Part shown: positions 1-64,000 of the stretch, one piece after another | Position numbering within the stretch: the first letter of the stretch is position 1 | How the letters are laid out: every line of letters starts with the position of its first letter | Assembly (NCBI GenBank): GCA_003990765.1 | Contig: RBNJ01000013.1 | Coordinates: forward strand, 1 to 64,000 | Direction of reading: 5' to 3' | DNA: 64,000 nt | Source: Jimgerdemannia flammicorona | Lineage: Eukaryota | The notes under the pieces: model-generated | Database searches by the model: none | Seen by the model: only the letters and a program-made list of their open reading frames with translations | What the model was told of the DNA's origin: nothing | Made by a program: the position numbers and the translations under genes

Positions 1-313
1 GATTTAGCATAGCATTTAGACATTGTCTAAATGTTTCGACAAAGTCCAAATGACTCATTTATTACTTAGCCACCCTCTCATAGCTAGCAAACTTGTATAA
101 ATAACCCAGTATCTTCGAGTGAATAAATCTCAGATCGAAATAGTTCAAAGCAAAGAGATAGCAAAGGAACTAGTAAGCCCGCGGGCAGATACACTTCGAA
201 CTCACCCACCCTTCCCCTGCCACTTCAAGAGACTCTGCGAGAGTCAGAACAGTCAAGTTTTCAAGATACAGAAATCCGACGTACTTTCAAGAGTAAGCGT
301 CCGCTACGTTACA
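1..313 (+). mobile_element. 3' end (TATA/R/U5) of a young LTR related to family A-D, inserted in the integrase 5' region of element 0; runs off the window
   Basis: Ends ...AGCGTCCGCTACGTTACA at 313, matching the CpG-restored A-D LTR end (CAGCGACCGCTACGTGACA). Has the same TGTATAAATA...GAATAAA arrangement and retains about 12 CpGs. Element-0 integrase codons resume at 314. Confidence 0.7.
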
Positions 314-3643
<3,330 letters not shown>

Positions 3644-3885
3644 TGTAATGGTGACCCCAGAATGATGACATTAGCATAGGAGATAGCCTTTCCTTACAAG
3701 CTACCAGATTGGAACATAAGAAGATCATATGGCATATGAGATGAGCAATGATGATCAACTGTGAGTCATTGTGACCACAGTATAAGCATCCTGAAGAATA
3801 TAAAAGAAGGATCAAGAAACCACAGTAGCAGCAATCAATAAGAACCACCAATCCCAAAATAGCTCAAAGACTTACCACAAATGAA

Positions 3886-4698
3886 ATGCCTGCTGCCCAC
3901 CAAACTTCAAGGTCAAGAAACCGCCAAGGTATCTCAGTTGAAGAAAGGATGTTCCAAGACATCAGAAGAGTCATAAGGACCCACTCAAGAAGGACTCCTA
4001 GTATCAACCTAGGTACTGCAGACCCCTATTACTTTATCTTCTACTGTCGTGAAATGGAAACAAGAATCACCATTGCTACCAAATACCTCCAAATATGGCA
4101 GGAGTATGAAATAGGAAACCTCCTCTACCAGGAGTTCCCACAGGCCAGCCCTCAAGAGCTACAAGATGCCACTCCCATGGACATATATGAGATAAGAATA
4201 GCCAAGAAGATCCGACATGTACCATGGTCGATCCCCAACTTAGAGTATGTTAGAGTCTCAGATTTCAAAGACCTGTTATTTTGCCATATCAATGTACTAG
4301 AAGCCAGGGTGACTACAGAAGCCTAGTCCACTATTACCCTCAATAGTGATGAAGTAGAAGACTTCTGGCACCCTATCCTCCAGGACAATCCAGACCAATT
4401 CCTGTAAGAGTTGATCTCAGTATTCTAAGGCCCAAGCATCTAGGTTCAATCTCCCCAAGACCCCACATTTGTCTCCTATTTTGTGGAAGAGAACCTCATA
4501 GACTGGAGAGCTTCAGATCTTGTTCCCAATTTTCCTGCCACTGAACATGATGATGTCATTGGCGATGATGTCATCCTGTATGATATCAAAGTACATGAAA
4601 TATATGACCTACATAATGAATTTACAGATCTCATCTCCTTTAGTGATGATGATGATGATGATGATGAAGCCCCTATGGTCCTGAACTTTCTGCTCTAA
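3886..4698 (+). pseudogene. LTR (U3)-encoded accessory ORF, ~270 aa, unknown function; four premature stops in this copy
   Basis: ORFs 3886-4326 and 4483-4698 are in one frame. The stops here (TAG/TAA) are CAG/CAA in sister LTRs. Homologous copies: 17020-17843, 18658-19466, 25924-26730 (+); 30936-31784, 38194-39042, 49071-49877, 56278-57083 (-). Confidence 0.85.
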
Positions 4699-4721
4699 GT
4701 TCTTTGTTATACTGAATAAAG

Positions 4722-4835
4722 CCAGCACTGGTATTTTGATGTAATACTGGATAATTCCAGCACTAGCATTCTGAGGTGATATGAAATTGTTCCAGCACCA
4801 GTATTCTGATATGACACTGAATTATACCAGCATCC
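4722..4835 (+). repeat. 35-bp tandem repeat (3 units plus a partial) in U3 between the accessory ORF and the TATA box
   Basis: CCAGCAC(T/C)(G/A)G(C/T)ATT.TGA...; 1-4 units in the different LTRs. Confidence 0.85.
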
Positions 4836-4937
4836 TGAATCTGTACAACTCTCAGTACCAACTCTGGAACTTAGTAGTTTTAGTTATTGGAATTTATATT
4901 TAGCTTTATATATTAGCAACCATTAAATTATATTTTG

Positions 4938-4970
4938 TATAAATACCCCTCTTATTTCCTCTGAAATAAA
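4938..4970 (+). promoter_or_regulatory. LTR TATA box and polyadenylation signal
   Basis: TATAAA 4938-4943 and AATAAA 4965-4970, conserved in all eight LTRs and in the LTR at 1-313. Confidence 0.65.
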
Positions 4971-5180
4971 GTCAGTTCCTCTCAGTACAATATATATACT
5001 TCCTTGCAAGCAATCTAAGAGATAACAAAATAGTTAAAGATAAGAAGTTTGAGGACTATAAGACCTTGGGAAGGCATTCCAATAAGAACTTGCTTATAAC
5101 AAACTTGAGTTAGTCTAAGAGATACACCTTGAAGAGAATCTGATATATTTGAAGGACTCAGTGACCACTACATGACAACT

Positions 5181-5197
5181 TGGTACCCATTGGCTGG
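5181..5197 (+). promoter_or_regulatory. Primer-binding site of copy A
   Basis: TGGTACCCATTGGCTGG, 3 nt after the LTR; copy C has TGGTGCCC, implying ancestral TGGCGCCC. Confidence 0.8.
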
Positions 5198-5619
5198 TGA
5201 TTCAAGACAAATCTCTCACTTTCAAGCTAAAAAATGAACAACCCCACAACAACTACTCTGACTACAAGAGTCACCCCTGCAAGAATTTAAGACAAGATGG
5301 AAATGCATCTCCCCACATTCTATGGATATACTACTGAAGAGTCAATCCTGATCTTCATTGAAGACTTTGAACAATTTACCACCGTATGAGTCCTTGGTAT
5401 AGATGCTCAATTGGCCCTTCTACCAGTCAGTCTCAGAGGACCTGCCAGAGACAAGTTCAATGCAGCCACCATTGCTGATGCTGGTGCAGCCAAACTTGCC
5501 AACATGAAGGCCTTTTTTTTTTTTTATTTTTTTTATTTTTTATTTTTTTTTTTTTTTATTTTTTTTTTTTATAGACTTGGACTCTGTCTTTATTACCAGT
5601 CTATGAATAAGTATACAAT

Positions 5620-8600
5620 ATCACCACCCACTATCCGATCCCCATAGGGGAGCCCCTCTCTATCTCTTCACAGATAAAGATCACTCTTTCACCAATGACT
5701 CCAACTCTCCCACCACTCTGACCATAGATTTTCTCTACCAAGCAGTACCTCCAACCCCCCTGTAGCCCCCAACTAAGCCACCAGCCTGTTAAGGTGTCCT
5801 CCATAAGGCACTGTCACCATGATAACCAGCTCCCTAAGCTCTGTTGCCTCTCATCCTCAAAAACAAATAGCCAGTGACTAGCCAGCCCAACCCAAATAGC
5901 CAATACCTAGCCTAAGGTAATCCACTCCATTCCTACCCCTCCTACCAATCAATCCCTCAGGTTCTCCCACCTTCCCCATACCACATCTCCCCTATGCCTC
6001 ACCCTCAAGTGGTCTCCAATAGCCCACCAAAAGTCCCCCAATACCTCACACTCTCCTAGCCAATGTTCTGGTATCTGTACAAAGCCCCCTTCCTGCCCCA
6101 CATTATGGCACTCCTTACAGTCAAAGCAACCCCCAATGATAAGGTGCCCTGAGTGGAAGTTGAGCATCACATTCCTCCTCAGCATACACCACCAGACCAT
6201 TCAGTACTTCAGTGGCATTCATTTTTTCACTGTAGCACTTTAGGTCCAAATACCATGCCAGTCCCACTCCTCTCCAATTCCAACTCCTTGCCAACCATTA
6301 GGCCACAGATCCTGGCCTGGTCCTCTTTGGCATTCTACTCCATTACCAATGTTGAACTCAAGTAAAGGTATGCTGCCCAGTAGTATACCATCCCATCTCC
6401 ACATCACCAGGTCCCAAGCCTCCTCCCCCTCATTCCCTTGCCAGCAAATACCAATGCAGTATGTCCCCTCTGCTATCCCCCATCAGAAACCTTTATATCA
6501 TAGTTGTACAGTGTTCTGAAGTCCAACCAATGAGAGAAGATCACCAGTCAAGCCTCTTGGTGATGATCACCTCTCCCAGACCTTCTGCAGTAGGGGAACC
6601 CAACCCCCTCCTCACAACTCCACCACCCTCTTAAGCCACTATGCCCTCAAGCAGTGTAGTCATTTGGGAAAGTCCACCAGTCCAAGACCACCTCTTGCCA
6701 CCAGTAGGGACAAGGTCTCCCAATCGATCTGACTCCATCTGCCAGCCCAAATCCATCCCTTGGTCACCTTCACTAATCTCTTCACCACCCAGGATGGGAA
6801 GTCCAGATGATAAGCCAAATACCACAGCTTCAGCAGCCAGTATACATTCAAAATTGAGATCCTTCCTGCCAGAGAAAAGTGTCTTCCCCCCCAATCTCTC
6901 AGGTCCTCCTCCCAAATTCCAATTCGCTGCTCCCACCACAGTCTGGGCAGAACAGACCCATAGATTGACAGATAGATGTCCAAGTACCACACCACCTCAC
7001 CAGTGGGGACAATTGTTCTAATAACTTCTCCTCCCACTAGGCTGTTGCCCAGCACCATTGTTTTACACTTGTGCTAATTCAGCTTCACCCCAGAGTACTC
7101 CTCATACCACTCCACTGTCTTCTTGAGCTCCTCGACATCAGCAATCGATCCCAAACCAACCACCATATCATCTGCAAAGGCTCCAACTTTCCAACCAATG
7201 CCATAGATAGAAAGCCCCACTATTCTCCACCGAATTCTGTCCATTAGGAGTTCTAAGGAAAGAGTATACAAAATCAGGGACAGTGGGTCCCCCTGGGGCA
7301 CCCCCCTATTCAGAGAGAAAGCTACCCCTCTATGCCCATTACACATGAGCGCAGCCCTACTCCCTTCCAGTAGGCTGACCATTGCTGACTGAAATTGAAC
7401 TAGAATCCCAATTCTATCTAATACTTTCATCAGCTAGATCTGTCGCACCTGGTCATAAGCCTTCTCCTGGCCCAAGAAGACAAGACACCCATTTAGTCCA
7501 CAGGCTCTAGCACCTTCAATAACTCCATATACCCAGGCTGTACCATCTCTAATGAGCCAACCACTCATGAAGCCCCTCTGCTCAATACCTACAATTTGCT
7601 GGACTACCTTCTGTAGTCTTGTGACCACCACCTTAGTCACCAACTTTCTGTCCATATCTAGCAACATTATTGGCTGCCAGTTCTTCCAATCTTCTCGCCT
7701 TCCTTTGTTCTTATAAAGAAGTGTCACCAGCCCAAGATCCTGCTCCCCCACCCATCTCCCTGACTGTAATATAAAGTCACACAGTACCGTCAACTCTCCT
7801 GTCATATCTGGGACTCTAACCATTCACTTCCAGAAGTCCCAGGGTAGGCCGTCCTCCCCAGGTGCTGTATCTGAGACTGTTATGGCAAGAACCTAGCAGA
7901 TCTCATCCTTCTTTACAGGCATCACCAGGTCACCTAGTCCCTTAGCTTGTGATGGATGCCAATCCTCTAATATTCAGTCAATGGCAGTAGCATCCACCCC
8001 ACCCTCCTCCTCACTCCACAATCCACTCCATCACTCCTTCAGTGATCCAAGGATATCCTGTATACTATGCACTAGTACACCATCCGAACCAAGTATCCCT
8101 TCCCACCACTGCTGTACCCTTCTTGCCCTAAGTATCCTCATGAGAAACTTGGAAGGCCTCTCCCCTTCCTCCAGCCTCTGCCAATGAAGCTGTGCCACCA
8201 GGCCTTGCATCCTTGCCTCTTCCTCTTCCTACAGCACCTGTTGTTGTTCCTCAACCTCCATCTTCATCCTCATTATTCTCCAATCCTCTTCTCCCTCCAC
8301 TATTGCCAGTCTCGCCCACTCCTCCAGGCGCCTAGCCAATCTAGTAGAAGCCCAATGCACTCTCTGCCTCCACTGCTTCCCAGCCTCTCTGCCAGCCTCA
8401 CTCTAGTACATCCTGGCCATCTCTTTCATCCTCCTCCACCGAACCCCAATTGAGGCCCCTTCCTGTCACCAGTTCTCCACTTTCAGCTAAATGTCTTTAG
8501 CCCACTCCTCCCACTGGGACTCATCATCTAACAAGGAGGAATTTAGGTACCAATGTCCAGGCCCATCTCCACTTTCCCCAAAATACCCCTGTCCCAAAAG

Positions 8601-9276
8601 GCCCCAGTGATCTGACCATGGATACCATTCTACCTCCAGCATTGCAGCCCCAACAGTTGGCCATCAGAATCCAGTCAATTCTTGTCCCCAGGCCTCCAGC
8701 CCAATGCATATATACCCTCCTGTCCCCCCAGTACTCCCTACCAGCATCTACCAGTGCTCTTAGTCTTTCGACTTCCTCCCACATTGCCAGCCCCCCACTT
8801 CTGCTCTCAGCACCCTATCCTCCATCAGTTCTATCCATCTGTATATCCTGAACCATATTGAAATCTCCCCCAAGCATATCCACCCCAGCCTCTGCAAGGA
8901 TCCCACTCTTCTGGAGACCCTTTACCCAATCTACATACTCCCCCCATATGGTAGAGCAGTAACAGGAGCCAACTGTAACTGGCTCCCAGCCTGCATGAAT
9001 CCACTCACCCCAAACCAGTCTCTCCCCCCAGCTCCTCACATCTCTTATCTCCCCTCTGCCTTTCTGAACCAGAATCCTGACCTTGCTATTCCAAATCGCC
9101 ATGCCACCCCATTCCTTTGTCCATTCTATCCTATCAGAATCATCTTCACACCTAACATCTTGCAAGAGGAAGAGATCAGCCTCCAATCCTTTCAGCCAAA
9201 TAAAAATGTTCCTACACCTAACAGCACCCCTTAGCCTATTTACGTTCAAAGAAAAAATGTTGGTTGTACTGTTCAT
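5620..9276 (-). pseudogene. LINE ORF2: APE endonuclease, reverse transcriptase, C-terminal Cys/His region (3' end approximate)
   Basis: IFSLNVNRL...DLFLLQD, GGDFN, TRIDWI; NWQPIMLLD..RKL, QRGF, QEKAYD, RGVPQGDPLS, AFADD. Confidence 0.92.
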
Positions 9277-9304
9277 AATGAAATACGATTTGTTATCAGT
9301 CAAT

Positions 9305-11331
9305 CTCTACTGCTCTATGCTTATCTCCTCCTATACTACATCCAAATTATGTTCTGCCATCACCTCCTCCTCTCCAGCCCTCTGAGCCTCCAATCCAGCC
9401 AACAGCTCGTTCATCTCTCCATTGGCCTTCTCCTCAAACTCCTCTCTATACTCAATACAAGCCTCCTACCAAAGCTGTAACCCATGATGCTTGTTCCAAC
9501 AGTACACAGCCCTCTCCCTAGCAATAACCACCATCTCTGCCTCCTGCTCCTTGTCCACCTCATACTCTTTCTCCTCCAGATACACCGTGAGAATTTCTGC
9601 CTTCAGTGCCATCACTACTCCTTCTCCCTGCAAAATTCGCACCCAGTGCTCATCCCCCATCACTTGCAAGTCCATCTCTCCCAACTCTTCTGCCATCAGA
9701 TTATTCATCATCCTGCATATCCAAAGTAGGTTCCCCACCTCCTTCCCTTCAGGGGTCACTGGCCTCCCTCTATCCAGCATTGTGGTGTCAGCTCTGGCAC
9801 TCACATCCTCATCCCACACCTCCGGGACATCCACCAGTTCCTCCTCTCCAGCCACTACTACATGTCCCCCATTCATCACCTCTGAAATGCCAAATTTCAC
9901 CTGATGGGTCCCCAGCATCATCACATCCTCCCCAGTCTTGTATCTGGAAGCCAGGCCATGCCTGATAAGAGGAGAAGGAGTGGGGGAGTTCTCCCATATC
10001 TCATCCCAAACCTCCAAGGTGCCATTAGCATATGGGTTGATAATCGTCACCTCCTTTACCTTCCCTGTCTCCACCCCAGCATTCCCACTTCTCTCACCAG
10101 CCCAGATGCTTGCTTTGGCCCCTTCCATGCTCATCATCTTGCTTGCATCCTCCTGTGGTCTGCTCCCCAGTTTAGCCAGCAGATCCTTCTATCTCTTCTA
10201 CCCCTGAGCCCTTTCCCACTGCACCTTGTCCACTCGAATCCTCTTTCCATCCACTACCTCCAGGTGTGTTGACTCCATGAAAACCTTCCAGGCCTTTGCT
10301 CACCACTCCACAGCTCTATCCAATTCTTCCAGCACTTCCAATAAATCCTCTTCCTTCTCTTCACTTCCTTTCACCCTCATCACCTTATATAAGATTGCTC
10401 CCCAAACCATCACCAAAGGCCAGTCCCTTGCCTTCTCAGTAGCTTCTTTCTCAGCCAGCTGAATCCTTACATCCACATTCCCAGTCCTGAGCATGGTCCC
10501 TTCTCAGACCCTAAATCTGATATCCACCACCTCTCCATACTCTGCCATAACATCCTTAACTCTCTTTCTCATCTCTATTGCCATCACCATGGGCACTCCT
10601 TTCACCAGCAGTTGGACCACCCTCAGATCCCATTTCAGACACCTCGTCATTGGAACACACACCTCTCCAACCACCAACCCAACCTTCAGTGCCTCCTCCA
10701 GTAGCTCAGCCTCCTCAAAACCCACCTTCACACCCTCCAGTCCCTTCAGAAACTTCACTAAAGCAGCTTCTACCACCTGCTTAGTGATAAGCCCCAGCAC
10801 CATTTTCACCGTCACCGCTAAGCCCTGGAAGCACAGTATAACTGCGAATACCAAGATTGATTTTTTGAGTAATGGGGCCACTGCCAGGCCCATCACACTA
10901 TCCACCAAATCTCCTTGTCTTCTAAGCCTCAGCCACTCAGTCTTGCCAACAGCCATCACATCTGGATTTTTTTCCAGATTAGCAGTCCCATCACTATCAG
11001 CAGTCATACTCCCCCCAGCCACTACTCCCCCAGCTCCACTGCCCTCTCTTCCAAGAGCCACTCCTCTATGCGCTGCCACCTTCTTGGTCTCCTTGCCCCT
11101 CCTCAGCCAGCCCTCCAGCCCTGATACCTGCTGCCTCCCCTTCACCATCTCTGCAAAGCTTGCCCTCCCAGACCCCTGTCCTCCACCAGTACCTCCACCT
11201 CTTTCTCATCCTCCCACCAGCAGCTCCCTCATGTCCTCCCCCAGGCCTGGGCCCCTCCCAACTTGCTGCCATTCAAAAGCACTTGGGCTGCCCTGCCCAG
11301 TACACACCTCAGATTGCCTATCGGTTGCCAT
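9305..11331 (-). pseudogene. LINE ORF1 (degenerate)
   Basis: ATG at 11331 (MATDRQSEV...), long E/G/V-rich frame fragments upstream of ORF2; the assignment is positional. Confidence 0.7.
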
Positions 11332-13293
11332 GTTGTTAGTCTCTTTACTCCAAAAATGATGTCGTGAGTGTCTTCTAAAGGTTGTGTAACCTGAATGATA
11401 CTGGAGAAAGATGCCAACATGAAGGCCTTCCTCAGAACAATATATTATACCGAAGAGATCAAGCAAGCTCTCAAGGATCAACTCAATACTATCTACCAGG
11501 GACTTAGTGAAGATCTCAACTCATTCTATACCCAAATCTGCTACCAGATTGTCTTGGCTGGCTATAATGACTGCCTCAAGGAACAAATAGTGGACTTAAC
11601 TTTCCTCAAAGGAGTTCACCCTGAAATTGCCCTAGCAATCTGGTCTACTCCAGCTGCACTGACCCTTGATCAGAAAGTGGTCTTTATATAGAGATATTGG
11701 ACTGCCAGACACTCTGCCAAATACTCAATAGAGAAAATAACCAGCATCAAGATGGAGCCATCAAAGCCAACTAGTATCTTACCCACCACAGTTGTAAACA
11801 GACAACCAACCCCACCTATCCCCAAGATAGCCAAAGCTGATCCAGTGGAAGAACTCGCCAAGCAGTTCGCTGAGATGACTGCACACCTTAGTGATGTTGT
11901 TAGAGAAGTCTGAAGCACTAACAGGAGACCAATGCAGAGATTTGCAGCTGCTATAGAAGAATGCAATATCACATGCTTCAGATGCAGAGAAGAAGGCCAC
12001 TATGCAAAGAATTGTATGACTGAAACAAGATGCAAAGCCCAACCAAGCAATGTTAGCAGAACCAGAGAACAAACCAATGCAGTAGTCATCAAGGAGATTG
12101 GTGATACTGATGATGAAGAATACTATGAGGAGCTTGAATTCTACCCTATTACTGAAGATACCAGAACCCAGTCCAAACCCTATGACAAGAAGAGCAACAG
12201 CAAGCCAGTTGAAAGACCAAAGAAGACACCAGCTATCACTATTCAAAGCAAGACCCAACCCGAGAAGATTGATCAAGATATAGAGTTGGATGAAGCTGCC
12301 CACCAAATCATTGAAGGCACTACTCCAGTCTCAGGAGAAAGCAAAAGCAAGAAGAAACAGAAGCTACACAAGACCAAGATCCACCAGTATGACATCTACA
12401 AGGACCTTAAGGAACAAAAGATCAATGCTACCTTTGAACAGCTAGCTGAAGTCCCTGCCTTCAGACAGCAGTTGAGAGTAGGACTTACAACTACTACCAA
12501 GAATCAAGAGTACAAGATTGTAGAAGCTCACAATATACAGAAAGAATCTGAGAACTTAGGTGAAGAATCTAAAGACCAGCACAAGACATCAGCCTATATC
12601 CCATGTCAGATCGAAAATTGTATCTTTGATGTCATCATTGATACTAGTGCTGGAGGATGTCTTATGAGCAAGAAGACAATTGACTGCCTAGGCTGGGACA
12701 TTGAAGAGTCCACCAAGATGTTCTATGTTACAGCAGATGGTATACAAGCTATCCCCCTTGGCAAAATCCAAGAAGTCCTCATCAAGATAGGAGGAGCTAC
12801 CATCTCAGTAGATGTGATTGTTACAAGCACCACCAACTATGGCATCCTCATTGACAACTAATGGCTCCACAAGGCTAAGGCCATCATTGACCTCAATGCC
12901 CAGAAGATGCAGATCAACTATAGAGGAAGAAAGATACAAGTCTCTATCAATGTCTACAAAGGAGTTCTACCAGACATAGAGGAAGGAGATGAAGAAGACA
13001 CAGAGGTCTTCATGCACTTGGTGAACAAGAACAAGAATAAGACACCCAAGCTCACAGATGAGCAGTGGTACAACAAGATCATTGATGGCTATACCCCTCA
13101 AGGAAGATGCCCCCATAGTACTAGGATGTACTGCTCTGAACACCTGAATGACTGCTGGTCCTATATCAGTGAAGTCAGGAAAATCTGCCAACAGAAACAT
13201 GAGCAAGAAGCTGCTGAAGCCAAAGAAGATGACCAGCCCCCAGAGCTCCAAGCTGATAGCAATGATGAGGAGGAACAAGAATCAGACATCACC

Positions 13294-13704
13294 CTCAAGA
13301 TCAAGAAGTTTCACCCTGAAGCCAAGATCTCAGAATATAAAACTGAAGGAGCCATAGGAATAGACCTTGCCAGCATTCCAGATACTATCCTTGAACCACA
13401 GACCACCACTCTACTTGGCACTGGAATTGGAGTCAAGCTGCCAGAGAACTATGCCAGATTTATCAAAACCAGGAGCAGTCTGACCAAAAGCAAAATCTCA
13501 GTTAAAGGAGAAGTAATTGACCCTGATTACACTGGTGAGATCTTTCTCATAGTCAGAAATCACAACTACACCACCCCCTTCGAAGTCAAGAAGTATGACA
13601 GGATTGGCCAAATACTGATCTACGAAATCAAGAAGCCCAAGATCATTGAAGCCATTGAACTCATCAAGACCAAGAGAGGAGAACAAGGCTTTGGATCTAC
13701 TGGA
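13294..13704 (+). other. Trimeric-type dUTPase domain between protease and RT
   Basis: GAIGIDL, TRSSL, G(G/E)VIDPDYTGEI, DRIGQ, RGEQGFGSTG: all five dUTPase motifs, present in B, C, D and element 0. Confidence 0.95.
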
Positions 13705-15217
13705 AGAGGAGCCTATACTGCTATCAAGATTACCAAACTCAAGCATAAGAAAGATAAGGACCAGAATAAGCACACATATATTATTGGAGAAAACTTTTCC
13801 CTGGAGGAATAACTTCTCAAGATTCTGTACCAGAATGAAGAAGTACTTGTTACAGACTTCAAGGATATCCACAATCAAGAACCTAAGTACTACCATGAAG
13901 TTGACACTGGTGATACCAAGCCCATCTACCAGAAAGTCAGATACATATCACCAGCCTACAGAGAGTGGCTGTGAGCAGAACTCAAGGAAATGGAAGAAGC
14001 TGGGATCATCAAGCAAGCTATCAGCCCCTGGGCCTCACCCATTGTCCTTGCCCTGAAGAAAGGAAGCAAGCCTGGAGAGTTTGTGCCAAGACTCTGCATT
14101 GACTACAGGAAGCTCAATGCCATCACCAAGAAGGATAGGCAGCTCTTGCCAAATATTCAAGAAATCCTTACCACCCTTGGAAGTGAAGCCAAATACTACA
14201 CCACCTTGGATCTGTTCTCAGACTTCCATCAGATTGGTCTCACTTAAGATGCCAGTGAGAAATCAGCCTTCATCATACCTGATACCACCTATATCTACCT
14301 GCTAATGCCATTTGGAATGTGCAATGCCCCAGCAAGTTTTCAGCGAATGATGAACAGAGTCTTCAGCAACGAGATTGGAAAATAGCTCTTTATCTATGTT
14401 GATGATGTGATCATCTTCAGCAACACTATACAGGAATATGTCAATCACATACAGCTAGCCCTCAAGAAGCTCAAGGAGCATGGCCTCTACATCAAGCCTA
14501 AAAAATACAAGTTTGCAGCTCAAGAAATCACCTACCTAGGACACCTCATCAACAAGACCAGAATCCACACAGACCCCATGAAGATTGAGGCTGTTGCAGT
14601 CTACTCAAGACCCAGAACAACTACAGAAGTCCACACCTTCCTTGGACTGGCCAGCTACTACAGAAGATTCATCAAAGGATACTCCAATATTGCAGCACCT
14701 ATCTATGAGCTACTGAAGAAAGAGACCAAATTCGAATGGACTAAGGAGTGCCAAGAAATCTTCAATGAACTCAAGACCAGGTTGACCCAAGCACCTATCC
14801 TCAGAAGACCAGACTGGAACCTAGAATTCATCCTGCAGACAGACATGAGTGCTATAGGACTTAGAGCAGTCCTAGCTCAGAAGAAAGATGGACATGAATA
14901 TGTCATCTCCTATGCAAGCCAAGATACTTGCGGAGCAGAACAGAACTATGAGTCATGCAAGCTCAAATGCTTAGCAGTAGTTTGGGCAGTAGACAAGTTC
15001 CACTACTATCTAGCCAGGAAATACTTCACCATTCAAACAGACCACTCTGCTCTTGCCTGGCTATTCCACACTCTGAACCCCAAAAGAATATATACCAGAT
15101 AGATCTACAGGCTGCAAGAATATGACTGTACTGTCAAGTACTGCTCAGAAAAGACCAACACCAATGCTGATACACTCTCAAGGACACCCCGAAACACCCC
15201 CATTAAGACTATTCAAT

Positions 15218-16464
15218 ATGAATAAGGAGCTATACTATGGATTAATCAGCTACCTTAGGCAGCAGAAGATGCCCAACCACCTTGAATCTTGGACAATCAA
15301 CATCATCAACCAGACTTGGAAACAGTTTGAATTAGACAACACTATACTCAGAAAAGGAGGAAAGCTAGTAATATCTGAATACAAGAAGTATTAAGTAATG
15401 AAGGAAGTATATGAGCAAGGACACTTAGGAGGAACCAAGTTATATGACAAAGTAAGAAGAACTATATGGTGGCCCAAGATAGAAGAAGACCTGCACCAAT
15501 TTGTCAAAGGGTGTGACAAGTGCCAAAAACAGAAACAAGATCAGCAAGATCAGGCATCTGGATTATCAAGAATTGAGCCTATCTCCTTCCACCATATTGC
15601 AATGGATATCATTGGACCACTACCAGTAACACTATCAGGAAATCACTATATTATAGTTATTGTAGACCTCTTCACCAAATAGATAGAGGCAGGAGCATTA
15701 CAAGAAGCCAATGCCCTCTCTATAGCTGACTTCCTGCACTAAGAAATCATCTGCCACTACAAGACACCAAAGCAAATCACAACAGACCACAGAACAGAAT
15801 TTGTCAATAGATTCCATGAGATAATATATCAGAAATACAAGATCCAGTACATTACAACCACTGTGTACCACCCTCAAGGAAATAGACAGACAGAGAGAAC
15901 CAACAAAACCCTCAAGAACATTCTAGCAAAGATCTCAGAGACATATGAGAATTGGGATAACTATCTCCCAACTGCCCTCTCTGTCCTATGAGATATATGG
16001 TCACAGAGCACACACTTTACTCCAAGAGAGCTGCTCTTCAGAGAAGAAGATTCTGATGGAACCTCAGCTACGAATCTAGACCTAACTTGGAGACAGGTTG
16101 ATGCAGAAATCTGGAGACTACACCAAATCAGGAAGAAGGCTGAAGATTACATCACCAAGTCACAAGCACTGATAAAGAAGAATGCAGAAAAGAATCACAA
16201 GGCCCTAGAACCCATCCAAATCAGAGAAAAGGTTCTACTATATTGAAATATGATAGAAGCCTCATGGTTGCAAAAACTAGAGCCCAAATTGGAAGGACCC
16301 TTCTATATGCAAGATACAAGGAAACCACTTTCTGGCTTAGAAAAATCTCAGAGGCCATACTGCCTACTACAGTACATAGGAACAGACTCAAGAAGTACCA
16401 CAAACCTATACAAGAGAAGCAAAATGTGATGACCACCCATGAGGTTCTAGTCTACAAATCATAA
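15218..16464 (+). pseudogene. Copy A integrase, separate ORF (HHCC, DDE core, GPF module, no chromodomain)
   Basis: MNKELYY start; H..GHLG...CDKCQ; MDIIGPLP; TTD.GTEF; YHPQGNGQTERTN; PKWEGPFY. Confidence 0.92.
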
Positions 16465-16777
16465 CAGCATGTCCTGTGACCAGCAGACTATCTATCTGGA
16501 CCATTCTCTAAGGGATATGGTACTGGCAACTACTTATCTATGAGACTTTCAAAGTCAGAGGAGTTCGAACTGTCAACTGATTGGTCAAGATCAGAATCAG
16601 GCCCTTGCTCTATATGAAGGGAGCAACCCTTCACCATCATGCCAAAATACAAAGGGAAGACACCAGCCTAAAAATACCACTTTTTGACCCCTTGCCAGAG
16701 GTTATAAGATCAGCAAATTTTTCAGGACTGAACCAATGAATAAGGATGCTCAGGAAGATCCTTATTCAGGAGGAAGA

Positions 16778-18321
16778 TATAATGGTGACCCCAGAATGAT
16801 GACATTAGCACAGGAGACAGCCTTTTCTTGCAAGCTACTAGATCAGAACACAAGAAGATCATACAGCATATGAGATGAGCAATGATGACCAACTGTGAGT
16901 CATTATGATCACAGTATAAGCATCCTGAAGAATATAAAAGAAGGATCAAGGAATCACAGTAGCAGCAACCAACAAGAACCACCAATCCCAAAATAGCTCA
17001 AAGACTTACCACAAACAAAATGCCTGCTGCCCACCAAACCTCAAGGTCAAGGAATCACTAAGATATCTCAGTCAAAGAAAGGATATTCCAAGACATCAGA
17101 AGAGTCATGAGGACCTGCTCAAGAAGGACTCCTAGTGTCAACCTGGGTACTGCAGACCCCTATCACTTTATCCTCTACTACCATGAAATGGAAACAAGGA
17201 TAACCATTGCTACTGAATGTCTCCAAATATGGTAGGAGTATGAAATAGAAAACCTCCTCTACTGGGAGTTTCCACAGGCCAGCCCTCAAGAGCTATAAGA
17301 TGCCACTCCCATGGACATATGTGAGACAAAAATAGCTAAGAAGATCCATCAGATCTTCAGGCATGCACCATGGTCAATCCCCAACTTAGAGTATATTAGA
17401 GTCTCAGATTTCAGAGATCTGTCATCTCACTGTATCAATACATAGAAGCCAAGGTGGCTACAGAAGCCCAGCCCACTATCACCCTCAATAGTGATGAAGT
17501 AGGAGACTTCTGGCACTCTATCCTTCAGGACAACCCAGACCAATTCCTATAAGGGTTGATCTCAGTATTCCAAGACCCAAGCATCTGGATTTGATCTCCC
17601 CAAGACCCCACATTTGTCCCCTATTTTGTGGAAGAGAACCTCATAGACTGGAGAGCTCCAGATCTTGTTCCCAATTTCCCCACTGCTGAACATGATGATA
17701 TCATCAGCAATGACATCATCCTGTGTGACATTAAAGTATGCGAAACACGTGACCTATATGATGAATTTGCAGATCTCATCTCCTTCAGTGATAATGATGA
17801 TAATGATGATGAAGCCCCCATGGTCCTGAACTTTCTGCTCTAAGTTCTTTATTATACTGAATAATACCAGCACCAGTATTTTGATGTAATACTAGATAAT
17901 TCCAGCACTGGCATTTGAGGTGACATGAAATTGTTCCAGCACTAATATTCTGATGTGATACTGAATTATACCAGTATCCTGAACCTGTAAAACCCTCAGT
18001 ACTGACTCTGGAACTTAGTAGTTTTAGTTATTGGAATTTATATTTAGCTTTATATCTTAGCAACCATTGAATTATATTTTGTATAAATACCCCTCTTATT
18101 TCCTCTAAAATAAAGTCAGTTCCTCTCAGTACAATACACACACTTCCTTGCAAGCAATCTAAGAGATAACAAGATAGTTAAAGATAAGAAGTTTGAGGAC
18201 TATAAGATCTTGGGAAGGCACTCTAATAAGAACTTGCTTATTACAAACTTGAGTTAGTCTAAGAGATATACCTTGAAGAGAATCTGACATATTTGAAGGA
18301 CTCAGCAACTACTATATGACA
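16778..18321 (+). repeat. 3' LTR of copy A
   Basis: TATAATGG (TG changed to TA)...ATGACA, directly after the PPT. Confidence 0.95.
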
Positions 18322-18415
18322 GTATCTTTCTTCTTATCTAAGATAGTGGTAAACTTCTGAACTGGACAGCAGTCTCTTCTTCTAATTTCCTTTACTATGT
18401 CTTCTAGATAAGCAG
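18322..18415 (-). mobile_element. Element 0 gag fragment between copies A and B
   Basis: Joins in frame to 3643 across the TSD (KKKD|TYYIYRKEDHY) and continues to 27348. Confidence 0.75.
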
Positions 18416-21400
18416 TATAATAGTGACTTCAGAATGATAACATCAATACAAAAGACAGTCTTTCCTTATAAGCCATCAGATTGGAGTACAAGAAGATCAT
18501 ATAGCATATGAGATGAGTAATAATGCCCAACTGTGAGTCATTGTGACCACAGTTCAGATATCTTGAAGAATATAAAAGAAGGATCAAGGAACTACAGTAG
18601 TAGCAACCAACAAGATTCACCAATCTCAAAATAGCTTAAAGACTTACCACAAATGAAATGCCTGCTGCTCACCAAATCTCAAGGTCAAGGAACTGCCAAG
18701 GCATCTCAGTCAAAGAAAGAATATTCCAAGACATCAGAAGAGCCATGAGGACCTACTCAAGAAGGACTCCTAGTATCAATCTGAGTACTAGTGACCCTTA
18801 TTATTATATTCTCTATCACTGTAAAATGGAAACAAAGATCACTATTGCTATCAAATATCTCCAAATATAACAGAAGTATGAAATAGGAAACCTCTTCTGC
18901 TGGGAGTTCCCACAGGCCAGCCTCCAAGAGTTATAAGATATCACTCCTATGGATATATATATGTGAAGCAAGGATAGCTAAGAAGATCTATCAGATCTTC
19001 AGGCATGCACCATAGTTGATCCCCAACTTAGAGTATGTTAAAGTCTCAGATTTCAGAAATCTATCATCCTGCCATATCAATGTACTAGAAACCAGAGTAG
19101 CTACAGAAGCCTAGTCTACTATCTCTCAATAGTGATGAAGTAGAAAACTTCTGACATCCCATCCTCCAGGATAACCCAGACCAATTCCTGCAAGGATTGA
19201 TCTCAGTATTCTAAGGCCCAAGTATCCAGATTAGACCTCTCAAAGACCCCACATTTGTCCCCTATTTTGTAGAAGAGAACCTCATAGACTGAAGAGCCCC
19301 AGACCTTCTTCCTGCCATCACTAAACATGATAACATCATTGATGATGATGTCATCCTGCACAATATTGAAGCATATGAAATGTGCAATAATGACAAATTC
19401 ACAGATCTCATCTCCTTCAGTGATGATAAGAATGAAGCCCCTATGGTCTTGAACATTCTGCTCTAAAGTTCTTTAGTTACACTGAGTTATGCCAATATTG
19501 GTATTCTGATGTAATACTGAGTTATACCAGTACTGGCATTCTGACATAATACTGAATTATACTAACATTCTGAACCTGTACAACCATCAGTACTGACTCT
19601 GGAACTTAGCAGTTTTTTCTGTCCTGGCATTTCATTTTAGTTATTGAAATTTATATTTAGCTTTATATGTATCTTAGCAACTATTGAATTATATTTTGTA
19701 TAAATACTCCTCTTATTTCCTCTGAAATAAAGTCAGTCCATTCAGTCTATTCAGCCCATTCAGTCTATTTAGTCCATTCAGTCTACTCAGTGCAATATAC
19801 ACACTTCCTTGCAAGCAATCTAAAAGATAACAAGATAGTTTAAAGATAAGAAGTTTGAGGACTATAAAACCTTGAGAAGGCACTCCAATAAGAACTTGCT
19901 TATAACAAACTTGAGTTAGTCTAAGAGATACACATTGAAGAGAATCTGGTGTATTTGAAGGACTCAGTGACTACTATGTGACAACTTGGTACCCATTGGC
20001 TGGTGATTCAAGACAAATCCCTCACTTTCAAGCTAAAAAATAAATAACCCCCACAATAACTACCCTGACTACAAGAGTCACTCCTACAAGAATTCAAGAT
20101 AAGATAGAAATATGTCTCTCCACATTCTATAGATATACTACTGAAGAGTTAATCCTGACCTTCATTGAAGACTTTGAATAATTTGCCACCATATGAGCTC
20201 TTACTGTAGATACACAATTGGCCCTTCTATTAGTCTGCCTCAGAGGACCTACTAGAGGTAAGTTTAATGTAGCCACTATTGCTGATAATGGTGCAGCCAA
20301 ACTTGCCAATATGAAGGCCTTTCTCAGAACAACATACTATACTGAAGAGATCAAGCAAGCTCTCAAGAATCAACTCAACACTATTTGCCAGAGACTTAGT
20401 GAAGATCTCAACTCATTCTATATCTGAATCTGCCACCAGATTGTCTTGGCTGACTATAATGATACTCTCAAGGAACAAATAGCAGATTCAACCTTTCTCA
20501 AAGGAGTTTACCCTGAAATTGCTCTAGCAATCTGGTCTACTCCAGCTATACTAACCCTTGATCAGAAAGTGGTCTTTATACAGAGATATTGGACTGCCAG
20601 ACACCCTGCTGAATACTTAATGGAGAAAATAACTGGTATCAAGATGGAGTTATATATCAAAGCCAACTAGTATCATACTTGCTATAGTTGTAAATAGACA
20701 ACCAACCCCACCTACTCTCAAGGTAGCCAAAGCTGACCCAGTGGAGGAGCTTGCCAAGCAGTTCACCGAGATGACAGTATACCTTAGTAATGTTGTTAGA
20801 GAAGTCTGAAGTGCCAATAGGAGACCAATGCAGAGATGTACAGCTACTACAGAAGAATACAATATTACATGCTTTAGATGTAGAGAAGAAGGCCACTATA
20901 TAAAGAATTGCATGACTAAAACAAGATGCAAAGCCCAACTAAGTAATGCTAGCAGAACCAGAGAACAAACTAATACAGTAGTCATCAAGGAGATTGGTAA
21001 TACTGATGATAAAGAATACTATGAAGAGCTTAAATTCTACCCTGCTATTGAAGATATCAGAACCTGGTCCAAGCCCTATGATAAGAAGAGCAACAACAAG
21101 CCAGTTGGAAGACCAAAAAAGACCCCAGCTGTCACTATTCAAAGCAAGACTCAATCTGAGGAGATTGATCAAGATATGGAGTTAGATGAAGCTGCCTATC
21201 AAATTGTTGAAGGCACTACTCCAGTCTCAGGAGAAAGTAAAAGTAAGAAAGAACAGAAGCTGTGCAAGACCAAGACCCACCAGTATGATATCTACAAGGA
21301 CAAAAGATTAATGCTACTTTTGGATAGCTAGCCAAAGTCTCTGCCTTCAGACAGCAGTTGAGAGTAGGACTTACAACTACTGCCAAGAATCAAGAGTATA

Positions 21401-24400
21401 AGATTGTAGAAGCTCACAATGCACAGGAAGAATCTGAAAACTCAGATGAAGAATCTGAAGACCAGTACAAGACATCAGCCTATATCTCATATCAGATTGA
21501 AGACTATATCTTTGATGTCATCATTGATACTGATACTGGAGGATGCCTTATAAGCAAGAAAGCAATTGACTGCCTAGCCTGGGACATTGAAGAGTCCACC
21601 AAGATGGTCTATATTATAGTAGATGGTACATGAGCTACCTCTCTTGACAAAATCTGAGAAGTCTCTATCAAGATAGGAGGAGCTACCATCTCAGTAGATG
21701 TAATTGTTACAAATACCACCAACTATGATATCCTCATTGGCAACCAATGGCTTCACAAGGCCAAGGCCATCATTGACCTCAATGCTCAGAAGATGCAGAT
21801 CAACTATAGAGGAAGAAAGGTACAAGTCTCTATCAATGTCCACAAAGGAGTCCTATCAGACATGGAGGAAGAAGATGAAGAGGACACAGAGGTCTTCATA
21901 TACTTGGTGAACAAGAACAAGAACAAGACACTCAAGCTAACAGATAAGCAGTGGTATAATAAGATTATTGATGGCTATGCCCATCAAGGAAGATGCCCCC
22001 ATGGTACTAGGATGTACTGCTCTGAACACCTGAATGACTGCTAGTCCTATATCAGTGAAGTCAGGAAAATCCACCAATAGAAATATGAGCAAGAAGCCAC
22101 CAAAGCAAAAAGGAAAGCTGAAGAAGATGATCAGCTCTCAGAGCTTCAAGCTGACAGTGATAATGAGGAGGAACAAGAACTAGATATCACTCTTAAGGTT
22201 AAGAAGTTCTACCCTGAAGCCAAGATTCTAGAATATAAGACTGAAAGAGCTATAGGAATAGACCTTGCCAGCATTCAAGATGCTACCCTTGAACCACAGA
22301 CCACCACCCTACTTGGCACTGGAATTGGAGTCAAGCTGCCAGAGAACTATGCTGAAATTATCAAGATCAGAAGCAGTCTGGCCAAAAGAAAAATCTCAGT
22401 TAAAGGAGGAGTAATTGACCCTGATTATACTGGTGAGATCTTTCTCATAGTCAGGAATCACAACCCCACCACCCCATTTGAAGTCAAGAAGCATGACAGG
22501 ATTGGTCAGATGCTGATCCATGAAATCAAAAAACCCAAGATCACTGAAGCCATCAAACTCATCAAGACCAAGAGAGGAGAATAAGGCTTTGGATCCACTG
22601 AAAAAGGAGCCTATACCACCACCAAGATTACCAAACTTGAACATAAGAAGAACAAGGACCAGAACAAGCACACATATACTATCAGAGAAAACTTTTCCCT
22701 AGAAGAACAACTTCTCAAGATCCTACACCAGAATGAAGGAGTACTTGCTATAGACTTCAGGAATATCCACAATCAAGAACCCAAGTACTACTATGAAGTT
22801 AACACTGGTGATATGTACTAAGCCCATCTACCAGAAAGCCAGACCCATACCATCTGTCTACAGAGAATGGCTACAAGCAGAACTTAAGAAAATGGAAGAA
22901 GCCAGAATCATCAAGCAAGCTATCAGTCTCTGGACTTCACCCATTGTCCTCACTCTAAAGAAAGAAAGCAAGCCTAGAGAGTTCGTACTAAGACTTTGCA
23001 TTGACTACAGAAAGCTCAATGCCATCACCAAGAAGGATAGGCAGCTCTTGCCAAATATTCAAGAAATCCTCACCATTCTTGGAAGTGAAGCCAAATACTA
23101 TACTACCTTGGATCTGTTCTCAAGCTTCCATCAGATTGGTCTCACTCAAGATGCCAGTGAGAAATCAGCCTTCATCACACCTGATGCCATCTATATCTAC
23201 CTGAAAATGCCATTTGGAATGTGCAATGCCCTAGTAAGTTTCTAGTAAATGATGAACAGAGTCTTCAGCAATGAGATTGGAAAATAGCTCTTTGTCTATG
23301 TTGATGATATAATCATCTTTAGCAATACTATATGGAAATATGTCAATCATATATAGCTTGCCCTCAAGAAGCTCAAGGAGCATGGCCTTTACATTAAGCC
23401 CAAGAAATACAAGTTTGCAGCTCAAGAAATCACCTATCTAGGACACCTCATCAACCAGACTGGAATCTACACAGACTCCATAAAGATTGAGGCTATTGTA
23501 GTCTACCCAAGACCCAGAATAACCACAGAAGTCCATGCCTTCTTTGGACTGACCAGCTACTACAGAAGATTCATCAAAAGATACTCCAATATTGCAGCAC
23601 CTATCTATGAGCTACTGAAGAAGGAAACCAAATTCAAATAGACCAAGAAACACCAAGAAACCTTTAATGAACTCAAGACCAGGTTGACCCAAGCACCTAT
23701 CCTCAGAAGACCAGATTGGAATCTAGAATTCATCCTGCAGACAGATGCAAGTACTATAGGACTTAGAGCAGTCCTAGCTCAGAAGAAAGGTGGATATGAA
23801 TATGTCATCTTCTGTGCAAGCTGAGGTACCCATGGAGCAGAACAGAACTATGAGTCATATAAGCTTAAATGCTTAGCAGTAGTTTGAGCAGTAGACAAGT
23901 TTCACTACTATCTAGCCAGGAAACACTTCACCATTCAAACAGACCATTCCACTCTTGCCTGGCTATTCTACACTCTGAACTCCAAAGGAATATATATCAG
24001 ATAGATCTACAGGCTGTAAGAGTATGACTGTACTATTAAGTACTACTCTGGAAAAACCAACACCAATGCTGATGTACTCTCAAAGACACTCTGAAATACC
24101 CCCATCAAGATTACTCAACATGAATAAGGAGTTATACTATAGATTAATCAGCTATCTTGGGTAGCAGAAGATGTCCAGCCACCTTGAACTCTAAATAATC
24201 ACCATCATCAACCAGACTTGGAAACAGTTTGAACTAGACAACACTACACTCAGAAAAGGAGAAAAGCTAGTAATACCTGAACTCAAGAAGTATCAAGTAA
24301 TGAAGAAAGTACATGAGCAAGGATACCTAGGAGGAACCAATATATACAATAAGATAAGAAGAACCATATAGTGGCCCAAGATGGAAGAAGACCTGCACCA

Positions 24401-27347
24401 ATTTGTTAAAGGGTATGACAAGTGCCAAAAACAGAAATAATATCAGCAAGACCAGGTACTCAGGTTATCAAGAATTGAGCCTATCCTCTTCCACCACATC
24501 ACAATAGATATCATTGGGCCACTACCAGTAATACTATCAGAAAACTACTATATTATAGTTATTGTAGACCTCTTTACCAAATGGATAGAAGCAGGAGCAT
24601 TATAAGTCAATGTCCTCTCTATAGCTGACTTTCTGCACTAAGAAATCATCTGCCACTATAAGACACCAAAGCAAATCACAACAGACTGTAGTACAGAATT
24701 TGTCAATAGATTCTATGAGATAATGTATCAGAAATACAAGATCCAGTACATCAAAACCACTACATACCACCCTCAAGGAAATGGACAGACAGAGAGAACC
24801 AATAAAATTCTCAAGAACATCCTAGCAAAGATCTCAGAGACATATGAGAATTGGGATAATTATCTCCCAACTGCCCTCTCTGTTCTATAAGATATATGGT
24901 CACAGAGTATACACTTTATCTCAAGGGAACTGCTCTTTGGAGAAGAAGATTCTGATAGAACCTCAGCTACAAATCTAGATCTAACTTAGAGATAGGTCAA
25001 TACAGAAATCCAGAGACTACATCAAATCAGGAAGAAGGCTGAAGATTATATCATCAAGTCACAAGTGCTGATAAGAAAGAATACAAAAAAGAATCACAAG
25101 ACCCTAGAACTCATCCAAATTGGAGAAAAGGTCCTACTATATTGAAATATAGTAGAAGCCTCATGATTGCAAAAACTGGAGCCCAAATGGGAAGGACCCT
25201 TCTATGTATATGCAAAATATCAAGAGAACTACCTTCTGGCTTAGAAAAATCTCAGAGACCATACTGCCTACTATAGTACACAGGAACAGACTCAAGAAGT
25301 ACTACAAACCTATATAAGAGAAGCAAAACATAATAACCACCCATGAGGTTCTAGTCTGCAAATCATAACAGCATGTCCCATAACTAGCAGACTATCTGTC
25401 TGGACCATTCTCTAAGAGATACAGTACTAATAACTACTTATCCATAAGACTTTCGAAGCTAGAGAAGTTTGAACCATCAACTGATTGATCAATATCAGAA
25501 TCAGGTCCTTGCTCTATATGAAGAGAGTGACCCTTCACCATTATGCCAAAATACATAGGAAAGATACTAGCCCATAAACACCACTTTTCGATCCCTTATC
25601 AGAGATTATGGGATTAGCAAATTTTTCAGGACTGGACCAATGAATAAGGATGCTCAAGAAGATCCTTATTCAGGAGAAAGATATAATGGTGACCCCAGAA
25701 TGATGATATCAGCACAAGAGACAGCCTTTTCTTACAAGCTACCAGATCAGAGCACAAGAAGATCATACAGCATATGAGATGAGTAATGATGACCAACTGT
25801 GAGTCATTGTGACCACAGTTTAGATATCTTGAGAAATATAAAAGAAGGATCAAGGAACTGCAGTAGCAGCAACCAACAAGACCCACTAATCTCAAAATAG
25901 CTCAAAGACTTACCACAAATGAAATGCCTGCTGCTTGCTAAACCTCAAGATCAAGGAACCACTAAGATATCTCAGTTGAAGAAAGGATGTTCCAAGACAT
26001 CAGAAGAGCCATAAGGACCCACTCAAGAAGGACTCTTAGTGTCAACCTGAATACTAGTGACCCTTATTATTATATTTTCTACTGCTATGAAATGGAAAAA
26101 ATGATCACTATTACTATCAAATATCTCTAAATATGGTAGAAGTATAAAATAGAAAACCTTCTCTGCCAGGAGTTCCCACAGGTCAGTCTCCAAGAGTTAC
26201 AAGATGCCACTCTCATGGATATATGTGAAGTAAGGACAGCTAAGAAGATTCATCAGATCTTCAGGCATGCACTATGATCAATCTCCAACTTAAAGTATAT
26301 TAGAGTCTCAGATTTCAGAGACCTGTCATCCCACCATATCAATACACTAGAAACCAGGGTAGCTACAGAAGCCCAGTCCACTATCACTCTCAATAGTGAT
26401 GAAGTAGAAGACTTCTGGCATCCCATCCTTCAGGACAACCCAGACCAATTCCTACAAGAATTGATCTCAGTATTCCAAGGCCCAAGCATCCAGGTTAGAC
26501 CTCCCCAAGACTCCACATTTGTCTCCTATTTTGTGGAAGAGAACCTCATAGACTGGAGAGCCCCAGACCTCCTTCCTGTCACCATCAAATATAATGATGT
26601 CATTGTTAATGATATCATTCTGTATGACATTGAAGCATGTGAAATATGTAATGACAATAAATTCACAGATCTCATCTCCTTCAGTGACAATAAGGATGAA
26701 GCCCCTATGGTCTTGAACATTCTGCTCTGAAGTTCTTTGGTTACACTGAGTTATGCCAGTACTGGCATTCTGACATACATAACACTGAATTATACCAGTA
26801 TCCTGAATCTGTACAACTATTAGTGCTAACTCTGGAACTTAGCAGTTTTTCCTGTCCTGGTATTTTATTTTAGTTATTGGAATTTATATTTAGCTTTATA
26901 TCTTAGTAACAATTGAATTATATTTTATATAAATACTCCTCTTATTTCCTCTGAAATAAAGTCAGTCCATTCAGTCCATTCAGTCCATTTAGTCCATTCA
27001 GTCCATTCAGTCCATTCAGTCCATTCAGTCCATTTAGTCTATTCAGTCCATTTAGTCCATTTAGTTCATCCAGTCTATTCAGTCTATTCAGTCTATTTAG
27101 TCCATTCAGTCCATTCAGTTTATTCAGTCCATTCAGTCTATTCAGTCTACTCAGTACAATATACACACTTTCTTACAAGCAATCTAAAAGATAACAAGAC
27201 AGTTTAAAGATAAGAAGTTTGAGGACTATAAGATCTTAGGAAGGCACTCCAATAAGAACTTGCTTATAACAAACTTGAGTTAGTCTAAGAGATACACCTT
27301 GAAGAGAATCTGGTGTATTTAAAGAACTCAGCAACTACTATATGACA
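18416..27347 (+). mobile_element. Ty3/Gypsy copy B (full length)
   Basis: LTRs 18416-19983 and 25682-27347; TSD GCAG (18412-18415) and GTAG (27348-27351); PBS at 19987; polyprotein ~20040-24127; integrase 24120-25368. Confidence 0.96.
26963..27151 (+). repeat. 9-bp tandem repeat (CAGTCCATT) x21 in the 3' LTR of B
   Basis: Directly visible; only 6 units in the 5' LTR of B (19734-19787). Confidence 0.95.
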
Positions 27348-28131
27348 GTAGTTATTTTAGCAAACTTTTTAACAAGTTCCTCCATAGGATTGCTATTTCT
27401 CTGCTACTCAGTAGCTCTTGGCTGAGGTGTGTTTCAATTGATCACTATAATAGGAATTACACTAGTTGTCTTAAGATCTTTGATTCTGACTCCAGTGACT
27501 CTTTCTATTATATAGTCTTATAGATATCTGGCTATCTAGTATTACTGGGCATAGGTAACTTTTTTTACTAAATCCAAGACTACTGGTAATGAGTGGATAG
27601 CCAGAGCTATCTCTGGATAAATTCTCTTCATAAAGGTTACTTCTACTACTTGATCTTAAATAGTGGCAGTATAATCTACAAGAATTATTTAATATCAGAT
27701 TCTAGTGTAGAATGTGTTTGGATTCTTACTCATTCCTTGATATATTATATTGAGCTAATTCTTTAGATCTCATCTATATAGTAGATAGTTTGGAGCCAAG
27801 TCTTCTATACTGTTAATATAGTATCATCATTATTTCTCATATAGGTTGCAGCTGTAAATGCTGCTCTTGCTAGTTCTTAGAGACTGAAGAACATAAGGAC
27901 TACTTGCTGTCTTACTGTCAGAGGCCTTATAGCAGTATATTACTTGAAGTTATCAATGAATATGATGATCCATTTATCTAAAGTATATCTATGAAATACT
28001 AGTAGTCTTATATCTATCTTATCTAGATATCTTAATTTAATTTATATAGTTGTTCAGATAGTAATAGTTGTTTATTATTCAGCTTAAAAGTAAGGAATTT
28101 ATCTTAAATTATCAGCCAATAGACACTAAGT
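27348..28131 (-). mobile_element. Element 0 gag 5' part, leader and PBS
   Basis: 28075-28131 aligns with the A-D leader and PBS (ATCAGCCAATAGACACTAAGT versus ACCAGCCAATGGGTACCAAGT). Confidence 0.8.
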
Positions 28132-29890
28132 TATAATATAGCAGACATGTAAGTACACAATCTTAAAGCTACTGAAATTATATATCACTCTCAAAACAAA
28201 TCTGAAAATCACATGCAAGATTATGAAGCTAAGTCAAATTAAAGTTATAGAGTATAAAGCTGAGTTAACTTAAAGTTATAGAATATAAGATTTATATAAA
28301 TAGAGTCTTATCAATTAGAACTAAATATATATATACCAAGTACTTAGATATGTCAAAACAGAGAACTACAACAAACCAAACAAATAATTATAACTCTTAA
28401 ATATATATACAACTATGATCACTGAGATCTACAACTATATCTATACTAATATTTAGAATATCATTGTCAATTGAGTCACACCTCTCCTACCCCTTATGAA
28501 TATTTATCCTAGTACCTCTTTACTTTATGAAAGCCCAATAGAATACTCTGAACATGCTTAGTAAAGTCTACCAAATTGAACAAATCTCAAGCTACTATCA
28601 GATTGGCTATCTCTTAAAAGATATGATTGAACACTACTATATCACAGATATTACTCAGATATCTCAATATCAGAAACTCATTATTTGTAAATATCAAGAA
28701 CTCTTTTATGAGTACAGTATCTTTATTTCCCACCTTTAAGTTACTACTACTAAAATGATTACTACTTTGTTCTATGGCCAAATTGATGATATAGTATAAG
28801 ATCTCAACCATAAGTATATTAAGTATGTTCAAACTACAGATAGAACCTTCTTATATCTTAATAACTATATCCTACAAATATCTTAAGTTGGATATACTAT
28901 GAAGAATATCTATGATATAATTCAGTTTGATAATAATGAAGCAGAAGACAATAACCTCTCTGATGCTAATATGACTTCTAGTTAAAAATTTCTGCCAGCT
29001 CTGCATCTTGCTAATCTTGCTAATGAACTTATAATAGTTTATAACTACCTATAAGACCTATTGGAATAATGACCACTGGCATAAGTACCAACCTACATTT
29101 ATATTCAACTACTTCAACTACAATGAAGAGACTAGAGAATACAACCTATATCTCTAACAACCCTTACAATTGAATCAACAACCCCACTCCCCAAGTATGA
29201 ACAAAATGAACTACAGCTATTAGCCTACTATAATCTTACAACTTATAGTACTATTATCTATAGAAAGTATACAGATAGTGAATCTGATAAAAACAAAGAT
29301 GATGTATCTCTCTTTCACCCTCTAATACTCTATTTAGTATATGAGATAGATGATGCTATCTTGTGAGATAGTAATATAATTCTAACCTACTACTATATAA
29401 AGAACAAAGAGACATAATTCAAGAACTGCTCTTTTTAGATAACTACTTCATCAGAGATGATATCATTGATAGCAACCTCATTAAAGACTACCTAGATAAT
29501 ATCTAAATCTATAAATAGCTTAGCAGTTATTAGTATAGTTAGATTAGCTTTGTATAATATAACTATATACTAACTTAGTAGTCAGATAATATCTTGACAT
29601 GTTAGTTCACACTTATACTATATGACTATATTCTAACTCAATAAGATACTAAATGCTATATCCATATTTAGTATAGTCTAGATAACCTCTCATTAGTATA
29701 AATATCTTCTTTTCTAGATCTTAGAAACTCAGACTCAAACAGATTTAAATATACAAGAACTCCTAAACACTTCTCCATAATATCCCTTCACATACTACTT
29801 CTAGTATAGCAATATTATGAATAGTGAATAAATCTATTTAATAACCCACAAACTACTCTTAAATAAATCTATACTTTATTAGGTCTCACT
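28132..29890 (-). repeat. Probable 5' LTR of element 0 (right boundary uncertain), containing + strand ORF relics
   Basis: Starts TATAATATAGCAGACAT, a transition-mutated form of TGTAACGTAGCGGACGC (reverse complement of 297-313), immediately next to the PBS. Confidence 0.55.
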
Positions 29891-29898
29891 CCTAACTA

Positions 29899-32800
29899 TG
29901 TCATAAAATTTTCTAATTAGATATTATCTGTAGTAATATAATAATTCAACTAAGCTAGTCTTAGTTTCTTAAACTTTCTGAAATACAAAAAATTCTAAAT
30001 ATCCAGAACTAGTCCAAAAAAGAGCTTTGGTTGAGACATCAATCTGATCTTGAAATCAATAAATATAGAGAATGTACTTTATATGAAATTAATCTTAATC
30101 TTAAGAAAACATTTTTCCAGAATACCCAGAACTTCCAGAAAACTCTTCCAGAACTACATAATGGTATTCTAACAAAGTAATCCTCTTATAACTTGGTAAC
30201 AGCAGTTTACAATTCAATTCTACTTTAAGATACTTTCTTACTCTACTATAAAATCTCTATGAGAAATTCTGATAAGTTAATATAAAGCCCAACCTCTGAA
30301 CTGGAATTTATTCTGAACTATCTAACAATCTAGAGAGAATTAAACTTGATATACAAGGACAATTTGACCTCTACACTTATAACAAGTAGGATAGACTTCA
30401 TCTATAAAAAGAAGTACTTTAATTAAATCAGTAAATAAGTAAAACCCTATATATTATCACATAGTGGTTGCTGAGTCCTTCAAATATGCCAGATTCTCTT
30501 CAAGGTGTATCTCTTAGACTAACTCAAGTATGTTATAAGCAAGTTCTTATTGGAGTGCCTTTCCAAGGTCTTATAGTCCTCAAACTTCTTATCTTTAACT
30601 GTTTTGTTATCTCTTAGATTGCTTGCAAGGAAGTGTGTATATTGTACTGAATTAACTAACTTTATTTCAAAGAAATAAGAGGGGTATTTATACAAAATAT
30701 AATTCAATGGTTGCTAAGATATAAAGCTAAATATAAATTTCAATAACTAAAACTACTAAGTTCCAGGGTTGGCACTAGTGGTTGTACAGGTTCAGAATGC
30801 TGGTATAATTCAGTGTCATACATATCAGAATACCAGTGCTGGAACAATTTCGTATCACCTCAGAATGCCAGTGCTGGTATTATCTAGTGTTATATCAAAA
30901 TACTGGTGCTGGCATTATTCAGTGTAACAAAGAACTTAGAGCAGAAAGTTCAGGACCATAGGGGCTTCATCCTTATCATCAGAGGTCAGGATATCTTCAA
31001 AGGAGATGAGATCTGTAAATTTGTCATTGTTGTTACATAGGTCATGTATCTTGTATATGTTGCATGTTTTGCATGCTTTGATGTTGTACAGGATGATGTC
31101 ATCACTGATGACATCATTACATTTGACAGTGGGGAGGAGGTCTGGGGCTCTCCAGTTTATGAGGTTCTCTTCCACAAAGTAGGGAACAAATGTGGGGTCT
31201 TGGGGAGGTCTAATCTGGATGCTTGGGTCTTAGAATACTGAGATCAGTCCTTGCAGGAATTGGTCTGGGTTGTTCTGAAGAATGGAATGCTAGAAGTCTT
31301 CTACTTCATCACTATTGAGAGTGATAGTGGACTGGGCTTCTGTAGCCACCCTGGCTTCTAGTGCATTGATATGACAGGATGACAGGTCTCTGAAATCTGA
31401 GACTCTAACATACTCTAAGTTAGGGATTGACCATAGTGCATGCCTGAAGATCTGATGGATCTTCTTAGCTGTCCTCATTTCATATATATCCATGAGAGTG
31501 GCATCTTGTAGCTCTTGAGTGCTGGCCTGTGGAAACTCCCAGCAGAGGAGGTTTTCTATTTCATACTCCTGCTACATTTGGAGGCATTTGGTGGCAATGG
31601 TGATTCTTGTTTCTATTTTACAGTGATAGAGGATAAAGTGATAGAAATCTGCAGTACCCAGGTTGACACTAGGAGTCCTTCTTGAGCAAGTTCTCATGGC
31701 TCTTCTGATGTCTTGGAATATCCTTTCCTCAACCAAGATGCCTTGGTGGTTCCTTGACCTTGAGGTTTGGTGAGCAGCAGGTATTTTATTTATGGTAAGT
31801 CTTTGAGCTATTTTGGGATTAGTGGTTCTTGTTGGTTGCTGCTACTACAGTTCCTTGATTCTTCTTTTATATTCTTCAGAATGCTTATACTGTGGTCACA
31901 ATGACTCACAGTTGGTCATCATTGCTCATCTTATATGCCATATGATCTCCTTATGCTCTGATCTGGTGGCTTGTAAGGAAAGACTGTCTTCTGTACTGAT
32001 GTCATCATTCTGAGGTCACCATTACATCTTTCTCCTGAATAAGAATCTTCTTGAGCATTCTTATTCATTAGTCCAGTCCTAAAAAATTTGCTGATTCCAT
32101 AACCTCTGATAAGGGGTTGAAAAGTGGTGTTTATGGGCTGGCATCTTCCCTTTGTATTTTGGTGTGATGGTGAAGGGTCACTCCCTTCATATAGAGCAAG
32201 GGCCTGATTCTGATCTTGACCAATCAGTTGACAGTTTGAACTCCTCTGACTTCAAAAGTCTCACAGATGAGTAATTACCAGTGCTGTATCTCTTAGAGAA
32301 TGGTCCAGACAGATAGCCTGCTGGTCACGGGACATACTGTTATGATTTGTAGACTAGAACCTTGTAGGTGGTCATTACATTTTGCTTCTCTTATATAGGT
32401 TTATGGTACTTCTTAAGTCTGTTCCTATATACTGTGGTAGGCAGTATAGTCTCTGAGATTTTTCTAAGCTAGAAGGTAGTTCTCTTGATATCTTACACAT
32501 AGAAGGGTCCTTCCTATTTGGGCTCTAGTTTTTGAGACCATGAGGCTTCTACCATATTTTGATACAGTAGAATCTTTTCTTCAATTCAGATTGGTTCTAG
32601 GGCCTTGTGATTCTTTTTTGCATTCTTCCTTTTCAGTGCTTGTGACTTGATGATGTAATCTTCAGCCTTCTTCCTGATTTGGTGTAGTCTCTGGATTTCT
32701 GCATCAATTCATCTCCAAGTTAAGTCTAGATTTGTGACTGAGGTTCCATCAGAATCTTCTTCTCCAAAGAGCAGCTCCCTTGGGGTAAAGTGTGTGCTCT

Positions 32801-35800
32801 GTAACCATATGTCTTGTAGGACAGAGAGAGTGGTTGGGAGATAGTTATTCCAATTCTCATATGTCTCTGAGATCTTTACTAGGATGTTCTTGAGGGTCTT
32901 GTTGGTTCTCTCTATCTGTCCATTTTCTTGAGGGTAGTATGCAGTGGTCTTGATGTACTGGATCTTATATTTCTGATACATTATCTTATGGAATCTATTG
33001 ACAAATTCCATACCATGGTCTGTTGTGATTTGCTTTGGTGTCTTGGAGCAGCAGATTATTTCTTAGTACAGGAAGTTAGCTATAGAGAGGGCATTGGCTT
33101 CTTATAATGCTCCTGCCTCTACCCATTTAGTGAAGAGGTCTACAATAACTATAATATAGTGGTTTCCTGATAGTATTACTGGTAGTGATCTATTGCAATG
33201 TGGTGGAAGGAGATAAGCTCAATTCTTGATGACCCAGATGCCTGGTCTTATTGATCTTGTTTCTGTTTTTGACACTTGTCACACCCTTCAACAAATTGGC
33301 ACAGGTCTTCTTCCATCTTGGGCCACCATATAATTCTTCTTGCCTTGTCATATGTATTGGTTCCTCCTAGGTATTCTTGCTCATGTACTTCCTTCATTAC
33401 TTAATACTTCTTGTGTTTAGGTATTACTAGCTTTCCTCCTTTTCTGAGTATAGTATTGTTTAGTTCAAACTGTTTCCAAGTCTGGTTGATGATGGTGATT
33501 ATTCAGAGTTTGAGATGGTTGGGCATTTTCCGCTACCCAAGGTAGCTGATTAATCCATAGTATAGCTTCTTATTCATGTTGAATGGTCTTATTGGGAGTG
33601 TTTCAGAGTATCCTTGAGAGTGCATCAGCATTGGTATTGGTTCTTCCTGAGCAGTGCTTGACAGTATAGTCATACTCTTGCAGCCTGTAGATCTATCTGA
33701 TATATATTCCTTTGGGGTTCAGAGTGTGGAATAGCCAGGTAAGGGCAGAATGGTCTGTTTGAATAGTGAAGTGTTTCTCAGCTAGGTAGTAGTAGAACTT
33801 GTCTACTGCCCAAACTACTGCTAAGCATTCAAGCTTGTATGACTTATAGTTCTGTTCTGCTCCACATACCTCAGCTTGTATAGGAGATGACATATTCATA
33901 TCCATCTTTCTTCTGAACTAGGACTGCTTGAAGTCTTATAGCACTTACATCTGTCTGCAGGATGAATTCTAGATTCCAGTCTGGTCTTCTGAGGATAGGT
34001 GCTTGGGTCAACCTGGTCTTGAGTTCATTAAAAATTTCTTAGTACTCCTTGGTCCATTCAAATTTGGTTTTCTTCTTCAGTAGCTCATAGATGGATGCTA
34101 CAATGTTGGAGTATCCTTTGATGAACCTTCTGTAGTAGCTGGCCAGTCCAAGGAAGGCATGGACTTCTGTGGTTGTTCTGGGTCTTAGGTAGGCTACAAC
34201 AGCCTCAATCTTCATAGGGTCTGTATGAATTCCAGTCTGGTTGATGAGGTGTCCTAGGTAGGTGATTTCCTGGACTGCAAACTTGCATTTCTTGGGCTTG
34301 ATGTAGAGGCCATGCTCTTTGAGCTTCTTGAGGGCTAGCTGTATGTGGTCGACATGTTTCTGTACAGTATTGCTGAAGATGATCACATCATCAATATAGA
34401 CAAAGAGCCATTTTCCAATCTCATTACTGAAGACTCTATTCATCATTCACTGTAAACTTACTGGGGCATTGTACATTCCAAATGGCATTCACAGGTAGAT
34501 ATAAGTAGCATCAGGTGTGATGAAGGCTGATTTCTCACTGGCATCTTGACTGAGACCAATCTGATGAAAGCCTGAGAACAGATCCAAGATGGTGTAGTAT
34601 TTGGCTTCACTCCTAAGGGTGGTAAGGATTTCTTGAATATTTGGCAAGGGCTGCCTATCCTTCTTGGTGATAGTATTGAGCTTCCTGTAGTCAATATAGA
34701 GTCTTGGTGCAAACTCTCCAGGCTTGCTTCTTTTCTTCAAGATAAGAACAATGGGTGAAGCCCAGGAGCTGATAGCTTGCTTGATGATTCTGGCTTCTTC
34801 TATTTCCTTGAGTTCTGCTTGCAGCCATTCTCTGTAGGCAGGTGGTATGGGTCTGGCTTTCTGGTAGATGGGCTTAGTATCACCAGTGTCAACTTCATAG
34901 TAGTACTTGGGTTCTTAATTGTGGATATTCCAGAAGTCTGTAGCAAGTACTTCTTCATTCTGATACAGGATCTTGAGAAGTTGTTCCTCCAGGGGAAAGT
35001 TTTCTCCAATAATATATATATGCTTATTCTGGTCCTTGTCTTTCTTGTGCTCAAGTTCAGTAATATTGGTAGTGGTATAGGCTCCTCTTCCAGTAGATCC
35101 AAAGCCTTGTTCTCCTCTCTTGGTCTTGATGAGTTCAATGGCTTCAATGATCTTGGACTTCTTGATTTCGTAGATCAGCATCTGGCCAATCCTGTCATGC
35201 TTCTTGACTTCGAATGGGGTGGTGGGGTTGTGATTTCTGACTATAAGGAAGATCTTACCAGTGTAATCAGGGTCAATTACTCCTCCTTTAACTGAGATTT
35301 CGCTTTTGGCCAGACTGCTCCTGGTTTTGATAATTCCAGTATGGTTCTCTGATAACTTGACTCCAATTCCAGTGCCAAGTAGAGTGGTGGTCTGTGGTTT
35401 GAGGATAGCATCTTGAATACTGACAAGGTCCATTCCTATGGCTCCTTCAGTCTTGTATTCTGGGATCTTGACTTTGGGTAAAACTTCTTGACCTTGAGAG
35501 TGATATCTGATTCTTGTTCCTCCTCATCATTACTGTCAGCTTGAAGCTCTGAGGGCTGGTCATCTTCTTTCACTTTCCTTTTTGCTTTAGCAGCTTCTTG
35601 CTCATGTTTCTATTAGCAGATTTTCCTGACTTCACTGATACAGGACCAGCAGTCATTCAGGTGTTCAGAGAAATACATCCTAGTACTATGATAGTATCTT
35701 CCTTGAGGGGTATACTTATTGATGATCTTATTGTACCACTGTTCATCTGTGAGCTTGGGTGTCTTATTCTTGTTCTTGTTCACTGAGTGTATAAAGACCT

Positions 35801-38800
35801 CTGTGTCTTCTTCATCTCCTTCCTCCATATCTGGTAGGACTCCTTTGTGAACATTGATAGAGACTTATACCTTTCTTTCTCTGTAGTTGATCTGCATCTT
35901 CTGAGCATTGAGGTCAATGATGGCCTTGGCCTTGTGAAGCCATTGGTTACCAATGAGGATGTCATAGTTGGTGGCACTTGTGATAATCACATCCACTAGG
36001 ATAGTAGCTCCTCCTATCTTGATGGAGACTTCTTGGATTTTGCCAAGGGGGGTAGCTCATGTACCATCTGCTGTGACATAAACCATCTTAGTGGACTCTT
36101 CAATGTCTCAGCCTAGGTGGTCAATTGCCTTCTTGCTCATGAGGCATCCTCCAGCATCAGTATCAATGATGACATCAAAGATACAGTCTTCAATCTGACA
36201 TGGGGTATAGGCTGATATCTTGCACTGGTCTTTGGATTCTTTGTCTGAGTTCTTAGATTCTTCCTGTACATTGTGAGCTTCTACAATCTTGTACTCTTGA
36301 TTCTTGGTGGTAGTTGCAAGTCCTACTCTCAACTGCTGTCTAAAGGCAGGAACTTTGGCTAGTTGTCCAAAAGTGGCATTGACCTTCTGTTCCTTGAGGT
36401 CTTTGTAGATATGTATCATACTGATGGATCTTGGTCTTGTGCAGCTTCTGTCTCTTCTTTCTTTCACTTTCTCCTGAGACTGGAGTAGTACCTTCAATGA
36501 TTTGGCAGGCAGCTTCATCTAACTCCATATCTTGATCAATCTCCTCAGGTTGGGTCTTGCTTTGAATAGTGATAGCTGGGGTCTTCTTTGATCTTCCAAC
36601 TGGCTTGCTATTGCTCTTCTTGTCATAGGGCTTGGACCAGGTTCTGGTACCTTCAGTAGCAGGGTAGAATTTGAGCTCTTTATAGTATTTTTCATCATCA
36701 GTATCACTAATCTCCTCGATGACTACTACATTGGTTTGTTCTCTGGTTCTGCTAACATTACTTGGTTGAGCTTTGTGTCTTGTTTTGGTCATGCAATTCT
36801 TTGCATAGTGGTCTTCTTCTCCATATCTGAAGTATATAATATTGCATTCTTCTGTAGCAGCTGCAAATCTCTGCACTGGTCTCCTGTTGATGCTTCAGAC
36901 TTCTCTAATAATATCACCAAGGTGTGCAGTCATCTCAGCGAACTGCTTGGTGAGTTCCTCCACTGGATCAGCTTTGGCTGTCTTGGGGGTAGGTGGGGTT
37001 GGTTGTCTGTTTACAACTATAGTAAATATGATACCAGTTGGTTTTGATGGCTCCATCTTGATGCCAGTTATTTTCTCCATTGAGTGTTTAGCAGAGTGTC
37101 TGGTAGTCTAATATCTCTGTGTAAAGACCACTTTCTGATCAAGAGTCAGTGTAGCTGGGGTAGACTGGATTGCTAGGGCAATTTCAGGGTGAACTCCTTT
37201 GAGGAAGATTGAATCTGCTATTTGTTCCTTGAGGCAGTCATCATAGCCAGCCAAGACAATCTGGTGATAGATTCGAGTATAGAATAAGTTGGGATCTTCA
37301 CTAAGTCTCTGGCAGATAGTATTAAGTTGATCCTTGAGAGCTTGCTTGATCTCTTCAGTATAATATGTTGTTCTGAGGAAGACCTTCATATTAGCAAGTT
37401 TGGCTACACCAGCATCAGTAATAGTGGCTGCATTGAACTTGTCTCTGGCAGGTCCTCTGAGGCTGACTGGTAGAAGGGCCAATTGAGCATCCACACCAAG
37501 GGCTCAGATGGCAGTGAATTGTTCAAAGTCTTCAATGAAGATCAGGATTGACTCTTCAGTAGTATATCCATAGAATGTGGGGGGACACATTTCTATCTTG
37601 TCTTGAATTCTTGCAGGGGTGACTCTTATAGTCAGGGTAGTTGTTGTGGGGGTTGTTCATTTTTTGGCTTATAAGTGAGGGATTCGTCTTAAATCACCAG
37701 CAAATGGGCACCAAGTTGTTATGTAGTGGTTGCTGAGTCCTTCAAATATACCAGATTCTCTTCAAGATATATCTCTTAGACTAACTCAAGTATGTTATAA
37801 GCAAGTTCTTATTGGAGTGCCTTTCCAAGGTCTTATAGTCCTCAAACTTCTTATCTTTAACTGTCTTATTATCTCTTAGATTGCTTGCAAGGAAGTGTGT
37901 ATATTGTACTGAATTGACTGACTTTATTTCAGAGAAATAAGAGAAGTATTTATATAAAATATAATTCAATGGTTGCTAAGATATAAAGCTAAATATAAAT
38001 TCTAATAACTAAAACTACTAAGTTCCAGGGTTGGCACTGGTGGTTGTACAGGTTCAGAATACTGATATAATTCAGTGTTATATCAGAATACCAGTGCTGG
38101 AACAATTTCGCATCACCTCAGAATGCCAGTACTGGCATTATCTAGTATTATATCAAAATACTGGTGCTGGTATTATTCAGTATAACAAAGAACTTAGAGC
38201 AGAAAGTTCAGGACCATAGGGGCTTCATCCTCATCATTAGAGGTCAGGATATCTTCAAAGAAGATGAGGTCCATGAATTTGTCATTATCATTACATAGGT
38301 CACATATCTTGTATATAACATGCATTTTGCATGCTTCAATGTTGCATGGAATGATGTCATCACTAATGATGTCATTATGTTCAGTAGCAGGGAGGAGATC
38401 TGGGGCTCTCCAGTTTATGAGGTTCTCTTCCACAAAGTAGGGAACAAATGTGGGGTCTTGGGGAGGTCTAACCTGGATACTTGGGCCTTAGAATACTGAG
38501 ATCAGTTCTTGCAGGAATTAGTCTGAGTTGTCCTGAAGGATGGGATGCCAGAAGTCTTCTACTTCATCACTATTGAGAGTGATAGTGGACTAGGCTTCTA
38601 TAGCCACTCTGGCTTCTAGTGTATTGATATGGTGGAATGACAGGTCTCTGAAATCTGAGACTCTAACATACTCCAAGTTGGGGATCGACCATGGTACATG
38701 CCTGAAGATCTGATGGATCTTCTTAGCTATCCTCATTTCACATATATCCATAGGAGTGGCATCTTGTAGCTCTTGAGTGCTGGCCTGTGGGAACTCCTGG

Positions 38801-40700
38801 CAGAGGAGATTTCCTATTTCATACTCCTGTTACATTTGGAGACATTTAGTGGCAATGGTGATCCTTGTTTCCATTTCACAGTAATAGAGGATAAAGTGAT
38901 AGAGATCTGCAGTACCCAGGTTGACACTAGGAGTCCTTCTTAAGTGGGTCCTTATAGCTCTTCTGATGTCTTGGAATATCCTTTCCTTGACCAAGATACC
39001 TTGGTGGTTCCTTGATCTTGAGATTTGATGAGCAGCAGATATTTCATTTGTGATAAGTCTTTGAGCTATTTTGGGATTAGTGGTTCTTGTTGATTGCTGC
39101 TACTGTGGTTCCTTGATCCTTCTTTTATATTCTTCAGAATACTTGTACTGTGATCACAATGACTCACAGTTGGTCATTATTGCTCATCTCATATACCATA
39201 TGATCTTCTTGTACTCTGATCTGATGGCTTGTAAGAAAAGGCTGTCTCCTGTACTAATGTCATCATTCTGAGGTCACCATTACAATATTAAACTACTTGC
39301 TCTAAATCTATAATTGATTGGATAAATTATTCTTTGACTATTAAGAAGAAATGCCACAATTTCAAACTATAAGACAAAAAAGACCTACTCAGTTCTAATG
39401 ACTCTAGCCTAAAGATTACTTATATCAATAAGCTATAACTCAAGAAACTAGCTAAGAAATGTCCTCTCTTTGCTATCTCTATCTGACCATCTAAAGGAGA
39501 ACCTAAGAATCTCAAAGAAGACTTTTCCAAAGTTGATAGCTATATCAGACTCTTACTTCAGAAATTCCAAGATATATATATTCTTAAAGAAACTTCTGAA
39601 AAGCCTACCATCTAAACAAGCAGTAGATTATGCCATTAAGACCATCTTAGATACCAAGCCTGTCTTTAAGTCAATCTACTATATATCTCTAAGCGAAATT
39701 GATATACTTAAGAAAGAAATCAATAAACTTCTAGAATAAGGATTTATTAGATCTAATATATGTATTACCATATAGTATATCAGTCCTATTTGTTATCAAA
39801 AAAGGAGAAGACCTGCAAATGTATATAGACTACTGTGACCTTAATGAGAAAACTATTAAGAACTGCTACCCACTATCTCAAATTGATGAAATATTTGATA
39901 GGCTTACCAATTTACAGTTTATGAGCTTTTTTGATCTATAAAATAGCTATTAGCAAATTGCTATAAAGAAAGAAAATATCTACAAAACTGCCTTCTGAAC
40001 CCACTATAGACATTTTGAGTTCCTGGTTATATGTATCTTTTGGCTTAACTAATACTCCAGAAATCTTCTAAATACTAATGAATACTATTCTACATCTGTA
40101 TTTAAACAAATTTATTATTATCTATATTGATAACATCCTAGTCTTTAGCAAAACCCTGGAGGAATATCTCAAACATCTTAAACTAGTACTACTGAAACTC
40201 TAAGAAGACTGACTCTTTACAAAACTCAGCAAATATGAAATTCTTTGGATATATTATCACTCTCAATAGAATCAAAGTAGACCCCAGCAAAATCTCTACA
40301 ATTAAGGAATAACCCAAACTCAAAAAGTTGAAAGATCTATAGGATTAGTAAACTATTATCAGTAATTTATTACCAACTTTACCAAAATTGCTACTATTCT
40401 TACCTAAATGACTAAGTATAGTAAGAAAGAAGAATAGCTTTAGATTACAAAATAAGAAAAAGACTTTAATAATCTTATAAATTAGGGACTTGAATAAGAT
40501 ATAGTCTTTTAAGTTCTGAAGGCTACCTTAATAACCACTCTAGTACTTCAAGTAGAAAATCTTACCCTTCTATATAAAGTTACTACTGATATCTCTGATC
40601 TAGCTCTTGAAGTAATACTTATATAAAAAGGATACCCTGTAGTCTATCATTCTTATAAGTTTAATAATATCAAAATTAACTACATAACTAATGAAAAGAT
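29899..40700 (+). mobile_element. Degenerate second-family Ty3/Gypsy element interrupted by copy C (boundaries approximate)
   Basis: RT and RNase H relic 39600-40700: VLFVIKKGEDLQMYIDY.DLNEKTIKN.YPL..IDE, YIDNILVFSKTLEE, VTTD.SD.AL. Confidence 0.75.
30455..39284 (-). mobile_element. Ty3/Gypsy copy C (full length)
   Basis: LTRs 37717-39284 (5') and 30455-32026 (3'); TSD ATAT at 30451-30454 and 39285-39288; polyprotein 33570-37660; integrase 32340-33577. Confidence 0.96.
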
Positions 40701-42413
40701 ATTTCAATACTCATAAGTGAGAGTATACTTCTACTACTACTAAATTATAATAAAACTATATACTAATAGAATCAATATATTACAGATAATCAGAGATAAC
40801 TATCAGCTCTAAGTTCTGAGTTTGTAAGAAAGTACTAAGTTCCTTTTATCTGTTATAAAGATATAGTCTAAGTATTACTTTTAGGTTCTTATATCAGGTA
40901 AGAGTATTATATTTATATTTCAAGTTGATTAGACTTAGAATCATTAATAAGTTAGATCTGAGAGTTCTAGATAAGAATACTTTTTTATTCTTAAGAGGAG
41001 AAAGTAGAGCTGAGATTATAATATATTGAGTATATTTATATATATTTATACTATATATAATATCTATAACTACTATATTGAAAATTCTATTATAAATTCT
41101 ATTAAAACTTCTATTAATATTTTTATTGAAAATTTTATTATAATTTTCAATAACTTATTATTATATAATAAACTATTATAATTATTATATAAGAGTATTA
41201 TATAGTAATATTATAAGATTATTATTATATATTTTATAATTAAAAGAGTAGTTAGAATTATTTAAATATAAAAAGTACTTCAATATTTAGTAAGAAAGTG
41301 GAGTGATGCAGATCTCAAAATATTGGCTAAAAGAATGCAAAATACTATCAGACTTCTGATTGGCTTTTGAGAGCTAATTAGAAATATAGTCTTTAGGTAG
41401 AGTAAATAGAAAGTAGTGAGATACCCTCTAATCATAACTAGTAGATAAAGTTGGCAATAAGTAGCTTTATATAAGATAAGTTCTTATAGTATAGGTTAAC
41501 CTTTTTGAACATTAACTATTTATCTTTAAGAATAGTCAGTAGCTATTACTAGAGGCAAGAGTACATAGTAAGATAAGAGTGATTATTAGTAGAATTGTTG
41601 AATAAGTAGTAGACTGGATGAGGTCCTGGAAGAAGTCTATACTATAGACTATTGGAGCAGATTTATATGAAGAGTGGGGAGAGAATTTGAATAATTGGGA
41701 GAATAGTTGAATTTTATAAAAAAGAGAGTAAAGACAGACTCTATAGGGGAGTTGAATAAGAGGTAAGACTTTACTATTATATTGTATAGATATAAATTAG
41801 TTTAGTAATAAATGTGAGAGTCTAAGTAACTATTAAAAAAAAAAAATTAAAAATTAAAAATACTAAAATTGTTATTATAATTAATAATCTACAAATTGAT
41901 CTAAATACATATTAGTAAATAAATTATTATTATTGAGCTTAAAGATAAATCTAATAATAATTTCTTTAACTACTCTTTTTTCCACTATCATACTAGTTAT
42001 AAGACTTTAGTTAGCAATCTTCTAAGTTTCTTTTCTTTAACTTATTTTATCTCTATCTCAAGTTGGTTTACTATACTTGTTGTAGAGTAGTAAGAGAAAG
42101 ATAATAGTGATGAGTTACTTCTTTATTAGTATCAGATTAGTACTTTCTCTATTTTTTTATAATTTCTGATATCTCTGGCTATATCTAGAGTATACTTATT
42201 TTAGAATAGTATTTTCTTTCTTTTGCTATTATTAATAAGATATTATTGTGATATATTATGAGTTATATAGAGAATAAGTCAATCTTGGACATCAAGTATT
42301 AATATAGACTATCTGCAGATTATTAGTATCTGTGGTAGAGTTCTCTGAGCTTTAGTAAGCTTTCTGATAATATAAGTAACTAGTATTAGATTGAGAGAAG
42401 AGATGGCTATCAT
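40700..42413. other. Extremely AT-rich, unassignable repeat relic; probably continues at 48253-48558 and after 57326
   Basis: No CpG and no recognisable motif; target of the hAT insertion. Confidence 0.35.
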
Positions 42414-42849
42414 TAGTGCTCTGCAAATCTGACCTGATTAACCTGAAACCCAACCCATAAAACAGCCAACCCAGAATTAGATATCATCTATCTTTAACCC
42501 AATCCAGAATTACATATATATCACCCATCTTTAATCTGACCTGGAATTATACATCACCTATCTTTAACCCAACCCAGAATTGTACATCACCTGTCTTTAA
42601 CTCAACTCAGAAAGATACATTACCCATCTTTAACTCAACTCAGAATTAAACATAACCTATCTTTAACCCAATCTGGAAATGTATATCATCTGATCCATTA
42701 TTTATCCTTAACTCAAACCTAAACCTGACCCCTGAACCCAACCCTAAACCTGACTCCTGAACTCAATCCTGAACCTGACTCTCTGAACTCTGCCCTGAAA
42801 AAATGATTTAGAAAATATTTAGATAATATTCAGAGCAATTGGAAGTAAA

Positions 42850-45170
42850 AAATATCTAAAGACCACTAAGAATCCAAATACATATATGTATAAATTATAT
42901 TTATACACAAGCTGTTTTGACATTCAGTCACCAGCTCACCAGTAATAGAAAAAATATGTTCAGATGGAACAGATGTCACCAAAATAGCAAGATAATCATG
43001 AGCCATTTGTGAAAGATTAGGATATACTGACTGATTTCACTACCATCAATCCAGTATATCTATATGAGGATCAGCTGGATTCTCTGACAAATAACTGAAA
43101 CAGAGAAATATGAGTGAAAATTAACCAAGCCAACCAAAAAACATAAAAACAACACCCACTATTCAGACTTATCATCCACATTGATGCACTGTTTCTTCTT
43201 ATATATTGAGTTGATAAAATCATCAACATTATGAGATATTGAGGGTATAATGACAGCATTAACAGACTTATACTTCTTTTCCCAGATACATTTCATCTGA
43301 TTCTTCCATTCATCAATTAAGGATTTTTTCTATTGCTCATAACAGAAATAATGTATGTTGATATATAGATCTAAGGCCAAAGCTATACTGTATAATAGTG
43401 TTGTTTTGCAGTAATACTTTAGAAGTTTCATATGTGTATTCTCAGCAGTAGTAAGCATTATCTATAAAAAATAAAAATATATACATATTACTTCCCAATT
43501 ACTTACTAAATTAGTTCCCAAATTTACAAATAAAATTACTTTCAAAATCATATATATATCTGATTAAAATGTTCACCAGTTTGATATGTATCAATGATAT
43601 TTTCAAGATGATCACATAGCTGATTAAATAGTGGAATAACAGCTGCTATTATAGAATACTTTGAAGCTGATATTATGGTTGTCACTTTGGCAAAAGACTT
43701 GAGAAATTGGTAAATCAATTCAAATTGTTACTATATATCTTCAGATATATTGCTTATTTGCTTATCCATGGTACACAATATATCCAAGTCCTATTTGGAT
43801 ATAATATCAATTTATTTAGTACCAAAATACTTCTGAATCATATTCCAAAATCTATATAAATAGATTCAAAATCTTACACTAACATTTCATATGTAGAACT
43901 CTATCTCATCATAACATCTAAGAGAGGCTTCAAAATGGGAATTCTGGAGGATTCATAGACCTTTGCCAGTTGTGCTTATCATTGTGTTGAATTTTTGATC
44001 TTCTTTATCAACTCTCATAGCTTTCCAATGGGCTTGCTAAGAGAACCAAGAGAAACATGAATGACAATATTCAACACATATCTGAAATAGCATATATGAG
44101 CAAGCAGATGATGGAGATTCTCAAACAGAGTATTATTGTTACTAGCATTATCACATACAACAGCAATGATTTGATTATTACTAGGCAATAAATCATCTAT
44201 TACTAGCTCTAGACTTTTTACAAGATTGGCACCTATATATATTATTTTACTAATATTTATAAAGTCTAAGATAATATTATGTATCTTCTAATCACTATCA
44301 ATTCAATAGGCTGTTATTCCAAGAAAGGCCTTGATGTTAATGTCTGATGTCCAACAATCAAGTATAAGTGATACCTTTAACTTGAGCCCTGCTAGTCTTG
44401 CTTTCACTTAAGTCTACAATAGTTTGAATTCTTTTTGAATAACTCATGAAATCATATCAGCTGATGGAAGAACCAGATCAGAGCATAATATGTGAAGGAG
44501 ATACTTAAAGTCAACATTTTTGATAGTAGAGAATGGCTGATATCTAGTAATAATGAAGTTGGCAATTAACTGATGGAAATTTTCATCACTTAAAGTCTTG
44601 CTAGTGTATTCCTATTTATAATAATAAAATTTGATAAATTATTTTTCTAATAACCTCCTAAGTACTTTCTGAATTCTATTCTATCCATACTTACAATATT
44701 ATCTTTCTTAGACCAGTGAGAATTCTCAGCATGCTAGAGAGGTAAGAGTATAGTATTGTAATACTTCCAGAGATGTCATTTAAAATTGTTGATATTGCTG
44801 TCCTTCAATATATAGCTCCAAGTTATACAATAGTTGCAACTGATGAGCTTACTTTGTAAATTCTATTTGAATAGAGATATATGAGACTATATTAGAACCT
44901 CAACTACTTACAACCAATCACCTACTCTTATGACTAATGAGACCAATTACCCCTATGAATATAACTATTAGTAAAATGTATAAAACTACCTTTGTAGTAT
45001 GATTCTACACCTAGCTATTATTAGGTTTTGTTTTTATTTTTATTCTTATACTCATTAGTGATAATAAACTAATGGAGATATCTGATATATCCTCTGATAT
45101 ATTCTCTGATATATCATCTGACAGTTCTGAGATTTCTCCTAAATATACTTCTTGATCTTTAGACATTTCA
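42850..45170 (-). pseudogene. hAT (Ac-like) transposase, degenerate, probably intron-containing (ends approximate)
   Basis: VSLILDCWTS...AFLGITA (~44310-44375), VCDNASNN (~44140), CxxH-like region (~44060-44100), LDV..R(W)SSTYEML (~43880-43930), YPNLSQMA.DYLAI..TSVPSE.IFS (~42930-43050). Confidence 0.92.
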
Positions 45171-45509
45171 AATATTTGATAACAGTAGGGACTGGGAGCT
45201 TGAGTGGGAGGCTGAGAGCTGGAAAGTGGCTAGGAAGTAGTAAGCTAGAGAGTGGCGAACTGGAAAATGAGCTAGGGGGGCAGTGAACTAGAGAACAGGA
45301 AGTTGGGGGGAGGCAGTGAGCAGCAGGAAAAGCCAGGAACTGTGGAGCCTGGAACAGGAGTCAGCGAGCTGGAGAGCAGCAAGAGAGAGAGCAATAAGGT
45401 GGCATATAATAGCCAATAATTGATTGTAGACAGAGGATGGATGAATAAATATGCATGAGTAGTAAACTAGTACCCATCACATAACTGCAAACAGCAAACA
45501 TACTTTGGA

Positions 45510-45941
45510 GATTCAGCATGTTCTATATAAGCCCTGATTGAGCAAGGTTTGTAATAACATTTGAGCAAGGTTTGTAGTATGTTTGAGCAAGATTTGTAGT
45601 GAGGTTCAAGCAAGATTTACAAGCAAGATTAAAGTGAGATTTGTAAGCAAGATTTGCATATAAGATTAAAGCAAGATTTACATAAGTCAGACTTTGCAAG
45701 CCTTGTACTTGCAAGGCTGGACAAGCTCAGTCACAAGCTGATATAATATATATATACATAAGCTGATATCACATGATATCAGCTATTGGCTGAGCTTGTA
45801 AGTACAAAGCTTACAAAGCCTGGCTTATACAAATCTCATTTGCAAATCTTACTTGAACCTTACTGCAAATCTCACTGTAAATCTCACTCAAACATACTAC
45901 AAATCTTGCTCAATTGGGGCTTATACAGAACCCACTGAATC
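45510..45941. repeat. Foldback / long inverted repeat 1 inside the hAT element
   Basis: GTTCTATATAAGCCCTGATTGAGCAAG... pairs with ...CTTGCTCAATTGGGGCTTATACAGAAC; inner palindrome at 45761-45784. Confidence 0.85.
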
Positions 45942-45942
45942 A

Positions 45943-46157
45943 TGCAGAGAGGAGTGGAACACAGTGAGGAAAGCTCCAGATTGCAAGTATAAGCATAAGT
46001 ATAAGCTTTGCTCTGCTCAGTCTGACAAGCTAATAATAAGCTAATATCATGTGATATCAGCTATCAGCTGAGTGAAGCAAAGCTTGCACTTGTGCTTATG
46101 CTTATGCTTATGCTTGTAATCCAGAGCTTTCCTCACTGCATTCCACTCCTCTTACAT
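45943..46157. repeat. Foldback / inverted repeat 2 inside the hAT element
   Basis: AGAGGAGTGGAA.ACAGTGAGGAAAGCTC... pairs with ...GAGCTTTCCTCACTGCATTCCACTCCTCT; inner palindrome at 46039-46062. Confidence 0.85.
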
Positions 46158-46491
46158 TCTACTCCTCTTGTATTCCACTCCTCTTGCATAACCCTCATAT
46201 ATTCCTCCACCTCCCTCACCCTCATTTCTCAGATTGCAAACAACATGTAATTTAGAAATGAGTTTTGAAAGAGATTTTGAAGAGATTCTGAAAGAGATTT
46301 CAAAGAGATTCCAAAAGAGCTTCTAAAAGAGATTTTAGAGAGATTCTGAAAGAGCTTCTGAAAGATGTTATAGCTTTTGAATATTTAAGATATTGAAAGC
46401 TTACTTTTATCTCTCATTCTTTTCACCTCATCCTTTACTTCACCTTGTCCTTCACTTTGCCTTACTTAATTCACTGCTATATTGAGAAAAC

Positions 46492-47760
46492 ATGGATATG
46501 ACTGTCTGGTCAATAAGTATTTACTTGGTCCCCCCTAAGCTTGACATACTTTAGCTCACTATCCCAAAGCTTGGCACTCTAAAGATGCCCAGCTTGCTGA
46601 TATCCAACCTGCTGAGCTTGCTGACACCCAGCCTACTGAGCTTGTCAACACTCAGCCTATCAAGCTTGCTGACACCCAGCCTGCCAAGCTTGCCAATACC
46701 CAGGTTGCTGAGCTTGCTGACTCCCAGCTTACTGACCCTCAGCTCCTCAATCTCCAGCTTGACCACCAGCTCACTGCTGGTCTGCAAGCACAAGGTCCCC
46801 CACCAGATCTCAATAATGTAGCTTGAAAAAGTTAGTTTTTTTTTTTTTTTCATTTTAAATCAATGTCCAAATTTTTTTCCTAATAATATTTGAAATATAT
46901 ATATCCTCTAGCTTCTAAGCCTGGGCTGGAGTACAAATCTTGCTACAATTGCCATTTTTGCTATTAAGTTTGCCCAAGCACTATCTGGAAGTATTACCAA
47001 ACCAATTTCCTAGATGCCCCAAATCTCACAGAGAAAAGGCCTTATAAATCAGACATTAGGTATGTTTTCACTGTGGCCAACAAATGTATTAAGAAAGTAC
47101 ATGACAACCAACTGAGGCAAGAAGTCATAAGAGTGATAAAAAACTATGTAAAAATTATAGAACATTTGTCATACTATGCTGGCTTCAAGGTGAATGCCAA
47201 AGCATGGAACAAGCAAGATTGTCCAGATAGAATTGTTATCATAGATGAACATGAAAAACTGCTGGCCATATTTGAATGAGTACTAGTGAAGAATGACAAA
47301 ATGCTTTATATACAACTGATGGATAACAGACTTGTGCATTTTGTTGAGAGTAGTGGTGGTGGAGAAGATGAAGAGATGGGAGAGATTAGTGCTGGTGGAG
47401 GAGTCAGTGCCAGTGGAGAGGTCAGTGGAGAGGTCAGCATGGGGGAGGTTGGTGTGGGGGAGATTGGTGCAGGGAAGGTCAGTATGGAGGAATATGGAGA
47501 GATCAGTGTGGGGGAGGTCAGCATGGAGGAACATGGGGAGGTCAGCATGGAGGAATACAGTGAGGTCAGTATAAAGGATGAAATGGAGGTTAGTATAGAG
47601 GAGGTTGGTGCAGAGAAGGATATGAAAGAGGAGGATATAGAGAAAAGTGGTTCAGAATATATGAAGGAAGATGATTTGGAATATGAGAAGAAGAAGGATC
47701 AGTTGGTTTATAGTGATAAAGAGGAGGAGGATTAGTTAGTTTATAGTGAGGAAGAGTAAG
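46492..47760 (+). pseudogene. Second, divergently oriented gene relic in the hAT element (S/P/T-rich repeats, central domain, acidic tail); unknown function
   Basis: ATG at 46492; intron-like segments ~46513-46553 and 46831-46910; ORFs 47073-47279 and 47286-47735 are in one frame separated by a single TGA. Confidence 0.6.
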
Positions 47761-48558
47761 ATCTATTCATACTGGTAAGTTCTTTATTTTTCTGATTTAC
47801 TTCCTATTTATTTCTAATTTCATTTTGATTTCTGATTCCTAATTATGTTTCTGTTTGTTTATTCTAAATATATATCTTAAATGTGCAATATATTTTTTTT
47901 AGTACCTTGTAGCTTAAAGGTAGATTAAAGATGGATCTATGTTAGGTTAAATATAGATCAGGGTTGGGTCATATATATTTCTCAGATCAGATCACATATA
48001 TTTCTTGGGTTGAGTTAAAGATGAGTTACATATAATTCTGAGTCAGATTAAAGATGGGTGACATATATTTCCAGATCAGGTTAAAGATGGATAATATATA
48101 ATTCTGGGTCAGATTAAAGATAGGTGATATATAATTCCAGGTTGAATTAAAGATGAGTGATGTATAATTCTGGATCAGATTAAAGATGGGTGATGTATAA
48201 TTCTGGGTTGAGTTAAATATGTACATGAGTTAGCTTGGGTTGTAATGCACTAGCTATTATAGATAGAAAAAAGAGTAATAATAATAAACTAGTTAGATAC
48301 TAGACTAGGAGTAGTTGTTAGAATTGAGATAGGTATTATCTTGGTAGAGCTTTTTGATTAACTAGAGTAGTATAGTAACTAATATTCTAGCTTATCTAAC
48401 TAGAACTAAGAGCTAATATAACAATATGATCAAGATCTGTAGTAGGATTATAATCTTTTCAGGCCTTAGCCTATATGTATATTAATCCTTTTGAGAGAGT
48501 CTTATATATAGGTTTTTTACTCATCTACTATAAATCTATTCTACTTTTTATTAGTTAG

Positions 48559-51500
48559 TGTCATGTAGTGGTTGCTGAGTCTTTCAAATACACCAGATTC
48601 TCTTCAAGGTGTATCTCTTAGACTAACTCAAGTTTGTTATAAGCAAGTTCTTATTGGACTGCCTTCCTAAGGTCTTATAGTCCTTAAACTTCTTATCTTT
48701 AACTGTCTTGTTATCTCTTAAATTGCTTGCAAGGAAGTGTGTGTAAGTAAAACTGGAACTGACTTTATTTCAGAGAAAATAAGAGGGGTATTTATACAAA
48801 ATATAATTCAATGGTTGCTAAGATATAAAGTTAAATATAAATTCCAATAACTAAAACTACTAAGTTCCAGGGTTGGCACTGATGGTTGTACAGGCTCAGG
48901 ATACTGGTATAATTCAGTGTCATATCAGAATACTGGTGCTGGAATAATTTCGCATCACCTCAGAATACTGGTACTGGAACAATTTCACATTACCTCAGAA
49001 TACTGGTGCTGGCATTATCCAGTGTTACATGAGAATACCAGTGCTGGCATTATCCAGTGTAACAAAGAACTTAGAGCAGAAAGTTCAGGACTATGTGGGC
49101 TTCATTCTCATCATCATCATCACTGAAGGAGATGAGATCTATAAATTTATCATTTTCACATGATTTGATGTTATACGAGATGACATCATCACTGATGACA
49201 TCATCATGTTTGGTGGGGAAATCAGAGAGGAGGTCTGGGGCTCTCCAGTCTATGAGGTTCTCTTCCACAAAATAAGGGACAAATGTGGGATCTTGGGGAG
49301 ATCTAACTCAGATGCTTGGGCCTTGGAATACTGAGATCAACCCTTGCAGGAATTGGTCTGGGTTGTCCTGGAGGATAGGGTACCAGAAGTCTTCTACTTC
49401 ATCACTATTGAGGGTGATAGTGGACTGGGCTTCTGTAGCTATCCTGACTTCTAGTGCATTGATACAGTGGGATAACAGATCTCTGAAATCTGAGACTCTA
49501 ATATACTCCAAGTTGGGGATCAACTATGGTACATGTCTGAAGATCTGATAGATCTTCTTAGCTGTCCTTATTTCATATATATCCATGGAAGTGGCATCTT
49601 GTAGCTCTTGAGTGCTGGCCTGTGGGAACTCCTAGCAGAGGAGGTTTCCTATTTCGTACTCCTGCCACATTTGGAGACATTCAGTAGCAATGGTGATCCT
49701 TGTTTCCATTTCACAGCAGTAGAGGATAAAGTGATAAGAGTCTGCAGTACTCAGGTTGACACTAGGAGTTCTTCTTGAACAGGTCCTCATGGCTCTTCTG
49801 ATGTCTTAGAACATCCTTTCTTTGACTGAGATACCTTGGTGGTTCCTTGACCTTGAGGTTTGGTAGGCAGCAGGCATTTTGTTTGTAGTAAGTCTTTGAG
49901 CTATTTTGGGATTGGTGGTTCTTATTGGTTGCTGCTACTGCAGTTCCTTGATCCTTCTTTTATATTCTTCAGGATACTTGTACTGTGGTTACAATGACTC
50001 ACAGTTAGTCATCATTGCTCATCTTGTATACCATATGATCTTCTTGTGTTCTGATCTGGTGACTTATAAGGAAAAACTATCTCCCATGCTAATGTCATCA
50101 TTCTGAGGTCACCATTACATCTTCCTCCTGAATAAGAATCTTCTTGAGTGTCCTTATTCATTAGTCCAGTCCTGAAAAATTTGCTGATCTCATAACCTCT
50201 GGCAAGGGGTCAAAAAGTGGTGTTTATGGGCTGGCATCTTCCCTTTGTATTTTGGCATAATGGTAAAGAGTTGCTCCCTTCATATAGAGCAAGGGCCTGA
50301 TTCTGATCTTGACTAATCAATTGATGGTTCAAACTCCTCTAACTTTGAAAGTCTTACAGATAAGTAGTTACCAGTGCCATATCTCTTAGAGAATGGTCCA
50401 GACAGATAGCCTGCTGGTCACAGGACATGCTGTTATGATTTGCAGACTAGAACCTCATGGGCAGTCATCATGTTTTGCTTCTCTTGTATAGATTTGTGGT
50501 ACTTCTTGAGTCTGTTCCTATATATTGTAGTAGGCAGTATAGTCTCTGAGATTTTTCTAAGCCAGAAGGTAGTTCCCTTGATATCTTGCATGTAGAAGAG
50601 TTCTTCCCATTTGGGCTCCAGTTTTTGTAACTATGAGGCTTCTACCATATTTTGATACAGTAGAACCTTTTCTCCAATTCAGATAGGTTCTAGGGCCTTA
50701 TGATTCTTTTCTGTATTCTTCCTTATCAGTGCTTGTAACTTGGTGATATAATCTTCAGCCTTCTTCTAGTCTCCAGATTTCTGCATCAACCCATCTCCAA
50801 GTTAGATCTAGATTCATGGCTGAGGTTCCATCAGAATCTTCTTCTCCGAAGAGCAGCTCTCTTGGAGTAAAGTGTGTGCTCTGTGACTATATGTCTCATA
50901 GGACAGAGAGGGCAGTTGGGAGATAGTTATCCCAATTCTCATATATCTCTGAGATCTTCACTAGGATATTCTTGAGGGTCTTGTTGGTTCTCTCTATCTG
51001 TCCATTTCCTTAAGGGTGGTATATAGTGGTCTTGATGTGCTGGATCTTGTATTTCTGATATATTATCTCATGGAATCTATTGACAAATTCTGTTCTGTAG
51101 TCTGTTGTGATTTGCTTTGGTGTCTTGTAGCAGTAGATGATTTCTCGATGCAGGAAGTCAGCTATAGAGAGGGCATTGGCTTCTTGTAATGCTCCTGTCT
51201 CTATCCATTTGGTGAAGAGGTCTACAATAACTATAATATAGTGGTTTCCTGATAGTTTTACTGATAGTGGTCCAATAATATCCATTGTGATATAGTGGAA
51301 GGGGATAAGCTCAATTTTTAATAATCTGGATACCTGGTCTTGCTGATCTTGTTTCTGTTTTTGACACTTGTCACACCCTTTGACAAATTGGCACAGGTCT
51401 TCTTCCATCTTGGGCCACTATATGGTTCTTCTTGCCTTATCATATGTATTGGTTCTTCCTAAGTATCCTTGCTCATGTACTTCCTTCATTACTTGATACT

Positions 51501-54500
51501 TCTTATATTCAGATATTACTAGCTTTCCTCCTTTTCTGAGTATAGTGTTGTCTAATTCAAACTGTTTCCAAGTCTGGTTGATGATAGTGATTGTTCAGGG
51601 TTTAAGGTAGTTGGGCATCTTCTGCTGCCTAAAATAGCTGATTAATCCATAGTATAGCTCCTTATTCATGTTGAATAGTCTTGATGTAGATATTTTGGGG
51701 TATTCTTGAGAGTGCATCAGCATTGGTGTTGATCTTTTCTGAGTGGTGCTTGACAGTACAGTCATACTCTTGCAGTCTGTAGATCCATCTGGCATATATT
51801 CTTTTGGGGTTCAGAGTGTGGAATAGCCAGACAAGAGCAGAGTGGTCTGTTTGAATAGTGAAGTGTTTCCCAGCTAGGTAGTAGTGGAACTTGTCTACTG
51901 CCCAGACCACTGCTAAGCATTCAAGCTTGCATGACTCATAGTTCTGTTCTGCTCCGCAGGTACCTTGGCTTGCATAGGAGATGACATATTCATGTCCATC
52001 TTTCTTCTGAGCTAGGACTGCTCAAAGTCCTATAGCACTTACATCTGTCTGCAGGATGAATTCTAGGTTCCAATCTGGTCTTCTGAAGATAAGTACTTGA
52101 GTCAATCTGATCTTGAGTTCATTGAAGGTTTCTTGGCACTCCTTGGTCCATTCAAACTTGGTTTTCTTCTTCAGTAGCTCATAGATAGGTGCTGCAATAT
52201 TGGAGTATCCTTTGATGAATTTTCTATAGTAGCTGGCTAGTCCAAGGAAGGCGTGGACTTCTGTAGTTGTTCTGAGTCTCAGATAGGCTGCAACAGCCTT
52301 GATCTTCATAGAGTCTGTGTGGATTCCAGTCTGGTTGATGAGGTGTCCTAGGTAGGTGATTTCTTGAGCTGCAAACTTGCATTTTTTGGGCTTGATGTAG
52401 AGGTCATACTTCTTGAGCTTCTTGAGGGCTAGCTGTATATGATTGACATATTCCTGTATAGTGTTGCTGAAGATGATCACATCATCAACATAGACAAAGA
52501 GCCATTTTCTAATCTCGTTGCTGAAGACTCTGTTCATCATTTGCTGAAAACTTGCTGGGGTATTGCATATTCCAAATAGCATTCACAGATAGATATAGGT
52601 GGCATTAGGTGTGATGAAGGCTGATTTCTCACTGGCATCTTGAGTGAGACCAATCTGATAGAAGTCTGAGAACAGATCCAAGGTGGTGTAGTATTTGGCT
52701 TTACTTCCAAGAGTGGTAAGGATTTCCTAAATATTTGGCAAGGGCTGCCTATCCTTCTTGGTAATAGCATTGAGCTTCCTGTAGTCAATACAGAGTCTTG
52801 GCGCAAATTCTCCAGGCTTGTTTCCTTTCTTTGGGGCAAGGACAATGGGTGAGGCCTAGGGGCTGATAGCTTGCTTGATGATCCCGGCTTCTTCTATTTC
52901 CTTGAGTTCTGCTTGCAGCCACTCTCTGTAGGCAGGTGGTATGGGTCTGGCTTTCTGGTAGATGGGCTTGGTATTGCCAGTGTCAACTTCATAGTAGTAC
53001 TTGGATTCTTAATTGTAGATATCCCTGAAGTCTGTAGCAAGTACTCCTTCATTCTGGTACAGGATCTTGAGAAGTTGTTCCTCCAGGGGAAAGTTTTCTC
53101 CAATGGTATATGTGTGCTTGTTCTAGTCCTTGTCTTTCTTATACTCGAGTTCAGTAATCTTGGTAGTGGCATAGGCTCCTCTTCCAGTAGATCCAAAGTC
53201 TTGTTCTCCTCTCTTGGTCTTGATGAGTTCGATGGCTTCAATGATCTTGGGCTTCTTAATTTCATGGATCAGCATCTGACCAATCCTGTCATACTTCTTG
53301 ACTTCAAAGGGGGTGATGTAGTTGTGATTTCTGACTATGAGGAAGATCTCACTAGTGTAATCGGGGTCAATTACTCCTCCTTCAACTGAGATTTTGCTTT
53401 TGACCAGACTGCTCCTGGTCTTGATAATTCCGGCATGGTTCTCTGGCAGCTTGACTCCAATTCCAGTGTCAAGTAGGATAGTGGTCTGTAGTTCTAGGAT
53501 AGCATCTTGAATGCTGGCAAGGTCCATTTCTATGGCTCCTTCAGTCTTATATTCTGGGATCTTGGCTTTGGGGTAGAACTTCTTAACCTTGAGAGTGATG
53601 TCTGATTCTTGTTCCTCCTCATTGTCACTGTCAGCTTGGAGCTCTGGGGGCTAGTCATCTTCTTCAGCTTTCCTTTTTACTTTGGTAGCTTCTTGCTCAT
53701 ATTTCTGTTGACAGATTTTCCTAACTTTACTGATACAGGACCAGCAGTCATTCAGGTGTTCAGAGCAGTACATCCTAGTACCATGGGGGCATCTTCCTTG
53801 AGGGGCATAGCCATCGATGATCTTGTTGTACTACTGCTCATCTGTAAGCTTGGGTGTCTTGTTCTTGTTCTTATTCACTGAGTGCATAAAGACCTCTGTA
53901 TCCTTTTCATCTCCTTCCTCTATGTCTAGTAGGACTCCTTTGTAAACATTGATAGAGACTTATACCTTTCTTCCTCTATAGTTGATCTGCATCTTCTGGG
54001 TATTGAGGTCAATGATAGCCTTGGCCTTATGAAGCCATTGGTTACTAATGAGGATGTCATAGTTGGTGGTGCTTATAACAATCACATCTACTGGGATAGT
54101 AGCTTGATGGGGACTTCTTGGATTTTGCCAAGGGGGATAGCTTATGTACCATCTGCTGTAACATAGACCATCTTGGTGGACTCTTTAATATCCCAGCCTA
54201 GGCAGTCAATTGCCTTCTTACTCATGAGGCATTCTCCAGCACTAGTATCAATGATGGCATCAAAGATACAATCTTCGATCTGACATAAGGTATAGGCTGA
54301 TATCTTGCACTGGTCTTCGGATTCTTTACCTGAGTTTTCGGATTCTTCCTGTGTATTGTGAGCTTCTACAATCTTGTACTCTTGATTCTTGACAGTAGTT
54401 GCAAGTCCTACTCTCAACTGCTATCTGAAGGCAGAGACTTCAGCTAGCTGTCCAAAGGTAGCATTGACCTTCTGTTCCTTAAGGTTCTTGTAGATATCAT

Positions 54501-57325
54501 ACTAGTGGATCTTGGTCTTGCATAGCTTCTGTTCCTTCTTGCTTTCACTTTCTCTTGAGACTGGAGTAGTGCCTTTAATGATTTGGTGGGCAGCTTCATC
54601 TATATAACTCCATGTCTTGATCAATTTTCTCAGGTTGGGTCTTGCTTTGAATAGTGACAGCTGGGGTCTTCTTTGGTCTTCCAACTGGCTTGCTGTTGCT
54701 CTTTTTGTCATAGAGCTTGGACTGGGTTCTGGTACCTTCAGTAGTAGGATAGAATTCAAGCTCCTTATAATATTCTTCATCATCAGTGTCACCAATCTCC
54801 TCAATGACTACTGTATTGGTTTGTTCTCTGGTTCTACTAGTATTGCTTAGTTGGGCTTTGTGTCTTATTTTGGTTATGTAATTCTTTGCATAGTGGCCTT
54901 CTTCTCTACATCTGAAGCATGTGATATTGCATTCTTCTATAGCAGCTGCAAATCTCTGTACTAGTCTCCTGTTAGTGCTTTGGACTTCTCTAACAACATC
55001 ACTAAGGTATGCAATCATCTCAGCAAACTGCTTAACAAGTTCCTCCACTGGGTCAGCTTTGGCTATCTTGGGGATAGGTGGGGTTGATTGTCTGTTTACA
55101 ACTATAGCAGGTAAGATACTAGTTGACTTTGATGGCTCTATCTTGATGTCAGTTATTTTCTCTATTGAGTGTTCGGCAGAGTGTCTGGCAGTCCAATATC
55201 TCTATACAAAGACTACTTTCTGATCAAGAGTCAGTGCAGCTGGGGTAGACCGGATTGCTAGGGCAATTTCAGAGTGAACTCCTTTGAGGAAAGTTGAATC
55301 TGCTATTTGTTCCTTGAGGCAGTCATCATAGCCAGCCAAGACAATCTGGTGGCGGATTCAGGTATAGAATGAGTTGGGATCTTCACTAAGTCTCTGGCAG
55401 ATAGTATTGAGTTGATCCTTGAGAGCTTGCTTGATCTCTTTGGTATAATATATTATTCTGAGGAAGGCCTTCATGTTGGCAAGTTTGGCTGCACCAGCAT
55501 CAGCAATGGTGGCTATATTGAACTTGTCTCTGGTAGGTCCTCTGAGGCTGACTGGTAGGAGGACCAATTGAGTATCCATACCAAGGGCTTGGATAGTAGC
55601 AAATTGTTCAAAGTCTTCAATGAAGGTCAGGATTGACTCTTCAGTAGTATATCCATAGAATGTGGGGGGATATATTTCTATCTTATCTTGAATTCTTGCA
55701 GAGGTGACTCTTGTAGTCAGGGTAGTTGTTGTGGAGTTGTTCATTTTTCAGCTTGAAAGTGAGGGATTCGTCTTGAATCACCAGCCAATGGGTACCAAGT
55801 TGTCATATAGTGGTCACTGAGTCCTTCAAATATGCCAGATTCTCTTCAAGGTGTATTTCTTAGACTAACTCAAGTTTGTTATAAGCAAGTTCTTATTGGA
55901 GTGCCTTCTCAAGGTCTTATAGTCCTCAAACTTCTTATCTTTAACTGTCTTATTATCTCTTAGATTGCTTGCAAGAAAGTGTGTGTAAGTGAAACCAGAA
56001 CTGACTTTATTTCAGAGGAAATAAGAAGGATATTTATACAAAATATAATTCAATAGTTGCTAAGATATAAAGCTAAATATAAATTCCAATAACTAAAACT
56101 ACTAAGTTCCAGGGTCAGCACTGATGGTTGTACAGATTCAAGATGCTGGTATAATTCAGTGTCACATCAGAATATCAGTGCTGAAACAATTTTGCATCAT
56201 CTCAGAATATTGGTGCTGGAACAATTTTACATTACCTCAGAATACTGGTACTGGTATTATCCAGTATAACAAAGAACTTAGAGCAGAAAGTTCAGGACCA
56301 TGGAGGCTTCATTCTCATCATCATTATCACTGAAGGAGATGAGATCCATGAATTTGTTATTTTCATATGCTTCGATGTTGCGCAGGATGACATCATCGCC
56401 AATGACATCATCACATTCGGCAGGGAAATCAGGGAGAAGATCTGGGGCTCTCCAGTCTATAAGGTTCTCTTCTACAAAATAAGGAACAAATGTGGGGTCT
56501 TGGAGAGATTAATCTGAATGCTTGGGCCTTGAAATACTGAGATCAACCCTTGTAGGAATTGGTCTGAGTTGTCCTGAAGGATAGGGTACCAGAAGTCTTC
56601 TACTTCATCACTATTGAGGGTGATAGTGGACTGGGTTTCTGTAGCCACTCTGGCTTCTAGTGCATTGATATGATGGGATGATAGGTCTCTGAAATCTGAG
56701 ACTCTAATATACTCTAAGTTGGAGATCAACCATGGTGTATATCTGAAGATCTGATAGACCTTCTTAGCTGTTCTTGTTTCATATATATCCATGGGAGTAG
56801 TATCTTGTAGCTCTTGAGTGCTGGCCTGTAGGAACTCCCAGCAGAGGAGGTTTCCTATTTTGTACTCTTACTATATTTGGAGGCATTCAGTAGCAATGGT
56901 GATCCTTGTTTCCATTTCATAATGGTAGAGGATAAAGTAATAGGGGTCTGCAGTACTCAGATTGACACTAGGAGTCCTTCTTGAGTGGGTCCTCATGGCT
57001 CTTCTGATGTCTTGGAACATCCTTTCTTTGACTGAGATATCTTAGTAGTTCCTTGACCTTGAGGTTTAGTGGGCAGCAGGCATTTTGTTTATAGTAAGTC
57101 TTTGAGCTATTTTGGGATTGGTAGTTCTTGTTGATTACTGCTACTGTAGTTCCTTGATCCTTCTTTTATATTCTTCAGAATGCTTATACTGTGGTCACAA
57201 TGACTCACAGTTAGTCATCATTGCTCATCTCATATACTGTATGATCTTCTTGTATTCCAATCTGGTGGCTTGCAAGGAAAGGCTGTCTCCTATACTGATG
57301 TCATCATTCTGAAGTCACTGTTACA
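48559..57325 (-). mobile_element. Ty3/Gypsy copy D (full length)
   Basis: LTRs 55801-57325 (5') and 48559-50119 (3'); TSD TTAG at 48555-48558 and 57326-57329; polyprotein 51662-55744; integrase 50433-51669. Confidence 0.96.
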
Positions 57326-57329
57326 TTAG

Positions 57330-57740
57330 TTAAAGGGTTTTTTCTTTATCTCTAACTTTTGTTTGGGATCAGAAGAGTTATATTATTTAGTTTCAGTATT
57401 ATTAAATCTGATATATAGATATACTCTCATAATATTGATCTGATAATCTAGCTCTAGTAAATAGACAAGTCTGATCTATATATTATTAGAATGAGAATAT
57501 GTAATACTACTCTTATATAGCTAATATAGTAAAACTGCTAGTTCTCTCTATAGCTTAAAGATAATAAAGAGATAGTACTTAGGGAAAGAGAAAGTGAGGG
57601 AGATTTTTAATCTATATAGTTTAAGTTCTTTTCTAATAAAAATCTATAGAAACTTAATTCTGTTAAAAAAAAAAAAAAAAAAATTTAAAAAAAATATAAA
57701 ATTATAATAAAAAAAAAAAAAAAAAAAAAAAATATTTTAA

Positions 57741-57778
<38 letters not shown>

Positions 57779-58570
57779 TAATCAATCTATACCTTTATTA
57801 TTTCAGTAGAAACATAGCTTGGATCTTTTATTATTTAAAAAAAAATAAAAAATAAAAAAAAAATAACTTGGATCTCTTAAAATCAATATTGAAGTTAATA
57901 TTTAAAACAAAATAGTAATCTGAGAACTATAAAAGAAGTAGTACTCTGAATGAGTCAATTCAATCTAGATTGAATTCAGATTAAATCTCATTTGGATTAG
58001 CTTAGATAGAAAATGAGCTGATCTAGATTGATTCAAATTGAATATTATTTTGATTTCTAATATTAACAACTTGATATATAATTATCTAATTTTAATTATT
58101 ATAGTGTCATTTTAAAGCTCTTAATAAGACCTTTCTAATAATATCAAAAACATTGAAATTAGATTATATATTGCTGAGTTATTAAGAAAAATGTCTGACT
58201 TACTGATTTTGGAAATTATCCTTATTAAGAACTTTCAAATGATACTATGATCATTAAAATTAGATGATTATACATTAAGTTATTAATGTAAACATTGAAT
58301 TGTCTAATTTAGAAGTTAATTCAGATCTGCTCATTTAGAATACTAGAAAGAAGATATTATTTTTATTTTTTGAGATTTTCTTTTTGTAAATAATTTATAT
58401 TAAGATATTAAAGAGAATAAGATAAAGATAGAGACAGAGGTAAATACAGAGACAGAGGTGAAGACAGAAGTTCTGACATTATGATTTCTGAGTATAGACT
58501 TGACATTATAAGTTCTTTGCTCTAAAGATATATAACCTAGATGTATGTATTTTATTCTCTTTATTCTAAT
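57330..58570. other. AT-rich degenerate repeat relic with poly(A) runs at ~57665-57775
   Basis: No CpG, A-tracts, no assignable protein motif. Confidence 0.35.
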
Positions 58571-58728
58571 GTCAAAGTATACTGGCCAAGACACCAAGAA
58601 GTTTGAATGCTTTGGATGCAGAAAGTAATATATATAAAGGGAGTTTATTTTTACAGATAGAGGACATGAGGGAGGTGGATATAAATATATACTTCTGTAG
58701 TAGAGAAGCTAGAAACGACGCCGGCTAA

Positions 58729-58756
58729 ATATCACGTGATATCACTTCCCCACGTG
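58729..58756. promoter_or_regulatory. Palindromic ATATCACGTGATAT plus a second CACGTG (E-box) upstream of the ARM gene
   Basis: Perfect 14-bp palindrome 58729-58742 and CACGTG 58751-58756, about 55-85 bp before the ATG. Confidence 0.5.
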
Positions 58757-58811
58757 CCGTCATCTTGGAAAGGACAGAATCCCCCGACTCTTTATTACCT
58801 TATACCTGTCA

Positions 58812-61800
58812 ATGTCATCCCCGGACAAAGATCTCGCTCAACTAGACGCCCTCTTTGAGAAGCTTTCCGTTCTCGATGGTATATTACGTCGCACCGTCCG
58901 TCTGCACTGCCATGCTGTCGCTTAAGCTGAATCTTACATAAAAACTACAGCAAATGACGTAGAGACCCTGAAGGACGAACTCCCCGCCGTCGTTGATAAA
59001 CTGCAAAAGAACGAACTTCTGCTGAGGAACTCGGAAAATGCAGCCGACTCAAAACTCCTAGACCCTGTCTGGGCGCGGGTCAAGCGGGGGGCCGAGATTT
59101 GCGCAAATGCCGCGAAGGACGGTACGTGTCGTTCTCGTGTTTTTAACGGCGCTCTGCATGTGAAGGGATCGAATGCACATAATTCCACCTACTGTTCATT
59201 CCAATTAATAGCACGTACGTTTGATTGAAATTTTGCTTAATGCAGAGTCGGCAAGGACGCCCATTGGTGAATCCGGCTCGATAGAGCTTTTGGTAACTTT
59301 TATGAAGTTATCCAGCCCGACACACGTCGAGGTTACCATTCAATGCCTGCGGGCCCTCGCCAACCTCTGCTTCGATCATGGTATATAGCTCTCTCTTTTT
59401 ACGTTAGTTTGGAAGGGATCAATGAAGAAATGACAGACATGATCATCACCGGCGTACCGAAACTCAATCTTTGACAATCCCGTAATCCTACTCCATCCGC
59501 CAGACGTGAATCGCAAGCGAACGTCGACCACCGGCGCCGTCTCCGTCATTATCGGGTTCGTCAACACATCTAACAACGCCAACCTGGTGCGGACCTCGTG
59601 CGGGGCGCTGCTCAATCTCGGTTTGAATTATGGTTGGTGATGGGCACCACAATCCTTCTCTTGGAACGTTTGCCTTTGCTTCTGTTTGGGTCAGCTTGCC
59701 GCCCGCTCATCCATCTGTCCGTATCCCCTACGTACATATCCGCAGAACCTATCCAAAGTGAGATCCTTCGCCTCGAAGGCCTCCCCGTCCTCGTCAAGCT
59801 CCTCTCTTCAGATCGACTCAATCACCAGGCTGTTTGCCTCGCGGCGCGCGTTATCAATTACCTCGTCGGCCTCGGTACGACCCCACTGCTGTCTTTCTTT
59901 GCCGTCTTTTTCTGTCCGCATTCTTCTTTGTGCTCAAATTTACAATGAAATACGATACATCCTCAGATAAGGGCCGCCTCCAGTTTACCAAGATCGAAGC
60001 CATTGTATCCTTCGTCAAGGTGCTCGAGTATTCGTGGCAGGTGGACAAGAGCCAGGACCTGGACCTGATGGAGTCAGTGGTGGACGTGCTGGAGTCGACC
60101 GTGCTGGAAGAGAGTGAGGGCATCTTTGGTTGCGCTGCGGTTGAATGTTTAGGCGATTGAATCCGTCTGCTGTTGTGATGCTCCCGGATTTCGGATAGTT
60201 TTGTGATTTCGAAATCGGCGTGTAAACCTTGATCGTAACGTTTCATCCTCCGCCAACTTTTGTGCGACACAGAGGCTGACGCTATCCAGCACACCGTCGC
60301 CAAATCCGGCGTGTTTCCGCTCCTGCTCGACTTCGTCGAGAGCGCGACGCCGCCAAAGCACGCCGACGAGGACGACCAGAAGCAGTTTAATGAACTGAGG
60401 AAGACGGTCGTCAAGATCACCGTCGCTGTCACGCTAACTGGTAGGTTCGCTTGCGGATTGAGTTTGCTACTGGTGCAGAGATAAGACATGAGCTTTAGGA
60501 ATGGTGCGAATGCGAGGTGGAATTTGTCGAGACAGGGCGTTGCACCAAAACGTGGGACATGGGCAGGGTAATTTCGGCCAAGCGACCATAACAATGGAGT
60601 GTCATTATGATACCTTTTTTTTCGATGCCTTTTCGCCTTCATCAATCGCCAGACAGCAACATGAACCTGCTCTATAAAGACCAGACCATCCTCGGCCGCT
60701 TTATTAGTTGGCTCCGCGACGACGTATTCGCCAGCCGCGACGACCTCCACGCCTGCGCGGCTCTGAGCATTGGGAACCTGGCGCGAAACGGTGAGTTTCA
60801 CGCGTGCATAATGGGTTGTTTAGATGCCCACCGAGACTAATTGGATCCCCGTGCGGCCACCTTCCAATCATGCAGACGAGCACTGCATCGACCTCGTGCA
60901 GAAACATCACCTCGAGGTTCCGCTGCTCGCCATCCTTATGAGGACAAATGACATGCGGACGCAGCACGCCGTCATCAGCATTGTAAAGAATCTGAGCTTG
61001 CCCAGTATGTAGACTCTCGTTATCCCATTATGTTTTCTTGGAGAAAGGTAGACTTGGAGAAGACGGTCAGCATTGTATTCAAGTTGCGCGTCGTTCGTCA
61101 TCTAATGCAGAGGCCAACAAGTCCCTCCTAGGCGCGTCTGGGGCGATCCAGGCGGCCGCACGCTTCCTCAAGGAGTCCAAGGACATGCTCAAGCCGATCC
61201 AGTTTGGGGCCGTCGGGGTTCTGAAGCACCTGGCGACAGGGAACTGTGGGTATCTTATTAGGAATTCGTGCAGCAAAGCGTTTTGAGGTCGTGGTTGCAA
61301 TTAGAGTTGAGAAGTCCAGGCGTTCGTTCCTACCGAGGCCATGCTGGTTGTATAATCTCATCCGCCCCATGCAATTCCATTGCATACTTGTCTCTTTTGT
61401 CTGCATCACCCCTATGTTTTACCACAGTTGAGAATGCAAGCCGCATGATTACCGGTCGCGAGCCGTCGGACCAGTCGCCGTCCTTGACGACGACGCCGCT
61501 CGATCGGCTGATCGCATTGGTTAGGCGGACGGATGATATGCCGACCAAGAGCGAGGGCACCCGTGTACTGGTCAATCTGGTAAAGGTCGTCTGGGCGCAA
61601 GGTGGGTGATTTTCGGATCGCTTGGATGTGATAGGTGGTTCCAATATTCGTGCAAGCGGTCGGTGTGCGTGGTTCTGGAAGGTGTATTTGCCTGTTGATA
61701 TTGGCTTTTTTGATGTCTTGTTTTCTTTGCGCTTTTCAGACGTCTTAACCGACATCCTACAGCCCAAGGACGGCATCTCGACGGCCCCCCTACGTCGCAC

Positions 61801-62602
61801 GCTCCTCAAGAGCGACGGCGTAGTCCCGCCGATCGCGGAGATGATCCGCACCACGCAGTTTCCCGTACTCCAGAACGAGGGCGTCATGGCACTCACACTT
61901 CTGCTGGCGTCGTCCAAGGATGAGGGGGGCGCGGTGGATACAGGTGAGGAGTTGTGAGTGGAGAATTGGATCTAACCAATACGGTATTCGTGTCATAGTG
62001 TGCTCATAACCGAATCGGTTGTTTGGACGCACAGTCTTCACATCTCTGACGACCACGCCCGCGCCGCCACCCCTCACGGAAGAGGAGGAGGAGGAGGAGG
62101 AGGAGAAGGAGAAGGACCCGAAGCCCAAGCTGCCGTCCAAGCCGCTGCTAGACATCTTGACGGATATCGTCATGAACGTATCGGGAAAGTACCCTGACGA
62201 GATCAGATGTAATGTTTGTTTATTGCTTGGGAGGATTGCTGCGAGTGAGTGTCTTTATTGTTTTGGTTGTTTCCCCCCAGGATGTATATGTTTGCGAGGA
62301 TGTGTGGTTTCGGTTCGATTGCAATTGATATTGGACGTCGGTTGTCGTTTGAAAAAGAGCATCCCGAAGGTGAACCGCTAGATCATGTCGAAGTAGGATT
62401 TCTCACTGAGCCTTTCTTCACCTCCCACTTTGCATTACATTTGATACCATTCGTATTATTCCCTCCCAAAACAGTTAACCCTGTGAAATACCTCTCGATC
62501 GCGAGCGACGTTCGTGGTAAGTTAGAGTCGTTCGCCAACGCCGGCGAGGCCTCGACCATGGTCATGGAGAGCGTGCGGCAAGTCATGCATAATCTGCACT
62601 AA
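58812..62602 (+). CDS. Armadillo-repeat protein, SmgGDS/Rap1GDS1-like small-GTPase GDP dissociation stimulator; about 14 exons
   Basis: GT-AG spliced frame MSSPDKDLAQLD...VMHNLH*; motifs QCLRALANLCFDH, CGALLNL, CAALSIGNLARNDEHC, QHAVISIVKNLSLP, PIQFGAVGVLKHL, KSEGTRVLVNL. Confidence 0.85.
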
Positions 62603-62737
62603 GAGGCCGAGCTTACAAGTTTTTTATCTTTGCAACGGTCTGGGGTTTCTTATCTGTATTTGTATAATTTCGTGGGCGATCCAGTCTGAATGAAAGAGGA
62701 CTTTGAAATCCGAATGATTACGTTTGTGATGATATAT

Positions 62738-62950
62738 ACCGAATTTCCTATGACCATTGATGGTGTACCAGATCTACTATGATCTTGAGTAAGGTGTACT
62801 AGATTTCCTATGACCTTGTGCAAGTGTATTAGATTTCACTAAGGTTATTAGATTTCCTATGACCTTCAGAAAGATTTACTAGATTTCCTATGACTTTCAG
62901 TAAGGTTTATTAGATTTCCAATAAGGTTTACTAGATTTCCTATGACCTTA
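62738..62950. repeat. Degenerate ~30-bp tandem repeat (core TAGATTTCCTATGACC) between the two host genes
   Basis: Six to eight copies of the core are visible. Confidence 0.8.
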
Positions 62951-63101
62951 ATCGCTTTGAGTCACGATCATAATGGGTTGCACAGACGCGTCGAAGCGAA
63001 CGCAAGCCACCGACCAGTCTATGGATTTGACCAATAAAGATCCGAGCTTTTTGCAGGTCATATCTGCCATCCATCTTTTTATTTCCTTCGCGTCCTCCAT
63101 C

Positions 63102-64000
63102 ATGGCTTCAAGGATCCTACTATCGAAGCGTCCCCCGCACAGTCAAAAGTTCGTCCCCAGAGCCTCCGCCGTCGGCCTGCGGCACTACACGTCCTCCTCT
63201 GACGGTATCAATAAGTACAGCTCTATCATCACCCAGCCCAAGAGCCAGGGCGCGTCTCAGGCTATGCGTAAGGACGCGTTCCCTTGTGGTTTTGAGAGTC
63301 TTACAACTTACTGATCACCATCCGTCCTTGGAGCAGTACTTACTCCTTCATCCCTCACATGCCCTTCTCGTCTCTCTGGCATCGCTCAATAGTGTACGCC
63401 ACAGGCCTCGACGATAATGATCTCAAGAAGGCCCAAGTCGGGATCTCCAGCGTGTAAACCCCTTTCTCTCTCAGGCTTTTCTTTCTTTCCCTTGTATCGA
63501 TCCTCTCTAACCACTCACCCTTTTTACCTTACAGGTGGTACGAGGGCAACCCCTGCAACATGCACCTACTGGATCTCTCCGCCAAGGTCAAGGAGGGCGT
63601 GCAGAACGCCAGCCTGATCGGATACCGGTTCAATACCGTCGGCGTGAGCGACGGAATCAGTATGGGAACGAGGGGGATGAGCTACTCGTTGCAGAGTAGG
63701 GATCTGATCGCGGATAGCATCGAGACGGTGGGTGTGTTTGAGTGCGGATTGGGGGTGGGGTAGTCTTCTTGATGGCCCGTATATGCACATTAAATATCGA
63801 TTGCTACAGAGCCACGTCAAAATTCCACCCAGACGAACCCATCTTTATCCAGCCTGCCCTTTTCCTCCCTATCCTAGGTCATGGGTGCGCAATGGTACGA
63901 CGGCAACATTTCGCTCCCCGGGTGCGACAAGAACATGCCAGGTGTGCTGATTGCCATGGGTCGACTCAACCGGCCAAGCCTGATGGTCTACGGTGGCACT
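63102..64000 (+). CDS. ILV3: Dihydroxy-acid dehydratase, mitochondrial precursor (5' part; exons 63102-63267, 63393-63453, 63535-63727, 63878 to window end)
   Basis: [73 protein letters not shown]-terminal R/S-rich presequence. Confidence 0.97.

Follow-up and report, generated by a model that had tools for sequence, protein, structure and literature searches.

In retrotransposons, LTRs usually count as non-coding modules that supply a promoter and a terminator, and annotation pipelines mask them. Genes lying within an LTR are so far known mainly from complex retroviruses. These viruses carry regulatory genes at their 3′ end, including tas/bel1 in foamy viruses, tax and rex in HTLV, and lentiviral nef, which overlaps U3. 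The architecture closest to the one described here is that of sag in the betaretrovirus MMTV, which in the available accounts is a sense ORF of about 300 codons inside an LTR of more than 1.2 kb, located upstream of the TATA box and hence duplicated at both ends of the provirus.

Among LTR retrotransposons, extra ORFs (aORFs) that are restricted to particular lineages have been described in the internal region of plant Ty3/Gypsy elements (PMC7264820), as the antisense ORF brtn in the Boty element of Botrytis (bioRxiv 10.1101/2021.04.13.439636) and as CERV in the Cer1 element of C. elegans (PMC10309623). As far as the available parts of these sources describe them, they resemble the ORF reported here in being lineage-restricted and of unknown or regulatory function, but they are internal (placed between an LTR and gag, or between pol and an LTR) or antisense, whereas the present ORF lies wholly within the repeat. 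The phrases "in the LTR" and "within the LTR" are absent from the available text of the plant review (PMC7264820). The literature search likewise turned up no retrotransposon, fungal or other, for which a protein gene within the LTR had been reported, with the proviso that an earlier mention in Riccioni et al. 2008 (on Tmt1) or in Payen 2016 (cited in PMC12581995) is possible.

The DNA analysed here is a stretch of 64,000 nt (the window) in which a sense ORF occupies every LTR of a Ty3/Gypsy family. It resembles the 3′ genes of complex retroviruses in being an additional gene located in or near the 3′ LTR, with the difference that the gene is located entirely inside the LTR and is probably unspliced. 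It differs from MMTV sag in several respects: the two proteins have no similarity in sequence or fold, the carrier is a Ty3/Gypsy element without env in a fungus-like host without adaptive immunity, and the protein, which by eye has no membrane segment, has a basic N-terminus and an acidic tail instead. As a whole, the locus is best explained, and with a fair degree of probability, as a decayed LTR-borne accessory gene that would be transcribed separately and whose product would be a transactivator-like nuclear regulator. On this explanation, a Ty3/Gypsy lineage carries, within its LTR, an accessory gene for an unnamed but conserved protein family, and the copies in the window were later destroyed by the C-to-T and G-to-A decay of repeated DNA.

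Four decayed elements and the reading frame in their LTRs

A BLASTN search of the window with positions 3601-5250 as query recovered eight copies of an LTR of about 1.53 kb. From the exact LTR ends with their TG..CA termini, together with 4-bp target duplications, four complete elements were delimited, A to D (Table 1). Pfam families occur in their interior in the order zf-CCHC, aspartyl protease, dUTPase, RVT_1, RT_RNaseH, Integrase_H2C2 and rve. Because this corresponds to the order zinc knuckle, protease (PR), dUTPase, RT, RNase H and integrase, the elements are assigned to the Ty3/Gypsy (Metaviridae) LTR retrotransposons, with a dUTPase between PR and RT. A dUTPase in this position is described for Tmt1 of Tuber melanosporum (PMC5408684, PMC2864245), and Tmt1-type truffle Gypsy elements, compared here through the available part of their published descriptions, are alike in this respect. 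For the chromodomain that marks the integrase C-terminus in the Tmt1/chromovirus clade, the Pfam Chromo family gave no match at E≤0.01 in copies A, B, C and D, but all four are heavily mutated. A purine tract (..GGAGGAAGA) stands before each 3′ LTR, and the window contains no tRNA matching the PBS-like sequence TGGTACCCATTGGCTGGTGA.

All eight LTRs contain the same frame of about 270 codons, in the sense direction and wholly within the LTR. A sequence-only reading of this DNA had proposed that the ORF lies upstream of the TATA box in every LTR, that stops in one copy are CAA or CAG codons in another, leaving the consensus open, that the part following VEENL differs between subfamilies by in-frame indels, and that the protein ends in a near-invariant EAPMVLN(F/I)LL. 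Each of these descriptions was confirmed. The ORF ends about 240 nt before TATAAATA in 8/8 LTRs. None of the eight copies is intact: together they contain 36 in-frame stops at 17 codon sites, with 3 to 7 stops per copy, yet no stop is common to all eight. At 16 of the 17 sites the other copies read CAA/CAG or TGG, one transition away, and the remaining site (TGA versus AGA) is found in the frameshifted copy A3. Frameshifts occur in three copies, A3, B5 and D5, and the other two reading frames of the region contain far more stops. The tail after VEENL measures exactly 71, 65, 79 and 65 aa in A, B, C and D, respectively, and the indels that precede insertion are all in frame. Six copies end exactly in EAPMVLN(F/I)LL, and D3 (EAHIVLNFLL) and D5 (EASMVLNFLL) carry variants of one to two residues. 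The stops derived from TGG, the frameshifts in A3, B5 and D5 and the private 12-nt deletion in A5 had been absent from the sequence-only reading.

The two LTRs of one element are just 87-90% identical, and most mismatches in the four pairs are transitions (154/169, 190/204, 147/160 and 173/191). When the other copies are used to polarise the changes, the prevailing classes are C>T (239) and G>A (164), the C>T changes falling in CpA (121), CpC (87) and CpT (31) contexts, and the observed/expected ratio of CpG in the LTRs is 0-0.08. The decay is RIP-like or methylation-driven mutation of repeated DNA. RIP in Neurospora shows a strict CpA bias, whereas the C>T contexts in the window LTRs are mixed. 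Within the ORF, the changes that followed insertion, as read from LTR pairs, comprise 160 nonsynonymous and nonsense changes for 90 synonymous ones, a ratio of 1.78 for which random C>T/G>A mutation predicts 1.67-1.86. Decay of the ORF after insertion is neutral. Between elements, the same ratio is 99/101, or 0.98, versus 1.78 within pairs (p=0.002, the pairs not being independent).

Table 1. Coordinates of the elements, their LTR features and the eight ORF copies in the window
Feature	Position	Strand	Remarks
Element A	3644-18321	+	Target duplication GTAT at both ends
Element B	18416-27347	+	Target duplication GCAG/GTAG (one transition apart)
Element C	30455-39284	-	Target duplication ATAT
Element D	48559-57325	-	Target duplication CTAA
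5′ LTR of element A, 1534 bp	3644..5177	+	TG..CA ends; target duplication GTAT flanks the element
TGAGTCA	3762..3768	+	Identical in 8/8 LTRs (alignment); about 35 nt before first TATA box
TATAAAAG box (first TATA)	3799..3806	+	87 nt before ATG in 8/8 LTRs
35-bp tandem repeats, 3.7 copies	4705..4832	+	Between ORF stop and second TATA; each with CCAGNNCTGG dyad
TATAAATA box (second TATA, 4938-4945) and AATAAAG (4965-4971)	4938..4971	+	Module and spacing conserved in relative L001
PBS-like TGGTACCCATTGGCTGGTGA (element A)	5181..5200	+	3 nt past every 5′ LTR
gag zinc knuckle, protease, dUTPase, RT, RNase H and integrase of element A	11800..16777	+	Pfam; Ty3/Gypsy domain order
ORF copy A5, 270 codons + stop	3886..4698	+	4 internal stops; private 12-nt in-frame deletion
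ORF copy A3	17020..17843	+	5 stops; -1 frameshift
ORF copy B5	18658..19466	+	7 stops; +4 and -2 frameshifts
ORF copy B3	25924..26730	+	5 stops; frame kept
ORF copy C3	30936..31784	-	3 stops; ATG to ATA; frame kept
ORF copy C5	38194..39042	-	4 stops; ATG to ATA; frame kept
ORF copy D3	49071..49877	-	4 stops; frame kept
ORF copy D5	56278..57083	-	4 stops; -1 frameshift; copy onto which RNA contigs mapped

Homologues and purifying selection

A profile of the five unshifted copies, in which stops were read as X, was used to search public metagenome-type protein collections. Intact homologues of 271-342 aa were recovered in four clades, down to about 30% identity and with the N- and C-terminal motifs present over the full length. 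The first profile searches returned P0004 (271 aa, full length), P0003/P0009 and P0011/P0013 (323 aa), to which exhaustive and second searches added P0019, P0021 (342 aa, encoded on a 4848-bp contig), P0022 and P0024 (325 aa). In the resulting tree of four clades, the window copies form a subclade of their own (support 98/99) adjoining P0003, and the proteins inferred for the elements before insertion share 84-89% identity with P0003 and 31-33% with P0024. A first scan of metagenome contigs and a viral contig collection gave no homologue of the LTR ORF protein, and no longer fused form of it was found, which is weak evidence.

The only intact homologue for which DNA is available, L001, is encoded at positions 69-1040 of a 1345-bp contig that lacks LTR ends and shows no PBS or gag next to the ORF. 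L002, a candidate for a second homologue with DNA, was spurious, as the family HMM gives no match to it. When applied to the six frames of the window, the same HMM matches the eight LTR ORFs alone, and the possibility that the ORF is a duplicate of gag or pol was rejected because no other region of the window is matched.

Over 204-209 core codons, the comparison of the window copies or their inferred ancestors with L001 gives pN of 0.22-0.25, pS of 0.62-0.71 and omega of 0.13-0.21; when the alignment is read in frames shifted by one or two bases, omega is 1.03-1.83. Third-position transitions number 59-71 in this comparison, versus 19-31 at positions 1 and 2. The inferred pre-insertion sequences of the four elements, into which some decay has entered because hot sites mutated in parallel in the two LTRs, give an omega of 0.21-0.43 among themselves in frame, compared to 0.52-1.76 when shifted. 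Indels common to both LTRs of an element, and therefore older than its insertion, are multiples of three in 9/9 cases, compared to 1/5 for private indels (Fisher p=0.005). The tail is the most variable segment of the LTR, with 0.019 transversions per site versus 0.002-0.005 in the 5′ non-coding part, the ORF core and the stretch from the stop to the second TATA box, and 0.015 from the second TATA box to the end; no loss of frame occurred in it before insertion.

The sequence-only reading had listed three findings that would refute its proposal: a consensus broken by fixed stops or frameshifts, subfamilies diverging at a dN/dS near 1, and a match with a Gypsy ORF already described. No stop is common to all copies, dN/dS between subfamilies and against the divergent intact relative has the low in-frame values given above (0.21-0.43 and 0.13-0.21, respectively), and Pfam, PDB, fold searches and the literature gave no match to a described family. 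Its proposal of a real accessory gene under selection inside the LTR is thus upheld by omega, by the in-frame indels and by the intact homologues. The LTR ORF was under purifying selection while the elements were active, and we are highly confident that it is the remnant of a real, selected protein-coding gene.

Anatomy and transcription of the LTR

The ORF is enclosed by two TATA boxes. Upstream of the first, the LTRs carry TGAGTCA, which by its consensus we take to be an AP-1/Gcn4-type site and which may function as such. Downstream of the ORF, the copy number of the 35-bp repeats varies by subfamily, with 3.7 copies in A5, a pair of overlapping arrays (2.5 and 2.1 copies) in D3, and fewer in B; these repeats and their CCAGNNCTGG dyads may be enhancer-like. 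The AATAAAG follows TATAAATA by 24 nt. The relative L001 also keeps the TATAAAAG box, located 65 nt before its ATG, and its non-coding DNA cannot be aligned with the window LTRs save for three blocks: GAATATAAAAG upstream of the ORF, the start context ACAAACAAAATGCCTGC, and CTGTATAAATACCCCTC..TGAA(A)TAAA downstream of the ORF. It is solely through these shared TATA and poly(A) blocks that L001 would be placed in an LTR.

The second TATA box and AATAAA probably constitute the genomic promoter and poly(A) module of the element, and the first TATA box may serve the ORF itself as promoter. The placement of the ORF in U3 is plausible, since both the TATAAATA-24 nt-AATAAA module and the 35-bp repeats follow the ORF and recur in the relative. 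The gene in U3 could then constitute, in each LTR, a separate small transcription unit, which would start at the TATAAAAG box about 87 nt before the ATG and end at the AATAAA of the LTR. The 5′ and 3′ LTRs, and presumably solo LTRs, would each give an mRNA of about 1.1 kb independently of the gag-pol RNA.

RNA of the family was found in two runs, X1 and X2. Both contain contigs of the neighbouring host genes that are spliced at GT..AG joints (at least 13) with 0-1 mismatches, and on that account they are considered RNA of the same organism. The organism of the window is present in a root metatranscriptome; this presence, the element type, the many short GT..AG introns and the RIP-like decay indirectly suggest that the host is a fungus. 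RNA contigs were mapped on positions 53000-64000 of the window; the contigs are unstranded and assembled, and the depths sum over all genomic copies. In bins of the LTR, the depth is 8-269 in X1 and 629-3362 in X2, compared to 0-12 (X1) and 0-2 (X2) in the gag bins at 53000-55568 and 35-84 (X1) and 52-92 (X2) in host exons. Because the LTR is found at a depth of 8-3362 versus 0-12 for gag, transcripts of the LTR only fit the pattern better than expression from full-length element RNA. The sequence-only reading had expected the ORF to be expressed from that portion of the element RNA which derives from the 3′ LTR, an expectation that these depths do not support. In complex retroviruses, the early regulatory RNA exceeds the gag-pol RNA, which would match the excess of LTR over gag depth seen here.

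Two of the stops of copy D5 are read as C, and hence as sense codons, in the RNA: codon 6 (57068) in 10 contigs of X1 and 7 of X2, and codon 72 (56870) in 4 contigs of each run. Differences between the contigs and D5 are about equally frequent in both directions (in X1, A>G 69 and G>A 76), and therefore many of the transcribed copies may themselves be decayed. Coverage also includes the part of the LTR that precedes the first TATA box (in X2, 57245 has a depth of 2219), contigs extend from both edges of the LTR into unlike flanks (loose ends at 55800, 57311 and 57330), and in X2 the depth at the U5 end is about 10 times that of the ORF. The coverage of the LTR could also be explained by read-through, by antisense RNA or by precursors of small RNAs. 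The contig ends at 57112-57114 were rejected as a transcription start, since contigs cannot show ends and RNA covers the LTR upstream; they are probably assembly branch points.

Alternatively, a real gene could be expressed from the U3 that lies 3′-terminally in the element RNA, by a subgenomic or spliced mRNA or by an internal promoter near the 3′ LTR, as in MMTV sag and foamy-virus tas, instead of from a promoter within each LTR. This would account for the RNA covering the LTR from its first 80 nt or so, before TATAAAAG, which a start at TATAAAAG cannot explain, and the conserved core promoter TATAAATA/AATAAA downstream of the ORF would place the ORF in the 3′ end of every full-length RNA. 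However, LTR and gag differ in depth as described within the same runs, none of the 15 GT..AG joints listed, out of 24, connects the LTR with sequence outside it, and the divergent relative L001 keeps a TATA box at a conserved distance before its ATG. We regard expression from the 3′ end as unlikely, and the separate LTR transcript proposed above as evenly balanced between being correct and not.

The encoded protein and its possible role

The family consists of proteins of 270-340 aa with a basic N-terminal region of about 45 aa, a helical core of about 170 aa and an acidic-hydrophobic tail of variable length. In the five full-length members, the first 45 residues have a net charge of +1 to +8, with only +1 in P0021, and the arginine-rich N-terminus of P0004 contains RRAMRTRTRR. 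The core is acidic in all five. Their tails, of 59-126 aa, have a net charge of -15 to -27 and 18-40 bulky hydrophobic residues (a statement of composition only), and in all five they are rich in F/L/I/W and contain repeated DL[IL]xF-like motifs. Acidic-hydrophobic tails are typical of acidic activation domains, and we take the DL[IL]xF-type motif to resemble, loosely, LDFS/LXXLL-type co-activator contacts and clathrin-box-like peptides.

AlphaFold2 predicts a helical core at about residues 47-160 (pLDDT 64-78) between a disordered N-terminus and a disordered tail, with a mean pLDDT of 54, and a second run with a core-centred first row reached a mean of 51. Pfam contains no family for the LTR ORF protein, and 12 intact homologues gave rows at chance level only (ATG5_HBR with E 0.028 in 3/12). 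The PDB sequence search returned 0 matches at E≤1, and Foldseek gave no match at E≤0.001 against PDB and BFVD. A wide fold search with VIA reached a best Z of 3.3, which is not credible; its best matches (Z 2.5-3.3, at noise level) are mostly helix-turn-helix regulators. In the ESM Atlas, the best feature score was 0.83 with TM ≤0.33, which provided no lead. Pfam, PDB and fold searches, the latter with models at mean pLDDT 54 and 51, thus revealed no known DNA-binding or activation domain, nor any homology to Sag, Tas/Bel1, Nef or Tax (Pfam; PDB at E≤1; BFVD/PDB folds at E≤0.001).

The sequence-only reading had suggested a transactivator, an anti-silencing factor or an adaptor-binding protein, guesses for which the composition of the protein (basic N-terminus, acidic-hydrophobic tail) is what speaks. 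The layout of the protein would suit a nuclear, transactivator-like regulator, a part of the explanation that carries less weight. Its basic N-terminus may serve nuclear entry or contact with nucleic acid, its acidic-hydrophobic tail could act as an activation domain, and its target would be the promoter region of the element itself, namely the dyad-bearing 35-bp repeats that precede the second TATA box. With the transactivators of complex retroviruses it would share an activation region of acidic character and an action on repeats in its own U3. Judged from composition and motifs, the transactivator-like role is proposed tentatively, as one possibility that falls short of an even chance.

A post-transcriptional or anti-defence role was also considered, in which the protein would be an adaptor for RNA export or stability of the Rev/Rex/CERV type or a suppressor of repeat silencing (methylation, RIP-like mutation or RNAi). 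The arginine-rich N-terminus (RRAMRTRTRR in P0004) and the conserved hydrophobic, export-signal-like C-terminal VLNFLL are in line with such a role, and the host indeed mutates and CpG-depletes its repeats, with CpG observed/expected at 0-0.08 and more than 90% of the LTR-pair mismatches being transitions. The accessory protein of C. elegans Cer1 is required for the export of genomic RNA, according to the available part of its description (PMC10309623). On the other hand, Pfam, PDB and fold searches gave no similarity to any such protein, the joints listed give no indication that the element RNA is spliced and would need an export factor, and the N-terminal charge is weak in one clade (+1, P0021), so that this role appears improbable. 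A frame kept open by chance or by base composition, a nucleotide element conserved for a role in cis, or a hitch-hiking captured host fragment would fit the eight broken copies out of eight, a family of about a dozen clusters without annotation in 1.8-5.8 billion proteins and the poor structure models, but the absence of a functional gene is largely refuted and highly improbable given omega of 0.13-0.21 in frame versus 1.0-1.8 shifted, the excess of third-position transitions, the exclusively in-frame indels before insertion and the full-length intact ORFs in four clades down to about 30% identity.

A more far-reaching version of the explanation would make the LTR a self-contained cassette of promoter, ORF and poly(A) signal that is expressed from 5′, 3′ and solo LTRs and encodes a trans-acting activator or anti-silencing factor for the whole family. 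We hold this version to be doubtful, more so than the transactivator-like role itself.

A conserved and selected protein gene, within an LTR that is transcribed, sits in the repeats of a Ty3/Gypsy lineage. If this is true, the gene-in-LTR architecture is not peculiar to a few vertebrate retroviruses, and coding units, present or past, may number in the thousands among the LTRs and solo LTRs of TE-rich fungal genomes. It would also provide an orphan protein family that is open to direct functional testing and a concrete system for the self-regulation of retrotransposons, or for counter-silencing, in fungi. Should the cassette version hold as well, the gene would be to a fungal retrotransposon what the regulatory genes are to complex retroviruses; the repeat, and not the gag-pol body, would make the factor, and solo LTRs would keep feeding the activity of the family.

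Transposon insertions and neighbouring host genes

The gag gene of element A, one of the four Ty3/Gypsy copies, is interrupted by an insertion of ~6.3 kb with a GC content of about 50% and a strong C skew. Its minus strand carries an RVT_1 domain and its low end a T-run, and the whole appears to be an antisense copy of a non-LTR (LINE-like) retrotransposon. Because the insertion is GC-rich while the adjoining Gypsy sequence is decayed, it is suggested to be later than the C-to-T decay or exempt from it. Relics of further transposons lie in an AT-rich interval (22-40% GC).

The host genes at the end of the window are expressed and consist of many exons of ~130 nt separated by GT..AG introns of 72-212 nt, a structure borne out by spliced RNA contigs. 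The last of them, which by eye looks like a dihydroxy-acid dehydratase gene, is highly covered in X2, an RNA run of the same organism.

Coordinates of features in the window
Feature	Position	Strand
TGAGTCA site, first LTR	3762-3768	
Insertion in gag of element A	5430-11700	
T-run of the insertion	about 5480-5540	
TCAGTCCAT array, 3′ LTR of element B	26962-27155	
AT-rich interval	39300-48550	
Gypsy-type RT/RNase H fragment, within AT-rich interval	near 40-40.7 kb	plus
hAT dimerisation domain, within AT-rich interval	near 43 kb	minus
U5 end of LTR D5	55801-55935	
Host genes	58900-64000	
Dihydroxy-acid dehydratase-like gene	about 62.9-64 kb	

Local features of the LTRs

TGAGTCA, which matches the AP-1/Gcn4-type consensus, lies about 35 nt before the first TATA box and is unchanged at this position in each of the eight decayed LTRs. 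In the 3′ LTR of element B, an expanded array of 21.6 tandem copies of the 9-nt unit TCAGTCCAT lies immediately 3′ of AATAAAG, while the 5′ LTR of element B contains only a few; given this unequal copy number, the array was altered post-insertion. Over the final ~130 nt of D5, the 5′ LTR of element D, the X2 depth (unstranded contigs summed over all genomic copies) reaches about 10,000 at position 55875, roughly ten times that of the ORF region; possible causes are an abundant short RNA and a stretch in common with another family.

Decay pattern

CpG is nearly gone from all eight LTRs (e.g., 3644-5177), with observed/expected ratios of 0-0.08. Classical RIP shows a strict CpA preference, whereas post-insertion C>T changes in these LTRs are a mixture of CpA (121), CpC (87) and CpT (31) contexts. 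This departure from the CpA preference hints at two decay processes.

Follow-up and report, generated by a model that had tools for sequence, protein, structure and literature searches.

The window analysed here, a stretch of 64,000 nucleotides (64 kb), contains four Ty3/gypsy LTR elements of about 8.8 kb (copies A, B, C and D) and one related fragment (element 0), with coordinates as listed in the table below. Assignment to Ty3/gypsy rests on direct LTRs with TG...CA ends, a short target duplication, a polypurine tract (PPT) and the order Gag(CCHC)-protease (PR)-reverse transcriptase (RT)-RNase H (RH)-integrase (IN); the usual (not strictly defining) trait of IN as the C-terminal part of Pol is absent from the window's elements. 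The LTRs are about 1.53-1.57 kb in length (TGTAA...ATGACA) and every copy has a separate 4-bp target duplication (GTAT, ATAT, CTAA or G(C/T)AG; that of copy A at 3640-3643 and 18322-18325), so a source bearing the junction described below integrated at least four times. In copy A, a PBS-like TGG lies 3 nt past the 5' LTR, the Gag ATG is at 5235, and a 5.9 kb non-LTR element (5513-11412) interrupts the sequence. Pfam analysis of the copy A ORF1 (P0001) returned zf-CCHC, aspartyl protease, dUTPase, RVT_1 and RT_RNaseH. A stand-alone protein representing the same IN as that of the window's family (P0123, 84% identity) matched only Integrase_H2C2, rve and zf-H2C2, with no Pfam match to a chromodomain at its C-terminus; PF00385 was also absent from the other split INs listed.

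Table. Features of the Ty3/gypsy elements in the 64-kb window.
Feature	Position	Strand	Details
Copy A, 5' part	3644..5512	+	5' LTR 3644-5177, ends TG...CA
Copy A, remaining ORF1 (Gag CCHC, protease, dUTPase, RT, RNase H), single register	11428..15225	+	TAA 15223-15225
Copy A, junction ATGAATAA, AUGnnUAA	15218..15225	+	IN ATG 15218-15220, ORF1 TAA 15223-15225
Copy A, integrase ORF (H2C2 zinc finger, DDE core, GPF module), +1 to ORF1	15218..16464	+	
Copy A, 3' LTR	16777..18321	+	polypurine tract AGGAGGAAGA just before
Copy B	18416..27347	+	LTRs 18416-19983, 25681-27347; flanks GCAG/GTAG
Copy B, ORF1	20041-24127	+	junction 24120-24127; IN 24120-25368
Copy C	30455..39284	-	LTRs 37717-39284, 30455-32027; target duplication ATAT
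Copy C, ORF1	37659-33570	-	junction 33577-33570; IN 33577-32340
Copy D	48559..57325	-	LTRs 55801-57325, 48559-50120; target duplication CTAA
Copy D, ORF1	55743-51662	-	junction 51669-51662; IN 51669-50433
Element 0, RT-RH end and first ~36 nt of IN	310..2079	-	junction 346-339

The RNase H/IN boundary of all four copies carries CATGAATAA. Here the frame encoding Gag, PR, dUTPase, RT and RH stops at a TAA (last codons CAU GAA UAA), and the IN ATG lies 5 nt before that stop in the +1 frame; ATGAATAA is found at each of the four junction positions in the table. The frame of the RNase H motif NADxLSR closes at the junction TAA in 4/4 copies, and IN homology (MNKELYYGL..., HHCC, DDE) is read from the junction ATG in the +1 frame, again in 4/4. 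String search and frame reading therefore agree with the first-pass annotation on the junction sites in A, B, C and D and on an IN that begins at ATG 15218 in the +1 frame. Its claim that Gag to RNase H forms one frame up to the TAA holds for the reading register, which in copy A is broken by 8 in-frame stops, and the distance from LSR to the stop is 13 codons (R1257 to stop X1271 in P0001), not 12. A search of the window for TCAAyATGAATAAGrAG with up to 3 mismatches gave 5 matches compared with 0.53 expected, a number reached in 0/100 shuffles: 15213-15229 and 24115-24131 on the plus strand, and 33566-33582 and 51658-51674 on the minus strand, are the four junctions. The fifth match, 2681-2697 on the minus strand, is no junction. 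An Rfam search of positions 14800-15600 gave nothing beyond one lncRNA match at chance level (E 0.25). At the element 0 junction, on the minus strand, the sequence is CATAAATAA, that is, CATGAATAA with ATG changed to ATA; it contains ATAAATAA, and IN is again in +1, as had been proposed.

Copies A-D have all been killed by C-to-T hypermutation, with many stops and additional frameshifts: besides the stops in Gag-RH, 5 stops and a change of frame near 16318 interrupt the IN register of copy A, and copies B, C and D are as damaged or more. A ciliate-type alternative code, suggested by the in-frame TAA and TAG codons, was rejected: ORFs called with table 6 left the frames broken, and the in-frame stops are explained by C-to-T/G-to-A hypermutation (e.g. 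TGG to TAG at a conserved Trp, which copy D retains). Differences between the copies are 92-95% transitions, and the two LTRs of copy D are only 87% alike, approximately the similarity between two different copies, which indicates that divergence occurred mostly after insertion and that the sources were near-identical. As evidence for the junction, the four copies do not count as independent observations. Element 0 is 64.5% identical to copy D with many transversions and thus represents a separate related lineage.

Junctions of relatives were collected from metagenome contigs without an assigned host, retaining the 22 loci whose match extends to IN residue 1 (two locus pairs are identical, leaving 20 distinct). 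One of the relatives, L013, belongs to the window's family (83-85.5% nucleotide identity) and is unmutated, with the same CATGAATAA and an open IN ORF of 415 codons. An ATG is present at the IN start in 22/22 loci, and the ORF1 stop lies ≤5 nt from it in 21/22, the remaining one being a decayed copy. The stop is offset from the ATG by +5 in 3 loci (ATGnnTAR), +1 in 10 (ATGA), -2 in 7 (TRATG), -5 in 1 (TGAnnATG) and +8 in the decayed copy; IN is in the +1 frame relative to ORF1 in 4 loci and in the -1 frame in 18. L020 provides one further TGATG junction beyond the 22. The ATGAATAA overlap, described in the first-pass annotation as conserved, is present in all four window copies and is itself kept only in one sub-lineage. 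Long, uninterrupted versions of both ORFs occur in many relatives, L005, L007, L024 and L026 among them; in L010 and L011, ORF1 has at least 1577-1746 codons and IN 418. Where the last ORF1 codon of ATGA loci is readable (nine loci, 7 distinct sequences), it is GAA, CAA or AAA and never a G-ending synonym, and the stop of TRATG loci is TAA or TGA in 7/7 and TAG in none. At these loci the choice of last ORF1 codon and of stop always preserves the IN AUG.

The same organization is seen at the protein level. Among the best 120 proteins listed from an RT-RH search, none of the 12 dUTPase-bearing Gag-RH relatives (43-52% identity) contains rve or Integrase_H2C2, and 5 of the 12 end 13-14 residues past ...LSR, like the window's ORF1. 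Stand-alone INs of 371-448 aa were found among the relatives, and every aligned sequence (7/7 and 15/15) has the Met that opens MN(K/R)ELYYGL; 11 further IN cluster representatives from an exhaustive search align from residue 1-6 to that Met, all 11 starting with MN or MD. Met occupies the IN start column in 0/13 rows of the fused outgroup. Close relatives with fused RH and IN were not found: fused proteins reached ≤34% identity at ≥69% coverage, one fused protein reached 40% over only 44% of the query, and proteins >900 aa reached ≤37% identity in the exhaustive search. A scan of IMG/VR with the IN alignment returned a single distant locus at 30% identity. RH and IN are fused in frame in 18 of 23 distant-relative loci with a findable RH motif, in line with the statement that the split departs from the usual fused Pol. 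Inspection of intact family members and relatives, which the first-pass annotation had advised, showed the split to be retained in L013, in the stand-alone INs and in 22/22 loci; it belongs to the family's normal organization and did not arise by decay, and the unmutated single-frame RH-IN copies named as its refutation were found in none of the close relatives.

In an IN tree, 20 split INs fall on one side of a branch with 100/99 support and 14 fused INs on the other. Junction types switch repeatedly within this tree: the ATGA element L010 has the TGATG element L007 as its sister, and no sister relation links the two ATGnnTAR rows. Over dS of 0.7-1.8, dN/dS is 0.08-0.17 in split IN ORFs and 0.03-0.19 in ORF1 tails. 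The split forms are one clade, with both ORFs under purifying selection.

The window's elements are members of a dUTPase-bearing Ty3/gypsy clade in which integrase is encoded apart from the rest of Pol. ORF1 comprises Gag, PR, dUTPase, RT and RNase H and closes at the natural RH/IN domain boundary; IN has an ORF to itself, and the AUG of this ORF overlaps the ORF1 stop or lies directly beside it. We regard coupled termination-reinitiation on the full-length RNA as the probable mode of IN expression: some terminating ribosomes would remain bound and restart at the AUG a few nucleotides away, releasing free IN, presumably at a lower level than Gag-RT. With the IN start codon always on or beside the ORF1 stop, ribosomes probably restart there and do not make a single long Pol. 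Among the three mechanisms offered in the first-pass annotation, this one is favoured by comparison of the loci: both the ATG and its proximity to the stop are conserved, whereas IN may be +1 or -1 and the precise overlap differs. An AUG within a few nucleotides of the stop, in the forms AUGA, UAAUG, AUGnnURR or URRnnAUG expected of stop-restart, was found at 21/22 loci, and this proximity is kept regardless of frame, with +1 and -1 types intermixed on the tree. The great length of ORF1, about 1280-1900 codons, is a point against restart, since restart following long ORFs is normally rare. Were IN made by termination-reinitiation, it would never lie within a Gag-Pol polyprotein, and free IN would have to find its own way to particle or cDNA, not being covalently joined to Gag. 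We lean somewhat towards a fuller version, an undescribed LTR clade with a bicistronic genomic RNA, in which IN is produced by reinitiation at the RH/IN boundary and recruited in trans, and in which restart efficiency replaces the gag/pol frameshift.

Sequences upstream of the junctions were inspected for known reinitiation elements. Within the 120 nt before the ATG, the TURBS motif UGGGA is present at only 1/19 junctions, and the 75 nt upstream in the ATGnnTAR group (the window's sub-lineage) and the ATGA group have no unusual structure (fold z-scores -0.7 to +1.9; +1.2 to +1.9 in the window's own sub-lineage). Folding nine mixed junctions to a consensus gives almost no stability (-0.34 kcal/mol), and an Rfam search of six related loci gave nothing at the gathering score. 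Given the rarity of UGGGA and the ordinary upstream folds, no cis element of the kind used by known systems was found for the window's family. The TRATG sub-clade has a 13-bp hairpin that ends ~6 nt upstream of the stop and is 97% paired, with fold z-scores of -1.4 to -5.1. Four of its pairs change on both sides, and its covariation score was reached in 0/500 shuffles, a result based on 6 sequences that represent essentially two lineages, from one of which the hairpin was derived. Transcriptional slippage was set aside, as the junctions have no conserved homopolymer run.

Alternatively, IN could have a messenger to itself, formed by splicing or as a subgenomic RNA, or be reached through an internal entry site, the stop-start proximity being only a result of genome compaction. 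Spliced RNAs serve for downstream genes in retroviruses and gypsy-type elements, and many relatives have a third conserved ORF (ORF3), with no known function, that overlaps the end of IN loosely (first ATG 26 to >400 nt before the IN stop; in L001, 116 nt past it). Such loose placement means that another expression route, e.g. a spliced RNA, must exist there, and it could serve IN too; the window's sub-lineage, with neither a TURBS-like motif nor an upstream structure, fits this alternative as well. Compaction alone, however, leaves unexplained both the position of the stop, which in 21/22 loci is no more than 5 nt away from the ATG with four overlap types and two frame relations represented, and the ATG-preserving choice of last codon and stop in ORF1, and the 30 nt before the IN ATG of L001 lack an AG dinucleotide and hence a splice acceptor directly upstream. 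We consider a separate route of this kind unlikely.

It is also quite improbable, in our assessment, that a programmed frameshift near the ORF1 stop (+1 at GAA-UAA-G in the window's lineage, -1 in most relatives) yields a Gag-Pol-IN fusion. Recoding is the usual means by which retroelements set protein ratios, stop codons are known as +1 shift sites (antizyme, Euplotes), and, read back from the ATG, the IN frame stays open over 3-144 nt; in L017 and L026 this open stretch nevertheless measures just 3 and 18 nt, respectively. X_XXY_YYZ heptamers occur in the ORF1 frame inside the overlap at 7/18 loci (in the L019 group, C_CCU_UUC falls on the GPPF codons), where a -1 shift is conceivable, but those present sit in conserved GP(P)F codons and the other 11/18 loci have none. 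The Ty1 and Ty3 shift heptamers, as generally given, are absent from the CAU GAA UAA junction. The frame relation varies between +1 (4 loci) and -1 (18 loci) in an intermixed pattern on the tree, so that neither a conserved shift site nor a fixed frame relation was found, and the AUG, unnecessary for shifting, is invariant and preserved by ORF1 codon choice. That the split is a defect of a non-autonomous family using integrase supplied in trans by fused-Pol elements is largely refuted and highly improbable: every window copy is dead and non-autonomous LTR families exist, but many relatives have both ORFs long and uninterrupted, dN/dS is low even at dS up to 1.8, and the split forms are a single well-supported clade for which close fused relatives were not found.

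Integrase delivery in retroviruses and LTR retrotransposons is taught as that of a tail of Gag-Pol. A clade under purifying selection with free IN would call the generality of this delivery rule into question and would raise the problem of how the reverse-transcription complex is located without a covalent tether. If termination-reinitiation is the mechanism, an LTR retroelement would join the eukaryotic systems that use it, as the first LTR retroelement to do so; the elements would offer a natural system to study restart after an ORF of 1300-1900 codons, and the junction would be a compact, evolutionarily flexible signal. Annotation pipelines will rate such elements as frameshifted or degenerate and mis-call Pol. 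A literature search on termination-reinitiation of integrase in LTR retrotransposons found no published report. A match on stop-start reinitiation in the retrotransposon literature concerned insect LINEs. Within the gypsy literature on separate integrase ORFs, the accessible part of PMC13468544 contains nothing on IN, and the portions available of the literature on fungal dUTPase LTR retrotransposons do not describe the split.

Compared with canonical Ty3/gypsy elements, the clade described here has the same LTRs, 4-bp duplication, PPT, Gag CCHC and order PR-RT-RH-IN, and differs in that IN is a separate ORF and not the C-terminal part of Pol. Ty3 uses a +1 shift at GAG3/POL3 and Tf1 has one ORF; the clade resembles Tf1 in having Gag and Pol in a single frame. 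The non-LTR retrotransposon SART1 reportedly couples ORF1 and ORF2 through UAAUG (Kojima et al. 2005) and is likewise a retrotransposon making its second protein through stop-start coupling, although the SART1 junction divides a Gag-like ORF1 from the entire Pol, whereas here the element has LTRs and Pol itself is split, with RNase H and integrase on either side. SART1 is the only retrotransposon named in the accessible part of a 2023 review (PMC10275272). Fungal dUTPase Gypsy elements, namely PosPlaTy3-5 (Postia placenta), Phanerochaete elements and Tmt1 (Tuber), share the dUTPase between protease and RT, and the available portion of their description makes no mention of a separate IN ORF (PMC2864245). 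Tmt1 is given as a chromovirus in the part of PMC12581995 available, and the IN here has no chromodomain match. Caulimoviridae are Ty3/gypsy-related, reverse-transcribing and, according to the accessible text of two papers, express consecutive ORFs from one RNA via reinitiation (PMC3542737, PMC10275272); they need a viral transactivator (TAV) and lack integrase, whereas no such transactivator protein is evident here.

The overlap patterns themselves match those of several RNA viruses. Restart overlaps given in the accessible part of PMC3542737 are AUGnnUGA, UAAUG or AUGA for caliciviruses and AUGA, AUGnnUAG or UAGnnAUG for victoriviruses. Calicivirus VP1/VP2 and influenza B M1/BM2 thus have junctions of the AUGnnUGA, UAAUG and AUGA types, as here, and the RHDV junction AUGucUGA is identical in geometry to ATGAATAA (PMC3542737, in the same part); in these viruses UGGGA, as TURBS motif 1, complements helix 26 of 18S rRNA, in contrast to the one occurrence among 19 junctions here. 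Stop-restart works in fungi, with victoriviruses and the hypovirus CHV1 as the cases in the portion of PMC10275272 available. The victorivirus CP/RdRp junctions (Totiviridae, e.g. Helminthosporium victoriae virus 190S) and the CHV1 UAAUG have the same overlap patterns as the clade described here and fungal hosts, as we infer for the window; in victoriviruses, too, an enzyme ORF lies downstream of a long structural ORF on the same full-length RNA, in either frame. Victoriviruses and CHV1 are RNA viruses in which restart has been proven experimentally and needs an upstream sequence or pseudoknot, whereas the clade described here consists of LTR retrotransposons known from sequence, with integrase as the downstream ORF and an upstream element in one sub-clade only.

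The window element is a Ty3/gypsy retrotransposon by every structural test, except that its integrase (IN) lies outside Pol. Copies A-D are full-length members of a single LTR retrotransposon family (~8.8 kb each; LTRs of 1.53-1.57 kb), and LTR ends TG...CA and a polypurine tract were found in all four. Each is flanked by its own 4-bp duplication (GTAT in A, G(C/T)AG in B, ATAT in C, CTAA in D), so the copies represent four separate integrations. Gag (CCHC knuckle), protease, a dUTPase domain, RT and RNase H (RH) share one reading register (ORF1), and IN (H2C2 finger and DDE core; no chromodomain match in the window family) follows RH in a different register. The first-pass annotation had located the boundary correctly: TCAAyATGAATAAGrAG occurs once in each of copies A-D, the RH register stops at the TAA of ATGAATAA, and IN homology starts at its ATG, +1 to RH. 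The distance from ...LSR to the stop is 13 codons, corrected from 12. The "one frame" from Gag to RH holds as a shared register but not as an open one, with 8 premature stops in Gag-RH of copy A, 5 stops and one frame change in its IN, and copies B-D similar or worse. Element 0 carries the same junction, as annotated, reading CATAAATAA with the ATG mutated to ATA; its strand is corrected to minus.

Positions of the window features, junction classes (offset of the first base of the ORF1 stop from the A of the IN ATG), hairpins and ORF3
Feature	Location	Strand	Description
Copy A	3644-18321	+	LTR element; contains the non-LTR element
Copy B	18416-27347	+	LTR element
Copy C	30455-39284	-	LTR element
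Copy D	48559-57325	-	LTR element
Element 0	310-2079	-	fragment of a more diverged relative, 64.5% identity to D
Gag/protease-like fragments	2678-3430; 27341-27766	-	decayed, many stops
Non-LTR element	5513-11412	-	LINE-like, in Gag region of copy A
Target duplication	5498-5512; 11413-11427		15 bp, GCCAACATGAAGGCC
RVT_1 matches	7074-7823	-	in non-LTR element
AT-rich stretch	39300-48500		between copies C and D, GC 0.24-0.38
GC-rich flank	59800-64000		GC 0.49-0.54
Open frame	59857-60819	-	321 codons, in GC-rich flank
Dihydroxy-acid dehydratase fragment	63458-63763	+	ILVD_EDD_N, E 1e-21, in GC-rich flank
Offset +5	L001, L008, L013		ATGnnTAR
Offset +1	L004, L005, L006, L010, L011, L015, L017, L028, L029, L031 (decayed)		ATGA
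Offset -2	L007, L019, L022, L023, L024, L025, L026		TAATG or TGATG
Offset -5	L021		TGAtcATG
Offset +8	L009 (decayed, AT-rich)		
TRATG hairpin	L019 2761-2791; L022 140-170; L023 419-449; L024 1801-1831; L025 259-289; L020		ends ~6 nt upstream of TAATG/TGATG
ORF3	L010 5951-6649; L011 6458-7156; L001 7129-7701; L008 5756-6253; L021 2403-3119; L022 1315-2001; L024 3012-3779; L026 2551-3252		downstream, overlapping the IN end

The copies differ pairwise at 10-13% of sites, 92-95% of the differences being transitions, and the commonest single-copy changes are C>T (538) and G>A (395). With L013, a metagenome locus holding an unmutated member of the family, as reference, changes in the window copies fall at CpG > CpA > CpC, and the LTR pair of copy D is only 87% alike. 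Together these features indicate that the divergence arose mostly by cytosine hypermutation after insertion, which looks RIP-like or methylation-driven (deamination of methylated repeats); classical Neurospora RIP prefers CpA, unlike the CpG preference seen here. Copies A-D are therefore in effect a single witness of the source sequence, although they do show at least four integrations of it. The non-LTR element within copy A, which has a poly(A) tail (poly-T on the + strand) and a strongly C-rich + strand (GC skew -0.4 to -0.5, GC ~0.5), looks little affected by C-to-T mutation, unlike the LTR copies. The decayed fragments were found by tblastn with protein P0014 (33-36% identity) and derive from related elements; that at 2678-3430 probably belongs to element 0. 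The AT-rich stretch may consist of older, more heavily mutated repeats. The GC-rich flank is apparently single-copy, and its 321-codon frame gave no family match. The host is probably a fungus, judging by the C-to-T mutation aimed at repeats, the presence of a non-LTR element with an RVT_1 match, and the ILVD_EDD gene fragment in this flank.

Six concurring lines of sequence evidence uphold the earlier claim that the RH/IN split is not decay. The L013 contig, inspected as the first-pass annotation had proposed, is 83-85.5% identical to the window copies, keeps the same CATGAATAA, and has an IN ORF open for 415 codons from the ATG, whose product (P0123) is 84% identical to the broken translation of copy A. 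Among the 120 matches listed from an RT-RH search, the 12 dUTPase-bearing proteins are the closest by identity (43-52%), and no rve or Integrase_H2C2 domain was found in any of them; five full-length ones terminate 13-14 residues past ...LSR, as in the window, and two after 25-26. Stand-alone INs (371-448 aa) share an invariant Met in MN(K/R)ELYYGL (7/7 and 15/15 aligned), and 11 further cluster representatives align to that Met from their first residues, all beginning MN or MD. Proteins >900 aa listed by the exhaustive IN search, which took in 1.84 billion cluster representatives, reach ≤37% identity with alignments beginning at query residue 49 or later, and fused forms in the "longer" word search reach ≤34% over ≥69% of the query (one, 40% over 44%). 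A 34-row IN tree, its rows picked by hand from search results and its root placed at the midpoint only, separates 20 split INs from 14 fused INs by a long branch (100/99 support), and the start-Met column holds Met in 0/13 fused rows. In pairs of related split elements (dS 0.7-1.8), the IN ORFs show dN/dS of 0.08-0.17 and the ORF1 tails 0.03-0.19. Of 34 more distant loci (28-38% identical in IN), 23 have a locatable RH motif, and in 18 of these 23 it lies in the IN frame without an intervening stop. A second group of proteins (P0043, P0048, P0051) has Gag-PR-RT-RH without dUTPase or an IN domain and continues past ADALSR for 170 to >300 Cys/His-rich residues (...CDIENHH.H.YC..CKRNLPYGT..H.C...).

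Related loci came from a single metagenome scan, which returned 80; the match extends to IN residue 1 in 22, and all 22 have ATG there. L020 adds a further TGATG junction, and two pairs of junction loci are identical (L005/L006 and L010/L011). Relative to ORF1, IN sits in the +1 frame at offsets +5 and +8 and in the -1 frame at all other offsets, and the classes are intermixed across the IN tree. ORF1 yields to the IN AUG in both codon and stop choice: its last codon ends in A in 9/9 ATGA loci where it is readable, and in the -2 class the stop that overlaps the AUG is always TAA or TGA. Across related loci the AUG and its spacing from the ORF1 stop are invariant while frame and sequence vary, which is the signature of translational coupling. 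The four junction patterns of the split elements are those listed in PMC3542737 for systems with proven termination-reinitiation, among them caliciviruses, whose junctions are described as "AUGnnUGA or overlapping as UAAUG or AUGA" (AUGucUGA in RHDV). On the strength of the coupling signature and this match, restart after ORF1 termination is probably the best explanation for IN synthesis. Ribosomes would restart at the IN AUG, giving less IN than Gag-RT, and free IN would reach the reverse-transcription complex in trans, perhaps aided by synthesis on the same RNA.

Against restart, motif and upstream-fold checks found no cis element for the window's own ATGnnTAR sub-lineage. The UGGGA motif occurs at 1/19 junctions, the 75 nt upstream are no better folded than shuffles (z +1.25 to +1.92 for ATGnnTAR, -0.67 to +1.40 for ATGA), and the consensus fold of mixed junctions is negligible. 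A strong upstream hairpin is confined to the TRATG (TAATG or TGATG) sub-clade (fold z -1.4 to -5.1); in six sequences, from one of which the hairpin was derived, its 13 bp are 97% paired, both sides have changed in 4/13 pairs (GGCUCGG/CCGAGCC vs CGUCUCC/GGAGACG), and 0/500 shuffles reached its covariation score. A C_CCU_UUC heptamer lies in the 3' arm of this hairpin, and in L026 the position is taken by a different hairpin of 8 bp. A -1 frameshift may instead produce IN where X_XXY_YYZ heptamers lie within the overlap (7/18 loci), but these mostly fall in conserved GP(P)F codons, 11/18 loci have none, and the IN frame is open for merely 3 nt (L017) and 18 nt (L026) of overlap. Many relatives also carry a conserved ORF3 (166-256 codons; common motif FL..Y/F....P.AI..L..V; mutual BLASTP E 1e-5 to 1e-22), with no Pfam match in the two representatives scanned (L010, L024). 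ORF3 overlaps the IN end only loosely, so another expression route exists in these relatives; it is absent from the window family, with ~320 nt between IN stop and 3' LTR in L013.

A dUTPase between protease and RT is shared with fungal Gypsy elements (excerpt of PMC2864245) and with bdelloid rotifer elements, whose pol, according to passages of PMC5408684, includes the IN that here lies outside Pol. Stop-restart is used by the non-LTR element SART1, the sole retrotransposon named for it in passages of a 2023 review (PMC10275272), and our searches of the open-access literature turned up no account of an LTR retrotransposon that uses restart or encodes IN in its own stop/start-coupled ORF. What is proposed for the window element is a known element type and a known translation mechanism, combined where neither has been reported.
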